64,000 nucleotides of DNA, taken from positions 146,733 through 210,732 of IMG/VR virus record IMGVR_UViG_3300031707_000001; one strand, written 5' to 3'. The translations under genes and the position numbers were made by a program. A model generated the notes under the pieces. It was not told the origin of the DNA and did no database searches. It was given only the letters and a program-made list of their open reading frames with translations. This document shows positions 1 to 64,000 of this stretch, one piece after another; the first letter of the stretch is position 1, and each line of letters opens with the position of its first letter.

Positions 1-645
1 GGGTCGCTGATAACCGGTGACGTGATCATCGAAGGCCAAGATGGCATTGAGATAACCAGTTACATTAGTGGTGGCAGTAATACGTTGAAGTTTGAAGTAA
101 CAGGGCAGGCACCAGCCAAAGAAGCATGTGCTCCAAGTCAATGTCCGTTTATCAAGGAAATCTGCTTCGAACGGGCGGACGATAGTGAATTCATGATTGC
201 TCAGCAGAGTACCAATACGGTCAATCTCAATGCGTTTGGGTTTACGTTGGACGATATCTGTGCTGCACAGAAGGCACAGGTATTGCCCGATGAAGATGGC
301 AATCTGCCGGCAGCGCCCAAAGCTGGGGATGATCCTTGTGGTACGATACCTACGCCGCCGGTACCGCCTACGCCTGTTGTGACGGCGCCGATTTGTTTCA
401 CCTTGGAGGGTTTGGGTGGAAACATCTTCATCATGACACCGTCAGCCCCTGGCGCTCGTAATCCGGTGGGCGTGAAGGAAGTAGATCAAAGTGGAAGTCA
501 GTCGCTGGTACGTATCATTCAGGACAAGCCAATAGCTGGGTACCAGGAAATTACTGAACTGACCAATCAGGTAGCTACACCGCCTTATCTGGCGGGTGGG
601 CTTGTTGTCTATTTCAAGGGCCTCAGAACCCAGAAGAGGAATTAA
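1..645 (+). CDS. Tail/baseplate-associated protein, 5'-truncated
   Basis: Frame is open from base 1 (GSLITGDVIIEG...). The GDVIIEGQDGIEI motif resembles GDFILGGGPGVEV in the next gene; Cys/Pro-rich. Confidence 0.5.
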   Translation, partial: GSLITGDVIIEGQDGIEITSYISGGSNTLKFEVTGQAPAKEACAPSQCPFIKEICFERADDSEFMIAQQSTNTVNLNAFGFTLDDICAAQKAQVLPDEDGNLPAAPKAGDDPCGTIPTPPVPPTPVVTAPICFTLEGLGGNIFIMTPSAPGARNPVGVKEVDQSGSQSLVRIIQDKPIAGYQEITELTNQVATPPYLAGGLVVYFKGLRTQKRN

Positions 646-646
646 C

Positions 647-1423
647 ATGCCACGTCAAGTTGAATGGTTGAATGCAAATGCCTACCGACGTTATCCGTTC
701 GTCGAAGATCAGCAACTGGTATCTGGAAGCTTGACCATGGACGATTCCGTGATCCTGGACTTCAGTGGTGTCAGTTATCTTCAAGATCCTCGCCCAGTGG
801 CCCTGCAGAGCGTTATGATTATACCAGGTACTCCCAAACAGGGCGTCTTCACTTTCATGTATGTAGGTGGTCCCGCCGTGTACAATCCATTCAGTTTTAT
901 TGTACCGGAGAATGCGGCTGTGCCTTACCAGGCTGTCTTGCACACCGTTGAGGCACATTATTTGGTTTGTGTTTTTGGGGAGGGACTACAGTCTTTTCTT
1001 CAGAATGCTCCAGGAACGTACGTATTTGCCGGACTCCCACAGATCGAGCCGGCGTTGGTTTCCTTTCAACCTAATCACCGGGTAACGAATATAGTAGGAA
1101 CCGGAGCGGGAAGTATAGACCTCGGTAACGGCATGATCCTTCTTGAAGAAGGACATAACTGTCAGATAGACCTCAACTGGTATTTGAATGCCATTAGTAT
1201 TTCAGCTATACGTGGAGCTGGCGCAGGGATTGATTGCGCTCCAGTTACAACTGGTGTATTATTGTGCGAGGATGTTCTCTTGCGCATTAACGGAATGCAC
1301 GGGAACGATCAAGGGGATTTTATCTTAGGCGGGGGCCCTGGTGTGGAAGTAATTGGCGTGCCAGACGAGCATAAGGTCATCATTAGGGCCAAGACGTTTG
1401 ACGAACGCCAGTGTGGAGATTAG
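647..1423 (+). CDS. Putative tail/baseplate protein
   Basis: AGAGGA RBS then ATG at 647 (MPRQVEWLNANAYRRYPF); C-terminal LRINGMHGNDQGDFIL motif typical of fibre-associated proteins. Confidence 0.5.
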   Translation: MPRQVEWLNANAYRRYPFVEDQQLVSGSLTMDDSVILDFSGVSYLQDPRPVALQSVMIIPGTPKQGVFTFMYVGGPAVYNPFSFIVPENAAVPYQAVLHTVEAHYLVCVFGEGLQSFLQNAPGTYVFAGLPQIEPALVSFQPNHRVTNIVGTGAGSIDLGNGMILLEEGHNCQIDLNWYLNAISISAIRGAGAGIDCAPVTTGVLLCEDVLLRINGMHGNDQGDFILGGGPGVEVIGVPDEHKVIIRAKTFDERQCGD

Positions 1424-1424
1424 C

Positions 1425-2570
1425 ATGCGTTCAGCCTTTCATTTCAGCAGCGAATGTACAGTTATGGCAGTAAGCGTGGATATCTATAACTTCACGCCCA
1501 GCGGACTGCCTTTCTGTAGCATTCCCCCGTTTACAACACCCACAATGATTCCACGGGAACCACAGATCATACTGCCACCCGTTGTTCCTCCCGATTTGTG
1601 TCACTGTATTACGTTTCTTTCGGCCGATACTACCATTCGTGTTGGAGGAGACATATCAACGCCTGCCTTCAATGTAGACATTCGTCGGTGTACTGAAGAC
1701 TGCTGCAATCAGCAATTCAGCGTGCGTGGGACTTTGGATATTCCTTGTATGCCATTCAACGTGCAGTTGGACAAGACAATCCACGTAGGCAGTATGCCTG
1801 CTGTAAATTTTACTGGGGGTATGGTTGCCGGAACAGCTGGCGAATGCAGACTTAGCTTGAACCTAGACATTCAGATTCCCGGTGTAACCCCTGTCAATCT
1901 AGAAATGACGATTGGTGAGGTAATTATTAGTGTGGGTACTATTCCTTCGTTGGGGTTGGATTTTACCCAGCCGGCGCCCAACGTATGGGAGTTAGATGCT
2001 CATATTCGGTTTCCGTTAGGAGGGTCGACGCCACCCATACCTGTTTCCATTTGCAACTTGTTCACGGCAACAGCTATGGTAAGCGTACACGGATCAGGAA
2101 TTTTCCAGGCCGATTTGTACTTCGGAGCATCGTGTACTTTGTACGGATCGTTCTATGTAAGCTTTCCACATTTTAGCGGTGGCAGTGGAAATTTCAGTTG
2201 TGGTTTGTTGGAGGCTGGTTATGACATAGCCATTTATCCTACTGCTGGTCGATGCCTGATCCAACATACAATCCCAGATTGGCAAACGCATGCTCGTACC
2301 TACAATGCAATAAACAATTTGACGGGTGGCGATGGGGGGACACTTTTTGGTATCTGGAGAGAGTTACACTTTGTGCAGGATACGCCGTTTCGTGGACATT
2401 ACACTATAGATATATCAACCTATGGAACGCATAAGTGGGGCGATGAATATGGCTTTGGCAATATTTTTGTGCTTCCGAGAGGTGGATTGCCTCGACAAGT
2501 TCTTCAAAGAGTGAATAACTTTTGGGAAGGTGATCATTTTACCTGGGATTGGGTGCGTGTCCACGATTAG
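1425..2570 (+). CDS. Hypothetical Cys-rich structural (tail) protein
   Basis: Coupled to the previous gene; repeated beta-strand units ending L-D/N-I-x-I-P. Confidence 0.45.
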   Translation: MRSAFHFSSECTVMAVSVDIYNFTPSGLPFCSIPPFTTPTMIPREPQIILPPVVPPDLCHCITFLSADTTIRVGGDISTPAFNVDIRRCTEDCCNQQFSVRGTLDIPCMPFNVQLDKTIHVGSMPAVNFTGGMVAGTAGECRLSLNLDIQIPGVTPVNLEMTIGEVIISVGTIPSLGLDFTQPAPNVWELDAHIRFPLGGSTPPIPVSICNLFTATAMVSVHGSGIFQADLYFGASCTLYGSFYVSFPHFSGGSGNFSCGLLEAGYDIAIYPTAGRCLIQHTIPDWQTHARTYNAINNLTGGDGGTLFGIWRELHFVQDTPFRGHYTIDISTYGTHKWGDEYGFGNIFVLPRGGLPRQVLQRVNNFWEGDHFTWDWVRVHD

Positions 2571-2584
2571 CATGGAGACCAATT

Positions 2585-3685
2585 ATGCCTGCTCCTCTTA
2601 ATCCTTTTACCCCGATAACGGACGGAACAGATTTGCAAGACAAAAAGATAATCAATGAGATTATCCTTGCTTTGTATGAACGTCGTAAAGCCTATGACGA
2701 GTATCCGCCTCCTCCAGCTCCAGACTCTATTCCGTCCGGTTATAAATCGGCAGCGTACTATCGTGAGGCCGGGGATTCGCTTCAATCTCAAGGCCTGTGG
2801 TGGGAGTTACAAGTTTATCTGTCTGGGCGTATTGGATATTTCATCGACGATCTCCAACCTATAGCACCAGGAAATACAAGTTTCAAGTATCTGGATTTCA
2901 AAACTTTATGTGATCCTTCTCACGCTAATATATGCGATCCTGCCAATCCCACAACACGTTATGGTTTCAGGAGAGTTCCTTATGGAAACGCTTGGCCTAC
3001 CGATTGGACCGATTATGGTGATGCACAATATAAGTATTGGAGCGAACCCCCGGGTACGGGAGGCAATGTTCAAACTGACGACATACTCGGTCCTTGGTTG
3101 TTTGTTGATCTTCAAAGGGCATTAAGCGCAATGAAGTGGACAGCATTTGCCGGTGATTGGAATAGCAATGAACCTCTTAGCTGGTGGATACAAACATCAG
3201 CATCGAGTTCTCCGATTTGTTCTACTGCACTCACAAATCACGATAATTCTTGGTCTGATCCATCATCTAAGGATATTCCGGGTTATCATTATGAGGTAGT
3301 AGCAAAAGGAACTAAGGTTAGTGGATCATATGCGTTTTATTCAGTACGCTACGCTTTTGGTCGCCCCTGGCTATACCAACCTCCAACTTTTCGTAAAAGT
3401 GCATACAGTTTGTATGTGATTCCTGAACCTGTTCAATTCTTTGATACTTTCAAAGATATAGATAGTTGGACTCCGCCACTTGTTCAGGGACAAATATACA
3501 AACTTGAAGACAACCCTGTGGTGTCTGATGCTGCACCCAGAAACAGCCCAAATACTTTTGGAAATTACAACGGCGCACCGGTAGAAGCTGCTGGGCTGGG
3601 TTGTAGTCCGGATGTTTTAGGTCAATATAGTGTAGCATTCAGCGATACGTATTGGATTTTGAAATGGGAATTTGCTAATGCATAA
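2585..3685 (+). CDS. Hypothetical protein, possible tail tip/receptor-binding
   Basis: GGAG RBS then ATG at 2585; aromatic- and Pro-rich; tail-gene context. Confidence 0.4.
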   Translation: MPAPLNPFTPITDGTDLQDKKIINEIILALYERRKAYDEYPPPPAPDSIPSGYKSAAYYREAGDSLQSQGLWWELQVYLSGRIGYFIDDLQPIAPGNTSFKYLDFKTLCDPSHANICDPANPTTRYGFRRVPYGNAWPTDWTDYGDAQYKYWSEPPGTGGNVQTDDILGPWLFVDLQRALSAMKWTAFAGDWNSNEPLSWWIQTSASSSPICSTALTNHDNSWSDPSSKDIPGYHYEVVAKGTKVSGSYAFYSVRYAFGRPWLYQPPTFRKSAYSLYVIPEPVQFFDTFKDIDSWTPPLVQGQIYKLEDNPVVSDAAPRNSPNTFGNYNGAPVEAAGLGCSPDVLGQYSVAFSDTYWILKWEFANA

Positions 3686-3697
3686 AGGAGAAATAAA

Positions 3698-4099
3698 ATG
3701 TCAGTAAGCATCACAGTAAAGTATTATCGAAGCGAGCCAACACCGTTGCTTCAAAGTTACGACCTCAAAGCCGTAGTTGAAGCAGCAACAGATATGCCCA
3801 AGGAAATCTTCGTCTTCCAGCGGGGCGTGGCACCGGCAACCCCTGACGGTGTACAGCCGCCGGGCGATCGTTTTGTCTGCATCGCTGACCCGGTGGACCT
3901 GGAAGAGTTTCCTCCGAATGCTCCGGCGCTTGATGTGGAGATGCCGTACTACCGCCTCAAGGAAGTCACGGTGCGCTTTCGCAGCCTCACGGAATTGGAG
4001 TACACTCGGGAGCTCATGGACGAGGATATTCGCCGCCTGGTGAATGCACTGAAAGCGACAGAGACACTGCCCGTGACGGAAGAAATCGTGTATGACTAG
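3698..4099 (+). CDS. Hypothetical phage protein
   Basis: AAGGAG RBS; 133-aa ORF. Confidence 0.7.
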   Translation: MSVSITVKYYRSEPTPLLQSYDLKAVVEAATDMPKEIFVFQRGVAPATPDGVQPPGDRFVCIADPVDLEEFPPNAPALDVEMPYYRLKEVTVRFRSLTELEYTRELMDEDIRRLVNALKATETLPVTEEIVYD

Positions 4100-4400
4100 A
4101 CCTGTTATTCTTTCAGAAACGATGGTGCTGAAGGCATTGGCTGATCCAAAGTTTATAGCCCAAGCACCAGAATTTTCGGGTCTCCAGAGCAGGGCTAAAA
4201 GCCTGCCGCCCAAGCCATCAGGCTGTAGGCACTGTTACCAGGTTCGAGCTGTTACATCTTTACTGCGGGACTTCATCTATATGGCTATGGCGCTATCAGA
4301 GGAACCACGAGCACGAATGAAGAAGTACTTTGGGATCGAAGCCCTTATGTTAAATACGCACAATCCGAAAACCAATCAAGTCGAGGTAAAGATCATATGA
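4092..4400 (+). CDS. Hypothetical protein with CxxC
   Basis: Overlap-coupled ORF; GCRHC motif. Confidence 0.65.
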   Translation: MTRPVILSETMVLKALADPKFIAQAPEFSGLQSRAKSLPPKPSGCRHCYQVRAVTSLLRDFIYMAMALSEEPRARMKKYFGIEALMLNTHNPKTNQVEVKII

Positions 4401-5032
4401 CACCCGAAATAAGTGCGAAGACTATAGTCGAAAATGCTGTGGCCGGCTGGCAACTTCCGTCAGGACTTATATACGGAAGAGGTTTTGCAGATTGGAAGCC
4501 GGGCGCTTTACAACATAGCATTGAACTCATTTCTTTCGTGGAAGATCTTGTGGGTATGCAACAACATGGGATTGCATTGGAGATTGGCTTGGACAAAGGT
4601 GGTACTCACCTTGTGTGGAAACACCTCTATGCCAAAGTCATTTCCATAGACATCAATCTTAGCAATTCTGTAATGTTTGCATCGGGCCTTGTGCATAAAC
4701 CTGAAGCAAGCAAGATCATTGTATCAAACTCACAACTTCCTTTGACGACTATACTTGTTGCTCAGGAGTTGAAAGGTGCGTTGGTGGATATGTTATTCAT
4801 CGACGGGGACTACAACTACAATGCCGTTGAATCCGACTATCTCAACTACGAACCTTACGTGCGATCTGGAGGTATAGTTGCTTTCCACAATACAATTGGG
4901 CAGCAAGGTGTTAAGCAGTTTGTTCAAGAGTTGACGGCGGGCACGCATCCTGTAATCAAGCGTAAGTTTGCGTTTAAGGCATTTGTAGGCCCAGACAGAC
5001 CACAAGGTATTGCCTATTATGTCAAGTCCTAG
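4397..5032 (+). CDS. Class I SAM-dependent methyltransferase (Methyltransf_24-like)
   Basis: LEIGLDKGGT, ISIDI, DMLFIDGDYNY and GGIVAFHN motifs. Confidence 0.85.
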   Translation: MTPEISAKTIVENAVAGWQLPSGLIYGRGFADWKPGALQHSIELISFVEDLVGMQQHGIALEIGLDKGGTHLVWKHLYAKVISIDINLSNSVMFASGLVHKPEASKIIVSNSQLPLTTILVAQELKGALVDMLFIDGDYNYNAVESDYLNYEPYVRSGGIVAFHNTIGQQGVKQFVQELTAGTHPVIKRKFAFKAFVGPDRPQGIAYYVKS

Positions 5033-5056
5033 TATAAAAAATATTTTCGAAATATG

Positions 5057-5085
5057 TTGACACTGGGATTCAGTCATGATACATT
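5057..5085 (+). promoter_or_regulatory. Sigma70-type promoter
   Basis: TTGACA-17 bp-TACATT with extended -10 TG. Confidence 0.65.
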
Positions 5086-5091
5086 TGTCTC

Positions 5092-5208
5092 AGAATGAAG
5101 GTAGTAGAAGGTAACCTACGACTTTTCTACACCAGCCTTTGCCCGAGGCTTGATTGTCCTTCCTTCACCGTGGGGGTCCAGTCTAACGATTGGGCCCCCA
5201 CTCCTTTT
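5092..5208 (+). ncRNA. Candidate structured small RNA or attenuator leader ending in an intrinsic terminator
   Basis: TGAAGG/CCTTCA closing stem, two internal hairpins, then GTGGGGGTCCAGTC-TAAC-GATTGGGCCCCCAC followed by TCCTTTT. Confidence 0.5.
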
Positions 5209-5280
5209 GGCTTAATATCTCTCGTATTCCAGCTATAACTATTGAAGCAGAAAGTAGCCATTAACCAAAAGGAGGTTCAA

Positions 5281-5955
5281 ATGAGAACCCTAATTATACT
5301 GGCAGTGTTGATGTTCTCGAATGTTGTGTTTGCCCAAACCAAAGCGCATAAGCCTATGCCCAATAGGAACGTGCCAACAGCACCGGCGGTAGCTGATCCG
5401 CCTATTGCTGTAACAACACAAACGCAGTCGCCCGAGCCGGACGCACTGGTCGAGTTGCGACAACAGCATCAAAAGAAAATTGACGCTGTTGTTCGTCCAC
5501 TGGCACAAAAATACGTGAAGGATCTTCAAAGCCTTCAAGAGACGTTTACCAAAGCCAACATGTTGCAGGAAGCGCTGGCTGTTCAGGCGGAGGTCAAATC
5601 GGCGCAAGATGAGCTTAACGTCGATAAACCTGTATTGGGTAGCATAGGCAAACATACGCTGAAAGTTCGGTTGACCGTCGACGGTACGGACAAGTTGATC
5701 CTGTCCAGATCCAGTCTGACGTATCAACATTTTGAATCCGCACCCGCCACAGGTGCTACGGTAAACGGGAAAGCATGGAGTCTGTCTAGCGCCTATGACA
5801 TTAGACCAAACATCCCCAGTACGAGAAGTATGACGGCGAAGAAGATTGCCGGGCGAGGCAGAGTAAACATTGTCGAAACCAAAGATGGCGTCGTTGCCAC
5901 GATTGAAGATCCAATACCCTATACCGATGTTTACGAAGTTGAGTTTACCTGGTAA
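5281..5955 (+). CDS. Secreted protein (moron-like)
   Basis: AGGAGG RBS; signal peptide MRTLIILAVLMFSNVVFA; coiled-coil segment then beta domain. Confidence 0.7.
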   Translation: MRTLIILAVLMFSNVVFAQTKAHKPMPNRNVPTAPAVADPPIAVTTQTQSPEPDALVELRQQHQKKIDAVVRPLAQKYVKDLQSLQETFTKANMLQEALAVQAEVKSAQDELNVDKPVLGSIGKHTLKVRLTVDGTDKLILSRSSLTYQHFESAPATGATVNGKAWSLSSAYDIRPNIPSTRSMTAKKIAGRGRVNIVETKDGVVATIEDPIPYTDVYEVEFTW

Positions 5956-5980
5956 TTACTGATAAGTTCGTGTCCTTGGG

Positions 5981-6007
5981 AAAAGAAGGCCACAGGGCCT
6001 TCTTTTT
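5981..6007. terminator. Bidirectional intrinsic terminator
   Basis: AAAAGAAGGCC-ACAG-GGCCTTCTTTT. Confidence 0.8.
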
Positions 6008-6012
6008 AACTA

Positions 6013-6041
6013 TTGCATCCAACACATTGTTCTGTTACATT
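6013..6041 (+). promoter_or_regulatory. Sigma70-type promoter
   Basis: TTGCAT-17 bp-TACATT with extended TG; same -10 as the promoter at 5057. Confidence 0.55.
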
Positions 6042-6062
6042 GATGGCAACCATGGAGTAGCT

Positions 6063-6530
6063 ATGTACTATATCAAGCCGCAGCCTATGGGCGTGACGCC
6101 ACCGGTAGCTGAGGACGGCATTCCGCTTTGGAAGGCTGTTAGCGGCGATAAACTTGTGCTTCGAAGTCCTATTACGCTTTTGAACGGGACCCCCGTCAAT
6201 CCTGGCAATTCCGTTCTGACGTTCGTTCTAACAGAAAATAGATTCGATCAGTTGGCTCTTTGGACGGGCGTTTGGCGTGACGGGATTGCAGAAGTGGATC
6301 CTGTCAATCATCCTGGCCTCGTTGAAGTTAGCATACCTCAGGACTTGGCCAACCGTCTGCGCCGGGGCATATACAACTTTTCTTTGACTGTAACCGGACG
6401 CTTGGGACAAGATCCGGCCGTGACGCTGAAAGGCTCTTTGTTGATGGAGTACGAACCTTCGTCACCTGAGCACAACATACCCTACAAACACCAGGAATCG
6501 GATCACTACAACTATGAAGATTACCCCTAA
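6063..6530 (+). CDS. Hypothetical beta-sandwich (possibly structural) protein
   Basis: GGAG RBS then ATG at 6063. Confidence 0.6.
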   Translation: MYYIKPQPMGVTPPVAEDGIPLWKAVSGDKLVLRSPITLLNGTPVNPGNSVLTFVLTENRFDQLALWTGVWRDGIAEVDPVNHPGLVEVSIPQDLANRLRRGIYNFSLTVTGRLGQDPAVTLKGSLLMEYEPSSPEHNIPYKHQESDHYNYEDYP

Positions 6531-6963
6531 CGAATTGTACGGTCTGGCCAGTTTGATTAAGGTAGCTCAAGAGAAACCTCCTGAGAAAAAGCGTAAGGAG
6601 CCCGAATATTCGGCGGCTTATCCTTCATATAGCAAATCGTTGGTAAGTCAGTTGCATGAAAACCCCACGGGTGCGGGACTTCGGCGGGGACTTACGGCAG
6701 GTACACTTGGTGCAATCCTAGGGGCGTTGGCGACTCGTATCGCAACAGATCGTCCCGAGTTGATAGCTGCAGGGGGTTTGGGTGGCGGGCTGTTAGGGGC
6801 CATTCCCGGATATCAATCTGGCAAGCAAGAAGCACAAAGCGAGAACTCTCGTCGTTTATTTCTACGTCGGCTTGGTATTTCCCGACCCGGGGAATTGGAA
6901 GCTTTGATCCGCAAGTATCCTGAAGCGGAAAAAATGGTTCTTCAGGAAGGAGCAAACATCTAA
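6514..6963 (+). CDS. Gly-zipper-rich putative virion/membrane protein
   Basis: GxxxG-rich hydrophobic segments; N-terminal LIKVA motif. Confidence 0.55.
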   Translation: MKITPNELYGLASLIKVAQEKPPEKKRKEPEYSAAYPSYSKSLVSQLHENPTGAGLRRGLTAGTLGAILGALATRIATDRPELIAAGGLGGGLLGAIPGYQSGKQEAQSENSRRLFLRRLGISRPGELEALIRKYPEAEKMVLQEGANI

Positions 6964-7583
6964 TGCCTATGGATCCAGCTACAATTGGTAAGGTGTTGAA
7001 AGTACTTGGTGGTGCGACTGCCGGTGGCGCCCTTGGCTATTACGCCAACCCTGAGTTGTTTGGCTATCAGGAGGTACCGGCAGCTCGTCGTACATCCATG
7101 ACGCTTAATGCTGTTTTGGGTGGTTTACTTGCAGGTATGGGCAAGGGTGGCATAAAGTCAGTATGGAAGGGCCCTGTAGGGGAGACTTCAGGCAAATCCC
7201 TATCCAGACATCTGGCTATGCTAACAGCCCCAGCAATGGGCGAAACAATTCCGATCGTACAGGCCGGGTTACATCAGCAACGGGAAGCTGCTCGGGACGT
7301 GGGCAGCGCAGCCAGGGAACTAGCACAGTCGCAGGAGCAGTACAGTATACCTGGAGGCCTCAAACAGTTGCTTACCAGCAACGTTGGACGTGGAGCGGGT
7401 ATGGGAGCTGCAGGGGCGGGATTGGCTGCCATTCTTACAGGACTTAAGCGTCGGCAGACAGAAGGAGAACTGGAAGAAAGGACGCCTCGTGGACACATGG
7501 TAGGGAAGGATTTCCTAAAGTATTTGATACCTGCCGTTCTAGCCGGTGGCATTGCTGGCTCGTTCGTGCCAAAACAACAATGA
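6963..7583 (+). CDS. Gly-zipper-rich putative virion/membrane protein
   Basis: Multiple GA/GG-rich hydrophobic helices. Confidence 0.55.
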   Translation: MPMDPATIGKVLKVLGGATAGGALGYYANPELFGYQEVPAARRTSMTLNAVLGGLLAGMGKGGIKSVWKGPVGETSGKSLSRHLAMLTAPAMGETIPIVQAGLHQQREAARDVGSAARELAQSQEQYSIPGGLKQLLTSNVGRGAGMGAAGAGLAAILTGLKRRQTEGELEERTPRGHMVGKDFLKYLIPAVLAGGIAGSFVPKQQ

Positions 7584-7613
7584 AATACGAACAACATAAC
7601 GAAAGACGAATAT

Positions 7614-8498
7614 ATGAGAACGATGGCCGCAGGTCCGTTCGTCGGTGAATTCGGCTACGAACTTTTCGACTGGCAAGGTTATCTTCGTACACTTGCTTCA
7701 ACATTTGATCGTGTAATCATATCCACTCGCCCTGGCCACGAAGCACTTTACACTGATTTCTGTCAGGAATTTCGGCCTTACTTTTCGCCTACACCAGCTT
7801 GTGTAGGTCGAAAGAACTTCATAACATCTCTTCCTGAAATTGTGTCCAAAGATGTATTCGCTGACATGAAGGATCCTAGGATTATTAAACTTCCTGGTGG
7901 TCAGCAATTCAGAGACACAGCGCCCAAATACATCAGGTATGGTGTTGCTTCGCCAGAGCTGAAGTATGACGTAGTGTTACATGCACGATCTCTTAAGATT
8001 GTACCCAAAACTAAACTGGGTCTTTCGGCTACCATGAGAGCGCTTAAGGAAGCTAGAAACTGGTTACCGGAATATTGGGTTGAGTTGGTTGGTTTGTTAC
8101 CTGGATTTCGCATTTGTTCCATTGGTGCCATAGATGGTGCACTACATGTTCCCGGTACAGAAAATCTATTGGGAAAGCCTTTACGTGAACTAGTAAACGT
8201 ATTGGCGAGCAGTACGGTAACTGTAGGCCCGTCGAGCGGCGCCATGCATCTGGCAACGTTGTGTGGTTGTCCACAGGTAGTATGGTTTGACCAGGATGCA
8301 GCAGCAGGTCCTGCTAATCTAAACGCTCGGTACACCCACGATTGGAATCCTTTTGGGGCCTACGTAGAGCTTATTTCTGATTCCTGGAAACCTACACCGG
8401 TTCGTGTAGCAGATGCCATCAAACGTACTTTTGAACTTCTTTCCAAGTCTCCGGAACGTAGAGCTTCCACACCCGTTCCCGTTGGTGTTCCCGCCTAA
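7614..8498 (+). CDS. Glycosyltransferase, GT9 (heptosyltransferase)-like
   Basis: GEFG at the N-terminus, RNW, and VGPSSGAMHLATLCGCPQVV. Confidence 0.8.
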   Translation: MRTMAAGPFVGEFGYELFDWQGYLRTLASTFDRVIISTRPGHEALYTDFCQEFRPYFSPTPACVGRKNFITSLPEIVSKDVFADMKDPRIIKLPGGQQFRDTAPKYIRYGVASPELKYDVVLHARSLKIVPKTKLGLSATMRALKEARNWLPEYWVELVGLLPGFRICSIGAIDGALHVPGTENLLGKPLRELVNVLASSTVTVGPSSGAMHLATLCGCPQVVWFDQDAAAGPANLNARYTHDWNPFGAYVELISDSWKPTPVRVADAIKRTFELLSKSPERRASTPVPVGVPA

Positions 8499-9183
8499 AA
8501 GCTACAAGTTTTTCGTCTGCATTTCGTTTCAAGGCGCAGACGTCGTGTGTAGCTGGATTTTCTTCCAACCAGCCTTTTTGATGTGCCAGTACAATTGCTG
8601 GAATCCTGCTTTGCTGCATGATCCAGCCTACTTGGTCATCAATCTTGCCTGGAAGAAGTTGATGCCATTTGATTCGCAATAAGTCGGTGTGGTAACCCAT
8701 TGTGCCCGTACCCAAATGATGCACGATAACATCTTTCGATACATCGCCTGCCATATGAACTAAGAGGTACGTTGAGGGTTGCATGCCATCTTGGGGTTCA
8801 GCATAGAACAGGCCATGAAAAGCAACTACAGCCTGACGTTTGTACTTTTCGATTCCTTGGATCGTGGTCCAAACGTAATTTGGAGGATATACAATATCAT
8901 CGTCAGCAGTAATGAAATATCCGCATGTTCGGGCGGCGTAGTAAAACTTTCCTCGTGGACCCGTTTCTCTTGGCTGTCGAATGACATTGACTTTTGGATC
9001 GTCGAAAATTTTATTGTAGTAGCCTATTGGATATCCGTTGAGGCAGACATCAAAGTGATCGCATTGTGGGAGCAATGCTTCTATGGTACATTCCATTCCA
9101 ATCTCTCGTTCGGGAATGGTAGCCATGGATACGGTTATCTGTTCGTTGTCATTCAGCGGACTTACCGACGGGAATTCGTTCAT
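8419..9183 (-). CDS. GT-A/GT2-like glycosyltransferase
   Basis: MATIPERE, GKF, ADDDIVYP (DxD) and LGTGT motifs. Confidence 0.8.
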   Translation of the reverse strand: MNEFPSVSPLNDNEQITVSMATIPEREIGMECTIEALLPQCDHFDVCLNGYPIGYYNKIFDDPKVNVIRQPRETGPRGKFYYAARTCGYFITADDDIVYPPNYVWTTIQGIEKYKRQAVVAFHGLFYAEPQDGMQPSTYLLVHMAGDVSKDVIVHHLGTGTMGYHTDLLRIKWHQLLPGKIDDQVGWIMQQSRIPAIVLAHQKGWLEENPATHDVCALKRNADEKLVAFRREHQRERVWKLYVPETWKEVQKYV

Positions 9184-9184
9184 A

Positions 9185-12010
9185 TTATGCTCCTGCGATC
9201 ATTCGTGGTAGCTGTACTACGTTGCTATTCGTTACCATACGTAAAACAATAGGCTCACCAATAATGTATTTGTTCCAAATCATTCTGTCAAGAATCCAAT
9301 ACCGGTTGCGGTCGATGTCGAAGTCTTTGGCGGGGTGAATATGGTTGTAGCGTTCAAAATCTACACTAAGACTAGGCGGATTGAATACATTGCTATGTCG
9401 TCCCCACACATTTACAATATTGACTACACGGTGATCTATACAAACACAATCTTGCATCACGAAGATAGTAGGCAGATTGTCCTGGAGTTCTTTTTGGGTT
9501 GGAAATCCTTGGACGACACGAATAGGGCTCTTGTTCTCTGAAATTACTTCACCTAAGGCTTGCATGAACATGTAGATGCAACTGATGCCATTGGCGGTGT
9601 AATAGTGCTTGATTACGTTTTCCATTTTCGTGTTGATGGGAACCCCAAGCGTACGGCACATGAGATGGTAAGCAGCCACGGCCGGAATTTCGGTATTGCG
9701 AAAGTCAGAGCGTTCTTCCACCGTCAATGTTTGGCTGGTTAATTCAAGCAGGATGCCAGGCAAGCTGGCTTGAAGTTGCATAATGTCTTCTGGTGCCAAC
9801 GTATAGGTCTGTTGGGCCGTATAATCCGGGGTATCGATAAAGCTGATGCGGCTGTCACCCGTCAAAGCGATTGCAACTTCACTGTCAACAACTGATATGA
9901 GATTGACATCCAGTTCACCCAAAAGCTGCTTAATGCGATTGCAGGAAATATTGGGAAGTATCTGTATGCATGGCAGTGCGCCCAACTGCGATAGCTTCGC
10001 CAGATATTGTGTTACCTTTACGCTGGGCATGCGGGATACCTCATCGATATCGGCAAAGAGTTGATTCAGTTGTAGGTAAATAGGTGTCCAGATACCGGGG
10101 GTGGGTTCAACAAACAGCAAATGCTGTGGCACAGGCATTACCTTGTTTTCGTGACGGATTAGAGCGGCGATCAGATTATGTACGATGTGGCAAAAAGCGA
10201 ATAAAAATCCGGCGATGTAAGGGTTTGTTTCGGCAACTTCCAGAAGTCTGCGCATGCTTGTGGACGAATCGATAACAGCTGCTTCGTACCGCAATCCGTT
10301 GTAAAGCCGTAGAATGTCACGATCCAGTGTGAATACCTGATGTTGAGGCTCGACAAGTTTTCGGGCTGTATCAAGCACGAAATTTGGAAAATGTATCAGG
10401 GAGGAATTCACGCCAAGCGTTACGATTTCGTGGCGTACGTTTTTCCCTTCTGCCAATTTTGCCAGGATATCGGGCCAGGCAAATCCTTTTATTTCATAGA
10501 ATGCAGGGTAGATCGATAGGCCTTGCCCAATAAAGACGCTACGGACGGCCTGCCGAAGATGGGCGGCCGATGTGAAAGCGTTCGAATGTAGGACTGCCGT
10601 AATAGCTGGGCCATCGCTGTCTGCACGTAATTTACAGACATATTTGATATCTTCACTTCGAGTCAATATGCATTCTTCGACGGTGATGGCCACGTTGCTT
10701 AGTCGACGTTCTTCATTGTCAAATCCTAATGCCAAAAGTCCTGTGGTCGTCTGACGCAGTTCCCTGCCATTAGCCAAACGTATTACGCTTTGTGGAAGCT
10801 GTCCGATTGTTTCGAGCAACGTAATCAATTCTGGAGGCACGACCATCGTGGCTGCCTTTTCGAGAAGCTCCGTACGTTGTTCCTTGGTTACGTTGTTGCT
10901 TTCAAAAGCTTTATAGATGACTTCGACATCTTTGTCTTCGATCAACTTGGCGAGCTTGTGTATGATCCACGTATTCAAGGCTTCAGCAACGTGGTTGGGC
11001 TTAAGTGTTGGCGCTTCCAACGTATGGAGCGGAATGCTTTCCATCGGCCGGCCTTCAGGACCAACAAAGATAGGTACCTTCTTGTCCGGATGACCTTCAA
11101 CAACTTCCGGGGCTGAAAATAGATGAAGGGCAAAAGCAAGGCTGAACTTGTATTCCTTGCTCGGCAAAACTATGAGCCGTTCGATGTTGCGAAACCGGTG
11201 GGGTAACGGTAGGCCAGCCAAGCCAACCAGCGGCGGAGGTCGGGTTGAATATTCAGACCACCGCCGGTACAAGTTGCAACAGACCATTTCGCTGGTAGCA
11301 GCAAAAAGGTCCTTGGTCGTATCCGAAACGTTGTTTTCCATGAACAGACCGATGTCCTTACGAACGATCGGTATGGTTTGACTTGGAAGTGAATCTTCAT
11401 CAAAATTCTGTACCCGAACATGCGTTACTTGTCCGTTGTACGTGTAGGGGTAAAGCGCACAGTGGGCTTTGCTGTGAGGTTTGAGTCCACGCAAGACTGG
11501 GGGTAAATCGTCTGGAATGAGCAATCCCAGCGTCTTGGGTACGTCATTCAGCGTCTGGCTGCCATATTGCAGGGCGCCGTGGGCAGCCATTTTATTGCGG
11601 AGCTTGGTGCCCTTAAGTGACTTTCTGATAGCGTTTTGTGTCTGAAGAAGGTAGTTGGAAATAGCCAACTGGTTGGATTTGGAGTTGCGATACTCGTCTA
11701 ACTGGCTGCCTGTAAAGTCTTCTTCAAGTATCGAAGCAAGTTCTTGTCCGGGAAGAAATAATCCAAAAGCTTCGTCCAACGAGATTTTTCGGACCTGCGC
11801 CAGCAGCATTACGGCATCCCCACTGAAATTGCAGTGGCTCTCGTTGCAGGTGAAACGCCAGGCGCCATGGTCCGGATCACAAGCATCCCGGGCGATTCGA
11901 AGTGTATTTCCTAGGCCCGAATGGAGGGGGCAGGGCTGCAACGCTTCGGGTGTCGGATTCGTTATTGTGCAGCCAAGCTTCGTAAGAAATTCTATCCAGC
12001 GAATCTGCAT
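9185..12010 (-). CDS. Large protein with N-terminal primase-type Zn finger; possibly a degenerate primase-helicase
   Basis: CPLH...FTCNESHCNFSGDAV; 941 aa; no clear Walker A motif. Confidence 0.5.
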   Translation of the reverse strand: MQIRWIEFLTKLGCTITNPTPEALQPCPLHSGLGNTLRIARDACDPDHGAWRFTCNESHCNFSGDAVMLLAQVRKISLDEAFGLFLPGQELASILEEDFTGSQLDEYRNSKSNQLAISNYLLQTQNAIRKSLKGTKLRNKMAAHGALQYGSQTLNDVPKTLGLLIPDDLPPVLRGLKPHSKAHCALYPYTYNGQVTHVRVQNFDEDSLPSQTIPIVRKDIGLFMENNVSDTTKDLFAATSEMVCCNLYRRWSEYSTRPPPLVGLAGLPLPHRFRNIERLIVLPSKEYKFSLAFALHLFSAPEVVEGHPDKKVPIFVGPEGRPMESIPLHTLEAPTLKPNHVAEALNTWIIHKLAKLIEDKDVEVIYKAFESNNVTKEQRTELLEKAATMVVPPELITLLETIGQLPQSVIRLANGRELRQTTTGLLALGFDNEERRLSNVAITVEECILTRSEDIKYVCKLRADSDGPAITAVLHSNAFTSAAHLRQAVRSVFIGQGLSIYPAFYEIKGFAWPDILAKLAEGKNVRHEIVTLGVNSSLIHFPNFVLDTARKLVEPQHQVFTLDRDILRLYNGLRYEAAVIDSSTSMRRLLEVAETNPYIAGFLFAFCHIVHNLIAALIRHENKVMPVPQHLLFVEPTPGIWTPIYLQLNQLFADIDEVSRMPSVKVTQYLAKLSQLGALPCIQILPNISCNRIKQLLGELDVNLISVVDSEVAIALTGDSRISFIDTPDYTAQQTYTLAPEDIMQLQASLPGILLELTSQTLTVEERSDFRNTEIPAVAAYHLMCRTLGVPINTKMENVIKHYYTANGISCIYMFMQALGEVISENKSPIRVVQGFPTQKELQDNLPTIFVMQDCVCIDHRVVNIVNVWGRHSNVFNPPSLSVDFERYNHIHPAKDFDIDRNRYWILDRMIWNKYIIGEPIVLRMVTNSNVVQLPRMIAGA

Positions 12011-12570
12011 AACGTATTCCAGCGTTTTAGATAATCAATTGCTCGTTCTAAATACTTCGTGTTGTCGTGGAAGCTGCCCAGGCCTTTATTACAAGCACTA
12101 CATAATATACCTCGAACTTGGTTGGTGTTGTGGTCGTGGTCCGTACTTTTATCTCGATCGTTTATAAAAACTTGTTGGCATATAGCACAAACACCATCCT
12201 GTTCAGAAATAAGTTTATTGCGCTCATCTAAGGTTATACCATAGTGTTTTTGAAAATACCAGTTTCTTCGTTGTTGGGTAGTACGTATTGTCCAATCATG
12301 ATGCCACTTCCTTGCATATTCAAGATGATTTTGTCGCCAAAGTGTGGCCTTAACGCTTTGGTTTTTTCTATGACATTTTGGGCAACGGTACTGCGTTTTT
12401 CCGGTTTTGGTAAACGGTTTGTGGCAGTCTATACAAGTTGGAATTTTTTGCGTTCTAATTTTGTTACAAAGTTCAATACATTCAGAACAACGTTTCTGAT
12501 AACGTATTCTGAAAAATTTCGTATGACAAAGTGTGCAGGTTGAAGTTTTAGGCATATGCTTCTTTTTCAT
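11992..12570 (-). CDS. Endonuclease VII-family (homing) endonuclease
   Basis: YGITL...QDGVCAIC...DHDHNTNQVRGILCSACNKGLG; N-terminal Zn ribbons. Confidence 0.9.
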   Translation of the reverse strand: MKKKHMPKTSTCTLCHTKFFRIRYQKRCSECIELCNKIRTQKIPTCIDCHKPFTKTGKTQYRCPKCHRKNQSVKATLWRQNHLEYARKWHHDWTIRTTQQRRNWYFQKHYGITLDERNKLISEQDGVCAICQQVFINDRDKSTDHDHNTNQVRGILCSACNKGLGSFHDNTKYLERAIDYLKRWNTLCRFAG

Positions 12571-12574
12571 TGTT

Positions 12575-12712
12575 CTACTTGCCCTTGTTTCGTACTCTAG
12601 GCTTATTCCAATATGGACTTTTGCAGCGTGGACACCAACGTGGTATTTGTACCGTTCGTGGTAACCACTGATGCTGACAACGATTGCATTGGACGCTTGA
12701 TACTGTTATCAT
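12575..12712 (-). CDS. 45-aa zinc-ribbon protein (not in ORF track)
   Basis: MITVSSVQCNRCQHQWLPRTVQIPRWCPRCKSPYWNKPRVRNKGK; two CxxC pairs. Confidence 0.8.
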   Translation of the reverse strand: MITVSSVQCNRCQHQWLPRTVQIPRWCPRCKSPYWNKPRVRNKGK

Positions 12713-12718
12713 GTCTAA

Positions 12719-12799
12719 ATATTACTATGATCGTATGTTCTCTGTCAATTACTTTTCTAACATTTGCAACTAGACAGTATAAAGTAAGCGTGATAAGCT
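12719..12799. promoter_or_regulatory. Divergent sigma70-type promoters
   Basis: Minus strand TTGACA(12748)-18-TAATAT; plus strand TAGACA(12771)-17-TAAGCT. Confidence 0.55.
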
Positions 12800-12827
12800 A
12801 TTGACGAACTTAAAAAAGGAGTTGCGT

Positions 12828-13925
12828 ATGGACTTGCTACACGATCTGAGTGGACGACGTTGGCTGGAACTTGCTGATCGGCATGAAGCTATCATACCTG
12901 CGTATGTGATGACTTCGGAAATGCCAAGCAAAGAAGCTGCAGCAGAATTGGAAGATGCGTTGTTTGCGGATCCTGCTCGCAGACTCTTTCCTGTTGATAC
13001 ACCAGCGGCGACCTGGTTATCTGCAGCCTACTTCTTGAAAAATGCAGCAACACTTCCTTACAAGAAAGACGAAAAGGCTTTCGTCTTGGCTCGCATCGAA
13101 AAGGCGGCCGAAATCCATGGGGTCAGGGGTGATACAGAAAAGATTGCCGCAGCCATTCAAGCAGAGGATGGTACGGAAAAGCAAGCCGAAGATAACGATG
13201 AGAATTACGGCTGGGTCATGGTAAGCGAAGCCACGGGACAGGTACTTGCACGCAAGTATCCCATGTTCGACGATCGTGGCGTCAAAATGGCTAGCTCGTA
13301 CTTCGACGAAAACCGCAGTCATTATCCGATGGCCATACGCCGGACGATCGCCCGCAACATTATGAAGCGGGCAGAAGTCCACGGCGTTGGCATCGATGAA
13401 CTACATCCTTCGGTGTTGCGTGAGGCCGGCTATGGAATTCCTCGCAAGGACGTATTGATGGAGGAAATCCTGGAACGAGCCTACCTGACCAAGGACGCTG
13501 AATGTGCTGTTCTACTGGCCAACATCAACGAGATGATTGCTGCTCTGCCGGAAGAAGACATAGCACAGAGCCTGGACAAGATTGCTGAAGTCATTGAGGC
13601 TTACGACAGGACGTCGGATCTTACTCGTTACTACGGCACGAAGATCCTGATGCCTGCCGACTTCCTGTTCGACGTCAATATGAAGACGGCGGAGGAACTT
13701 GTGGCCGATGCGGTTGAGTTGGACCGTCATGTGTTCAGCCTGACCAAGTTGGCGGAATTACCGGCGCAGATGTACCAGGAAATTCTTGGCGAAGAGTTTG
13801 CTAAGGCAATCGTCAAGTCCGGTACGACGCAGGTCGACAAGGAAAAGCTTGCCGATAATCTGTACTCGTTACCCAAGCCGGATAAAGTTGCCCTCGAAGA
13901 GCATCTCGCCGAAATCTTCGGTTAA
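12828..13925 (+). CDS. Hypothetical protein, probable virion component with internal duplication
   Basis: AAGGAG RBS; two similar units (RLFPVD...SAAYF and RKYPMFD...ASSYF); several KxA motifs. Confidence 0.55.
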   Translation: MDLLHDLSGRRWLELADRHEAIIPAYVMTSEMPSKEAAAELEDALFADPARRLFPVDTPAATWLSAAYFLKNAATLPYKKDEKAFVLARIEKAAEIHGVRGDTEKIAAAIQAEDGTEKQAEDNDENYGWVMVSEATGQVLARKYPMFDDRGVKMASSYFDENRSHYPMAIRRTIARNIMKRAEVHGVGIDELHPSVLREAGYGIPRKDVLMEEILERAYLTKDAECAVLLANINEMIAALPEEDIAQSLDKIAEVIEAYDRTSDLTRYYGTKILMPADFLFDVNMKTAEELVADAVELDRHVFSLTKLAELPAQMYQEILGEEFAKAIVKSGTTQVDKEKLADNLYSLPKPDKVALEEHLAEIFG

Positions 13926-13952
13926 CAACCGTCGATCAAACAGGAGGTGCTC

Positions 13953-14618
13953 ATGATGGGGGAACTCCAGGCTAAGCAATCTGCTCTCCAGACGCCTGAG
14001 ACCCTGGCCACCGTGGTCCATGCCATTGTGCGAAAGCAATATGGCGAGGACGCATATGGTTGGGATCCAACGACGGTCTTTCTGGAATTGCAAGCAGACT
14101 TCCATGCCGACGTCGATACAACAGTCTTGGACCGCTGGTCAGCCATTTCGGTTATCATGACCAGTGATGCTTTCTTCAAACGGTTGGATGCCTTCATGGG
14201 CATTTGCAATACGCTATCGTCTGGAGAACCGTTTTTCCAAGTATTCGACCCGGTAACGACGGAAGAGGTAGCTTGGGCTGTTGCTGAGGTTTCCTTGAAT
14301 AGGGAACTTCTGCCGTTCAGTTATCCCATTCGGAAGTACATGAGGATGATGCTGGAGCAAGACGGTTATGATCCAATGAACTATCCTGATCTCTTTCAGG
14401 AAATCATGGGGAAGAACCCCCGTGCCGAGGAAATCCGGAAGATCATTGGTCCGAGTACAAATCCGAACCAAGGAAACATCGACGGTTATATTGACGAGCA
14501 ACTGAAGGATATGGTATACCAGCTCAACAAGATTCCTGATTTGAAGGATTTGGATGACATCATCCTACAACGTTCAATGGACGAATTTGTTGGAACAGTG
14601 GTAAAGAAAGTCGTGTAA
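13953..14618 (+). CDS. Hypothetical phage protein
   Basis: AGGAGG RBS; acidic, helical protein. Confidence 0.7.
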   Translation: MMGELQAKQSALQTPETLATVVHAIVRKQYGEDAYGWDPTTVFLELQADFHADVDTTVLDRWSAISVIMTSDAFFKRLDAFMGICNTLSSGEPFFQVFDPVTTEEVAWAVAEVSLNRELLPFSYPIRKYMRMMLEQDGYDPMNYPDLFQEIMGKNPRAEEIRKIIGPSTNPNQGNIDGYIDEQLKDMVYQLNKIPDLKDLDDIILQRSMDEFVGTVVKKVV

Positions 14619-14622
14619 TATC

Positions 14623-15441
14623 ATGGCAGAGTACGCTCCAGTAACACTCGGGGTGCAAAAGCAGGGACCAAACGTCGCTCTGATCAAACAAGGTCAACCG
14701 AACCTGTGCAGGCAACCTGAGACGCCTTCGTGTTTACCTGTGGCCGTTACTGGAGCCACTCTGTCCAATGCAGCAAAGAAGTATTGTTACAAATGCAGAC
14801 AAGATGTTTCAATAACCTGTTTTCGTAAAAATCGGGCTAAGAAAGACGGATTAAGTGATGAGTGTAATTCGTGTCATGCCAAATATCAAAGGTACCGATG
14901 GTGGCATCAAACGATTACAGAACAAATGCGTACTAAGCATTATGCTAGAAACAAGCGTTATAGTAAGACAGAAAAAGGAAAACTGAGTCATAGAAGAAGC
15001 TATATTAAATGGGCGCATAGTGCGAAAGGTTTGCTTTCTATTCGGCGTAGTATCAAAAAATACAATAGTTCACCAACAGGACGTTTGCGTTGCAGTTTGA
15101 CACAGCACTTGTATCGAGCATTAAAACAAAATAAAGCAGGGCGTGCTTGGGAACAATTGGTGGGATACAATGTGCATCAGTTAAAGGCGCATTTAGAATC
15201 TCAATTTGAGCCTGGTATGACTTGGGAAAATTATGGCCGAAATGGTTGGAATATAGACCACATTGTTCCAATCGTTGAGTTTAGTAAATATGCATTTGAT
15301 TCCTCAGCAATCCAAACGTGTTTTGCACTTTCCAATCTTATGCCTCGTTGGGAGACTACCAAGATTGCACAGACGTATGGAAGCGCACAAATTGGAAATT
15401 TCAATAAAGGGTCCAAAATACTCCAAGGTATGACAATATGA
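14623..15441 (+). CDS. HNH-type homing endonuclease with Zn finger
   Basis: CYKC...ECNSC; HLESQFEPGMTWENYG..WNIDHIVP...CFALSNLMP...NFNKG. Confidence 0.85.
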   Translation: MAEYAPVTLGVQKQGPNVALIKQGQPNLCRQPETPSCLPVAVTGATLSNAAKKYCYKCRQDVSITCFRKNRAKKDGLSDECNSCHAKYQRYRWWHQTITEQMRTKHYARNKRYSKTEKGKLSHRRSYIKWAHSAKGLLSIRRSIKKYNSSPTGRLRCSLTQHLYRALKQNKAGRAWEQLVGYNVHQLKAHLESQFEPGMTWENYGRNGWNIDHIVPIVEFSKYAFDSSAIQTCFALSNLMPRWETTKIAQTYGSAQIGNFNKGSKILQGMTI

Positions 15442-17192
15442 AAGAATATGCACCAGGAATTGTTAACAAGGAAAATTATGGGGATCCAACCCGAAGTCTT
15501 GAAGCCGGGCAGTTGGCCGATTATGTCCTTCAACACCATACCACACACCGACATCCTAATACGCCTCATTTGGATTTACGCATAGGCACACCAGCGACGG
15601 GTATGCATTCGTGGGCAATTCCTAAGGCTAAACTTCCAACAGCCGACGAGAAAAATTTAGCTATACAAACGCAAATCCATTCCCCCGGATACAATACATT
15701 TCAGGGAAGCATTCGTAGTGGCTACGGCGAAGGTTTTGTTCGAAGACAGGATTTAGGAAAAGCACTTTTAACGAAAGTAACCCCCAACAGCGTATCGTTC
15801 ACCATTTCTCATACCAAAGTTCCGGTGCGATACTCTTTGATTAGAATGGGAACTCGGGACGGAAGAAACGGAAGAGATTGGTTGCTTGTTCACAAAGCTA
15901 TTCCAAAAACCGTTGAAGGCGTTGGAGACAAGCCCAAGTACAAACTTATTGAGGCGGTCGATTTAGATGATGCGCTTGAGCAGGCAACTGAAGTACAGGA
16001 AAAAATAGATGGTGCTGGAGGGGTCTACGAAATTGGATCTAAAGGTGAAACCGAAGCCTATAGTGTTAATCCCCGGAAAACGGGTGAGCCAATTGTTCAT
16101 ACTGAGCGTACGGGATTGACTGGCGTAAAATCTCCTGAGGCTTTGTCAGGTACGACTCTTAGAGGTGAAATCTATGCCACGGATCCAAAAGGAAAGGCTA
16201 TTCCTTTTCAAGAGTTGAGCGGGATTTTGAACTCAACGATCGCTAAAGCAGTAGAAACACGCCGAGTCAAAAAGCTGAAGATGCAACACGCTATATTCGA
16301 TATTATTAAACACAAAGGTAAGGACGTATCCCAATTGCCTTTTGAAGAACGTAAGTCCCTTTTGAAGGAAGTAGTACCGCAGTTACCGTCCGAACACTTT
16401 CATTCCCCGCTATCGGCCACGGAAGAAGAGGATAAGACCCGGATGTTGGAAGACATTCGTACCGGAAAAAATCCCCGAACTTCTGAAGGTATTATCATGC
16501 ACCTTCCCGGTAATAAGGTGTGGAAGTACAAGTTTCGTCCCGAATCCCGGGGATACGTTACGGGTGTCTTTCCGGGCAAAGCCGGCCGTACGGGATTGCC
16601 TGGCGGCGTAACATTCTCGGAGACCCCAGGCGGTGAAGAACTAGGACACCTTGGCTCAGGTTTCACGGTAGATGAACTCAAAGATATTGCCAAGAACCTG
16701 GAAGCCTACAAGACCAAACCAATGCGAATCACGCACATGGGCAAGTTCCCAGCCGGTACGCTACGAGCGCCCGTGTTCAGCGGATGGGAGACCGATGTAA
16801 AGGAAAGTACTGATATGCGCATGAAGATTTCTCCTTTGGTACGTGCTTTTGTCAAACAGGCTTTGACGGCCACTACAAGCGGACAGACGGCCGATGCTAC
16901 AACAGCACCGCAGGCTGGTTATGCCATGAAGCCTTACGGCGATCAAGGCTACGATGCTTCGTTAACGCCTCAACGGGATCTTGCCCGTACAGGCTCTCCT
17001 GGAGCGCAGATACAACCCGGTCCCGAGATCCAACCGTTCTACAATCCGGCAGCAAGACCCGGTGTACCTGCAGGCGTGGTAGCACGACCTGGGACGGGTA
17101 CATTGACAGCCAGTGAATCCGGACAAGCCGGGCAGGTCAAGAAATTCCTGACACCAAAAGGTGGTCCAATCGCTACAGCAACAGGAACCTAA
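15438..17192 (+). CDS. LigD-type phosphoesterase fused to ATP-dependent DNA ligase, with Pro/Ala/Gly tail
   Basis: PE motifs LQHH, HLDLRI, SWAIPK, LAIQTQIH; ligase motifs EKIDG, LRGEIY, IFDI, EGII, KYK; OB-fold GSGFT and LRAPVF. Confidence 0.85.
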   Translation: MKEYAPGIVNKENYGDPTRSLEAGQLADYVLQHHTTHRHPNTPHLDLRIGTPATGMHSWAIPKAKLPTADEKNLAIQTQIHSPGYNTFQGSIRSGYGEGFVRRQDLGKALLTKVTPNSVSFTISHTKVPVRYSLIRMGTRDGRNGRDWLLVHKAIPKTVEGVGDKPKYKLIEAVDLDDALEQATEVQEKIDGAGGVYEIGSKGETEAYSVNPRKTGEPIVHTERTGLTGVKSPEALSGTTLRGEIYATDPKGKAIPFQELSGILNSTIAKAVETRRVKKLKMQHAIFDIIKHKGKDVSQLPFEERKSLLKEVVPQLPSEHFHSPLSATEEEDKTRMLEDIRTGKNPRTSEGIIMHLPGNKVWKYKFRPESRGYVTGVFPGKAGRTGLPGGVTFSETPGGEELGHLGSGFTVDELKDIAKNLEAYKTKPMRITHMGKFPAGTLRAPVFSGWETDVKESTDMRMKISPLVRAFVKQALTATTSGQTADATTAPQAGYAMKPYGDQGYDASLTPQRDLARTGSPGAQIQPGPEIQPFYNPAARPGVPAGVVARPGTGTLTASESGQAGQVKKFLTPKGGPIATATGT

Positions 17193-17587
17193 TGGACGAA
17201 GTTACATTACATTTTGTGGATAAGGCGGGCAATGTCAAAGCCGAAGTAGCTGCCGAGATTGCAGAAACACCAGCCGATCGGCGTATGGGGCTTTCCAAGC
17301 GAGCATTTCTTCCATCCGGTAGAGGCATGTTTTTTGACAAGGCTGGAGCCTTTTGGATGAAGGATGTCAACTTTCCATTGGACATCGTTTTCTTGGATAA
17401 GCAGGGAACCGTACTTGAGAAACAGCATATGCCACAGGTCGAAGAGCCTACAGCATTGAAGCCACTTTATGTGTCTTCGTCCAAGGAAGCTGCACATGCT
17501 TTGGAACTGCCGGCTGGCTGGTTTGATCGTCAAGGTTTGGCTGTAGGAATGAAACTTAGGCCAGTAGAGAGCAGACTGGACAGATGA
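17192..17587 (+). CDS. DUF192 family protein
   Basis: EIAETPADRRMGL, GMFF, FWMKDVNFPLDIVFLD and ALELPAG motifs. Confidence 0.9.
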   Translation: MDEVTLHFVDKAGNVKAEVAAEIAETPADRRMGLSKRAFLPSGRGMFFDKAGAFWMKDVNFPLDIVFLDKQGTVLEKQHMPQVEEPTALKPLYVSSSKEAAHALELPAGWFDRQGLAVGMKLRPVESRLDR

Positions 17588-17644
17588 TAGAAGCTTTGAT
17601 ACTATGGGTTGAAATTGAGTACATTTTGATCAAGGAGAAAACAC

Positions 17645-18034
17645 ATGAATTGGAAGAATGGATTGACCTCGATAGTCGTTATGTTGGTGGCGTTTTCGAT
17701 TACAGCATTTGCTCAAACTCCCAGCGGAAACCGGGTGAATAACAGCGAAACGATTTTGATGACCAACAATACGGTGAGGATCACGTTGGCCCAGACAACA
17801 CAACCGGTAAGTCCTGCCCAGGTTGAACTGACGTTCAAGGCTCCGGTAACTGCTACCTTCACCTTCAACTATGAGCGTGGGGCTTACACCAATATGGTGA
17901 TCAACAGGACCCTTACAAACCTGGTAACGTATATTTGGAACTGCCCTCGGGATTTGAAGCTGGTGGGAAACGATACACTGGTATTCACCAAGTCTGTCAG
18001 TGATCGGGCTCAGTTAACGATCAATTGGAAGTAA
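17645..18034 (+). CDS. Secreted beta-rich protein
   Basis: Signal peptide ending AFA; AAGGAG RBS. Confidence 0.7.
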   Translation: MNWKNGLTSIVVMLVAFSITAFAQTPSGNRVNNSETILMTNNTVRITLAQTTQPVSPAQVELTFKAPVTATFTFNYERGAYTNMVINRTLTNLVTYIWNCPRDLKLVGNDTLVFTKSVSDRAQLTINWK

Positions 18035-18047
18035 GGAGACAGTATTC

Positions 18048-20336
18048 ATGAAGAAACTGATTCATGTGTTTTTCGGTTTGTTGTTGGCGGTACTGCCTCT
18101 TGCAGCCCAAGAGATTGATAACGGAGCGCCGGTATACGTCGTTGAGATTATCAATGGCGTTCCGTATTTATCTGGCGCCGGCGGAGGTGGAGGCACCCCG
18201 GTCGATCTTACACCATATCTAAAGAAAGACGGTACAATCGCTTATACGGCCGATCAGAACGGCGGCGGATTTGGAATTACCAATCTTGGGGCATTGATAC
18301 CGTTTGGAAGCAATACTGTAAACTTGGGATCGCTGCTACATCCATGGGGAAGCATATATGCAAGCGGGCATACCATCTATTTGGACGGCATTCCAATGCT
18401 TTCGGTATCGAACAGTCAATTAGTTGTAGCATATCCAGTAGCCTCCAGCAATGGAACAACCTACACGACAACAGTTGATCTTAGTGGTTTGTCCAATCAA
18501 GTTGCAGCCATAGAGGCTCGTACTAACGCCTGGAATACTGGATCCGCTGAAGGCAACTATGCTTCGAACTGGATCGGTACGTATGGACCAGTTTTGGCCA
18601 GCACAAGTTATGTTGATAATGCTGTGTCCGGATATGCGCCCACCTCATCGATCAATGGAGTCTCTGGGCGTGTTTCTGCAATCGAAAGCAAAACCAATGA
18701 CTGGAATACAGCTTATGGTTGGGGCAACCATGCTGTTGCAGGATACGCCGGTACAGGATCTGTGAACGCCGTTTCGGCGAGAGTTGGTACGATTGAAAGC
18801 AAAACCAATGACTGGAATGCTGTCTATTCCTGGATGCAGTCCAATTCTAATGGTTTGAGTTTTGTATTTTCTCAAACCAACTCGTGGACAGTAGGCGCCT
18901 CAGCGGGTAACTATGCATCCAATTGGATCGCAGTCTGGAGTCCAACTCTTGCCAGTACAAACTTTGTTACTGATCTTTTGACTGGCTATGCTTCGACCTC
19001 AACGGTAAATGCGGTTTCTAGTAGGGTCGGAACCATCGAGGGACAAACTAACGCTTGGAATACAGCTACAGCTTATGTAGCAGCAAAGTCGAATAACTGG
19101 GATACGGCGTATAACCATCTTTCAACCTTGTTTGCTGGATCGGGTACTACTGGCAATGTAACAAGTGCCACTGCCAATACCAACCAATACCTTCGTGGCG
19201 ACGGTACCTGGCAGACTGTTGCAGCCTCAGGGGCTGGCGATGTTTTCAAGGGTAGTAACAATACCTACTCTGCCGGAACAACTCAGTCCATGCCATATGC
19301 GATTATCAATAACGGATTGGAAGTGTATGGGAACACAATTCATACAAATTGTGGAGTTAGTTTGGGCTCTACAGATACAACCAAGGCCAAATTTTATGTC
19401 AATGGCGAGAGCGGAGCATATACAAACAAGCCTCTTGTCTGGTTCAATAGGAGTGCAGCGGCTACAGGCCCTATCTTGCAGTGGGGAACCAATGGTGTCC
19501 TTCTTGGGAGTATTGATGTGAATGGAAGCGTCTCTGTTCCATCAATAGGTATCTCAAACAATCTTACACTCGGTGGGGTTACAGTGAGTTCCTTCTCGAC
19601 GAACACTCCGATCTTTGCGGATGGCTCCCAGCCATTCAACGCCACTATGAATGCTGGAACTTTCGGAGTAACGAATCTTGGCACATTGCTTCCATTTGGC
19701 AGTAATACCTGTGATCTTGGAAGTGCCGCTCTTCCGTGGAGAAATGCGTATTACGTTTCGCATACGATCTATATGGGCGGGTGGCCTATTTCTGTTGACG
19801 ATGGCACCGGAAAACTCCTTGTACCGGGAGTTCAGTATTCTGCTCCACAATACACTATAAAGTCTGTGGCCGCTTCTGATATGATGCTTCGTGGTGCCGC
19901 TACTGATCCTGCATGGGATGGGCTCAAGGTTCGTATGACCTTCTCTGGGACGAATCTGAACGGGGTGAGTTTCATTTGCGATCTTCCGCAGTACAGTCCC
20001 GAAACCGATATAGTTCCGTTGATCTTGTGGGAAGGAAATGATGTGAATGTTTCCAATGTAATCTGGCAGATGGATTACATCTGGCGCAATATAGGTGATA
20101 TTTCTACCTATGGAGATTGGACTACGCTTGCTGTGACTAATGTCAATCCTGCTTTGAAATGGCAATCTAAGGTATCCCGTTTTCCGACGGTTTCGGGAGC
20201 AGGGAAGAATAAGAATTCTGTCATTCAAATCAGACTGCAACGCCGTGGTGACTTGGACGATAACAACGATACTGCGAGTCTTCTTTTCTTCGGGCTTAGG
20301 TATGCAATCCAAGCCACAGGTGAGGATGCACAATAA
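18048..20336 (+). CDS. Signal-peptide-bearing tail-fibre/adhesin-like repeat protein
   Basis: Signal peptide; two PFGSNTxxLGSxxxPW fibre motifs; repeated IExxTNxWN and GNYASNW units; YLRGDGTW. Confidence 0.65.
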   Translation: MKKLIHVFFGLLLAVLPLAAQEIDNGAPVYVVEIINGVPYLSGAGGGGGTPVDLTPYLKKDGTIAYTADQNGGGFGITNLGALIPFGSNTVNLGSLLHPWGSIYASGHTIYLDGIPMLSVSNSQLVVAYPVASSNGTTYTTTVDLSGLSNQVAAIEARTNAWNTGSAEGNYASNWIGTYGPVLASTSYVDNAVSGYAPTSSINGVSGRVSAIESKTNDWNTAYGWGNHAVAGYAGTGSVNAVSARVGTIESKTNDWNAVYSWMQSNSNGLSFVFSQTNSWTVGASAGNYASNWIAVWSPTLASTNFVTDLLTGYASTSTVNAVSSRVGTIEGQTNAWNTATAYVAAKSNNWDTAYNHLSTLFAGSGTTGNVTSATANTNQYLRGDGTWQTVAASGAGDVFKGSNNTYSAGTTQSMPYAIINNGLEVYGNTIHTNCGVSLGSTDTTKAKFYVNGESGAYTNKPLVWFNRSAAATGPILQWGTNGVLLGSIDVNGSVSVPSIGISNNLTLGGVTVSSFSTNTPIFADGSQPFNATMNAGTFGVTNLGTLLPFGSNTCDLGSAALPWRNAYYVSHTIYMGGWPISVDDGTGKLLVPGVQYSAPQYTIKSVAASDMMLRGAATDPAWDGLKVRMTFSGTNLNGVSFICDLPQYSPETDIVPLILWEGNDVNVSNVIWQMDYIWRNIGDISTYGDWTTLAVTNVNPALKWQSKVSRFPTVSGAGKNKNSVIQIRLQRRGDLDDNNDTASLLFFGLRYAIQATGEDAQ

Positions 20337-23300
20337 TGAGATTTCTAACTTCTGTTGTGATGCTCCTTGGGCTATCCCTGTGTGCGTCAGCGGTTGATTA
20401 CACATGGGACGGTGGCAATACTGCTGGTTATCAGTGGACCGCTCCTACCAACTGGAATCTGGACGCTGGTGCTCCCACTACTACGGCAGACAGGGCAATT
20501 TTTAACACTACAGGAACCACTAAGAATCCTACCGTTGATGTAAATATTGCTTTGGATGAATTTGTAGTTGGTGGAACTACGGGTTGGACGTGGTATCGGA
20601 TAGGTGATATTACAAGTTTGGATATGCTTACCTACGGAAGCAGTGGAAGTTCCACAATGAATCCCGCTATCACCGGGAAACGTCTTCTTGTAACTAACGG
20701 TATTCTCACTTTGAATGCTTCCAACAACTTTTCTGATACCGTTACGTTTCTGGCTGGTTCTGTTGTATTAGGTACATCAGGTCAGATTGGAACAAATACT
20801 CCAATTCATATGGACGGATTTAGTGTATTGACGCTGAATTCTAGTAATAACTGGTATTCTTCTCAAACTACTACAGTAGATTCTGTCATTGGCGGAACGG
20901 GCACGATAGAGTTGAAGTATAATGGAGCACCCATTCCTGTCTCAACAAATTCGTCTGGTGTTGTATCTGTTAATCAGGTCTCGTATAGCTATCCTCTTGA
21001 TCTTGCATCAATTGGTATGATGTATCTCGGTTCCACAAATTTAGGAACCAATACTGCAACCAGTCTTGGAGTGGGTTCCGATGGAAACTATAGGATAGGC
21101 GCAGGTGGTGGAACAATAGCATTTGATTCTGCGGGTAGTGATCTAGGCGTGTTTACAGGAGCATGTAATCTTGTTGTTGGAAGAAACGGTGGTGGAGTTA
21201 AGTATACAGGAACAGCCGTGCTGTCCGATTCCAATACCTTCTCTGGAACGATAATTGTCAATCGGGGAAGCACTCTAACAGGGTTGGCAATGACCAACAA
21301 TAGTGGAGGTAGTCCCTTTGGAGCCACTAATGGAGTAGTCACGCTCAATTCGGGGGTTCTTAAATTGTCTCGTGGGTCGGCTACTACTATCAGACAACCT
21401 GTTGTTAAAGGAGCCATGAATCTTACTGGAGGTTCTACTGTTTATCTGGATGGAAATCATGCCACGGCAAATGTTCAGATCACTTTCGATTCAATTACGA
21501 AAGACCCCATATATGATTCTGCTCTGACAATTCAATATGTCAGTGCTCTTGGAACAAAGGAGAGATTTTTTGTCAATACTGGGGATTCGTATATCACAAA
21601 CGATGCTCAGGGCATGATAAACGCTATGTATGTTGGGCTACAGGGAACTACCCTTTATTATCCTCTTACCAGAAGTGGAGCATCTTCTCCTTACGAACTA
21701 TTGACAACAAACTATACTTATACGACAGGGGCCGCTAGTCCATTCTCTAATTCTATACCTACAAGTATTGTTTTGGTGTCTAATGCTGGAGGTTATAGTC
21801 CAGAACTTATTTACGGCCAAACGATCACGAATTGGGCAACAGCTTTTGCTTGGAATGGTCATTGGAACTCGTCTGCTGGTTCAACTATAGTAATTCAAAG
21901 TGGTTTATTGATATACGAATATTCAGGTGGTCCTAGCTTCCGGTCCAACTTGGATTTTTCACTTGCATCTCAGGGTAGAATAGTTACGATGTCTGGTGGA
22001 ACCCTTAATGCACTTGGGAATATTACTTCTCCATATCTTGTAAAATCAGGACCGGGAGGACTTAGTCTGGGTTCGGCAGCTCCGGGACATACGGGGATCA
22101 ATGGAAAGCTATTAGTTTCTGAAGGTCTTGTGGAATTTGATCAGATTGGAGGAGCCGATTTCTTTTCAAACATACCTAATGCAACCAATCTAATTTTAAC
22201 CGGCGGAAGTATAGCTTGTACTGCGGGAAGATGTAGTTTCCAAACAAACATTACTGTCATAATAGGTCCAACCGGAGGAACTATCACATCTGGTGACTAT
22301 ATGTCATTTTATGGAAAGGTTACTGGTCCCGGTTTGATGTGTTGGAATGGACTTGCCGGTAAAGAGTTAAGATTTAGGGGTGTGGGTAACGATTGGTCTG
22401 GTGGTTTGTATGCTAGTTTAGGGATTGTCACTGTTTATGATGGAAGTAGTTTAGGAAGTGGTCCTATAAGAATGGCTGCTGGAACTACACTTAATGTCAG
22501 AACCAATCTGGATATTTCTTCTCTTCGAGGCAGGGGTGCTGTAGTGATTGGAAATGATGTGGCTACTGGAACTAAATATCTGACCGTCGGAAGCGGAAAC
22601 ACGGACGATAACTTTCCGGGTGTCATAAGCGATCAAGCATCTACTAGAAATGGATCGTTGATTAAAACGGGAACAGGGACTATGACATTATGGGGACCGA
22701 ATACCTTTACTGGCGGAACAACAATCAATGGGGGAATTCTGGCTGTTACAGGATTCTCCTTGCATGATACGGGTACGGTAACTGTTGCTGGTGGAACTTT
22801 GAGTATGATTGATAGTGAGACTGTTGGGAATGTAACTTTGAATTCTGGTTCAATTACTGGAAATAGTACATTAACTACTGGAAATTTATATCTCAATCAA
22901 GGGACAGTAGATTCTATTCTCTCTACCGCATCTAACTTCGTGAAGAACACTTCGGGAACTGTTACGCTGAACAAAGCGAATACATTTTCCGGGTCGGCAA
23001 TCATCACAAACGGATTGTTGCTCGTCCAAGGAAGCATTGGTGCAGGCACAACACTTACAAACTATATGGGCACACTTGGCGGGACTGGGACTGTGTATCG
23101 TCATGTTGAAATGATGCCGGGAAGCTATCTTACACCCGGAGCTTCGATTGGAACGATTACTGTTAGCAATTTGAACTTTGAAGTGGGCAGCACTGTGGAC
23201 TTTGAATTGGCGACAACGAATGCAAGTGACTTTGTTCAAGTCAATGGATTGCTGGGGTTGGGTGGCAATATTCGAGTTGTGCCGTCAACGGGATTCGGAT

Positions 23301-23506
23301 ATGGAGTATATCCGCTCTTTGGATATACAACGATCACAACGAATCAAGCACCGAGGATTATCACGCCTGCCGGGTATGCAGGAACTTTGAGCACTGACGA
23401 TTCCGCCAAGAAGGTATATTTGACAATAGGTTCTGACGCTCTTCGACCTGTCAAGTCGGGAACGTCTTTACTTTTGAAATCGGGTAAGATATTGTTGAGT
23501 AAGTAG
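20336..23506 (+). CDS. Autotransporter-associated beta-strand (PATR) repeat protein, no beta-barrel
   Basis: Signal peptide; YTWDGG...WTAPTNW; LIKTGTGTMTLWGPNTFTGGTTINGG; VKNTSGTVTLNKANTFSG; TLGGTG. Confidence 0.85.
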   Translation: MRFLTSVVMLLGLSLCASAVDYTWDGGNTAGYQWTAPTNWNLDAGAPTTTADRAIFNTTGTTKNPTVDVNIALDEFVVGGTTGWTWYRIGDITSLDMLTYGSSGSSTMNPAITGKRLLVTNGILTLNASNNFSDTVTFLAGSVVLGTSGQIGTNTPIHMDGFSVLTLNSSNNWYSSQTTTVDSVIGGTGTIELKYNGAPIPVSTNSSGVVSVNQVSYSYPLDLASIGMMYLGSTNLGTNTATSLGVGSDGNYRIGAGGGTIAFDSAGSDLGVFTGACNLVVGRNGGGVKYTGTAVLSDSNTFSGTIIVNRGSTLTGLAMTNNSGGSPFGATNGVVTLNSGVLKLSRGSATTIRQPVVKGAMNLTGGSTVYLDGNHATANVQITFDSITKDPIYDSALTIQYVSALGTKERFFVNTGDSYITNDAQGMINAMYVGLQGTTLYYPLTRSGASSPYELLTTNYTYTTGAASPFSNSIPTSIVLVSNAGGYSPELIYGQTITNWATAFAWNGHWNSSAGSTIVIQSGLLIYEYSGGPSFRSNLDFSLASQGRIVTMSGGTLNALGNITSPYLVKSGPGGLSLGSAAPGHTGINGKLLVSEGLVEFDQIGGADFFSNIPNATNLILTGGSIACTAGRCSFQTNITVIIGPTGGTITSGDYMSFYGKVTGPGLMCWNGLAGKELRFRGVGNDWSGGLYASLGIVTVYDGSSLGSGPIRMAAGTTLNVRTNLDISSLRGRGAVVIGNDVATGTKYLTVGSGNTDDNFPGVISDQASTRNGSLIKTGTGTMTLWGPNTFTGGTTINGGILAVTGFSLHDTGTVTVAGGTLSMIDSETVGNVTLNSGSITGNSTLTTGNLYLNQGTVDSILSTASNFVKNTSGTVTLNKANTFSGSAIITNGLLLVQGSIGAGTTLTNYMGTLGGTGTVYRHVEMMPGSYLTPGASIGTITVSNLNFEVGSTVDFELATTNASDFVQVNGLLGLGGNIRVVPSTGFGYGVYPLFGYTTITTNQAPRIITPAGYAGTLSTDDSAKKVYLTIGSDALRPVKSGTSLLLKSGKILLSK

Positions 23507-23521
23507 TGAAAGGATAAAGCA

Positions 23522-23680
23522 ATGAGAATTCTGTCTGTTCTGCTCGTAATTGTAATGGGTGCCTTTCTGATGGGTTGTGCTGGAACTAAATCGGCCGATA
23601 GTAAAGCGGGCCCGAAGAGTCCGGCAAAGATGATGGTAAAAGATACACGTCCTCGTCCGCTTCCGGCCGGCATAAAGTAA
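23522..23680 (+). CDS. Small lipoprotein, 52 aa (not in ORF track)
   Basis: MRILSVLLVIVMGAFLMGC lipobox, then a basic Pro-rich tail; AAGGA RBS. Confidence 0.7.
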   Translation: MRILSVLLVIVMGAFLMGCAGTKSADSKAGPKSPAKMMVKDTRPRPLPAGIK

Positions 23681-23686
23681 CATCGA

Positions 23687-24994
23687 ATGGGGGTTCTTAT
23701 GTGGAAATGGTTGCAGAATCTTATTGATCAGATTTCCAAATGGATCAAGCCGAAGCCCACACCAACACCTCCGGCGCCAGACAACCCTTCGCAACTCAGA
23801 GGTTACGGTATGGTTTGTCATTGGATGACGCTACCTGATTTTATAGCCTTCGCAAAGGCCATAAAGGATAGTGGTTGCAACTGTACCTCCATAGAACTGT
23901 TCGGCAGGGAAGAGGATAGTTGGATCAACCGCCAGGACTTCTTGAAACAGCAACTGTCTAATCTCCTTACTGCGTGTCGAGCCAACGGCATAACGCTATT
24001 CGTCAATATGGTAAACTGGGGTAGTGGTAGTTTGACAAGCCAACCTGATACGTGGTTTCAAGGATGGTTGGATTTCATCAAGCAATTGGGGCCCGACAAA
24101 TTGATTGTCCAGGCTGCCGCAGAGTGGCATGATGGCAAGGCTGCTGCGTGGTGTCAAATGGCTGAGTCGACCTTGTCCGGCTTTAAGCTGTCCTGGAATC
24201 AAGGATCCAGGCCTTCTACAGCTTCTGCCAAGTACGCTTACATCGACTATCATTCAGCTTCCATAGGTGATTACGGAGTGTCGAATAAACGCATAATCTG
24301 CAACACCGATAGTGGAATACTTACCGAGATGGAGAATGGTGGCATAATGGGGCAGACGTTTATACCTGAGAAAGTCACACAATTTGCGACTGGCGCTCTG
24401 GCCCAGGGCAAGTCTGTCAACTTGTACGGGTACAATCATAAGAGCCTTGATGTCGAAGCAGTAAAGACTTTGGGAAAAGTTGGAAATCCTAATCCAACGC
24501 CAACTCCGACCCCGAGTCCGGACGGATTTGTCTTTGGACAGAATTGCATTTGGCTGGGAGACATACCTTGCTCTAAAGACGCACAAGTAGCGCCCAATGC
24601 GAAGATACTAACTGCAAATGCTTCAAATACGAGCTATGTCAATCTTACATACGCTTCCGAGGCTAGTCAGCAGTGGTGGAAGCCTTACGACCAGTTTTGC
24701 TACGGACCACACGGGGCTCAATACAAAGCAGCCGACGGTAATTGGTACGCCGGTCGTGCTGATTGGTTTCCTATACAGTTGAGAAACAAGATTGAGATAG
24801 GGAACTATTGGAAGAGTGATACGCCATTTAAGGATCATCCCCCTGTAGTCGGCAATCCTTTCTACTTCTTTGTGTATTCGTCCGACGGGAAAAATCGATC
24901 TACAGCCATACAAGTTGTATGGAAACTGGGATTCTTCCGCTCCATATGGCGGAGATTGAAGACAACGAATAAGAAGATGCGAGGTATTAAATGA
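23687..24994 (+). CDS. Two-domain protein with PT linkers; possible glycoside-hydrolase-like barrel
   Basis: PKPTPTPP and PNPTPTPTPSP linkers; alternating alpha/beta N-domain (ACRANGITLFVNM). Confidence 0.4.
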   Translation: MGVLMWKWLQNLIDQISKWIKPKPTPTPPAPDNPSQLRGYGMVCHWMTLPDFIAFAKAIKDSGCNCTSIELFGREEDSWINRQDFLKQQLSNLLTACRANGITLFVNMVNWGSGSLTSQPDTWFQGWLDFIKQLGPDKLIVQAAAEWHDGKAAAWCQMAESTLSGFKLSWNQGSRPSTASAKYAYIDYHSASIGDYGVSNKRIICNTDSGILTEMENGGIMGQTFIPEKVTQFATGALAQGKSVNLYGYNHKSLDVEAVKTLGKVGNPNPTPTPTPSPDGFVFGQNCIWLGDIPCSKDAQVAPNAKILTANASNTSYVNLTYASEASQQWWKPYDQFCYGPHGAQYKAADGNWYAGRADWFPIQLRNKIEIGNYWKSDTPFKDHPPVVGNPFYFFVYSSDGKNRSTAIQVVWKLGFFRSIWRRLKTTNKKMRGIK

Positions 24995-27900
24995 CTTGGA
25001 AAAGGCTTATCGGATTTTTGGCAGGTGTAGCGGTTGCTTCTGTGGCTTTTGCCCAGAGTCAAAATAACGTGTTGTCACAACTGGGCGTAAAAGGCGTTAC
25101 CGATCAGATCTATGGTACGAATCCAGCGCTCTATGCCGGCTATTTGGTTAAGACTGGAACGAACGGGCTATTCAGTACATCGATGATGTCTACGGATATT
25201 GTGCCACGGCGTTGGTTTGAGACAGTTTTTCTGGATAGCGTAAATGGGTTGAATGCAACCAATTCCGGAACTGCGACCTGTCCGTACAAGACCTTCGCCT
25301 ACGCCGCTGCTCGAACGACAAACGATACCGCTTTCGTATTCGCTCCCGGGACTTATGCGGGGGATACGATTACGAACTCGCATGTACACCACGTAGCGTT
25401 GATCGGCTTGGATCCTACCAATACAACCATGACTGGTATATTGAACTTCAACGCCAATCTTATGGCCGGTACCCAGGACATTTCGGTGGATCTGTATGGT
25501 ATCAACGTTGATACTGTGCGTCAGTATCAATATGGGTTGTTCAATGTTGGTCTCTACAATAGAGCAAAGGTAACAAGTCAGATTACAAGACTTTCTACCA
25601 ATCTCAATAGCTCGTTGACACTTTTCATGGATCCTTCAACTTATTTGGCATCACCGATCACTACGAGCAACGCAACGATAGTTATCAAGGCTTATGTGCC
25701 ACAAGGAACAGCCGCAGGACAATTGACGTGTTGGGACGGCGCTAATTGGGCAATCGTAGCTGCTGGCACAACGAATCAAGTCCTCTATGGGGGTACTGTT
25801 CCGTTTTGGGGAAGTGCGTCGATCGTATACACGAATACAGCTATACCTGGAGACTTTACGCCTGCTATCAGCAATAGATATAGCATAGGTTCTCAAACTA
25901 TGCCCTGGAGCAACGGTTGGTTTGCTACAGGTTTGTATGTGGGCGGGTCGAACGTGTTGAACAGCATTTACGTGGGTAATTACGCATCCAACTGGATTTC
26001 GGTATATGGGTCTGCTCTTGCTTCTACGAATTATGTGAATGCGAGTATCTCCAACATAACGCTTGCTACAGTTGTGGCCAACGGAAGCAATGCTTTTTCT
26101 TCCGTGGTGGTAGATGGAATACGAACTCCAGATGATGCGCCATATGTAGCTCTTGCTGTAGGCGTTACCAATCGAACGCTTAATTATCAAGGAACAGAAG
26201 TTGTTAACTGGAGTTTAGGCGGCGTTAATAACGGTTGGCTAATGAAACGTCCTCTTCGTAGTGATTCCGACGGCGCCCCGAGTTTCGATCCAAACGAACG
26301 GGCTTTGATGGGGGCCTGGATCGCAAGTAACAATTTAACCGTGTGTGATTCACTATTTGTCAGCAACAACATATCTGAGGCAGGCACTAACCTGGTATTG
26401 AAATATGCGTCTGTTCTTGAACCATTAGCCGTTGCAGCCAGTAACCACGCCTTTTATGCTTCTGAAGCCGGGCATTCCACAAATGCGGACAACGCAATGC
26501 AACTCAATTCTATCGGTGCGTCGGCATTTGCTCGGAGAGATACTACCAATACTTTCACTCAGCCACAGACTATCAGCATTAATAGCGCTGCAACTATAGT
26601 ATCAGACGCAACTAACTCCAACTCCAGCGGAGGAGCTTTATACCACATTGCCGGGGATACTGGAGAATATCTGCAACTCGGTGTATTTGGTTCGGCGTTT
26701 GCACTTCCAGGTGTTCGCCAACAGGGCTTTATCGGCTGTTCCACAAACATAATCATCGGGCTGGATATGGATGTAGCATCTGGTGGAACGAGCGTATTTG
26801 ATGTCTATACGGGAGGCTATCTTGCGGTTACTCCAACGCTTCGTGTTTCCGGAACCAACATCATGGAAAACGGGGTAGCATTGGGCAACAAATATGCGCC
26901 TAAAAATATAGAAACGTTGCAAACTGTGACAACGAGAGGGAACACTTCCGATCAGGATTTGGCTCTGAGTGGATCCAAAATTATCGTGGGTGGGTTGATA
27001 GGAGGTCCGGGAGGACAAACAACTTGGGGATTAGGTGCGTGGGGTGCAGATTTTGGAGTTCTAAATCCTTACGGAATTCAAAATCTTGATGCCAAAGCAA
27101 CGTGGAATTTTGGATATTGCAACGGCTTTCCACCTAACATCTACGCCGCTCAAACTAACCAAGGTTACGGATCGCTAAATCTAGGCTATATCAATTGTGC
27201 TGTATCTTCGGCTGCTCAGCTAATGACTGGTCGTGGTTCCTTGAACGTAGGTAACCTGGCCAACGGTGAATATCAAAATACAAGCGGCAACGGAGCGTTA
27301 AACGTCGGCGCCAACAACACGTTGACACACGACTATTCTGCTGTCTTCGGCAATGGCCAAGTCTCGTATGAGACCAATTCAGTATCTGCTCGCAAGTATT
27401 ACGAAGCTGGAGCCGCCCTGTCCAACAGGTATGCTGGAATTGCTATTGAAGGATGGACCAACAATTGGAATATAGGAGCAGCAGAAGGCAACTATGCTTC
27501 TAATTGGGTCTATACTTGGGGCCCTGCTTTGGCCACTACGAATTATGTGAATGCTAGTATCTCCAACGTGACTCTTGCTACAGTTGTGGCAGCGGGAAGT
27601 AATGCTTCTGCAGTAATCACCGCATATGGCGTGCGAAATGAAAATGAATCTCCTATGCTGGTCCCATCAGTTTGCGTAAGTAATCGGACGTTAAACGTTG
27701 GCGGTGTTCCATATCTAAAATGGGACAGTAGTTGGTTATACTTTCTCCAGCCCATACGAAGCAACGCAGATGGCGGAGAGAGCATGGAAGCTAACGATCG
27801 TGTCTTGTGGGGCAACTGGGTTGCAACAAACGATTTCGCAGTAGCCGGCACGATTACCGAGGGATCACAAACACTGAGTCAGAAGTATGACTCCAAAATA

Positions 27901-28227
27901 CGCCCAGTGGAAGTAAAGACTGACAACTACAACGTGCTTACGAATGATGTCGCAAAAACGTTTGTAATGAATACGGCTTCAAAGACCAATTTCCTGCCAT
28001 CAGTAGATGCTTCTAATGTGGGTATTTGGTATACCTTCGTGAAGCATAATACCGGCACGTTGACGATAAAGGCGGCAGGTATCACTCAGATAGCCGACAG
28101 CGGACAGGGTGATACGATTTATGATTCTCAGGCTGCCGAAGTCTATGCCACAGTAACGCTCCAACTTGTCACCAGCACGAACTGGGTAATAACAGGTGCC
28201 CACGGAACTTGGACAACCACGGACTAA
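24991..28227 (+). CDS. Signal-peptide-bearing fibre/adhesin-like mosaic protein
   Basis: Signal peptide ending AFA; FLDSVNG..SGTATCPYKTF beta-helix cap; duplicated GNYASNW...TLATVV module; fibre-like C-terminal domain. Confidence 0.65.
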   Translation: MTWKRLIGFLAGVAVASVAFAQSQNNVLSQLGVKGVTDQIYGTNPALYAGYLVKTGTNGLFSTSMMSTDIVPRRWFETVFLDSVNGLNATNSGTATCPYKTFAYAAARTTNDTAFVFAPGTYAGDTITNSHVHHVALIGLDPTNTTMTGILNFNANLMAGTQDISVDLYGINVDTVRQYQYGLFNVGLYNRAKVTSQITRLSTNLNSSLTLFMDPSTYLASPITTSNATIVIKAYVPQGTAAGQLTCWDGANWAIVAAGTTNQVLYGGTVPFWGSASIVYTNTAIPGDFTPAISNRYSIGSQTMPWSNGWFATGLYVGGSNVLNSIYVGNYASNWISVYGSALASTNYVNASISNITLATVVANGSNAFSSVVVDGIRTPDDAPYVALAVGVTNRTLNYQGTEVVNWSLGGVNNGWLMKRPLRSDSDGAPSFDPNERALMGAWIASNNLTVCDSLFVSNNISEAGTNLVLKYASVLEPLAVAASNHAFYASEAGHSTNADNAMQLNSIGASAFARRDTTNTFTQPQTISINSAATIVSDATNSNSSGGALYHIAGDTGEYLQLGVFGSAFALPGVRQQGFIGCSTNIIIGLDMDVASGGTSVFDVYTGGYLAVTPTLRVSGTNIMENGVALGNKYAPKNIETLQTVTTRGNTSDQDLALSGSKIIVGGLIGGPGGQTTWGLGAWGADFGVLNPYGIQNLDAKATWNFGYCNGFPPNIYAAQTNQGYGSLNLGYINCAVSSAAQLMTGRGSLNVGNLANGEYQNTSGNGALNVGANNTLTHDYSAVFGNGQVSYETNSVSARKYYEAGAALSNRYAGIAIEGWTNNWNIGAAEGNYASNWVYTWGPALATTNYVNASISNVTLATVVAAGSNASAVITAYGVRNENESPMLVPSVCVSNRTLNVGGVPYLKWDSSWLYFLQPIRSNADGGESMEANDRVLWGNWVATNDFAVAGTITEGSQTLSQKYDSKIRPVEVKTDNYNVLTNDVAKTFVMNTASKTNFLPSVDASNVGIWYTFVKHNTGTLTIKAAGITQIADSGQGDTIYDSQAAEVYATVTLQLVTSTNWVITGAHGTWTTTD

Positions 28228-28237
28228 GGAGACTACG

Positions 28238-29128
28238 ATGCCAGACGTATCAGTAAACAGATTTGGAGCGGCAAAGGGACTCATAATGTCGGACGTTACA
28301 CAGACCAATGTTAACTTGAGTTCTTTGTTAAGCTGGATTTCTCAGAACAATAATATAGACCTAAGAGATTTCAAAGCAGCTACTAATGTAGTTTTAGGGA
28401 CTTTGCCAAATAAAATACGTGGTATAGATATAAGTGGTCTACCTTCTTTGACTAGCTTATCTATAACTTCTTCGGATTCTAATTCCCGACCTTACCTTCG
28501 GATAAGAGATTGCATTTCGTTATCTTCTTTTGGTAGTGGTAGTGCAGGATATTTTCGTAGCGTGGATGCTAGTGGTTGTACATCACTTACCACTCTAACG
28601 GCAGTTATTAAATGGCAGGCGGGCGATCCTTATCCTATAGCATTTGCTGGATGTAATGCTCTTACTAATTTGGACTTTTATGGTGGAGTAGGGGCTTCTG
28701 ATTTTGGAGCAATTACTATGGACTTCAGTGCTCTTCCTGCTTTGAGATATATTAACTCAAGAACTGCTACTGGCCTTGTGGGGTTTATTGCGCCACCTTG
28801 TTCTTCCAATGCGTACTTCAGTTTTTACAACTGCACAAGTTTACTTACTGCTGATCTTTCTTTGGCTACAGATTTGACCAATGTAAGTTTTCAACAGTGT
28901 TCTGCGTTGACTACTATAACAATTTCTCCGAGCATTACAGCAATTACTTTGGATGCTGCGTTGTGTTATCTTTCTGAAGCCTGTGTGAATGACCTTGTAG
29001 CCAAGGGTGTAGCCTCTGGATTGAGTAGTCAAACTTTGCATATAGGGGGAGGAAATAACCACGCACTAACTGGTCAGGGTATTACGGATAAGGCTACTTT
29101 GCAGGGAAGAGGTTGGACAGTTAATTGA
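28238..29128 (+). CDS. Leucine-rich repeat protein
   Basis: Repeats SGCTSLTTL, GCNALTNLD, NCTSLLTADLS, QCSALTTI; GGAG RBS. Confidence 0.8.
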   Translation: MPDVSVNRFGAAKGLIMSDVTQTNVNLSSLLSWISQNNNIDLRDFKAATNVVLGTLPNKIRGIDISGLPSLTSLSITSSDSNSRPYLRIRDCISLSSFGSGSAGYFRSVDASGCTSLTTLTAVIKWQAGDPYPIAFAGCNALTNLDFYGGVGASDFGAITMDFSALPALRYINSRTATGLVGFIAPPCSSNAYFSFYNCTSLLTADLSLATDLTNVSFQQCSALTTITISPSITAITLDAALCYLSEACVNDLVAKGVASGLSSQTLHIGGGNNHALTGQGITDKATLQGRGWTVN

Positions 29129-29146
29129 CAAGTTAAAGGAAAACGA

Positions 29147-29533
29147 ATGAAAACAAAAATTCTAGTGTGGGCGTTAATGGCGTGTTTGGCTACTCCGGCA
29201 ATTGCGTATGATTGGTTGACAACTATGCAGGCACCGGTGGAGAATCGGCTTCTATCTATTGGTATATGCTCGTACAGCGAAAGTGCGCATCCTTTAGCTG
29301 CAGCCGCTTATTTCAACTTTTGTCCTCTTACTTTCTTCGATGATCATCTTCGTATTGGTGTTGGTATGCTTGGTGGCTACGATGATGGGGACGTGCTGTT
29401 CAAACTTCATACTTCCGTGAGTACTAGGATCTTTGATTCATTGGAGGTCGGTGTGTGGTATGCACCGTTTTGGGGCTTGTCCCGGTATGAAGATCCATAC
29501 GGCGTAATGGTTGGATACGTATTCAAACTCTAG
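29147..29533 (+). CDS. Secreted small outer-membrane beta-barrel-like protein
   Basis: Signal peptide ending AIA; amphipathic strands; C-terminal YGVMVGYVFKL. Confidence 0.5.
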   Translation: MKTKILVWALMACLATPAIAYDWLTTMQAPVENRLLSIGICSYSESAHPLAAAAYFNFCPLTFFDDHLRIGVGMLGGYDDGDVLFKLHTSVSTRIFDSLEVGVWYAPFWGLSRYEDPYGVMVGYVFKL

Positions 29534-29541
29534 GAGACGCT

Positions 29542-30360
29542 ATGAACTATAGACTTGGTTGGATACGAGACTTTGCAGACATCAGAGATTTTCACGTTAA
29601 ACACGAAGAGGTGCTGCCGTACAAGTTGGAAGAAGCACCGTTAGAGCCTGAATGTAAAATTGCAATCCTGCCGCCCATAAAGAACCAGGACCAACTCGGC
29701 AGTTGTACGGCGAACGCCGGCACCTACATGTACGAGACGTTTGCTTTGCAACTCCAAGGCGCCGGTACCGTTCCGGCTTTGAGTAGGTTGTTCCTGTACA
29801 AAGCTACTCGGAGATTGGAGGGGTCGAAAGGAGACACAGGTGCTCAACTTCGAGATACAATGAAGTCGTTGGTACTATTTGGACTTCCTCCTGAGTCATA
29901 TTGGCCGTACGACATCTCGAAGTTTGACAACGATCCTACTGCCTTTGAGTACAGTATGGCTCAAAACTACCAGGCTCAGACTTACTACCGGTTGGATCCA
30001 CAGGGCAAAGATGCAGAAAGCGTTATTGCTTCGATCAAGTTGAACTTAGCTGCTAATCGAGCCTGTATATTCGGCTTTACGGTCTATCACAACTGCATGA
30101 ATAACGGTAACGGAAACGTAAGGCTGCCCGGGCTCTTTGACTTCGTAGATGGCGGCCATGCCATATGTGCCGTAGGATATGACGATACTCGGGTTATCGA
30201 GGGATCTACAGGGGCCTTCATATTTGCCAATTCCTGGGGTACCGTCTGGGGAGATGCAGGTTTCGGTTATCTGCCCTACGATTACGTGCGAAAAGGCTTG
30301 GCCACCGACTGGTGGACCATGATGAATGGGGAATGGGTCAATTTGGACGTTTTCAAGTAA
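29542..30360 (+). CDS. Papain-like cysteine peptidase (C1 family)
   Basis: QDQLGSCTANA, GGHAICAVGYDD and ANSWGTVWGDAGFGYLPY catalytic motifs. Confidence 0.92.
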   Translation: MNYRLGWIRDFADIRDFHVKHEEVLPYKLEEAPLEPECKIAILPPIKNQDQLGSCTANAGTYMYETFALQLQGAGTVPALSRLFLYKATRRLEGSKGDTGAQLRDTMKSLVLFGLPPESYWPYDISKFDNDPTAFEYSMAQNYQAQTYYRLDPQGKDAESVIASIKLNLAANRACIFGFTVYHNCMNNGNGNVRLPGLFDFVDGGHAICAVGYDDTRVIEGSTGAFIFANSWGTVWGDAGFGYLPYDYVRKGLATDWWTMMNGEWVNLDVFK

Positions 30361-30479
30361 CAGACCTACATAGCCTAATTACCTGTTTCTAGGGCTTAGG
30401 AGCCCTTATAGGGGCTTTATTTCCATAGGTGGTGGTAAGATGCCTACCCCTAAATCTGGGGCTAAAACCGGTTATAATT

Positions 30480-30660
30480 AGGTGTAGAAGAACTAGCATT
30501 TGCCATATATGGGTCGTTAGCAGAATACGTGCTAATGCATAGGTACGAAAACACTCTGCGGCAGCCAACGTTGGAGTGACAAGTACCAAGGTCTTCAGCC
30601 ACTGGCTGGTGGAGCTGAATACCCGTTTCGACGCTTACCCGGCGTATAATCTCCTATCCT
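30480..30660 (+). ncRNA. Candidate multi-stem non-coding RNA
   Basis: TATAAT at 30473; stems TAGCAT/GTGCTA, GGTAC/GTACC, CACTCT/GGAGTG and TTCAGC/GCTGAA; ends can pair. Confidence 0.4.
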
Positions 30661-30661
30661 C

Positions 30662-32410
30662 CTAGAGTTTGATGGAGGCAAGAATATCCCGAGGATCAAT
30701 GTGGTCTATAGTTGGCGCCTCGCCCGACAGCGCTCTTTCTTTACCCAAGGCGTGGGCCGGTATGACATCTACCATTTCGCTATTCATCAGCTTCATGGCT
30801 ACCATAGAGGCAAAGCATAGTGCGTGGGCAAAGTCGTCTGGCCGGTTGGGGTTACGCATAAAATGCCGGTAGTCCATACCACCAGATTCTACGGCTTCTT
30901 CGTAGGGACTCAGCAGATCGGCGGTGTAGATATCGAACTCTTCTTTAGGTGGGAACTTCACCCGACCGTACCTGATAGCTAAAAAAAGAAGTTCCAGGGC
31001 TGTTGTTTTGTCCACTGTCCAACGAGTATGTCCCAACGTAGGGTTGTATGCCAGAAGGTGGTTCTGCCGGGTGTACATGATCTGGACAACAGGTAATCCA
31101 AAGCGTTGTTCCAGCATGACGTTCTGGGTAAACCCCACACCATAGTCTGCTGCCAAAATGCGGCAGTGATAGAAGTGATGTGCCTGGGCGACTTCGCTTA
31201 GAACGGTATCGGGGTCAAAGCCCACGAACCGGCGGGCCCAGAGGACATCCAGATTTCCGTCTGCTCGTACGCCAATGATCGTATGAACGGTAAATGAGTC
31301 TTGTTCGGCAACACCCCAGTCTATACCACCCACAGTGAAAATGTACTCATGCATCCGCTTCTGTAATTCCTTGATGCTGGGAAGCGTGCTGTTTCGATCG
31401 ATATCCTCTTGGGTGATAATGCGTGCGCCCAAGGAGCAGGAGATCCCCAGGATTTCCTGCATAACGATCGGAAGTGGAAGACGCAGTACTTTTCTAGTCA
31501 ATGTTGACCACTTGTATGGATCCTCCACAATGGCCGGCACGACTATTTGGGGAATGTGAAATCCTCGAAACAAGTGATGACGATCCGGATGGGCAGCCAC
31601 AAATTGTCCGTCCCTAACATTTAACAGTTTACCACATTTGATGCAGTGAACACCGTCACCTTGAATCATGTTGAGAACTTTGCCTTCAGTGTTTGGGATA
31701 TTCCAGAAATTACATGCTGGACACTTCATGACCCACTCACACATGGATGATTCTTCCCACAAGGATTCGATGGTGTTATCGGTTGTCTTGGCGGTCCCTG
31801 TGAATCGACGAACTCCCCAACTGGATGCTGTCAACGATTCCGAGATAATCGGAATGTTGTCAACCAACTGGTCCTGGATTTCATCAAAATCGATTCTATC
31901 TGCATAGATACCACGAGCTCGATCGCTTGAGGTTTTGGCATATGTAAGTTGTATGCCTGAACCGTTAGCGAAGCCGTGATTGTGGACGCTCTTGACGATC
32001 TTTGAGTCCGAAAGGACGTTTTCCAGTGATTGCCTTTGAAGCCAGTTTGCCATATGACAAGAAGCAATGGCTTCGTTCAGATACTGCGTGGAATAACGCT
32101 GTGTCTGGGCTTGCAGTGGCGCCACATACAACAGTTGCATATGGGGCACCATAATGAGATCCGCTATCTCGGAACGAGAAAGGTTCATTGTCTTACCGAT
32201 TTGCCGCCCACACATGAAAATAGTGTCCGGCACGTATTCGGGACTATACATTTCTCGAAATTGAGGCCAGCGGTCTAAACTATATGGTTGCCCACGCACT
32301 CGAAACAACAGTGGTAACAGGTCGGCCCGGTGTATGGTGGATTCCACCGTACATTCGGGATTCTGTAATACCTTTTCGAGGGAATCTAAATTAAGCGTGG
32401 GGTTATCCAT
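30662..32410 (-). CDS. terL: Terminase large subunit (GpA-like)
   Basis: Walker A GRQIGKT, Walker B IDFDEIQD, motif III FTGTAKT, Zn ribbon CPAC/CIKC, nuclease GIDWG and PDDFAHA. Confidence 0.9.
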   Translation of the reverse strand: MDNPTLNLDSLEKVLQNPECTVESTIHRADLLPLLFRVRGQPYSLDRWPQFREMYSPEYVPDTIFMCGRQIGKTMNLSRSEIADLIMVPHMQLLYVAPLQAQTQRYSTQYLNEAIASCHMANWLQRQSLENVLSDSKIVKSVHNHGFANGSGIQLTYAKTSSDRARGIYADRIDFDEIQDQLVDNIPIISESLTASSWGVRRFTGTAKTTDNTIESLWEESSMCEWVMKCPACNFWNIPNTEGKVLNMIQGDGVHCIKCGKLLNVRDGQFVAAHPDRHHLFRGFHIPQIVVPAIVEDPYKWSTLTRKVLRLPLPIVMQEILGISCSLGARIITQEDIDRNSTLPSIKELQKRMHEYIFTVGGIDWGVAEQDSFTVHTIIGVRADGNLDVLWARRFVGFDPDTVLSEVAQAHHFYHCRILAADYGVGFTQNVMLEQRFGLPVVQIMYTRQNHLLAYNPTLGHTRWTVDKTTALELLFLAIRYGRVKFPPKEEFDIYTADLLSPYEEAVESGGMDYRHFMRNPNRPDDFAHALCFASMVAMKLMNSEMVDVIPAHALGKERALSGEAPTIDHIDPRDILASIKL

Positions 32411-32438
32411 GGAGACATTAATCCAGAACTGGACCAAT

Positions 32439-32467
32439 TTGCTTGCGGGTTCGGTTCGTTGTATAGT
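32439..32467 (+). promoter_or_regulatory. Sigma70-type promoter for the early operon
   Basis: TTGCTT-17 bp-TATAGT. Confidence 0.6.
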
Positions 32468-32550
32468 ATCATACTTTCAGACCTTGGAATCTGCTTTGCA
32501 TATAGAGTATGCAAAAACAGGGCAGATGTCAATAAGGTGTTACCAGGAGT

Positions 32551-32748
32551 ATGAACTCAATGATAAGCAAGTCAGCGACACAATACCTGAGACTACGATA
32601 TACCCGAGATTTTCTGCGGGTCCTTCCGGACCTTCCCGAGACAGCGATGCCTCGGTACCAGGAGTCAATAAGTCTATCGCATCGCAGGGGACAAAAGCGG
32701 TTGAGCGTTTGGACGCAATACCGCAAACAACTATTGTGGACGCCATAG
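32551..32748 (+). CDS. Small basic hypothetical protein
   Basis: AGGAG RBS; stop codon abuts the next ATG. Confidence 0.5.
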   Translation: MNSMISKSATQYLRLRYTRDFLRVLPDLPETAMPRYQESISLSHRRGQKRLSVWTQYRKQLLWTP

Positions 32749-32877
32749 ATGATTGAGGTAACATTGGCCGGACTGGCCATCTACACCCTTTACAAGGTGC
32801 AGCTTCTGATGGCTAGGGTGGACCACGTCCTGCAGGAGGAGGCCAACAAAAACAATCCTCCTGAAACTAAACAATAA
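32749..32877 (+). CDS. 42-aa single-TM protein (not in ORF track)
   Basis: MIEVTLAGLAIYTLYKVQLLMARVDHVLQEEANKNNPPETKQ. Confidence 0.55.
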   Translation: MIEVTLAGLAIYTLYKVQLLMARVDHVLQEEANKNNPPETKQ

Positions 32878-32897
32878 GCAAACAATAAGGGGTACGT

Positions 32898-33092
32898 ATG
32901 CTTTTCGGATCAGTACTGGTGATCGGAGCATCGTTTTACTTCTTTCGTTTGATGAAGAACTATGAACGGCAATGGGAAGACTTGAAAAGGTCGACCGAGC
33001 AAAAGATTGCCGAGGCTGTGGAACTGGAGCAGAAGTGGGATGAAGAGAAAAGTCACACCGACGATCCGGAACCTACGCCAATAGAAGTCTAA
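32898..33092 (+). CDS. Small single-TM protein
   Basis: N-terminal hydrophobic helix, acidic tail. Confidence 0.65.
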   Translation: MLFGSVLVIGASFYFFRLMKNYERQWEDLKRSTEQKIAEAVELEQKWDEEKSHTDDPEPTPIEV

Positions 33093-33118
33093 CCATCATT
33101 CAATCGAAAGGGAAGACG

Positions 33119-33517
33119 ATGAGCAAAGGTGGATGGGCATTCTTAGGAGTCACTGCTCTCATGGCAGCCATGGACGGAGCGTTACTGGCAACACTTGCTG
33201 CGGCAGGTCTTGGCGTGGTGGCGTTTTCCATCTTGTGTCGCCAGGCCCACAAGCCGGGCGAGACATTGGCAAAGATTGAAGAACAGAAGATCCGTGATCG
33301 TGTCCTTGTTTGCAAGAACAAGGAAATGCGCAAACGTATGGACGAGGCAATCAAGCACGACTTGACTGACTTGTCGAAAGCCCGGGAGCTTGACAAATAC
33401 GGAGGACGTGAGGCCGCTAAATGGGCAGGAATAGGCATATTCGCCTGTCCTATCCTGGCAGTGGCATTGATCGCCCAACTTGTAATTGCCAAGCGTCGGG
33501 CAGAATTTGTGAAATAA
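33119..33517 (+). CDS. Membrane protein (about 3 TM)
   Basis: Hydrophobic N- and C-terminal segments. Confidence 0.65.
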   Translation: MSKGGWAFLGVTALMAAMDGALLATLAAAGLGVVAFSILCRQAHKPGETLAKIEEQKIRDRVLVCKNKEMRKRMDEAIKHDLTDLSKARELDKYGGREAAKWAGIGIFACPILAVALIAQLVIAKRRAEFVK

Positions 33518-33523
33518 GTGGCA

Positions 33524-33563
33524 AGCCGCCTGTGGGGTTAATTCCCTGCAGGCGGCTACTTTT
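33524..33563 (+). terminator. Intrinsic terminator
   Basis: AGCCGCCTGTGGGG...TTCCCTGCAGGCGGCT followed by ACTTTT. Confidence 0.75.
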
Positions 33564-33618
33564 CTGCTGGTAATTCGGTTCGCTCTTAGCTATCATAAAC
33601 ACAATCGAAAGGGATAAT

Positions 33619-34506
33619 ATGCCGAAAAGCGAAATCATAAACAAAGATCCATTCTGTGAAGTGCGCCTGGAGAATATCACCCACGGTGGGCACAAGACGG
33701 ACAAATTCCTAATCGCCCTTCAACATCCTGAAGCTCCTGAGACGTTTCTGGAAATTCCGGGCGTTGGAACCGTCCACAGCGCCGACTATACGCTTGTGAC
33801 CAACAAACAAGTTCACGACATGGCCAGCCAGGTCATCGTTGATTCCCACATGACATTTGAACCCGTCCCAACCTGGGGTGAGGGACATTCCAAGAATCTT
33901 TATTGGAACGGTCGTCGTTTCAGCGAGAAGTGGTTCTGCAAGGATACGGCCGTTGCCGTGCCTGGCGGTTCGTCCATGATGCTGGGAATGGAAGTTACGA
34001 ACAGTTACGACGGCAGCGCCAAAGTGGGCTTGGCCTTCTTTGCCATGCATGTTGCCTGTTCGAACCAATTCTATAGCTGCAACATGATGGGTCAACCCTT
34101 CGAGTTTCCACACGTCAACCGTGGTGGTAAACTGGAAGAGGATATTGGTGATGCTATGCTGCAGATTCAGGAAAAAGCCAGTACCTTTGGCAAGATCGTT
34201 CCGAATATCAAGCGTATGCAGGAGACCCACGTTGCGTCGTTCAAAGGTTTCCTGAACTTGCGTAAAGAGCTTACGACTACGACTGGCGTAGAGATTCGGG
34301 ACAAACAGTTGCTGGATGAATTGTCCGGAGAAGGCATTACCAGTGAATTGAAAATGCACGATGTACATTACAAAGATCCTTCTAGTTATTGGGATATTGC
34401 CAACGCTTATACGGCGGTGACAACCCACTTGGTTTGTGGGCCAAGAGGTAGTGATCATTCACAGCGGGTGGTGGACTTCTTACTAAAGAGGGCCATTGCA
34501 GCGTAG
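33619..34506 (+). CDS. DUF932-like phage protein
   Basis: HSADYTLVTN, VTNSYDGS, VACSNQ and WDIANAYTAVTTH motifs. Confidence 0.75.
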   Translation: MPKSEIINKDPFCEVRLENITHGGHKTDKFLIALQHPEAPETFLEIPGVGTVHSADYTLVTNKQVHDMASQVIVDSHMTFEPVPTWGEGHSKNLYWNGRRFSEKWFCKDTAVAVPGGSSMMLGMEVTNSYDGSAKVGLAFFAMHVACSNQFYSCNMMGQPFEFPHVNRGGKLEEDIGDAMLQIQEKASTFGKIVPNIKRMQETHVASFKGFLNLRKELTTTTGVEIRDKQLLDELSGEGITSELKMHDVHYKDPSSYWDIANAYTAVTTHLVCGPRGSDHSQRVVDFLLKRAIAA

Positions 34507-34515
34507 TTAAACGTC

Positions 34516-34546
34516 GGGAGTGGGGCTCATTGCCCCACTCCCTTTT
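34516..34546 (+). terminator. Intrinsic terminator
   Basis: GGGAGTGGGGC-TCATT-GCCCCACTCCC-TTTT. Confidence 0.85.
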
Positions 34547-34557
34547 ATGGAGGTCGC

Positions 34558-34998
34558 ATGCACGCAATTTTACATCTTACAGTGTCTGATGATATAATCA
34601 TCGACCCAGCTACTACCAAACAGCCAGCTGTTGTTCGTAAGGTCGATATAGTGGATAAGATGGAACTCAATATCGATGTTGTCTACGAGGAATTCAAACG
34701 AGCGTGGAGTAGTTCTGTGGCAGCTACACTCGGCTCATTGTTCGAACACGCTTTTGATAAATTCGAAACAGCTGCCAAAACTGCTATAGCGATCGCTCAA
34801 GAAGAAAAGATGGCTGCTGCAGAAAAGGCGGCGGCTGAAGCCAAGGCAGATGCAGCCAAGAAATTGACTGAAGGCGTGGCGCCTAAGGAAGAAGTGAAAG
34901 TGGCAACTGCAATTGAAGTTGCAACTTCTACGAAAAAGGAACCAACAGCAGTACAACCAACGCCTGCTGCACCGAAAACGCAATCGAAGGATAAGTAA
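34558..34998 (+). CDS. Hypothetical protein with Ala/Lys/Glu-rich tail
   Basis: GGAGG RBS. Confidence 0.65.
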   Translation: MHAILHLTVSDDIIIDPATTKQPAVVRKVDIVDKMELNIDVVYEEFKRAWSSSVAATLGSLFEHAFDKFETAAKTAIAIAQEEKMAAAEKAAAEAKADAAKKLTEGVAPKEEVKVATAIEVATSTKKEPTAVQPTPAAPKTQSKDK

Positions 34999-35001
34999 CA
35001 A

Positions 35002-35628
35002 ATGGCAGAGTCAGTTCAACGCAAGTGTCCCAAATGCGGGGAACTTCGGGATTTACATCTTTTCGAATACAACCCGAAAACCGGCCGCAGAAATTACTCG
35101 TGCGCCTTCTGCAAACAGCAGAAAGTCAATCTTCCGTGGGATTGGGCTTGTGCCCTCCGGAAGTCGACTCGGATGCATGTTGGCAAAGCGCAAGGCAGGG
35201 AAGGCAAGTACTTCGATGCCCTGGACGAGGATATGATCCGGGCGTTGATGAGGGCACAGGGCAATAAGTGTGCATTGACTCAAGCTGTTTTGCAATTGCC
35301 TTCCTCTGACCAACTCAAAGTACTCTCCTCTGACAAGACAGGTAATAACGTCACGCTGACGGCGTGGAAAGCAACCTTACCGCCTCATCTACAGAAATTC
35401 GTGCCCGTTGTTGTTAGAGTAAGCACGGAAGGCTCCTGGATTCCTGGCAACGTTGTTATCATATGCGATTATCTAAAGGAATTCTACGAGGCTGCCGGAA
35501 ATATTGGTTTGCTTCAGGATTGCTGCAAATTGATCATGAGCAATACACCTATGTCAGTTCCTCAAAAGGTGTTTCTGGACAAGATACGTCAGGACATCCT
35601 TGAGGAGAATTTGAAAGCCAATTTATGA
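35002..35628 (+). CDS. Zn-finger protein resembling a degenerate His-Me endonuclease
   Basis: CPKC...CAFC; QGNKCALT...GSWIPGNVVIIC. Confidence 0.5.
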   Translation: MAESVQRKCPKCGELRDLHLFEYNPKTGRRNYSCAFCKQQKVNLPWDWACALRKSTRMHVGKAQGREGKYFDALDEDMIRALMRAQGNKCALTQAVLQLPSSDQLKVLSSDKTGNNVTLTAWKATLPPHLQKFVPVVVRVSTEGSWIPGNVVIICDYLKEFYEAAGNIGLLQDCCKLIMSNTPMSVPQKVFLDKIRQDILEENLKANL

Positions 35629-36128
35629 ACCCCCATGCTTATCTGTTCGTCGACGGCTCGTCGTCACGGAAGGACGATGTCGGCGCCTGGGCAGCAATAG
35701 CTGCAACGGCTACACAACGTAAAGTACTTTATGGGCTTTCCTATCCGACAACTATTAGTCGTATGGAACTCACACCAATCATTGAAGGGTTACGGTGGAT
35801 GCGAAAGAACTGGTCCAGAGAGTCGCCAGGTTTTCGAGTTACCGTGACGTCGGATTCTGAATATACCGTAAAGACATTGTGCGGGCTATATCCCAGGCAC
35901 AAGAACGAAGATCTTTGGCATGCTTACGATGAGATAGCCAAAGGTATGCAAATCAAGTTCATATGGCGGGAACGCAATAGTCTCGACTATATGGAATTCT
36001 GCGACGGCATCTGCAACTCGTTGCGGAGAACCGTTATTGACTCCCTTACGAAAGCGATAGGGGACGCCCGAAATTTAGAACAGCTGATACCAATTAGCAC
36101 ATTGCAAGAGGAGACAGAAAAAGTATGA
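35625..36128 (+). CDS. rnhA: Ribonuclease HI-like
   Basis: FVDGS, RMELTPIIEGL, SDSEY, KNEDLW and CD acidic tetrad. Confidence 0.88.
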   Translation: MNPHAYLFVDGSSSRKDDVGAWAAIAATATQRKVLYGLSYPTTISRMELTPIIEGLRWMRKNWSRESPGFRVTVTSDSEYTVKTLCGLYPRHKNEDLWHAYDEIAKGMQIKFIWRERNSLDYMEFCDGICNSLRRTVIDSLTKAIGDARNLEQLIPISTLQEETEKV

Positions 36129-36871
36129 GTTTTCTTACACCGCTACGACACCGAGAACCGGCATATACATTGGAAGATCAAATAGCGAACTTTTGTTATG
36201 CACGTAAAGCCGACGGTTCGATAGCTAACTATGATGATAATCGAGCGTCTCGTACACGTACGGACTTTAGTCTTTATACTCGACAGTATATAGCAGGTCC
36301 AAGAAGTCCCGAAGTGTCATTCCATATAATTACTACCTTAGAGGGGCATGTTTATTGTATTGCCAATGGCACGCTGGATGTTGAGGTCAAACAAAAGCTG
36401 ACACAGTATGATGTGACTAAGTGGTCGCTACTTCAAAATTTGAATTTGACACCAGACGATATTTGGATACCCGAGAACGAGTCGTTTATTGAGGATACAT
36501 TAAGTGTCAATAAAATGTGGGGGTGGGGCAATTGGAATTCTACTTTAATCATACAAAATTGGGTTCCAGAAGACGGACGAGTCTATTCTGTGGTAATGGG
36601 TACTTGTGATCTCGTGTTACAGCATAGACTCAATCAGCAAGCAAATCGTCAAGTTGGTGATGAACTTAAAGGCAAGGTCATTTTGGATCTGCGTATCGGA
36701 ACCAGAATCTATGGTGAGGATATTAGCAAGTCAGAAATATTATTACCTATACTATTGCAAAAAGCTACTGACATAGGTGCAACAAAGACATTGTTGACAA
36801 AAGAGCAAAACGGAACGCCCAGAACACCGGAGCAAATTCAACACGATTTAGCAACCAAAGGTATTGTTTGA
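36125..36871 (+). CDS. Hypothetical protein
   Basis: ATGA-coupled 248-aa ORF. Confidence 0.65.
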   Translation: MSFLTPLRHREPAYTLEDQIANFCYARKADGSIANYDDNRASRTRTDFSLYTRQYIAGPRSPEVSFHIITTLEGHVYCIANGTLDVEVKQKLTQYDVTKWSLLQNLNLTPDDIWIPENESFIEDTLSVNKMWGWGNWNSTLIIQNWVPEDGRVYSVVMGTCDLVLQHRLNQQANRQVGDELKGKVILDLRIGTRIYGEDISKSEILLPILLQKATDIGATKTLLTKEQNGTPRTPEQIQHDLATKGIV

Positions 36872-36874
36872 AAT

Positions 36875-37969
36875 ATGAAAATCGTACACACTGCGGATCA
36901 TCACCTGGGCTATCGCCAGTATGGCTTTGCCCAGCGAGAAGAAGACTTCATGAAAGCCTTCCGCCACGTCATTGAGCGTGCCGTGGCGTTGAAAGCAAAT
37001 ATGATCATTATTGCTGGTGATCTCTTTGATATACCTAAGCCAGCCGCTTACGTGGTACAGGGCGTATGTGAAGCCATAGCTTATGCTAAGGCGGCCGGAC
37101 TGTACATAGCTGGCATTGACGGCAATCACGACGTTACCAGCGGTAATTGGTTAAAGGTCTGTGGCATTAACGATCTTGAAACCAGTGAAAAAGAGCCCCG
37201 CAGCTATAGCTATATGGGTGTTACGATCGCAGCGCTGCCATATTTGCGTCCGACCGTATTCAAAGATCGTCTGAAGAAAATGGCGGATGCCGGTATTAAG
37301 GCCGAGGTCTTTGTCATGCATCAAGCCGTAGCCGAGATGGCTGATTTTGCCGCACAGGAGATTACGCTTATGGAGATTGCTCCGTGGTTGAATCAAATGG
37401 GCGTACGGTATGTAGCTATGGGTGACATCCACAACTACAAGGAAATGGAATTCGCCGGCATTCGCTTTGTCTATGCTGGATCCACTGAGGTATGTGCCAT
37501 CGACGAACACAGGGACAAGAGTTTCTCGATCGTTGAATTTGGTGCACACAATGCAATGACGACGGCAACAGAACCTATACCGATTCGCCCCGTTGTGGAA
37601 CGCTACCTACAATCGGAAAAGGACCTGGACGAGTTGCTGGTGCAGCTTGCCGGCGATCCTTTGGCCATTCTGTGGTACGAGCCGGAAAAGGCGGATCTTG
37701 CCAGACGGGCAGAAGCCCTGCTCCTCGACAAGAAGATCCTTCATCGGATTTGTCCCACGGCAGCAAAGAGCCTGGCTACGATTACAGCACAACTGAATCG
37801 TGAGCAGCTTGAACGAAAGGGCGCCCTCATACGATTGAAGGATGCTGTGAATGCATTCTTCGAAGACAACAGTGAGCAACAAGAACTCATATACCAGTTA
37901 TTGAATACTCCAGATGCAGTGGAAAATACAGTAAAAGCATATCTATCGTCCAAAGGGGTACTACCATGA
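36875..37969 (+). CDS. sbcD: SbcD/Mre11-like nuclease
   Basis: ADHHLG, AGDLFD, GNHD, MHQ, GDIH and YAGS motifs. Confidence 0.92.
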   Translation: MKIVHTADHHLGYRQYGFAQREEDFMKAFRHVIERAVALKANMIIIAGDLFDIPKPAAYVVQGVCEAIAYAKAAGLYIAGIDGNHDVTSGNWLKVCGINDLETSEKEPRSYSYMGVTIAALPYLRPTVFKDRLKKMADAGIKAEVFVMHQAVAEMADFAAQEITLMEIAPWLNQMGVRYVAMGDIHNYKEMEFAGIRFVYAGSTEVCAIDEHRDKSFSIVEFGAHNAMTTATEPIPIRPVVERYLQSEKDLDELLVQLAGDPLAILWYEPEKADLARRAEALLLDKKILHRICPTAAKSLATITAQLNREQLERKGALIRLKDAVNAFFEDNSEQQELIYQLLNTPDAVENTVKAYLSSKGVLP

Positions 37970-38241
37970 ACACAGAAAGCCTAATTGCAATGGCAAAAGA
38001 CTATGACGTCGACTATGATGCAGTGAGTGTAGCAGCAATTGCTACTGTACTGACACGACGTAGCGGTGAGAAAAAGGATCTGAGAACGCTATTTGACAAC
38101 CTCCAGCGCATTCTGGACACAGATGAACTGGTCGATGTAGTCAAATGGGGTACATGGGTAAAACACGCAAACAAGGAGGATCTGCAAGGCAAGACAGCTC
38201 AAGAGCTAATGGCTTTGCAGAAAGAAACAGCCTATGCCTAA
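37966..38241 (+). CDS. Hypothetical protein
   Basis: Coupled ORF. Confidence 0.6.
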   Translation: MNTESLIAMAKDYDVDYDAVSVAAIATVLTRRSGEKKDLRTLFDNLQRILDTDELVDVVKWGTWVKHANKEDLQGKTAQELMALQKETAYA

Positions 38242-38551
38242 AACATCCAAAACAAGCACAAGAAAGACAGTCATTCTGGGAGGATACGGAGCGCAGGTAC
38301 ATGCCGAGCGAGATGCTCAGGAATTCATGCGCCCGGATGTCTTCCAGTACAAGACAGCCTTCTTTGCCAACCCTATCAACTTTGGCATTGAAGCCAAGGT
38401 GACCAAGGCGGAAGCAATCAAGGTAGATAAACCCGATAGTCCGCTCTATCCGTGGGGCGTCAAGATGACAGTCAGTGCCAAAGGACCGAAAGCGGTGAAC
38501 TGGATGACTGACTTCGAAAACCGCATTCGGATACATCGGGTCAACAGATGA
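38234..38551 (+). CDS. Hypothetical protein
   Basis: Coupled ORF overlapping both neighbours. Confidence 0.6.
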   Translation: MPKTSKTSTRKTVILGGYGAQVHAERDAQEFMRPDVFQYKTAFFANPINFGIEAKVTKAEAIKVDKPDSPLYPWGVKMTVSAKGPKAVNWMTDFENRIRIHRVNR

Positions 38552-40746
38552 AGTTAAAGAAGTTAGTTCTTCACAACTATAAGCAGCATCCCCACCTGGA
38601 ACAGGATTTCGTCGGGAACGTAATCGGTATTGTCGGCCGTAACGGTTCTGGTAAGTCCAACCTTCTGGGTGGGTTGCAGTTTGCTTTTGCCGGTGAACAG
38701 CCTGGTTTCAACAAGGTAGATCTTCTGAGTTGGGGTTCCACGGACGGATATGTCCAGGTCGATTTCGACCACGCAGGGAAGCCCGGGCACATTGAGAGAA
38801 GCCTGACAGGAAGCTATGCGCTGTTCACATACGGCGACGAAACTTATCGGGGAATCAACAAAGTTGGGGAAGGCATCCAACTTCATCTTGGTCTGGACAA
38901 GGACCTGCTCAAGCAGGCTATCTTTGTTCGCCAGGCAGAAATTGATTCTATCCTCTTTGAGGATCCCCGGGAACGAGAGTTGGCATTCCAGAAGCTTTGT
39001 GGAATTGGCGATGCTGCTAAGATCCATAAGAAGCTGGGTGACGAACTTGTCAAGCTAAGCGTATTGCCGCCCAACTACGATGAGCAGATTGCTGAAGGGC
39101 AGAAGCGTTATAGTGAGATGGCTGATCGTTTACGGCAGCTCAAAGACACGGCAGACGCTGCTGCATCCCAACACGCCAAACTGCCCAAGTTGGCTTCACT
39201 GCAGGGTACGATCATGTCGTATGCCAGTATGCTAAATACCCTGGGGCAATACGTTAAGATCAGCAACGACCTGGCACAAGTCAAGGTCCGGCTGGTGGAA
39301 CTTGAAGACAAGCTGTTGATTACTCCAGATAATGGAACCGAGGATATTGGTAAGCTCGATCAACAGCTGGTCGAACTCGATAAGTCTATTCGTTTGGTAG
39401 AGGAGTATCAACGATGTCTCAAGAGCTTCGAGGATTCCGGTAATGCTATTGTAGCATTAGGGGATACCCCTAAGCCGCCGACGTTGCCGTTTACGGATGC
39501 ACAGCTTGTTGAGCTAATGCAGAAGGCAGAAGCTTTCAATAAGGCATATGCCGACGCAGCGGCTAACGAACGTCTTTATGCCGATTTGGCTCGAACGCTA
39601 AAGGACAAGCCGCTTACGGAATGTCCAATCTGTGGTGGTCCCATCAAAGACTTACAGCGTATCCAACAGAAAATGCAAGAGTATCACGTGCAGACGATTA
39701 ATATTTGTAGGGTCAACTATGCAGCACAGCATCACGAGGCAAAGACCAAGCAAGAGCAAGCCATTGCCGCCTACATGGAAGCAAGTACACGCTACAACGC
39801 AAAGTATGCTATGCTGCTGGCTCAGTTTGGTAAAGCTGAAACAGCTATGAAGTCGGCGCCAAAAGTCAACCAAGCCTTGACAGAATTGACGGCTGCGGCG
39901 CAGCGTGCTCAGGAAAAACGTACACAGTTGACCAAGCTTCTACGGGAGATCAGTGCTCAGCAACAGGAACGCAAAACCTGTGGACAACGTATTGAACAGT
40001 TGTCCAAGGAACTAAGTTGCCTGCATACTACAATCCTGGGTATGGAAGACGTGGCCAAACAGCTAACGTTGGGTGTAAATACTGTGCCCGGTTACATTCA
40101 ACGATGTATGGCACAGTTGAATGAACAGATTACACAGATCCAGGCATTGGATCAGCAACTGGCGCAACTCAACGGAATGATTCGAGAATTGGCTAACAGC
40201 CTTCAAATATTGGAAGATACGCTTAAAGCGTTGGATGACAAACGTGCTAAAGAGGGCCCGTTTAGGGCAACGCTCAAAGTGTTAACCGAGGTCCGTGACT
40301 GGTTTCACTACAACAACGGACCACATACGTTGGCTACAGCAGTATTGGCAGAAATGAACCAGGATGTGAATAGCTTCTTGGGACAGTTCTCCGCTCCGTT
40401 CTCTGTAATCCAGGGCTCGGAATCACTTGGATTCAAATGTATCTTCCACGATGGTCGAGCCGTACCTTCGGAACCACCGGATGCACACCACCTATCGGGA
40501 GGACAGAAGATCCAGTTGGCGATAGCATTTCGATTCGCCAGTTACTGTATGTTTGCAAGTAAACTGGGCCTCTTGAGTCTGGATGAACCTACCGTTTATC
40601 TCGACGACCAAAATGTAGGCGCCTTTTGTACGTTGCTTCAAAAGATAAAGGAAGTAGCACAAAAGATGGACCTGCAAGTTTTGATAGCCACGCATGAGCG
40701 GGCTGTTATGCCGTTTATTGATACAGTAATCAGCTTAGCTGATTGA
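38548..40746 (+). CDS. sbcC: SbcC/Rad50-like ATPase
   Basis: GRNGSGKS, coiled coil with CPIC hook, LSGGQ, LDEPT and ATH motifs. Confidence 0.93.
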   Translation: MKLKKLVLHNYKQHPHLEQDFVGNVIGIVGRNGSGKSNLLGGLQFAFAGEQPGFNKVDLLSWGSTDGYVQVDFDHAGKPGHIERSLTGSYALFTYGDETYRGINKVGEGIQLHLGLDKDLLKQAIFVRQAEIDSILFEDPRERELAFQKLCGIGDAAKIHKKLGDELVKLSVLPPNYDEQIAEGQKRYSEMADRLRQLKDTADAAASQHAKLPKLASLQGTIMSYASMLNTLGQYVKISNDLAQVKVRLVELEDKLLITPDNGTEDIGKLDQQLVELDKSIRLVEEYQRCLKSFEDSGNAIVALGDTPKPPTLPFTDAQLVELMQKAEAFNKAYADAAANERLYADLARTLKDKPLTECPICGGPIKDLQRIQQKMQEYHVQTINICRVNYAAQHHEAKTKQEQAIAAYMEASTRYNAKYAMLLAQFGKAETAMKSAPKVNQALTELTAAAQRAQEKRTQLTKLLREISAQQQERKTCGQRIEQLSKELSCLHTTILGMEDVAKQLTLGVNTVPGYIQRCMAQLNEQITQIQALDQQLAQLNGMIRELANSLQILEDTLKALDDKRAKEGPFRATLKVLTEVRDWFHYNNGPHTLATAVLAEMNQDVNSFLGQFSAPFSVIQGSESLGFKCIFHDGRAVPSEPPDAHHLSGGQKIQLAIAFRFASYCMFASKLGLLSLDEPTVYLDDQNVGAFCTLLQKIKEVAQKMDLQVLIATHERAVMPFIDTVISLAD

Positions 40747-40780
40747 ATACAGTGCACAGTGCAGCCTAAAGGGTAAGTAA

Positions 40781-42292
40781 ATGAGTGAAACAACAATAGA
40801 TAAAGAATTAGCTCCAGCAATCCAACAGATGACTGCTTTGTACAAGCAGCTCATGGAAAAACTGGGACAAGCAACGCCGGAACTGAAGGTCATAAGGGTT
40901 AAGGCTTCGGCCAAAACCAAAACGTCCAAACGTTGCATAGCACCTCAGTTGGTGCATGAGTTTGTCGAATGGTTTATCAAAACACCAGAAGATCAACTCT
41001 ATAATGTGAAACGGGGACAATGGGAATGCAAAGTGGGTGACTCTGTATCTAAGACAGCACATACGCTGGTCTTCCACAGTAGGATTACCAAAAACCGTGT
41101 AGATGCTGCAGACGTAATCTGCATCCGTCCTCCGGGCGTCAAGTTGGCTATTTTCAATGCCAGCCGAATCGCCTACGGTACGTCATATGCCGCACAAAAG
41201 GAACCACAAGCCATTGCCGAACGCTGTGGGGCAGTTCCTATTCCGTTCCAGAACGTAGTAGCCAAGGACCCCAAGACCGGTGCGGGTTTGGATTTGACCA
41301 AACTGCAACTGATCGAATGGGGCGGTTCTGAAAAGATGGTAATTCCACCGATAGAAAAGCAACGGTGGGGTAGTGTAGATTTCCACGTTATCAACCGGCA
41401 CTTTGCCGGCGCCGTGGTTATCAGTGTTGGGGAGAGGTACTTCCTGTTCGATGCCGATCGGGAAGAGTTGCAATGGTGTGGGTTTAATCCCTTCTTCACC
41501 CAACTGCCACACGCTGTCAGTACCATCGGAGAAGCCTATGCAAGCTTGCAGCCACCGGAAGTGACTCGGGCTATAGCAAAAAGAAAAAAGGTTATACGCC
41601 AAGGTGAATTGTTCTTCGTTCCAGAGGACCAAGATCCTTTGGAAAAGAAATTTACGCCTGATGCGCAGTCGAAGTTCTTCTATGAACAACTTTGTGAGCG
41701 TATCGATCTGTCCGGAGCAACTACGTATAACGCCTGGCGCTATATGCAAGACGAACAGGTCCAGAAATTCCTGGGGCTTTGTAAGAACAATAACAGGGGT
41801 AAGCTACCCGACAGTGAATTAGTAGATGCTGACGAGGCAACTGCCAAACTGCGTACGTTGTTGGAGAATGAAGTAGGGCCAAAAGAAGCGACGTATGATC
41901 CAGAGGATAAAGAAGCGATGAGTGGAACCGTCTGGGGTCGAGGTAGTCACGAGATTGGATATCGTTACCATCTGCATGGTGAAGTACGTGCCCGATTGCG
42001 TGCAGAATCTACTTACTCAAAAGAGGGTGGACGGATATTGAAACCCACAGCAGGACGTTTTCCGTTCTTGTATGCTGCTACCATCGGGGACAGCACAAAC
42101 GGTACGCAGCGTCACAGTCCGACAGTCATGTACTGTCCGGAAGGTATGGGATCGAAAAATCCCACGATTTATGTCAGGGGAACTGTGTTCCATCTGGGGC
42201 GTGAGCATCGTCCGGTTTATTTGCCGGGATGGCATCGAGTATATCCAAATACTGCTGTTCATAACTGGACAGTCAGTGGGGATGTCGACTAA
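40781..42292 (+). CDS. Hypothetical phage protein (RQGE/RQGD-motif type)
   Basis: RQGELFFVP and C-terminal H..REH.PV.L.GWH. Confidence 0.6.
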   Translation: MSETTIDKELAPAIQQMTALYKQLMEKLGQATPELKVIRVKASAKTKTSKRCIAPQLVHEFVEWFIKTPEDQLYNVKRGQWECKVGDSVSKTAHTLVFHSRITKNRVDAADVICIRPPGVKLAIFNASRIAYGTSYAAQKEPQAIAERCGAVPIPFQNVVAKDPKTGAGLDLTKLQLIEWGGSEKMVIPPIEKQRWGSVDFHVINRHFAGAVVISVGERYFLFDADREELQWCGFNPFFTQLPHAVSTIGEAYASLQPPEVTRAIAKRKKVIRQGELFFVPEDQDPLEKKFTPDAQSKFFYEQLCERIDLSGATTYNAWRYMQDEQVQKFLGLCKNNNRGKLPDSELVDADEATAKLRTLLENEVGPKEATYDPEDKEAMSGTVWGRGSHEIGYRYHLHGEVRARLRAESTYSKEGGRILKPTAGRFPFLYAATIGDSTNGTQRHSPTVMYCPEGMGSKNPTIYVRGTVFHLGREHRPVYLPGWHRVYPNTAVHNWTVSGDVD

Positions 42293-42293
42293 A

Positions 42294-42325
42294 ATACAGT
42301 GCAACAGTAAAACAGTGATACAGTG
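42294..42325 (+). repeat. Four tandem 8-nt NNACAGTR units
   Basis: ATACAGTG CAACAGTA AAACAGTG ATACAGTG. Confidence 0.7.
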
Positions 42326-42367
42326 TAAGTAGATACGTTCAAACAACAAACAAAGAGGTTAGTTAAC

Positions 42368-43051
42368 ATGAGTGACACAAGTCTAGTAGTACCGTCCGAA
42401 ATCACCCTGCGTCACCGGTCCGATGATTGGACCGAGGGGCAGGTTAGGGCCGAAACCGAGCAGTTGAGAAAGGCGAAGGCCGTTCTCTTCCTCGACAAGG
42501 TCCAGCACGAGAAGACGATCAAAGAGCTTGAACCCAAGCTTGAAGATCTGAAGCTGGAACTCGCCAAAGTGGAAAAGGCGATCAACAAGGCAGCAGAGCT
42601 TGAAATTGGAGACATGAAACTCAATGAAGAGTTTGCTGATGTCAAGAAAGCACTGCGGGTCCTGAAGATCAACAAATTCGTTTGTGCGATTGAGCTTGTC
42701 TCTGTGAACACTGAAGACGCCGAAATCGTTTTCAGGCGCAGTGTCGGAGACAAAGAAAGCACTTATCGGTATAACGTGCTCTCCGGCGAGGATACCATGA
42801 AGTTCACGTTCGAGATGAAGGAACTGAAAGGCCAGTGGAAAGAACTGACCAATAAGATCCAAGAAATCGAACGTACGCTTCTGGAGGCTCGTACAGCTCT
42901 GCGTGATCGGGCGAATCGTATGTCGGACGTGGAAGGGGCCATTGCCCTGAAGAACCTCAACGAGGACGAGCGGGTAGAGGTGAAAGAGCTGTATCAGCAG
43001 CTTGCCACCGGCCTGAACGCTCAGAAACTCCTAAACGAGAAGAAGGGCTGA
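42368..43051 (+). CDS. Coiled-coil protein
   Basis: E/K/L heptads; GAGG RBS. Confidence 0.7.
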   Translation: MSDTSLVVPSEITLRHRSDDWTEGQVRAETEQLRKAKAVLFLDKVQHEKTIKELEPKLEDLKLELAKVEKAINKAAELEIGDMKLNEEFADVKKALRVLKINKFVCAIELVSVNTEDAEIVFRRSVGDKESTYRYNVLSGEDTMKFTFEMKELKGQWKELTNKIQEIERTLLEARTALRDRANRMSDVEGAIALKNLNEDERVEVKELYQQLATGLNAQKLLNEKKG

Positions 43052-44028
43052 TGTACGCTCTTATTCCATGTCCCGAAGGCATCTCGAAAGATATCAAGAG
43101 CAGCCTTCGAGCAGCTGATATGTACGAGGGGTTCTGGCTGGTCAGCCAGGACCCCTCCCTTATCTCCCAAGCGGGCGAAAATGTTATTTGTGCTGCTACT
43201 AAGGAAGGACTGGCAGACATTGTTGACCGCAAGTTTGGTTTGCCTTATGGTTATAGTCGGCTGTCATTGCATGACCATACGTCAATGTATCACTGGGAAA
43301 ACTCCAACTACAATCATGGCGACGAGCCGGCCATAGCGAAGGCAAAGCGTGAGTTTGTAGCCAAGTGCTTGAAAAATGGTGATCGCAATTGGCTGATTTA
43401 TGCTTTGCTACCAACACCGAGAGTAGTCGATACTAAACTACACGAATTGGATATTCTGGCAGAATCCAAGTGTCATCCTAAAGGGATATACACAAACCGG
43501 TTTAAGCTACAGGGCAACCACAAAACAGACGTTGTCAAGGAAGACTTTGTTGTGGAAGACAGTCCGCTTGGAACTCGGGTAATGTACAATCCCAAACGAG
43601 CCAAACGTTTGGCTGCTATCCGTCGGCGTCATTGCTCAGTAGGGCAGCGTAAACCTAAGCGTACGTGTTACCACTTGCTTAATCTAATGGTTAGAGCATT
43701 AAGGGAGACAATCGATTGTCAGACCATTACTAACCTATATAGAGAATGGCGGTCAAGTCAGGGTATACACAACACGAGTGGTGGCGTAGTTAATTTCTTT
43801 GACATGGCCAAGCGTATGGGCAAGTTGGCTACAGCCAGAAAAAAGATCAAGCCTTTACTCAAAGAGCTTTGGGTACATAAGAATCTGATACAGCACAATT
43901 GTTCGGCCGAGTTTCGAATATGGTATGCAAAAGAGATCGAGATAGCGGGTGGAACACCTAAGGATACCGAACGCTACATAACGAGGGTTAAAAGTGAGAA
44001 CATTCAAAAAGATTCTGAAAAAACTTGA
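43051..44028 (+). CDS. Hypothetical basic protein
   Basis: TGATG-coupled 325-aa ORF. Confidence 0.65.
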   Translation: MYALIPCPEGISKDIKSSLRAADMYEGFWLVSQDPSLISQAGENVICAATKEGLADIVDRKFGLPYGYSRLSLHDHTSMYHWENSNYNHGDEPAIAKAKREFVAKCLKNGDRNWLIYALLPTPRVVDTKLHELDILAESKCHPKGIYTNRFKLQGNHKTDVVKEDFVVEDSPLGTRVMYNPKRAKRLAAIRRRHCSVGQRKPKRTCYHLLNLMVRALRETIDCQTITNLYREWRSSQGIHNTSGGVVNFFDMAKRMGKLATARKKIKPLLKELWVHKNLIQHNCSAEFRIWYAKEIEIAGGTPKDTERYITRVKSENIQKDSEKT

Positions 44029-44362
44029 TACTCGAAAATTCAAGAAGCCAACGGGTAACCTGGAAAATATGTACACCGTTGCTTACTGGAATCTCTGGAA
44101 CCAATTTGGCGTGACACCGAAACTGGTGGAACAGGCCAAAAAGAAAGGCAAGGAGATTTCGGTAACGGATTATGCTTGGACAAAACAAGCCAAGGAACAA
44201 TACTATGCGCATCCTTATATTCAGCTTTTCATGAAGAAGCTGGATAATAGAGGCATGGCACATGGCATGTGGGTACTTCAAGCGGAGCCCGCTGATTATG
44301 AAGACCATCTTCGCTGGGAAGCTCAAAGAGCTACGCAAGAAAAAGTGGCTCAGTCGAAGTGA
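43994..44362 (+). CDS. Hypothetical protein
   Basis: GTG start with GAGG RBS. Confidence 0.55.
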   Translation: MRTFKKILKKLDTRKFKKPTGNLENMYTVAYWNLWNQFGVTPKLVEQAKKKGKEISVTDYAWTKQAKEQYYAHPYIQLFMKKLDNRGMAHGMWVLQAEPADYEDHLRWEAQRATQEKVAQSK

Positions 44363-44591
44363 GCTGGCAGAACGTTCGAATCTGTGTTACCGGTCTATCA
44401 AGTACTATGAGGCCGGTCACATCGTTCCTACGTCAGCCAGTTTTAACTGCTTGCTCCTGGGATTGGGGGCCTCCGACGAGGAGGCCCTCGATCTCCGGGT
44501 AGCTTGGATGGAAACTAAACAGTCAGGTTCTTCCATGCTCAACGTGCGTTACGACCTGAACGGTAATGCAAAAAGTGATTGCATTTCATAA
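44298..44591 (+). CDS. XRE-family HTH regulator
   Basis: KLKELRKKKWLSRSELAERSNLCYRSIKYYEAGHIVP. Confidence 0.85.
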   Translation: MKTIFAGKLKELRKKKWLSRSELAERSNLCYRSIKYYEAGHIVPTSASFNCLLLGLGASDEEALDLRVAWMETKQSGSSMLNVRYDLNGNAKSDCIS

Positions 44592-44647
44592 CTGTAATCA
44601 GGTAAGATACTTGTGTCGAACTTGAAAAACGCATATTAAGGAGAAGT

Positions 44648-45157
44648 ATGAAAGACGCATCATGGACTGTAGAGTTCAATACACATGTACTAGCGAACGG
44701 CATTGGGCCCAAGGGCGAAAGAGACCACTTCCAACGAGATAACCTCAACAATCTTATCTGGCAACAGAGCTGGTGGTATTCCGCTTTTACTCAAGCTATT
44801 GAACTTGCTCATATGCATCGTATCAAAGCGGCCGACATACACATGAACCTGGCCGTCAAAGCAACCACGGATCTTTACCGTAGACGATACGGGGATGACA
44901 AGTTTCGGATCCATGAGGCAATCATGCCCGGTACGAGGGTCACATTTGAGGCAGTTGTAGCTGACCACGTAACCAAATCAAATCTTGAAGCAATACTTGA
45001 CAAAATGGGTAAATATGTGGGATTATCCCCGTATGGTTACAGATTGGGATTTGGAAAATTCAATGTATGCAGTGTGGAGGTAGCATCCAGTGACAATGAA
45101 AACAGTGAAGCAAGCGGAGATCGTCAACCTGAGGCTCCAGCAGAGAAAGCCGGTTGA
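44648..45157 (+). CDS. Stand-alone RAMP (Cas7/Csm3-like) fold protein
   Basis: HEAIMPGTRVTFEAVV strand, helix, then C-terminal Gly-rich loop GKYVGLSPYGYRLGFGKFNV; AAGGAG RBS. Confidence 0.6.
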   Translation: MKDASWTVEFNTHVLANGIGPKGERDHFQRDNLNNLIWQQSWWYSAFTQAIELAHMHRIKAADIHMNLAVKATTDLYRRRYGDDKFRIHEAIMPGTRVTFEAVVADHVTKSNLEAILDKMGKYVGLSPYGYRLGFGKFNVCSVEVASSDNENSEASGDRQPEAPAEKAG

Positions 45158-45263
45158 CGAAAACTGTTACTATACATTAGGCTTCAAAGCTGCCTGCGAG
45201 CGACGTAGGAAATCGCCTGCACAAGTTCTCGAAGCTGCAGTGTTGTTAGATTTGCATTTGTAA
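45096..45263 (+). CDS. 55-aa hypothetical protein (not in ORF track)
   Basis: MKTVKQAEIVNLRLQQRKPV...VLLDLHL; GGAGG upstream; alternative in-frame GTG at 45090. Confidence 0.4.
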   Translation: MKTVKQAEIVNLRLQQRKPVDENCYYTLGFKAACERRRKSPAQVLEAAVLLDLHL

Positions 45264-45294
45264 TACAGTCTCGGGCTTCACCGTTGCGTTCAAG

Positions 45295-45323
45295 CGATAT
45301 GGCTGTGCTATATCGTTGTTTTT
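45295..45323 (+). terminator. Possible terminator/attenuator hairpin
   Basis: GCGATATGGC-TGT-GCTATATCGT followed by TGTTTTT. Confidence 0.55.
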
Positions 45324-45337
45324 GAATAGGAAGGACT

Positions 45338-46918
45338 ATGGCTACGAATATCATTCTAGAATGGGGTGATGGCTATTTGGCCGTTACACCCGAAGTTCCT
45401 GATTTCCTCCGTAATGCTTTGCGCTACTGGCACCGATCGTTGAATCGAGAAGAAGGCAGAGCAGCACTTGTAGCGACCGGTGAGTACCGGGAGCTTTATA
45501 GCATTTCTGGACAGATCACACCCGACAATCGCTTTGAACAACGTTTGGTTACCCTTCCTGGATTTCTTTGTCGGATAAAGAATCTCTTGAAGGGTCAGGG
45601 CTATGATTTTGCCATTGTGGATAAACGCACGCCAGCGCCCACACCTGACTACGCTAAAGCGTTCGAAGGCTTGCGGGAATATCAATGTGCTTGCGCTTAT
45701 GCAGCACTGGCTTCCGGCGGTGGCATTGTAGCCTGTCCGACAGGCTGGGGCAAAACCCATATCATTGCATCTATCATCAAGGCATATAGCTCTGATGAAC
45801 TGTGTATGCGGAACACACCTAAGGTGGTTGTGGCCACGCCAGAACAGGACATTACCCGCAAAGATTTCAATGATCTGGTAACCTTGTTACCCGATCGTGA
45901 TATTGGCCTGGTCATGACTGGCGCCAAGCATTTCAGCGATGACGTGCAAGTGATTACTCTTCAAAGTTTGCACCTGATCGATTGCAACGATATCGGTATT
46001 TTCATTGTAGATGAAGTGCATACAGCTGCCTCCGAAAAACGTATGGAAACCATCATGGCAGCCCGGCGTGCCCTCAAGTGGGGTGTCAGCGCCACGCCAT
46101 CTGGACGGTATGACGGCCGGGATCTTGTAACAGAAGGTTTGTTTGGTCCGGTTGTTTACCAGCGAACGTATGCTGAAGGCGTAAACGATGGGGCCCTCGT
46201 GCCCATCACCGTTTATTGGCTGAGAGCACCGGCGCCCGAACATACTCGTAACTTGCATCATGCAACTGCACTAGGGCTGGAAAACTACATGAAATTCAAG
46301 ACTCGTTCGGGCAAATACCGTAACGGGCTAGATCGCAATGACGATTACAATCAGTTGGTAGCTGAATTGCTTCGTAGAATTCCGACTGAGTTGCAGACCC
46401 TTTGTATTCTTCAGCATCTTGATCACATGGACAAGCTGGTCCATCATTGCAACGATATCAAGATCATGCATGCAGAAGAGAGTTCAGATAATCTGGCCAA
46501 GAATGGATATACGCACTTGGTGCCTGTATCCAAACGGGAACGTAAGCAAGCGTACGAGGATATGTTCTCCGGTGCCTGTCGGAAAATCATCAGTACATAT
46601 GTATACAAGCAGGGCGTAAACTTTCCACAACTCACGGTAGTCGTCAATGCAGGCGGAGGCGGCAGCGACATTGTGGCCAGACAAATCCCGGGGCGGGAAA
46701 GCAGAAACATTGGAGAAGTAAAACCCCAAGCCTACTTGGTGGATTTTGTGCATGAATGGGATACAGTCACCGATAAGAACGGCCGTCCTCGTCCTGGGCC
46801 TATCCTCAAAGACGATAAGTCTCGGGAGAAATCATATTCCGATCTTGGGTTTACTCAAGTGTGGGTGGATACTTTGGACGAATTACCATTCTTGAAGGAT
46901 AAAAATGGACCTAACTGA
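45338..46918 (+). CDS. Superfamily 2 helicase (UvsW/XPB-like)
   Basis: LREYQ, PTGWGKT, DEVH, SATP, QGVNFP and QIPGRESR motifs. Confidence 0.9.
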   Translation: MATNIILEWGDGYLAVTPEVPDFLRNALRYWHRSLNREEGRAALVATGEYRELYSISGQITPDNRFEQRLVTLPGFLCRIKNLLKGQGYDFAIVDKRTPAPTPDYAKAFEGLREYQCACAYAALASGGGIVACPTGWGKTHIIASIIKAYSSDELCMRNTPKVVVATPEQDITRKDFNDLVTLLPDRDIGLVMTGAKHFSDDVQVITLQSLHLIDCNDIGIFIVDEVHTAASEKRMETIMAARRALKWGVSATPSGRYDGRDLVTEGLFGPVVYQRTYAEGVNDGALVPITVYWLRAPAPEHTRNLHHATALGLENYMKFKTRSGKYRNGLDRNDDYNQLVAELLRRIPTELQTLCILQHLDHMDKLVHHCNDIKIMHAEESSDNLAKNGYTHLVPVSKRERKQAYEDMFSGACRKIISTYVYKQGVNFPQLTVVVNAGGGGSDIVARQIPGRESRNIGEVKPQAYLVDFVHEWDTVTDKNGRPRPGPILKDDKSREKSYSDLGFTQVWVDTLDELPFLKDKNGPN

Positions 46919-47504
46919 CGAAGTAGGCTATCGGGCATGGGACGAATACTATACCCAATTGCAAAGCCGGCTTGGGTCGGGGCGTGGACGTAGTGCTTAT
47001 TGGACACATAAGCACTACAAGAACTTTCGCCGGATAGCTGATATTTGCATTCAACATAGTTTCGAGGTAACGGATTATGTGATTCGTGCCTTCGACTTGT
47101 TGGAAAAGAACAGCCAATATATTACCCCTAAGGATTTGACAGATCCAGAATTGGTGGAGAATTACAAACAACACCTTAAGAAGTATGGCTATGAAATACA
47201 GCTGAGTCATACGATGCAAATTCAGCAATTAACAGATTTGGAAACCCGTTTGGTTCCAGAAAAATACCCGTCTGAAGAAGCCATTCTCTTAGATATCAAT
47301 ATGGTATTTGAATCTTGGTTCCGTATGTTACATCCTGAAAAATTCAGTGAAGCAATATTCATGGTCTATGGACAGTTGGCGTGGTCGGAACTGTCAGGTA
47401 GTCAAAAACTCAGGGATTACGCCAGAAGTAAGTACGTAAAGAATTTTCAGGAACTGGAAAACAGGTTGGGGAAATTCCTCGATCTCGGCGGAGGTACAAG
47501 ATAG
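46905..47504 (+). CDS. Hypothetical replication-module protein
   Basis: Coupled between the two helicase genes. Confidence 0.65.
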   Translation: MDLTDEVGYRAWDEYYTQLQSRLGSGRGRSAYWTHKHYKNFRRIADICIQHSFEVTDYVIRAFDLLEKNSQYITPKDLTDPELVENYKQHLKKYGYEIQLSHTMQIQQLTDLETRLVPEKYPSEEAILLDINMVFESWFRMLHPEKFSEAIFMVYGQLAWSELSGSQKLRDYARSKYVKNFQELENRLGKFLDLGGGTR

Positions 47505-47505
47505 C

Positions 47506-48957
47506 ATGAATTTGTATACTAAAGATTTCCAAGTCCAACTGCTGGTACATCTGGCAAAGGACGAAGACTTCTTCCGCAAGACTGGCTACTTGCGCCTGGA
47601 AGATTTTGAAATGGTAGCTTGTCAATTTGTTTTGGAGACACTGCGGGATTACTATGCCAAATTTCACAAACTGCCAGACTTCAATCTGCTGCAAACGCAT
47701 ATAGGTTACATGTTGACTGGCGCCAGAACAGTCACGCAGTTGATTCCCGAAGAACTGCCAACCGTAGCCTACATCATGGAATCTATAGCTACGGCTTCGT
47801 TGAACACAACGTACTACATAGCACAGTTGCCGGAGTTTTTGAGATTCGTGCGTCTGACACAACAAATCCGTTTGCACGGGGATACCCTCAAACAGGGATT
47901 ACCGGTTGACGAACTGATTACGGCAATATCAAAGATCAACACAGACGTTGCTGCCTGTGACGACGACGAAGATGACGACGATATGTGGGGTAATCCGGAA
48001 CCAATACTAGATCGGATTAAACATGTACGAGTACCTACGCCTTTACAGCATCTAAACAACTACACTTCAGGTGGGTTAGGTTTGGGCGAAGTCGGCATGG
48101 TAGTTGCCTGTCCGGGGGTAGGTAAAACGACAAGTCTTATCAACTTCCAGGCATATGCTGTTCAGAGTGGCATACGCACGTTATTCCTATCATTGGAATT
48201 AACCAAGGTACGTATTAAGTATCGTTATCAGGCAATCTCAGCACATATTCCAGCAAACTACTACAAAGTAGAAATGAAGGATTGGCCGCCAGACGTGCTC
48301 TACCGTTATTCTCTATTCACCAATCCAGAGTACAAATATTTCGGTTATTGCAAAGTCAGAGACATGTCCAAACGTCATCCGGCAATTGCCGAGATTGAGC
48401 GTATGATTGTACGCTGGCTGGAGAAGGCTGAAAAGCTTGGCAAACGGCACGAATGCAAACTCGTACTGATCGACTGGCTTGACTATATTGATCCAGCAGG
48501 CATTTCGCTTTCCAAGACAGCCCGGGATGACGTCATCCTGATGAAGATATTGGAACAGCTGGGCATGTTGGCTCGCAAGTACAACATAGCTATTTGGACG
48601 GCTACACAAGGTACTCGGCAGGCCGATGGTGTCGAGAACCTGCAGATGAAGCATACAGCGCAGGGTTATCATAAGAACGACCCTGTGGATATCAGCGTTG
48701 GTCTGGCTGCCATTGATGCGATGGGACGAGAATTACAAGAAGCCAAGACATCGGACGATGACCAGGTGCGTCCGGTCTGCGATCGGGATCTGAAACTCAG
48801 TATCATGAAAAACCGGGACAATCCACCCGTCTTCTTTCCGTTTTATCAAGGTCCAACTCTGCGACACTGGAACAACCGGAAGGAATCTAGTACTGTGGAC
48901 CAGGTCTTGAGCGCCGGAAAAATGGAAGAAGCTGAAAAGGTGTTGATCAAACCATGA
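47506..48957 (+). CDS. dnaB: DnaB-like replicative helicase
   Basis: PGVGKTT, LSLEL, LIDWLD, WTATQ and MKNR motifs. Confidence 0.88.
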   Translation: MNLYTKDFQVQLLVHLAKDEDFFRKTGYLRLEDFEMVACQFVLETLRDYYAKFHKLPDFNLLQTHIGYMLTGARTVTQLIPEELPTVAYIMESIATASLNTTYYIAQLPEFLRFVRLTQQIRLHGDTLKQGLPVDELITAISKINTDVAACDDDEDDDDMWGNPEPILDRIKHVRVPTPLQHLNNYTSGGLGLGEVGMVVACPGVGKTTSLINFQAYAVQSGIRTLFLSLELTKVRIKYRYQAISAHIPANYYKVEMKDWPPDVLYRYSLFTNPEYKYFGYCKVRDMSKRHPAIAEIERMIVRWLEKAEKLGKRHECKLVLIDWLDYIDPAGISLSKTARDDVILMKILEQLGMLARKYNIAIWTATQGTRQADGVENLQMKHTAQGYHKNDPVDISVGLAAIDAMGRELQEAKTSDDDQVRPVCDRDLKLSIMKNRDNPPVFFPFYQGPTLRHWNNRKESSTVDQVLSAGKMEEAEKVLIKP

Positions 48958-49928
48958 ACCTAGCATACCTAGAACAAGTAATTCGGACGAAGTTCGGTAA
49001 GTTCAAAAAGTCTCGTGGAAAACACGGACTGGAATATATCGTACGTTGTCCTTATTGCCACAAGATGGACAAGTTATATCTGAACCCGGCACTGGGAACC
49101 TACCTATGTTTCCGTTGTGGCGAGACAGGTGGACTATCCACTTTGTTGGGCGTGATTGATCAACTCAATAAGGAAATAGCCGTACCTACCTATGCACCTA
49201 TGCCAACCGATGTAGAGATGCCAGGCAATCTGGTGGAGTTGAATGTGTTGGCGTCGGATCATCCGGCAATACGCTACATCAAACATCGTGGGTTCGACCC
49301 CCAAGAGTTGAACGATGTCTTTGGCGTACGCTATTGCACGAACGGTAAGACCTTTGCACATATTTTCAATACGACCAACTCACTGATCTTCCCCATGTGG
49401 ATGCACAGCAAGTTGGTGGGTTGGCAGTCCAGGTTGCTCTACACTCCGGACGAAATGACGGACCAGGAATGTGAACAGATGGGCTTTGCCAAAGACTCCG
49501 ATGGGGACTGGATAAAGCCTCCCAAATATTGGACGAGTCCAGGTTTGCCGAAAGGCCAGATTCTGTTCAATTACGATTGGGCCAGCAAGAGCGAAGTCGT
49601 GGTGCTTTGTGAAGGTACCTTTGACGCCATGGCAGTAGGCCGCTCAGGTGTTGCTGCCCTGGGCAAGGGCGTTACAGAATATCAGACCCGTCTGATTGCC
49701 AATACAAGCACCTGGAAGTTGGCAGTATTATTGCTTGACCCAGGCGATGCAGATAAAGAGATGCTCCAGTTGACACGCACGTTGGCGACCAACATGGATT
49801 ATTTGGAAGTGCAGTTGCAGGGATACAAAGATGCCGGCGAGACGCCCCGCCTGGAAATATGGGCGCAGATCGGACAAGCAGCCTACGAGACGGGCAAAGA
49901 CTTGTTCAAATATAGGATGATCATATGA
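48954..49928 (+). CDS. dnaG: DNA primase (Zn finger + TOPRIM)
   Basis: CPYC..CFRC, PKY, CEGTFDA, LLDPGD and KDAGE motifs. Confidence 0.88.
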   Translation: MNLAYLEQVIRTKFGKFKKSRGKHGLEYIVRCPYCHKMDKLYLNPALGTYLCFRCGETGGLSTLLGVIDQLNKEIAVPTYAPMPTDVEMPGNLVELNVLASDHPAIRYIKHRGFDPQELNDVFGVRYCTNGKTFAHIFNTTNSLIFPMWMHSKLVGWQSRLLYTPDEMTDQECEQMGFAKDSDGDWIKPPKYWTSPGLPKGQILFNYDWASKSEVVVLCEGTFDAMAVGRSGVAALGKGVTEYQTRLIANTSTWKLAVLLLDPGDADKEMLQLTRTLATNMDYLEVQLQGYKDAGETPRLEIWAQIGQAAYETGKDLFKYRMII

Positions 49929-50290
49929 GTCGTTTGTATTCAATGAGCGTTGAGATAAATGGTTATAACCCTAAGTATCGAAGGGCTATTGAAACTGCGT
50001 GTCGTAAAGTATGGACTTTTGACGACGCAGTTTCTAATTGTGCAGTCGCCAAGAGTATCAAAGAGACACACTTAACGATTGGAGCCGGCGATGGGTATCT
50101 ATGCGGCGGAGAATCAGAAGAAGAGTTTACCGATCGTTTGTCGAAAGCCATATGGAAGGCTAATAAAGGCCCGTGTATAGTAAGAGTAAACGCCACATAC
50201 CTCGAAGAACTTCCGTGCGAAAATCATATCAGGGGTCTGAGTGATTACAAGAGCATAATGAAGAGGAAGCATAAATGCGCAAAGCGATAA
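49925..50290 (+). CDS. Hypothetical protein
   Basis: ATGA-coupled ORF. Confidence 0.6.
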   Translation: MSRLYSMSVEINGYNPKYRRAIETACRKVWTFDDAVSNCAVAKSIKETHLTIGAGDGYLCGGESEEEFTDRLSKAIWKANKGPCIVRVNATYLEELPCENHIRGLSDYKSIMKRKHKCAKR

Positions 50291-50607
50291 CCGCATACAA
50301 ACTTGTACGTCAACGTGTCAACGGGACGTTGGGTCCTTTGTTTATCAATCGCCGGCAGGTAATACCTATCGGCAAATGGTTGAAAGCAGAGGACCACCCT
50401 ACTGCGGGATATGCCCGTCGTCCGGGATGGCATGTGACGCTAAATCCTGTGGCTCCGCATTTGAGTTTGAAGGGCCGAACATGGGTGCAAGTGCAGGTGC
50501 GAAGTAAAGGATTGCAAGAACTACATCGGCCGAAAAGCCAAGGCGGTTTGTGGTTGCTGGCCCAATGGATGAAGGTAGAAGGACAATTGCAGGAGTTTCT
50601 ATCATGA
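50275..50607 (+). CDS. Hypothetical phage protein
   Basis: AYKLVR..GTLGPLFIN..RPGWH..QGGLWLLA. Confidence 0.65.
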   Translation: MRKAITAYKLVRQRVNGTLGPLFINRRQVIPIGKWLKAEDHPTAGYARRPGWHVTLNPVAPHLSLKGRTWVQVQVRSKGLQELHRPKSQGGLWLLAQWMKVEGQLQEFLS

Positions 50608-51404
50608 AACGGTTACTTACAACAAGATGCTACTTCGGATTGGGTGATTGGGTTATGATGCAATCAGCGCTGAAGGCTGTAAATCGTTGCTATCCTGATT
50701 TGGCTATTGATTTGGACGTTACAAAAGTACCGTTGTGGTTTCAACTCCTGGTGCTTAATTTTGACGCCAGGGTTGCCTTTGTACGGAATCCAAATCCTGC
50801 GGCCTATGACTATGTTAGTGGGCACGTTATATATGCCGGACCACGTCCGATTGTGGATGACAGACCCATTCATCTTATTGATAGTATGGTACGCAATATA
50901 TCAAAGAAGACTGGGTTACTGTTACAGTGGAGCGGTGAATTAGCCAGCTACACCGGATATACGGAACAGCATGGTGAGTTGCCCAAACATTATGTGCTTA
51001 TGTCTAATAAAGGTAATCCAGACAATCCACGAAAAGATTGGGCAAAGGAAAACTTTGAAGACCTGGCAAACAAATTGGCACCAGATATACCGATCGTTCA
51101 AATTGGTCGGCGGGGTGATACCAAAATACAAGCAGCAACTTATTGTGGGTTTGACCTTTCTCCTATGGGTATACAGGCCTTCATAAATGGTGCAACCGTT
51201 GTGGTTTCAATTGAGAATGGTATTAGCCATTGGGCCGGTCATTTAGGTAAAAATACAGTAACTCTATACTTAGACAAAGGCGGATGTTTGCCAGCATATA
51301 CTGGCTACCCACACCAGGTAGGACTTACAGATGAAGTTATAAGCGTAGGTGCTGTACACCATCAGGTATTGAGGTTACTGGACAAGGAAATAACTGTCAT
51401 ATGA
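50604..51404 (+). CDS. Second GT9-like glycosyltransferase
   Basis: GLGDWVM, KDW, VQIG and ENGISHWAGHLGK motifs. Confidence 0.8.
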   Translation: MKRLLTTRCYFGLGDWVMMQSALKAVNRCYPDLAIDLDVTKVPLWFQLLVLNFDARVAFVRNPNPAAYDYVSGHVIYAGPRPIVDDRPIHLIDSMVRNISKKTGLLLQWSGELASYTGYTEQHGELPKHYVLMSNKGNPDNPRKDWAKENFEDLANKLAPDIPIVQIGRRGDTKIQAATYCGFDLSPMGIQAFINGATVVVSIENGISHWAGHLGKNTVTLYLDKGGCLPAYTGYPHQVGLTDEVISVGAVHHQVLRLLDKEITVI

Positions 51405-53581
51405 GTGAAGAAACAGAAATTACGTGGCTTGAGCACACGATGGAAGTCGCCGGGGTAAAGTGGATAAAAGGCTATGGACCACTCCCTGCTGACATCATGT
51501 TCGTCGGAGAACGTCCAGGCGATGACGAGCAGCGCTATGGTGCTGTATTTACCGGACCGTCCGGGAAACTGCTATTTACGCTGCTGCGTACCGTGGGGTT
51601 GGATGAAAGCAAATGCTACTTCACCAACGCTGTTAAGTACATGCCTCGAAACAAGAAGGCACTCAATGCTGGCGATACCAAAAAGTGCCAGCCCATTCTC
51701 CACGAGGAGATTAAGCGGGGCCAACCCAAGATTATCGTTTGCCTGGGCGCTGTGGCATTGAAAGCTGTAATGGGTAAGAACTTCTTGCTTAGCGACTACC
51801 GAGGAGCTGTGGTGGATCATCCAACTATGGCAGGTACTCGTGTATTTTGTACCTATAACCCCGCATATGTACTGCGCAATCCTGCGGCCGAAGAAACCTT
51901 CAAACGTGACTTCGAGTCGTTGGCCAGGGTGTACGGCGGCGGTACGATTGCATCGGATGTGACTACATATGAGGTAATCCAGACCGTTGAACATTTGAGA
52001 GCTTTCAAGGATTTTCTCTTTGCTACTTACGATAAGCCAATCATCTCGCTAGACTGCGAATGGCACGGAGCGACTTGGATGTCCAAGCACAAGTACATAC
52101 GTACTGTGCAATTAGGATTCAAGATTGGCGCCGCCGTGATTGTCAAGTTTACAGGTGAGAATGGCGTTCAAGCTATGGATTTTCCAGAAGAAGCCTGGAA
52201 GGTTCTTAAGGAGATTCTGGAAGATCCACGGGTTGCCTTGATTGGACAGAACATCATTTCGGACGGTCAATGGCTTTTGCAATATGATATTGATATTCGT
52301 CCACGTGTAGCCTATGACACCATGCTTGCAGAGTATCTGCTTAATGAGTCTGGGCCTTTTGGTTTGGAAGAGCTGACACTCAAGTATACAAACATGGGAC
52401 GTTATGACTTGGATGTGATGCGTTGGAAGAAGGATCATAAGGTAGAATGTGCTGATGGATTTGGTCCTATTCCTGATGAACTATTGCTTCCATATGGCGC
52501 CAAGGATGTAGACGCTCCATTGCGTATTGTTCAAAAGCAAATGCCATTGCTTGAGAAATTCATGGTGCCTAGAGGCGAGTATCCCAGTTTGTGGGATACT
52601 ACGATGCAGACACAGGAAACACTATACGAAATCGAAATGACCGGCATGGCAGTTGATCCGGAACGCTTGAGCATACTGACTAAGGCCTATAACGAAAAAT
52701 TGATCGGGCTGGAAAGTCAAATCAGAACAGCAGCATTGCAATATGGCATGGAAGACTTCAATTACAATTCTACACGCCAGGTTTGCGATCTACTGTTTGC
52801 TCGTTTGCACCTAATGCCAATCAAAACGACGAAAGGTAAGAAGTGGGACGAATTTGCACCCTACGAAACGTCAGGGGTAGATAATCGCACACCTTCCACG
52901 GATCACAATACTCTGGAAATTCTCCAGGACAAGCATCCGCTTGTGAAGATGTTGCTGAACCTTCGACGTGTGGGTACGGTCGTCAAATACTTCTTGCGTG
53001 AAGATGACGAAAGCGAAAGCGAAGAAGCAGAAGAGAACCAGAACAAAACCGGTGGCGGTATAGCTTCGAAGATTTGGACAGATGGAAGGCTCCATCCCCA
53101 CTTTTCCCAGCTGTCCGAAACCGGACGGTTCAAAACTAGCAAACCGAACTGTCAGAACTGGCCGAAGAAGGCTGAAGGCTACATGTCGGAGATCTTTGGC
53201 GGCAAGGATAAACTTCCACCACTGATTCGAACTATTGTAGTGCCTACGACCGGCATGGTGATGATGGAAGCGGACTTCGAACAGGCAGAATTGTTCGTGT
53301 TGGCAGCATTATCTCATGACAAAAACATGATGGGTGCACTGACAACTCCGGGCAAGGATTTGCATGATTTGACAGCAATCAACGCCTTCAACCTGCAGGT
53401 GCTTATACCTGACGGCAAGGTAGCCGACGAGGCTTTTATGTTGGACCTGGCAAAGCGTGACAAAGAAGCCTTCGAAGTCTATCGAAAAACGTTGGTCTAT
53501 GTGGATCAGCGTGGCAAGCGCATGACTCGTGCAGAATTCAAGGATACTATTCGGGTGAGTGCAAAAAACCTGAATTTCGGT
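51401..53581 (+). CDS. polA: DNA polymerase A exon 1 (family-4 UDG-like + 3'-5' exonuclease + polymerase domains)
   Basis: VGERPG, TNAVK, SLDCE, YDTM, YGAKD, TGRF..SKPNCQN, ADFEQAEL; ends SAKNLNFG. Confidence 0.93.
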
Positions 53582-54308
53582 TAAAAGGGATTGCCATAGT
53601 TAGGTGATTGTGCTAAATTGTATCTATGAAAAAGATAATCAAATATCTAATTTGTGTGGACTGCCAAAAACAGTTCCGTTTCATAGGTAGAACTAAGGCA
53701 TTGCGCTGTGTATCGTGTCGTCGTAAGTATGCGAGTAAATATCAAATGCTTTGGCGACTAGCTCGGAATCCATCCATACAAATGGGTGTTGGTAGCGGGG
53801 GACATCAATGGCGTAAGGACAATCACATGTGGAAAGGTGGAAAACGTCCGAAATATATTGGTAACTACCGAAGCCGATGCTTTAGGCGTTGGCAACGTCG
53901 ATGTGTTATTTGTGGGAGTACTCGTGGAATCCACGTGCATCATGCTGATGGCGATACCGCTAATTTGCATGTATGTAATTTGATTCCTGTGTGTACACGA
54001 CACCACAAACAATTGCATCGATCCAAAGGCAGACTTACCAAAACGGAACGTTTAACACTGCTCTTCAAATTATGGCCTAAAGGCCGAAGTAAAATTGCGG
54101 AACTAAGCGGGAACCCTGAAATGGGAATCCGAACCGAAGGCTGTAATGTTTATGCAGTACAGTCAGGGGCAACGACTAGGGGTGAGGAAACAATAATCCC
54201 CCAAGAGGCCGCAACATCATGAAGTTACATGGTGAAAAGATAGTCTGGGCTGCAACGAAAAACAAGTTGCAGAATTGTTGGATAAAAAGCCAACAAGTTA
54301 ACAAACCG
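53582..54308 (+). mobile_element. Group I intron 1 in polA (727 nt)
   Basis: Exon ends in U and intron ends in G; IGS GGGATTGCC (P1 with GGT, P10 with ATCCC); P3 TTGCGG/CCGCAA; P7 GACTA/TAGTC; splicing restores NFG-IPYG. Confidence 0.92.
53626..54222 (+). CDS. Intron-encoded HNH endonuclease
   Basis: CVICG...HVHHADGDTANLHVCNLIPVCTRHH. Confidence 0.9.
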   Translation: MKKIIKYLICVDCQKQFRFIGRTKALRCVSCRRKYASKYQMLWRLARNPSIQMGVGSGGHQWRKDNHMWKGGKRPKYIGNYRSRCFRRWQRRCVICGSTRGIHVHHADGDTANLHVCNLIPVCTRHHKQLHRSKGRLTKTERLTLLFKLWPKGRSKIAELSGNPEMGIRTEGCNVYAVQSGATTRGEETIIPQEAATS

Positions 54309-54587
54309 ATCCCGTATGGAAGAGGCGCACGAGATATTGCAAGACAGGTAAAGGGTGAAACGGGCTCAGCCACGCCACTTGATCAGCTAGAAGCCGAAAT
54401 CGAAACGATGACAACAACCTGGAAGGAAGTATCCTACCCCGATGCCTGGAAATATATGTGTGAATGTGGCAAAGCGGTAACGGATCCGGGTTACCTTGTG
54501 ACTCCGTGGGGCCGTATGCGAAGGTTCCCGACGATCAAGGACGAAGACCTCTTGAATGGAATGCAGCGAGAGGCACAGAACTTCCCT
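54309..54587 (+). CDS. polA: DNA polymerase A exon 2
   Basis: IPYGRGA...GYLVTPWGRMRRF...REAQNFP. Confidence 0.92.
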
Positions 54588-55571
54588 TAAACAGATGAAT
54601 AGGGGAAATAAAACGGGGTGAATTCAGGGAAAGCCGGATAACAGAATATCTGCTATTGACATTAAATACGCAATAAGGTATTGTAGCAGATATTGGTAAT
54701 CCTGAGCCTAGCCAGTGAAGTGATTTGCTGGAAGGTGCAACGACTAGCACTCGAGTCTTGTAGAAGACAGTAATAGTGCCACGAGCGCCCTGACTCAGAA
54801 TCGAAACTGAGTATGATATAGTCTGGACTGATACAACTGTTAGGTGTGTATGAAATTGTGTAAAGACTGCGGCAAAGAACCTTGTTTGAAAATGCTGATA
54901 AAGCATAACTCCGAGTATTATCCTCGGTGTCAGGCCTGTGATAGAAAATATAACCGTGAACGTGCTAGAAAACTTAGATTGAAAGCGCAGAAAAAAGAGT
55001 TACTTCAAAATTCCAAACTTGAGAAAACAGGCTGGAAACGCTGTAGTAATTGCTTTAAGAAAAAGACGCTATTTGAGTTTTCGACACGCTACGGTAAGCG
55101 AGGAGGTAAACTGCATAAGATTTGTGATACTTGTCTTTCCCGGTTGTTAGCTAGCAACCGAAAAGATATGGATCAGTTTACCCCCAAATTTTGGCGTTCG
55201 AGGGCCTATGCTTGTAACTCAACATATCGGTATCATCAAAAACGATTGAAACAACGAGTAGTTCCGCTTGCTGATTTAGCGTATGTCATAAAACCTCAAC
55301 AGTTAGTTGAGTTATACAAAAAGCAAGATGGTAAGTGCTGCTATTGCTACGTAACGTTGACCACACGTAATCTTTCTTGTGATCACGCTATTGCAATCGT
55401 TAATCAAGGTTCACATCACATTAGAAATATTCGACTAACGTGTCGGGATTGCAATAATCTTAAATGGACACGTAACGAAAACGAATTTGTCGAATTTTTA
55501 AGAGTCTACGCACAACGAATACTCGAAGTATCAGAATTGCGGGATAAAGAACCTGCAAGATAACACGAACG
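54588..55571 (+). mobile_element. Group I intron 2 in polA (984 nt)
   Basis: P1 TTCCCT/GGGGAA with U-G; P10 TGAAT/ATTCA; P4 CAGG/CCTG; P7 GACTA/TAGTC; terminal G; splicing restores NFP-IQSTVAD. Confidence 0.92.
54850..55563 (+). CDS. Intron-encoded HNH endonuclease
   Basis: QDGKCCYC...CDHAIAIVNQGSHHIRNIRLTCRDCNNLK. Confidence 0.9.
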   Translation: MKLCKDCGKEPCLKMLIKHNSEYYPRCQACDRKYNRERARKLRLKAQKKELLQNSKLEKTGWKRCSNCFKKKTLFEFSTRYGKRGGKLHKICDTCLSRLLASNRKDMDQFTPKFWRSRAYACNSTYRYHQKRLKQRVVPLADLAYVIKPQQLVELYKKQDGKCCYCYVTLTTRNLSCDHAIAIVNQGSHHIRNIRLTCRDCNNLKWTRNENEFVEFLRVYAQRILEVSELRDKEPAR

Positions 55572-55847
55572 ATTCAAAGTACAGTCGCTGATACCTGCAT
55601 GATAGCCATGATACGCATGCGACAGTACCGGACGAAGTATGGGCTCCACTTCCGCATCATCAATCAGATTCACGATGCAGTAATGGTGGAAACCCCCGAA
55701 AACGAAATCGAAGCTACGAAAACGATGTTTAAGGATACAATGGCCAACATAAAAATACCAGTGACTAACAGTGAACCATTGATATTGGGAATAGATATCT
55801 CGATACTGGATCGCTGGGGTCAGAAAAGAAGTAAGAAAGAGGACTAG
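55572..55847 (+). CDS. polA: DNA polymerase A exon 3
   Basis: IQSTVAD...QIHDAVMVE (motif C). Confidence 0.92.
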   Translation: MQSTVADTCMIAMIRMRQYRTKYGLHFRIINQIHDAVMVETPENEIEATKTMFKDTMANIKIPVTNSEPLILGIDISILDRWGQKRSKKED

Positions 55848-55848
55848 T

Positions 55849-57210
55849 ATGGGACTCAACAATCAAGTAAAATCAGCAGCCAGTGGTGGCAGTGATCGCA
55901 AGTTCATATTCAAGGATGGGGTACGGTACCGTCATATGACCGGAAAAGATCCGATTGTATTTCGGATTCTACCCTCCTTCAATCCGAACGATTCGAATCC
56001 TGCAACGTCCTATCTGCCGTTCATGTTGCCTGGAGACGTGCTCTCCGATTGGGGAAGTGTACTGTACATTTCCCGGTTTATCGGACACGGCAAGGGTGGC
56101 AACGGTACGAGACAGGATATTCTCTCGCTGCGTACAGATGCCAATAAGGAGACATTTGATCCTTTGACGCATCTGCACAAGGCTATCTCACAGATGTCCG
56201 CTGATTGGGGATATCTGCTGGAAGATTCGAAGGACCCGACAGGCAAGCTTCGGGAGAGGGCGGCATTCAGCAAGCCCCTTCCGCACTTCGTCTGCAACAT
56301 TTGGGACTTCAACAAGCCAACAGCGGGTGTGCAGCTGGCGTGCTTCACGTCAAGTGCGTACATGTCAATGTTCAATGCGAAGACCGGATTAGTCTACCTG
56401 CGCATTAACCTGGTAGACGAGTCGATCTTGCAGCAGAACTATCTGGCCGGATATGCGGTCGGTGATCTCACCTGCCCGGTAAACGGTCCAGCACTGCTGT
56501 GCGCAAAAGGCAACGACCAGGGAGAATTCTCCAAGTATGCAGTAACGTTGGCACAGGACCAGACCGGCCGGATCATCAAGCGAGTATTGGGACAGGATCT
56601 CCTGGCTCAACGCTACAACCTCAGTAAGTTGGACGTGGTCGTAAACGTTCCAACGGAAGAGGAGATCATCCAGGCCCTGGTATCGGTACTGAATATGAGA
56701 AGCCCTCAAGGCTATCATGAGTACGCCCTTCTGAAGCAGGCGTTTCCGACATATCGGATACCTGATCCGCCAACAGCACCCGGACTTATGCCGATGGTAC
56801 AAAGCGGCTTTGGAGGTAATCCGGCACAGGGGCCATCCAATGTGGGATTGGCAATCCAGCCAACAGGAGCGATATCATCTGCTCCGCCACCTCAGCTGAA
56901 CTATGCTATGCCGCCGGCATTACAGCCTCCGATGGCTCCGGCAATACCGAGTACGCCACCACCACCATATGTGCCTCCAATGGCTCCTCCAGCGGCTCCA
57001 TTAGCCCCTGTAGCACCTCCAATGTCGGCACCCGCTGTAACACCCTCACCTGAGGCGATTGCAGCAGCAGCGAATGCTATGGCAGCAAACCCACAAGTTG
57101 TGCTGCCCAACCAGCTACAACCTGTAGCACCTGGTGATGATGTAGGGGCTAAGTCGTTTAATAAGAACGACTTCCTAGGTAGACTCCAGCAAATGGCTGG
57201 ACATAAGTAG
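55849..57210 (+). CDS. Putative ssDNA-binding protein with long Pro/Ala-rich tail
   Basis: VFRILP near the N-terminus as in phage SSBs; lies between polA and recA. Confidence 0.45.
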   Translation: MGLNNQVKSAASGGSDRKFIFKDGVRYRHMTGKDPIVFRILPSFNPNDSNPATSYLPFMLPGDVLSDWGSVLYISRFIGHGKGGNGTRQDILSLRTDANKETFDPLTHLHKAISQMSADWGYLLEDSKDPTGKLRERAAFSKPLPHFVCNIWDFNKPTAGVQLACFTSSAYMSMFNAKTGLVYLRINLVDESILQQNYLAGYAVGDLTCPVNGPALLCAKGNDQGEFSKYAVTLAQDQTGRIIKRVLGQDLLAQRYNLSKLDVVVNVPTEEEIIQALVSVLNMRSPQGYHEYALLKQAFPTYRIPDPPTAPGLMPMVQSGFGGNPAQGPSNVGLAIQPTGAISSAPPPQLNYAMPPALQPPMAPAIPSTPPPPYVPPMAPPAAPLAPVAPPMSAPAVTPSPEAIAAAANAMAANPQVVLPNQLQPVAPGDDVGAKSFNKNDFLGRLQQMAGHK

Positions 57211-57221
57211 CGAATACCAAC

Positions 57222-57254
57222 AAGGCAGGGGAGACAGCTCCCCTGCCTTCCTTT
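57222..57254 (+). terminator. Hairpin, probable terminator
   Basis: AAGGCAGGGGAG-ACAG-CTCCCCTGCCTT-CCTTT. Confidence 0.7.
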
Positions 57255-57266
57255 AAGAGGTGATTC

Positions 57267-58601
57267 ATGGGACGCAAGAAGAAGGAATTGATTCCTACAT
57301 CAACGGGCAGTCGGGCCCAAGAGTTGATCGCTTCGTTGAAAAAAGGCGATCATACAATCAGCACAGCACAAGGTATAAGTGCCAACTGGCACTATATCGA
57401 TTTTGCAAATGTCAAACTGGGTATTCCCATCTTGGCACTTGAATGGTTATTCGGCAGCAGAGGTTTATTGGCCGGCCGAATTCTGCAGTTGCGGGCAACG
57501 TTCAGCAAGGGCAAGAGTTCATTCATGTATGCTTTCTATGCAATGGCACAGAAGCAACATAAAGCGTGGTGCATGCATATTGAAACTGAAGGCGCTGCTT
57601 CGCCGTCTGATTATGTTGCCTCATTTGGGTGTGACATAGAAGACCTGGTAATGGCGGAAATTGCCTCTCTTCAGGATTGCACTAGCGCTATCGACGACCT
57701 GATCGGACGAATTCGTGGTGGGTTCGGAGGGTCGATAAGTGAGAAAACAGGCCAGCCAGTCAAAACGGTATATGACGATCCTCGGGATGCTACGATGAAA
57801 TCTCCCATCGTTATAGGTATTGATTCACTTAGTGCTTTGGGTTTGGAAACCCAGGTAAAAGAAGATGTAGCAGATATGACTAGTACACCAGGTATGGCGC
57901 AGCATTCCCGTCTTCTACGGGACTGGTTTCGCCGGCGCTGTCATCGTTTCATGTCTACACAGACTACGCTGATTCTAACGTCACACGAGACAGCCAAAAT
58001 ATCTGTAGGAAAAGCTTCTTGGGGCGGACCACAGAAAAGTGCTTTGGCCCAGGAAGCTATTGGCATCCATGCTACCTACGGCGCCGATGTGAATGCAAGC
58101 CCATATAAGGATAAGGGAAAAGGCATTACATTGGGCGATGTCATTACAATCAAGACGTTCAAGAACAAGATCTCGCCTCGTGGACGGGAATTGGAAATGT
58201 ACCTAGTTTGGAACGAAGGGTTTGACTGGATCAAAACCGAAGCAGAATTCCTATTGAGGCATTCGGCTTCTCCGTTTGCAGATGGTACATTAGGCAAGTG
58301 CTATAAGCATGCTCATGGCATCACATGCGATCGCTTGGGCGTTGAGAATTTTCCTACCGAAGAAGAGTTCGTAAAGGCGTTCCATGCCAATGCAGAATTG
58401 GTAAGGATATGCCGGGAAAAATTGCGCATACGTGGTTTCGGATTCGAATTCGAAGCCAAATACCAGCCCTCACCTACAGAGGTAGAGGATAGTAAAGAGG
58501 AACACGACGATGGGGTGGAAGGAAACGCAGAAACGGTACCAGAACCTGGAGACGCTGAACGACCAGAAGGACGAGGACCTGATAGCACGCCGAGTGCTTA
58601 A
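57267..58601 (+). CDS. recA: RecA/UvsX-like recombinase
   Basis: GLLAGRI, ATFSKGKSS, IETEGA, IGIDSL and FKNKISP motifs. Confidence 0.85.
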   Translation: MGRKKKELIPTSTGSRAQELIASLKKGDHTISTAQGISANWHYIDFANVKLGIPILALEWLFGSRGLLAGRILQLRATFSKGKSSFMYAFYAMAQKQHKAWCMHIETEGAASPSDYVASFGCDIEDLVMAEIASLQDCTSAIDDLIGRIRGGFGGSISEKTGQPVKTVYDDPRDATMKSPIVIGIDSLSALGLETQVKEDVADMTSTPGMAQHSRLLRDWFRRRCHRFMSTQTTLILTSHETAKISVGKASWGGPQKSALAQEAIGIHATYGADVNASPYKDKGKGITLGDVITIKTFKNKISPRGRELEMYLVWNEGFDWIKTEAEFLLRHSASPFADGTLGKCYKHAHGITCDRLGVENFPTEEEFVKAFHANAELVRICREKLRIRGFGFEFEAKYQPSPTEVEDSKEEHDDGVEGNAETVPEPGDAERPEGRGPDSTPSA

Positions 58602-59055
58602 CGCCTTGCACATTCCGGTCAAGCAACTCCATATTGTGGAACGAAGGCTGTTTCAAGACCCACAATTCGATACGGCGCTTTGGCCTCGTACCAGGCGAGT
58701 TTTGGAATATGCCTTACGTATTGAATGTAACGATCTATATCGTGGTTGGCATATTGAAGTGTGTGAAAGCGATCATACACACAAGGATGCATTGGATCGT
58801 ATGGTGATAGGTATAGATAGTGCCAACGGACAGCTTCCGTTGCTTATTACTCGATTCAAAGGTACGACGTCATCCTACATATATTCGGTATGGCTTCCTG
58901 AACAACTGGACAGGTTAAGTCCTCCTTTCAGCGTGCTGGTGGCGTCTGGACCTAACAATCGCCATTGGGTTGTACTACAAGAGACAACAATATTCCTTGG
59001 CAGACTGGGCTTGGGTATTGTTTTTGATGAGGTGCTTGAACATGAAGAATCTTAG
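58510..59055 (+). CDS. Hypothetical protein
   Basis: ORF overlapping the recA 3' end. Confidence 0.55.
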   Translation: MGWKETQKRYQNLETLNDQKDEDLIARRVLNALHIPVKQLHIVERRLFQDPQFDTALWPRTRRVLEYALRIECNDLYRGWHIEVCESDHTHKDALDRMVIGIDSANGQLPLLITRFKGTTSSYIYSVWLPEQLDRLSPPFSVLVASGPNNRHWVVLQETTIFLGRLGLGIVFDEVLEHEES

Positions 59056-59440
59056 AAAACATCTCAGTTTGTACTATTGGGCCGGTGAAGACGAATTCCA
59101 CGTAGAGTCTTTGTTCAAACCATTGGACGTTGAACACTACTACCTAATTCGACGTTTGCCTTTGGCAGAAATGCTAGGCAAGACACCGGTAGAGTTGGCA
59201 GAAGAGTTGATTGGAATGACCACGAGCGTTGACTGGCGGGGTCAACATCGTCGTCCCATCATGTGCGGTGACATCTTTTGCCAAGGCGAACAAGCATGGA
59301 TATACGTCAGAGCGAAGGAATTTGAAGCCTGCGATCCTTCAGTACGGGGAAATACTCCTGTACTTCCGCTGCAGACTTGGCCTAACTACGCCATAGTGAG
59401 TTTGTTAACCGACAGTGCGAGGAAACTTCTATGCAAATAG
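59042..59440 (+). CDS. Hypothetical protein
   Basis: GAGG RBS then ATG at 59042. Confidence 0.55.
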   Translation: MKNLRKHLSLYYWAGEDEFHVESLFKPLDVEHYYLIRRLPLAEMLGKTPVELAEELIGMTTSVDWRGQHRRPIMCGDIFCQGEQAWIYVRAKEFEACDPSVRGNTPVLPLQTWPNYAIVSLLTDSARKLLCK

Positions 59441-60243
59441 ACATTGACAATTTAGCAGTGATTTACCTGACCACAGAGGTCAATCGGGAACGTATTGACC
59501 AAGACCCACCTCAGTTACCTTTTGAGCCTGAGAATTCAATGGCCGAGCAGAACCTTCGTGACAGCGTAAAAGTTTCGGCTTACCAATTCGATTACTACAA
59601 AGACATTATTCAGTGTTCCATTCTGTGGCAGAACAAGTATTACCATTTCATGTATTGCGACGATCATGAGATTCCCAATCGTAAACTAGATGAAGATTGG
59701 AGAAGCATTCATGTCGTTGATTTCGAAAAGGATCTTGTCTGCGAAGTATCTGCTCTTGTCAATACGATGTTTCCAACCGCCAAGGGAGGCTATTCTCTTG
59801 GCGGTGGAACCGTTGCTGGCTGGGAGTTGACTACCAAGACGTGGCCAATCCTGATTAACAAGGCATTCGGTTATGGCTGTGTAATGTCCCAAACGGTAAT
59901 CACCGATCCAATGAAGAAGTACACTACAACAAACTGTTTACTGGATATTACTACAATCTATACCCAAGGTGCATCGCCGACCATGCGCCGCTTGCCGTCA
60001 CTGGCTGATACGCTGAAGTATTGGGGATTTACAGATATTGAATTCCCCACACCAGGCGAAATCAAGGAAGGTATATGCCGTGATCCCATCATTGCGGCGC
60101 ACAAGGTCGAACTATATCTTCTGGCCATGGAAGGCGTTGTCCGTCAATACTGTGGATACGAAATGCGGGGTGATATTCACCCCTTAGTAAAAGAGGTGCT
60201 CAATGCCCAAGAACGAAACGGAAAAGACAGCATTAACAGCTGA
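59431..60243 (+). CDS. Hypothetical protein, possibly a degenerate 3'-5' exonuclease fold
   Basis: VAGW, LLDI and SLADTLKYWG resemble DEDD-family spacing, but the acidic residues are unclear. Confidence 0.35.
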   Translation: MQIDIDNLAVIYLTTEVNRERIDQDPPQLPFEPENSMAEQNLRDSVKVSAYQFDYYKDIIQCSILWQNKYYHFMYCDDHEIPNRKLDEDWRSIHVVDFEKDLVCEVSALVNTMFPTAKGGYSLGGGTVAGWELTTKTWPILINKAFGYGCVMSQTVITDPMKKYTTTNCLLDITTIYTQGASPTMRRLPSLADTLKYWGFTDIEFPTPGEIKEGICRDPIIAAHKVELYLLAMEGVVRQYCGYEMRGDIHPLVKEVLNAQERNGKDSINS

Positions 60244-60397
60244 AGACGTTGCAAAACTGCGTATCCAATTGCAGGATGCAACCAAACGTCAGCAAGAAGC
60301 AGAAGCAGCCAAGAAACGGGATGCCACGCTTCATCGGGAAAACATCGGCGCCATCAAGGGCGAGATTACCGAGATCATGGCACAATTGGAAGCATAG
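60203..60397 (+). CDS. Small coiled-coil protein
   Basis: GAGG RBS. Confidence 0.6.
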   Translation: MPKNETEKTALTAEDVAKLRIQLQDATKRQQEAEAAKKRDATLHRENIGAIKGEITEIMAQLEA

Positions 60398-60399
60398 TC

Positions 60400-60984
60400 A
60401 TGAAATCAAACCTTCGGATCGTCGGGTTAGGATATCAGATCGGTGCTGGCAAGGATACCGCTGCTGATATACTTTGCAGCGAGTTTGGTTATACAAAGAT
60501 GCGGTTTGCGGATGCCCTTAAGGAAGCCGTTTCCACGATCTTTGGCTGGCCTCGTGAGAAGCTAGATGATCAGAAGTTCAAGGCTAAGGAAGATGCGTTC
60601 TGGGGGACAACCCCCAGAACCATCCTCCAACGTGTAGGCACTGAAGCCATGCGTCAGCAAATACGTGATGACGTGTGGATCAAGGCCTTAGAACTTCGGA
60701 TCAAGAACTTCAAGAAAGGCAAACTATTGCCTTGGATTGTTATCCCCGACGTGCGGTTCCTCAACGAGGTGCAAGCAGTCAAGGAATGGGGTGGAATTGT
60801 TGTCAGAATACGTCGGCCGAACAATGAGCATACACCTATTGACCTGGCACAAAATAGACATGCCAGTGAAACCGAGCTTGATAGCTACGAAGGCTGGGAT
60901 GCGACATTGGATAATTCTGAAGGGTTGGCCTACTTCATTAAACTGGTGCGTGCATGGCACCGAGCAAGGTATCCGAACAAATGA
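60400..60984 (+). CDS. Deoxynucleoside monophosphate kinase (T4 gp1-like)
   Basis: GAGKDT, FADALK, PRTILQRVGTE, PDVRFLNE and HASET motifs. Confidence 0.9.
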   Translation: MKSNLRIVGLGYQIGAGKDTAADILCSEFGYTKMRFADALKEAVSTIFGWPREKLDDQKFKAKEDAFWGTTPRTILQRVGTEAMRQQIRDDVWIKALELRIKNFKKGKLLPWIVIPDVRFLNEVQAVKEWGGIVVRIRRPNNEHTPIDLAQNRHASETELDSYEGWDATLDNSEGLAYFIKLVRAWHRARYPNK

Positions 60985-61634
60985 AACAAAGAATTCAAAG
61001 TGCGTTATCTGACTGGTTCTGCCTATGGCTCGTAATGATCATGCTGGGCAGCTCCTGGGCAGCTGAAATAGCAACCAATTATTGGACTGGTGAAGCCACA
61101 GCATCAAACGGCCCGGTATACAATTATGGTTATGTTACCAATTGGGTGATGATGCTTCCCGTTAAAGAGAAGATGGTTATTGTCACCAACGTGACTGAAA
61201 AGACCAACGAACGTGGTTGTAGCACCTGTAAGGCGTTAGAGGATAACCCGGGGCTATGCATTTACCATCCGTTTCATTTGGGTGGCTTGCCCTATGTTCC
61301 GGCGACAGAAAAGCTGACGACGACCATTGTCAAAGAGGTCTATACGTTGGAACTTGAATGGCGGGGTAAACCCTGGACACAAACGGATGAGAAGGTATTG
61401 TCCAAGACCTACAAAAAGATTGCATTATCCAACACTTGGATAGACGTAGAACCCAATGTGGCTGATACGAATGAAAATGCCATCATGTTATACTGGGGAA
61501 CAAATGCAGTCCTGTTGACTCCTGATAGTACGAATCTGTGGTTCTATCCCTCTTCAAATTGGGTGCAGATAGGCGTAATGACCAATATGATACTTACCGC
61601 CACGAACAATACCATAGACGTGTTAGGCAAATAA
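60981..61634 (+). CDS. Secreted or membrane-anchored hypothetical protein
   Basis: Hydrophobic N-terminus ending SWA; TN-rich. Confidence 0.55.
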   Translation: MKQRIQSALSDWFCLWLVMIMLGSSWAAEIATNYWTGEATASNGPVYNYGYVTNWVMMLPVKEKMVIVTNVTEKTNERGCSTCKALEDNPGLCIYHPFHLGGLPYVPATEKLTTTIVKEVYTLELEWRGKPWTQTDEKVLSKTYKKIALSNTWIDVEPNVADTNENAIMLYWGTNAVLLTPDSTNLWFYPSSNWVQIGVMTNMILTATNNTIDVLGK

Positions 61635-61661
61635 TGAATACAATTTACATATACTTAGTAC

Positions 61662-61690
61662 TTGACCTAATTTCTTAACTAAAGTATATT
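61662..61690 (+). promoter_or_regulatory. Sigma70-type promoter of the HNH gene
   Basis: TTGACC-17 bp-TATATT. Confidence 0.6.
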
Positions 61691-61712
61691 TGAGTCGTAA
61701 TAGGAGACTCAA

Positions 61713-62387
61713 ATGAAAACTGGTACAAGTTTAGTTGGACAAAAGTTTGGTAACTGGACAGTCGTACAATTAGCTTCAACGAGTGGACGCCAATCAATTC
61801 ACACATGGTTATGTAGATGTGCTTGTGGCAAACGGGCTAAAATTCCTACATTTCAACTAACATCGGGACGATCATCTTGTTGTCGTTCTTGTGGTCACGA
61901 AAAACGAGTAAATAATCTATTAGGGCAAACATTTGGATCTTGGACCGTAATCAGACGAGCAAAACAGATAAATCGCAAACGAGGAGCTTATTGGTTTTGT
62001 CGATGTAGTTGTGGTGCAACTCGATCGCTAACGGCAGGAACACTACGACACGGAAAAAGAAGCAAGTGTCGAAAATGTTTTAGACCTGGAAAATACATAG
62101 CCGCCGATGGTTATGTTATGCTTTGGAATCCAAAACACGTTAACGTACGTAAAAGCGGTTATGTACTTGAACATGTTGCAATAATGTCAAATCGTTTAAG
62201 AAGGCCTTTGCTTAAAGAAGAAACAGTACACCACAAAAACGGTATTCGACACGATAACCGCTTATGCAATTTGGAGTTGTGGACATGCAGACATCCTGGT
62301 GGACAACGAACAAAGGATATAGTTCAGTTCTGTCGACAGCAGCTAATGCTGTATGCACCTGCATTGCTGAGGAATCAAAATGAATAA
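61713..62387 (+). CDS. Free-standing HNH homing endonuclease
   Basis: Two GQxFGxWTV...WxCRCxCG repeats; HHKNGIRHDNRLCNLELW. Confidence 0.9.
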   Translation: MKTGTSLVGQKFGNWTVVQLASTSGRQSIHTWLCRCACGKRAKIPTFQLTSGRSSCCRSCGHEKRVNNLLGQTFGSWTVIRRAKQINRKRGAYWFCRCSCGATRSLTAGTLRHGKRSKCRKCFRPGKYIAADGYVMLWNPKHVNVRKSGYVLEHVAIMSNRLRRPLLKEETVHHKNGIRHDNRLCNLELWTCRHPGGQRTKDIVQFCRQQLMLYAPALLRNQNE

Positions 62388-62772
62388 ATTAGCAGGACTA
62401 GACAAAAATGATTGTCTGTTATGGCAGGATACAAGCGGCTATCCTTTACCCGGGACCATCGTTCCCTGTTTGCTTTGTACCAAACCGTTCCTGATGCGGT
62501 TTTACTCTGGACCGCCCGACCAGGTGTGTCCCGAATGCTGGGAAACGTACAAAGACTCGGCCAGGGTAATTTGTGCCAAGTGCAAAGTTACAATCTGTCG
62601 TGTGGTACCTAAAGTACTGGACAGCGGATTCTACATACGCCCACGGGGTGTTTATCATTCGGATGCCTGCAACGTTTGCAGACCCGGACTTACAGAATCA
62701 AAAATCACGGAGATAACGGAATGGGAAAGAACAATGCGACCAAAGAAGATCGTTGTATCTGGGAAGGCGTAG
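62380..62772 (+). CDS. Multi-CxxC zinc-finger protein
   Basis: CLLC, CPEC, CAKC and CNVC pairs. Confidence 0.7.
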   Translation: MNKLAGLDKNDCLLWQDTSGYPLPGTIVPCLLCTKPFLMRFYSGPPDQVCPECWETYKDSARVICAKCKVTICRVVPKVLDSGFYIRPRGVYHSDACNVCRPGLTESKITEITEWERTMRPKKIVVSGKA

Positions 62773-62774
62773 CG

Positions 62775-63527
62775 ATGCATGCCGCAGCTTGTGCGTGTTT
62801 TGCGGGCATTGAGGAATATGATCGCTTGATCTTACTGCTCAAAATGCTCGACATTCCTGAAAAGGAATTTCCAACCGAGAAACAGTTGGAGCACTTACGC
62901 TATCAGTTGCATAATCTCAGGTTGAACTTCTTGCATTGGTGGAAGAAAGACCAAACCATCTTGAGAAAACATCTGGCGTTTACGCTGCTTGTGCCCGGAG
63001 GAAAAGCCGGCCGTGCACGAACTGCTGTCAATGCTATATGCCATAAAGGATGGTTGGGGATTCCTCCTGGAATAGGGCCAAAACGTATAGCGGCATTGAT
63101 CAAATCCTATGTGCGTTTCCACAACGTAAAGGCTAAACGTCTATGTGATGTGATGCTACACAAGTTCTTCCGGTTGGTAGAGACAATTCATCTGAATCCC
63201 GATCGTATAAAAGTCATACACGACTACATCCTGAAAAACATCAAGGGGTTGGGGAAGAAAGCTACAGCCCATTTCATGAGAAATACGGGGTTACGCACGG
63301 ATCGTTTTGCGTATCCGATTATTGACGTGCATATTTACAAGGTTCTGGAAAAGTTGAAGCTTCCGCATGGAACGTATGCTCAGGCTGAACAATCGTTCTG
63401 GACTTTGGCCAATATGGTTTTAATGGACACCATTTTGTTGGATGCAACACTATGGTGCATTTACTCACGGAATTGGGACTTTACCAATTCTGATTTCGAC
63501 AACTTCGGATACAACAACCAACAGTAA
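62775..63527 (+). CDS. HhH-GPD DNA glycosylase, Ogg-like (8-oxoguanine)
   Basis: NIKGLGKKATAHFMRNTG and PIIDVHI (catalytic K and D). Confidence 0.75.
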   Translation: MHAAACACFAGIEEYDRLILLLKMLDIPEKEFPTEKQLEHLRYQLHNLRLNFLHWWKKDQTILRKHLAFTLLVPGGKAGRARTAVNAICHKGWLGIPPGIGPKRIAALIKSYVRFHNVKAKRLCDVMLHKFFRLVETIHLNPDRIKVIHDYILKNIKGLGKKATAHFMRNTGLRTDRFAYPIIDVHIYKVLEKLKLPHGTYAQAEQSFWTLANMVLMDTILLDATLWCIYSRNWDFTNSDFDNFGYNNQQ

Positions 63528-63540
63528 TAGGAGTACAGTA

Positions 63541-64000
63541 ATGAGTTCAAACGATGAGATCATGAAGCAAATTCAAAATCTAACCACGACAATGAACAGT
63601 CTGTTAAGCAAAGTCAACACGCCGGGGGATCCACCAGTCGTGGTGCCTGCACCAGCGGCTGAGGATAAGGATTCTCCACTATCGACTGACGAAAAGATGG
63701 TAGCCTTGTATGAGCAAGCCCCGAATATGGCAGAGTTCTGCAAGTATGCTAAAACGCAGTTTGGTTTCCAGCGCAACATTGCACGGGAACACTATCGGAA
63801 GCTTGTGGAAGATGCAGCCAAGAAGGCAGCCAAAGAACACGGCGAACTTAAAGCCTTTGAGTTGAAGCCAAAGGAAGAAAAGCCTCGGAGCATGACTGTA
63901 GCAGCGGCTCCAACTCCGGACGTGCTTTTCATAACTCAATGCCTGACTGAACTGGCTGAAGAGGTCCAAAAAGTTCTGGCCAAGGATGGTCAAATCCCGG
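63541..64000 (+). CDS. Hypothetical protein, 3'-truncated
   Basis: AGGAG RBS then MSSNDEIMKQ..., open to the window end. Confidence 0.65.
   Translation, partial: MSSNDEIMKQIQNLTTTMNSLLSKVNTPGDPPVVVPAPAAEDKDSPLSTDEKMVALYEQAPNMAEFCKYAKTQFGFQRNIAREHYRKLVEDAAKKAAKEHGELKAFELKPKEEKPRSMTVAAAPTPDVLFITQCLTELAEEVQKVLAKDGQIP

What the first reader, a model, noticed from the sequence alone, without database searches (positions are those of the whole stretch)
44298..46918. Orphan RAMP/Cas7-like gene between an XRE regulator and an SF2 helicase, with no CRISPR array
Seen: the 169-aa ORF 44648-45157 has the order of elements of a minimal RAMP: an N-terminal strand with His (VEFNTHVLANG), FQRD..LIWQQSWWYSAF in the position of the IPGSSxKG helix, HEAIMPGTRVTF, and a terminal Gly-rich loop GLSPYGYRLGFGKF. 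It has a possible promoter (TTGCAT-18-TAAGAT, 44579-44608), a small partner ORF and a downstream hairpin. Known: Cas7/Csm3 RAMPs polymerise on guide RNA. Inference: a non-CRISPR RNA-binding or RNA-guided phage effector, or a crRNA-sequestering anti-CRISPR. The candidate RNAs in this window are possible ligands. No adjacent guide array was found.
Basis: partly seen in the sequence, partly recalled or inferred. Interest (0 to 1): 0.8.

Follow-up and report, generated by a model that had tools for sequence, protein, structure and literature searches.

The report
Solo Vipr-like RAMP beside phage helicase
A small phage protein with the fold of CRISPR's Cas7 backbone subunit, distantly related to the recently described viral guide-RNA protein Vipr, sits with no guide-RNA array nearby as a fixed neighbour of a DNA helicase in the replication/recombination operon of a large group of uncultured phages (the longest contigs are about 200 kb), which hints at a job for this ancient fold that does not use a neighbouring guide array.

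Summary
The AlphaFold2 model (pLDDT 89.7) matches Csm3, Cmr4 and type VII Cas7 chains (Foldseek E down to 4e-7). By sequence, its only solved relative is SUSP1 Vipr, the RAMP of the VIPR systems described in 2026. A profile comparison with canonical Vipr gives 95.7% probability over 145 columns.

It is not a canonical VIPR. I found no 5-nt-periodic vrRNA array or any other repeat array in the 64-kb window, in an 18-kb extension, or in about 60 related loci. The same scans recover the SUSP1 arrays. The only array near a family member (L045) belongs to a canonical Vipr cassette inserted next to it.

The gene has a fixed place in an operon: SbcD, SbcC, (variable genes), RAMP, XPB-like SF2 helicase, P199, DnaB, primase, PolA. 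This order holds down to 25% identity, and the helicase follows in 40 of 41 loci. Sister lineages with the same helicase family lack the RAMP and also lack the helicase's N-terminal domain.

Best reading: a Vipr/Cas7-superfamily RAMP with no array nearby, acting as a nucleic-acid-binding partner of the helicase. The function is inferred, not shown.

The parts
44648..45157 (+). RAMP-R: a 169-aa minimal RAMP of the Vipr/Cas7 superfamily. The core is residues 1-145, followed by an unconserved, mildly acidic tail.
   Evidence: AF2 pLDDT 89.7. Foldseek hits to Csm3/Cas7/Cmr4 with E down to 4e-7. hhalign against canonical Vipr gives 95.7% probability. Family of 158 clusters at 50% identity.
45338..46918 (+). 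XPB/Rad25-like SF2 helicase, the constant downstream partner. Its N-terminal ~66 residues (45338-45535) co-occur with the RAMP.
   Evidence: ResIII/DEAD/Helicase_C. PDB XPBII 1e-11. Follows the RAMP in 40 of 41 loci. N-terminal domain detected in 9 of 11 RAMP-positive helicases against 0 of 20 RAMP-negative ones.
45090..45263 (+). Small conserved 57-aa protein that overlaps the RAMP's 3' end. Present only in a subset of the clade.
   Evidence: Alignment A3: 29-65% identity with 7 invariant positions. Absent from compact loci where the RAMP stop overlaps the helicase start.
45293..45317 (+). Terminator-like hairpin followed by a T-run, between the small ORF and the helicase.
   Evidence: The spacer as a whole is not unusually structured.
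46905..47504 (+). P199: a conserved all-helical protein between the helicase and DnaB. Function unknown; a helicase-loader role is only a guess from its position.
   Evidence: Synteny. AF2 pLDDT 92, all-alpha. No significant PDB fold match.
47506..48957 (+). DnaB-like replicative helicase.
   Evidence: DnaB_C 4.5e-12; phrog_19 5e-41.
48954..49928 (+). DnaG-type primase.
   Evidence: phrog_47 1.5e-37; Toprim and zinc ribbon.
36875..37969 (+). SbcD-like nuclease subunit, at the start of the conserved module.
   Evidence: phrog_100 4.5e-14. Metallophos in related loci.
38548..40746 (+). SbcC-like ATPase. It lies directly upstream of the RAMP in compact relatives.
   Evidence: phrog_77 5e-35. SbcC lies upstream in 26 of 28 loci, and within 110 nt in 7 of them.
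44298..44591 (+). XRE-like HTH gene. Part of a variable insertion (40781-44591) between SbcC and the RAMP, not a conserved partner.
   Evidence: Weak HTH_31/HTH_3 and phrog_8 matches. Homologues only in L014 and L015 and in the same genome.

Best explanation
RAMP-R is a very small RAMP (RRM core, helix 1, thumb hairpin, G-loop). It is a remote homologue of the viral Vipr protein and a structural relative of Cas7/Csm3. In this phage lineage it works without a guide array encoded nearby. I propose that it binds single-stranded nucleic acid through the usual RAMP surfaces (helix 1, G-loop, thumb). The substrate would be ssDNA or the RNA strand of R-loops or primers produced during SbcCD-dependent end processing and replication. 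It probably binds as an oligomer and acts as a dedicated partner of the adjacent XPB-like SF2 helicase, docking on that helicase's lineage-specific N-terminal domain.

Shown: the fold; homology to Vipr; absence of arrays within about 44 kb upstream and 37 kb downstream; fixed gene order with the helicase; highest conservation in the G-loop; co-occurrence with the helicase N-terminal domain.

Inferred: nucleic-acid binding, oligomerisation, physical contact with the helicase, and the role in recombination or replication.
For: Fold: AF2 pLDDT 89.7. Of 101 PDB matches with E<=1e-3, nearly all of the 50 listed are Csm3, Cas7, Cmr4 or Cmr1 chains. ESM Atlas structural neighbours include PF03787 RAMP clusters at TM 0.62-0.67.

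Homology: the only PDB sequence hit is SUSP1 Vipr. hhalign of A2 against the Vipr profile A4 gives 95.7% probability, E 9e-9, over 145 columns. Weak Csf2 and Cas7_IIId matches cover the G-loop region.

No guide: scans that recover all four SUSP1 vrRNAs find nothing in the window, in the 18-kb extension, or in about 60 related loci. Compact loci have no intergenic space around the gene.

Operon: the order SbcD-SbcC-RAMP-helicase-P199-DnaB-primase-PolA is kept down to 25-27% identity. The helicase follows in 40 of 41 loci. The RAMP is usually at least as conserved as HEL, DnaB and SbcC in the same loci, for example 74/60/50/51% in L006 and 63/54/29/43% in L008.

Binding surface: the G-loop is the most conserved element and the core is basic, with median pI 8.9.

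Coupling: the helicase N-terminal domain is found in 9 of 11 RAMP-positive helicases and 0 of 20 RAMP-negative ones.
Against: There is no direct evidence of nucleic-acid binding, oligomerisation or helicase contact. Sister lineages with the same helicase family lack the RAMP; there the slot holds a 335-aa unknown protein, ThiF/ThiS-like genes, or nothing. The helicase therefore does not universally need it. The co-occurrence test used a profile built from RAMP-positive sequences and is not phylogenetically corrected. The conserved H89-E90, R79, D26/D31 and D106 are not explained by simple backbone binding and could mean catalysis or base-specific reading. Only about 82 of about 211 kb of this genome was scanned. 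The VIPR paper states that some VIPR types have helicase accessory genes, so a guide I did not recognise remains possible.
Confidence: 0.4

Rival explanations
1. It is a genuine VIPR effector: an RNA-guided DNA binder whose vrRNA lies far from the gene or has a form my scans cannot see. The helicase would then be its vap accessory protein.
For: Full-length remote homology to Vipr. The family is phage-encoded. The VIPR paper reports helicases and nucleases as vap genes in types III-V, degenerate repeat units (NNNNG), and systems with a single vrRNA. Non-canonical trinucleotide motifs are also known. About 61% of this genome was not scanned.
Against: The motif-agnostic 5-nt periodicity test detects the SUSP1 and L045 arrays but nothing else in roughly 430 kb of family loci plus the 82 kb of this genome. 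Compact loci leave no room for an RNA gene. In 120 array-bearing viral loci, the adjacent RAMP is always of the Vipr type and never this family. The SUSP1 GGY-reading residues H17, R138, D177 and R179 map to N/x, E90, P128 and G130; only W178 is matched, by the aromatic Y129. The gene behaves as a slowly evolving operon member, not as an arms-race gene.
Confidence: 0.2
2. It is an enzyme: a RAMP-fold endonuclease (Cas6- or Csm3-like RNase, or a structure-specific nuclease) that serves as the nuclease partner of the XPB-like helicase, in the way Bax1 partners archaeal XPB. It would act on R-loops, primers or branched intermediates.
For: Nearly invariant H89-E90 and R79 across the broad family, and conserved D26/D31 in the b1-helix 1 loop in the close clade. 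From memory, the b1-helix 1 loop is where Csm3's catalytic Asp lies. The helicase's closest solved relatives are the XPB chains from XPB-Bax1 entries. P199 gave no fold match to any nuclease. SbcCD, RNase H and EndoVII lie nearby.
Against: No Bax1 or other nuclease appears among the 50 listed fold hits. I could not make a residue-level superposition on the Csm3 or Cas6 active sites. D26, D31 and H13 are not conserved in the broad family. Most RAMPs are not catalytic.
Confidence: 0.15
3. It is a decoy: an anti-VIPR or anti-CRISPR protein that sequesters rival vrRNAs or host crRNAs.
For: The RAMP fold without its own array. It is smaller than Vipr, lacking the basic insertion after b1. VIPR conflicts among phages, including solo vrRNAs, are documented. 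One relative carries a VIPR cassette next to it.
Against: Fixed synteny and translational coupling with a helicase across the whole family. Conservation is usually at least as high as that of the neighbouring core replication genes, the opposite of typical anti-defence genes. The GGY-reading residues are not kept.
Confidence: 0.06

Closest known systems
Vipr protein of VIPR systems (Viral Interference Programmable Repeat; SUSP1 Vipr, PDB 36PP/36PK; bioRxiv 10.64898/2026.04.26.720920 and 10.64898/2026.04.26.720927)
   Same: Phage-encoded. A single small RAMP with an RRM core, helix 1, thumb and G-loop, with no other cas genes. It is the only solved structure found by sequence, and the profile-profile probability is 95.7% over the full length. 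Some VIPR types are reported to have helicase accessory genes.
   Different: No vrRNA array or any 5-nt periodic tract nearby, whereas arrays flank vipr in all published types. The core is about 45 residues shorter: it lacks the basic insertion after b1 and part of the segment carrying the thumb Arg. The GGY-reading residues are mostly replaced. It is embedded in a replication/recombination operon, not in a two-gene cassette. The two profiles separate cleanly: 38-217 bits against 17-30 bits.
CRISPR Cas7-family RAMPs (Csm3 of type III-A, Cmr4 of III-B, type VII Cas7, Csf2 of type IV)
   Same: Best structural matches: Foldseek E 4e-7 to 1e-4, TMq 0.5-0.6. Weak sequence matches to Csf2 and Cas7_IIId over the b3-helix 2-G-loop-b4 region.
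   Different: No CRISPR array and no Cas10, Cas5, Cas6 or other cas genes. The core is about 150 aa, against about 200-300 aa for the Cas7 chains matched. It reaches no Cas7 family threshold by sequence. It is viral and lies in a replication operon.
Archaeal XPB-Bax1 helicase-nuclease pair (PDB 6P4F, 6P4O, 6P4W, 6P66)
   Same: An XPB-type SF2 helicase encoded next to a small dedicated partner. The helicase here has its best solved-structure matches to these XPB chains.
   Different: The partner here has a RAMP fold, and no Bax1 appears among the 50 listed fold hits. No nuclease motif was demonstrated. This is an analogy of gene organisation only.

Membership tests
RAMP superfamily (structural) | RRM/ferredoxin-like core with helix 1, a thumb-like beta-hairpin and a C-terminal glycine-rich loop before the last strand | tested here: met
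   AF2 model pLDDT 89.7 with b1, helix 1, hairpin 75-92, b 97-104, helix 2, G-loop 125-137 and b4. Foldseek probability 1.00 to Csm3/Cas7/Cmr4. ESM Atlas TM 0.62-0.67 to PF03787 clusters.
CRISPR-Cas Cas7/Csm3 | Encoded with a CRISPR array and other cas genes (Cas10/Cas5/Cas6 etc.) | tested here: not met
   No tandem or direct-repeat arrays in the 64 kb. Neighbours are SbcCD, helicases, primase and PolA. PADLOC finds no cas genes.
CRISPR-Cas Cas7/Csm3 | Reaches a curated Cas7-family sequence model | tested here: not met
   Pfam RAMPs are not hit by any of 118 members. The NCBIfam Csf2 best score is 14.7 bits for the window protein against a cutoff of 130, and 5 of 118 members have E<0.1.
CRISPR-Cas Csm3 | Catalytic Asp in the b1-helix 1 loop for target-RNA cleavage | tested here: inconclusive
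   D26 and D31 are conserved in that loop in the close clade, but only D31 reaches the broad-family consensus. No residue-level structural superposition was available.
VIPR (Vipr protein) | Homology to Vipr proteins | tested here: met
   PDB 36pp_D at E 0.007 with profile A2. hhalign of A2 against a 39-sequence Vipr profile gives 95.7% probability, E 9e-9, 145 columns. The relationship is remote and forms a distinct branch.
VIPR (system) | vrRNA genes of tandem 5-nt units (GGY/NN or a related fixed motif, at least 4 and typically 9-16 units) with a 3' tail, flanking vipr | tested here: not met
   The scans recover all four SUSP1 vrRNAs and the six in L045. They find nothing from 44 kb upstream to 37 kb downstream in this genome or in about 60 family loci. 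The L045 array belongs to an adjacent canonical Vipr. The remaining ~129 kb of the genome was not scanned.
VIPR (Vipr protein) | Residues that read the GGY motif in SUSP1 Vipr (H17, R138, D177, W178, R179) | tested here: not met
   The alignments put N17 (variable), E90 (nearly invariant Glu), P128, Y129 and G130 at these positions, so only the aromatic is kept. The full-length hhalign instead leaves the R138 segment unaligned, so the mapping of R138 is uncertain. Other VIPR types may differ too.
VIPR (system) | Viral location and a compact operon with an accessory (vap) gene | tested here: inconclusive
   The family is viral or metagenomic only, with no match confirmed in a scan of 185,579 species' genomes using one G-loop peptide pattern. 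A helicase always follows, and helicase vaps are reported for some types. However, the pair is embedded in a long replication operon, and the paper's type tables were not available.
XPB-Bax1-type helicase-partner pair | Partner protein homologous to Bax1 | tested here: not met
   The 50 listed fold hits of the RAMP are nearly all CRISPR RAMPs. The helicase itself matches XPBII/Rad25.

The most novel reading that the evidence does not exclude
RAMP-R is a RAMP lineage that functions with no guide RNA, as a nucleic-acid-coating or R-loop-handling subunit of a helicase in phage replication and recombination. It would then be either a relic of what RAMPs did before they acquired repeat-encoded guides, or an exaptation of Vipr into genome replication. 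A more extreme version is that, together with the helicase, it uses a transcript to open or process specific DNA sites, giving RNA-assisted initiation or repair.
Probability: 0.25. Interest if true: 0.85.

Novelty: new variant of a known kind. Interest (0 to 1): 0.62.

Why it matters
RAMPs are the defining fold of class 1 CRISPR effectors. The 2026 VIPR work argues that viral Vipr proteins are the ancestral RAMPs. Every RAMP characterised so far works on a repeat-derived guide RNA.

This is a large, deeply diverged RAMP family: 158 clusters at 50% identity, on phage contigs of up to about 210 kb. It is even smaller than Vipr and has no array within the 20-kb distance the field uses to call an element solo. 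It is tied to an XPB-like helicase inside an SbcCD-DnaB-primase-PolA operon.

If it binds nucleic acid without a guide, it bears directly on what RAMPs did before or apart from guided targeting. It also provides a compact, testable protein-helicase pair. If it does use a hidden guide, it would extend VIPR to a new architecture with a helicase effector.

Tried and rejected
1. Curated libraries. Pfam, PHROGs, NCBIfam and PADLOC on the protein and on 118 family members gave no family assignment, only marginal Csf2 and Cas7_IIId matches.

2. Cultured phages. tblastn of the window protein and two distant members against 50,697 phage records found no match. Megablast of the locus found none either. 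The helicase and PolA have only 24-28% identical cultured relatives, so there is no model phage.

3. L045 array. I first read it as the family's own vrRNA array. I rejected that because a canonical Vipr (44% identical to SUSP1 Vipr over the C-terminal 54 residues, E 1e-10) and a T5orf172-type gene lie directly upstream of it.

4. L045 vrRNA tail motif in IMG/VR. One chance hit with no array and no related genes.

5. Scan of IMG/VR for seven perfect GGYNN units. I used its loci as a comparison set instead.

6. P0213, a 5,699-aa protein with three weak matches. It is a repetitive Gly/Thr/Ser-rich protein and the family profile does not hit it, so the match is spurious.

7. RNA evidence. No RNA run was listed for the locus; only sediment DNA runs hold it.

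8. P199 and P503. The Atlas gave nothing useful. The P199 model is confident but has no PDB fold match.

9. Period-5 power in L051 downstream of its RAMP fragment. This is a GGAAC x3 run inside the small-ORF coding sequence, not a vrRNA.

10. Rfam and tRNA scans of the window found nothing.

11. SSB-substitute idea, prompted by the acidic C-terminal tail. The tail is unconserved and absent from many members, so it is not evidence either way.
Full report
**Observation.** The ORF at 44648-45157 (+) encodes 169 aa and is preceded by AAGGAG at 44638-44643. It is not a chance ORF. A search of 5.8 billion proteins found 114 clusters (46-100% identical), all from metagenomes, some on contigs of 176-211 kb. 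An exhaustive search of 50%-identity representatives found 158 clusters with E<=1e-3, reaching about 25% identity, nearly all 140-200 aa long. Pfam and PHROGs do not recognise it, and no cultured phage carries it. Invariant or nearly invariant positions in the close clade are K2, H13, L15, D26, F28, D31, W42, R79, H89, E90, P94, G95, F100, D106, G121 and the loop G125-L-S-P-Y-G130-x-x-L-G-x-G136-x-F138. In the broad family, L15, E90, G121, G125, S127, G136 and F138 remain nearly invariant.

**Fold.** An AlphaFold2 model built on 48 sequences is confident (pLDDT 89.7, pTM 0.79). It shows b1 (2-10), helix 1 (40-53), a beta-hairpin (75-82 and 85-92), b (97-104), helix 2 (110-124), a loop (125-137) and b4 (138-145). 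Foldseek against the PDB gives 101 matches with E<=1e-3. Nearly all of the 50 listed are Csm3, type VII Cas7, Cmr4, Cmr1 or other RAMP chains of class 1 effector complexes (best 6xn3_F, E 3.9e-7, TMq 0.59). The best viral matches include a protein annotated as a Cas-associated RAMP. The ESM Atlas independently places viral hypothetical clusters nearest (TM 0.75-0.78), followed by PF03787 RAMP clusters (TM 0.62-0.67).

**Relation to VIPR.** A profile of 118 diverse members hits one relevant PDB sequence, the SUSP1 Vipr protein (36pp_D, E 0.007), across b3-helix 2-G-loop-b4. Vipr is the RAMP of the Viral Interference Programmable Repeat systems. These are phage-encoded. The protein polymerises on a vrRNA made of 9-16 YNNGG units plus a 3' tail, and it silences target DNA by non-contiguous pairing. 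Seven types are described, some with nuclease or helicase accessory genes, some with degenerate units, and some with a single vrRNA (structure; solo vrRNAs; non-canonical trinucleotide motifs). I located SUSP1 vipr (L004:2602-3189) and built a 39-sequence canonical Vipr profile. The profile-profile comparison with my family gives 95.7% probability, E 9e-9, over 145 columns from b1 to b4. The family is thus a remote, full-length homologue of Vipr. It is shorter, lacking Vipr's basic insertion after b1 and part of the segment that carries the thumb Arg. By sequence it is closer to Vipr than to any solved Cas7. It gives only marginal matches to Csf2 (5 of 118 members, best E 7.7e-4) and to Cas7_IIId (E 0.004).

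**Is it a VIPR system? The guide test.** I wrote scans for YNNGG, NNNGG, YNNNG and NNNNG tracts, plus a motif-agnostic test that counts fixed bases at three phases of a 5-nt period. Both recover all four SUSP1 vrRNAs, one upstream and three downstream of vipr, as published. In the 64-kb window nothing exceeds shuffled controls. Direct-repeat, tandem-repeat, Rfam and tRNA searches are also empty. I extended the same genome 18 kb past the window's end and again found no periodic tract and no second RAMP of either type. The gene therefore has about 44 kb upstream and 37 kb downstream free of arrays, beyond the 20-kb limit the field uses to call an element solo.

About 60 related loci, with up to 10 kb of flank, show nothing either. 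There is one exception, L045, where six CNNGG-type vrRNAs lie just upstream of the family's gene. That array follows a canonical Vipr gene (44% identical to SUSP1 Vipr over the C-terminal 54 residues, E 1e-10), which is itself preceded by a T5orf172/MUG113-type gene. This is the same layout as SUSP1, so I read it as a separate cassette inserted at that spot. In 120 array-bearing viral loci, 73 carry a Vipr-type protein. Every protein touched by my family's profile scores far better with the Vipr profile (38-217 bits against 17-30 bits). Finally, the SUSP1 residues that read GGY (H17, R138, D177, W178, R179) correspond to a variable position, a nearly invariant Glu (E90), P128, Y129 and G130. 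The full-length alignment leaves the R138 segment unaligned, so that one mapping is uncertain.

**Genomic context.** The gene sits in a replication/recombination operon: EndoVII-like, RNase H, SbcD, SbcC, (variable genes), RAMP, SF2 helicase, P199, DnaB-like helicase, DnaG-type primase, UDG-exo-PolA and, further on, a UvsX-like recombinase. This order is kept in relatives from 89% down to 25-27% identity. In compact loci SbcC ends 4-18 nt before the RAMP, and the RAMP stop overlaps or abuts the helicase start. The helicase follows in 40 of 41 loci with at least 800 nt downstream, and SbcC lies upstream in 26 of 28. The XRE-like gene, the three ORFs before it and P503 are variable insertions. 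The small ORF 45090-45263 is a real conserved protein but is restricted to a subset. By best-HSP identity, the RAMP is usually at least as conserved as the helicase, DnaB and SbcC in the same loci. The helicase's closest solved relatives are archaeal XPB/Rad25 (1e-11). P199 is a confident all-helical protein with no fold match.

**From the helicase side.** Searching viral contigs with a helicase alignment shows that sister lineages (27-32% identical helicases, on contigs of 44-216 kb) lack the RAMP. Between SbcC and the helicase they carry a 335-aa unknown protein, ThiF or ThiS-like genes, a DUF5983 protein, or nothing. The RAMP is therefore core within one large clade but is not a universal requirement of this helicase. 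The helicase's N-terminal ~66 residues are detected in 9 of 11 dereplicated RAMP-positive helicases and in 0 of 20 RAMP-negative ones (Fisher p about 3e-6). At comparable core divergence the counts are 3-4 of 5 against 0 of 9. The profile came from RAMP-positive sequences and the loci are related, so this is suggestive only. It does point to a physical link between the RAMP and that domain.

**Interpretation.** The most conserved parts of the protein are those that bind RNA in Cas7 and Vipr, above all the G-loop. The core is basic (median pI 8.9) and the C-terminal tail is unconserved. Combined with the missing array and the tight coupling to the helicase, my best explanation (confidence 0.4) is a RAMP that binds single-stranded nucleic acid with no guide array encoded nearby and serves the XPB-like helicase during recombination-dependent replication or R-loop and primer handling. 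The rivals are:
- A true VIPR effector whose guide I did not find (0.2). This stays open because 61% of the genome is unscanned and helicase vaps exist.
- A RAMP-fold nuclease partner of the helicase (0.15), suggested by the invariant H89-E90 and R79.
- An anti-VIPR or anti-CRISPR decoy (0.06), which fits poorly with the fixed synteny and slow evolution.

**Novelty.** RAMPs outside CRISPR have been known since the 2026 VIPR preprints, so the fold in a phage is no longer new in kind. What appears new is a large, separate, even smaller branch with no array nearby, fixed in a replication operon next to a helicase. I could not see the VIPR paper's type tables. I therefore cannot exclude that a few NCBI members of this family were counted within one of its types. 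I rate it a new variant of a known kind, with interest 0.62.

Noticed in passing
L045:4155-5812 (contig OFOT01000007.1): A complete canonical VIPR cassette lies directly upstream of the family's RAMP gene. It consists of a T5orf172/MUG113-type gene, a Vipr gene (about 4420-5013) and six tandem vrRNAs of CNNGG units. Each vrRNA ends in a conserved tail with a hairpin (GCCTCCGACATCGG...). Two distantly related RAMP genes thus flank one array.
   Followed up: partly
window:51401-53584 and about 55599-55847 (L251:1-1872 and 3887-4135): The UDG-exo-PolA gene looks split. A separate 82-aa ORF with a DNA_pol_A hit lies about 2 kb downstream of the 727-aa PolA, after intervening ORFs that include an HNH endonuclease (53626-54222) and an EndoVII/HNH-like gene (54844-55563). 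Relatives encode PolA proteins of 830-1068 aa.
   Followed up: no
L002:8999-11518; also L007, L009, L022, L024, L030, L031, L034, L048: In several relatives the helicase gene is interrupted or enlarged. L002 has an 839-aa product with Hom_end/Hom_end_hint intein domains. The other loci listed have 1.4-1.8 kb between the RAMP and the best-scoring helicase match, which lies in the C-terminal part.
   Followed up: no
L198, L200, L205, L213, L214 (slot between SbcC and the helicase); L045:1060-2257: ThiF/E1-like, ThiS/ubiquitin-like and JAB-like genes recur next to SbcC in these phage lineages. This suggests a phage-encoded ubiquitin-like conjugation module in the same variable slot.
   Followed up: partly
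window:44997-45026: The best sigma-70-like match in the locus (TTGACA-18-GATTAT, with an extended-10 TG) lies inside the RAMP gene, about 65 nt upstream of the small ORF's start. It could be an internal promoter for the small ORF and the helicase.
   Followed up: no
window:53626-54222, 54844-55563, 61713-62387, 35002-35628: The replication region is dense in HNH and EndoVII-type homing-endonuclease-like genes.
   Followed up: no
L063-L182 (120 IMG/VR loci): Of 120 viral loci with at least seven perfect GGYNN units, 47 showed no Vipr-type ORF within the fetched stretch. They could be solo vrRNAs, other Vipr types, truncated loci or chance matches.
   Followed up: no
P0304: A 170-aa 'marine sediment metagenome' UniRef protein is 46% identical to SUSP1 Vipr. 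It may be the VIPR paper's seed X1U2U4 or a close relative; I could not check the accession. If it is, the seed belongs to the SUSP1-like clade and not to the family studied here.
   Followed up: no
L051:1-570: This 1-kb contig carries only the C-terminal third of the RAMP ORF, in frame with unrelated sequence, opposite a 176-aa minus-strand ORF that I did not identify. It looks like a chimeric assembly.
   Followed up: no
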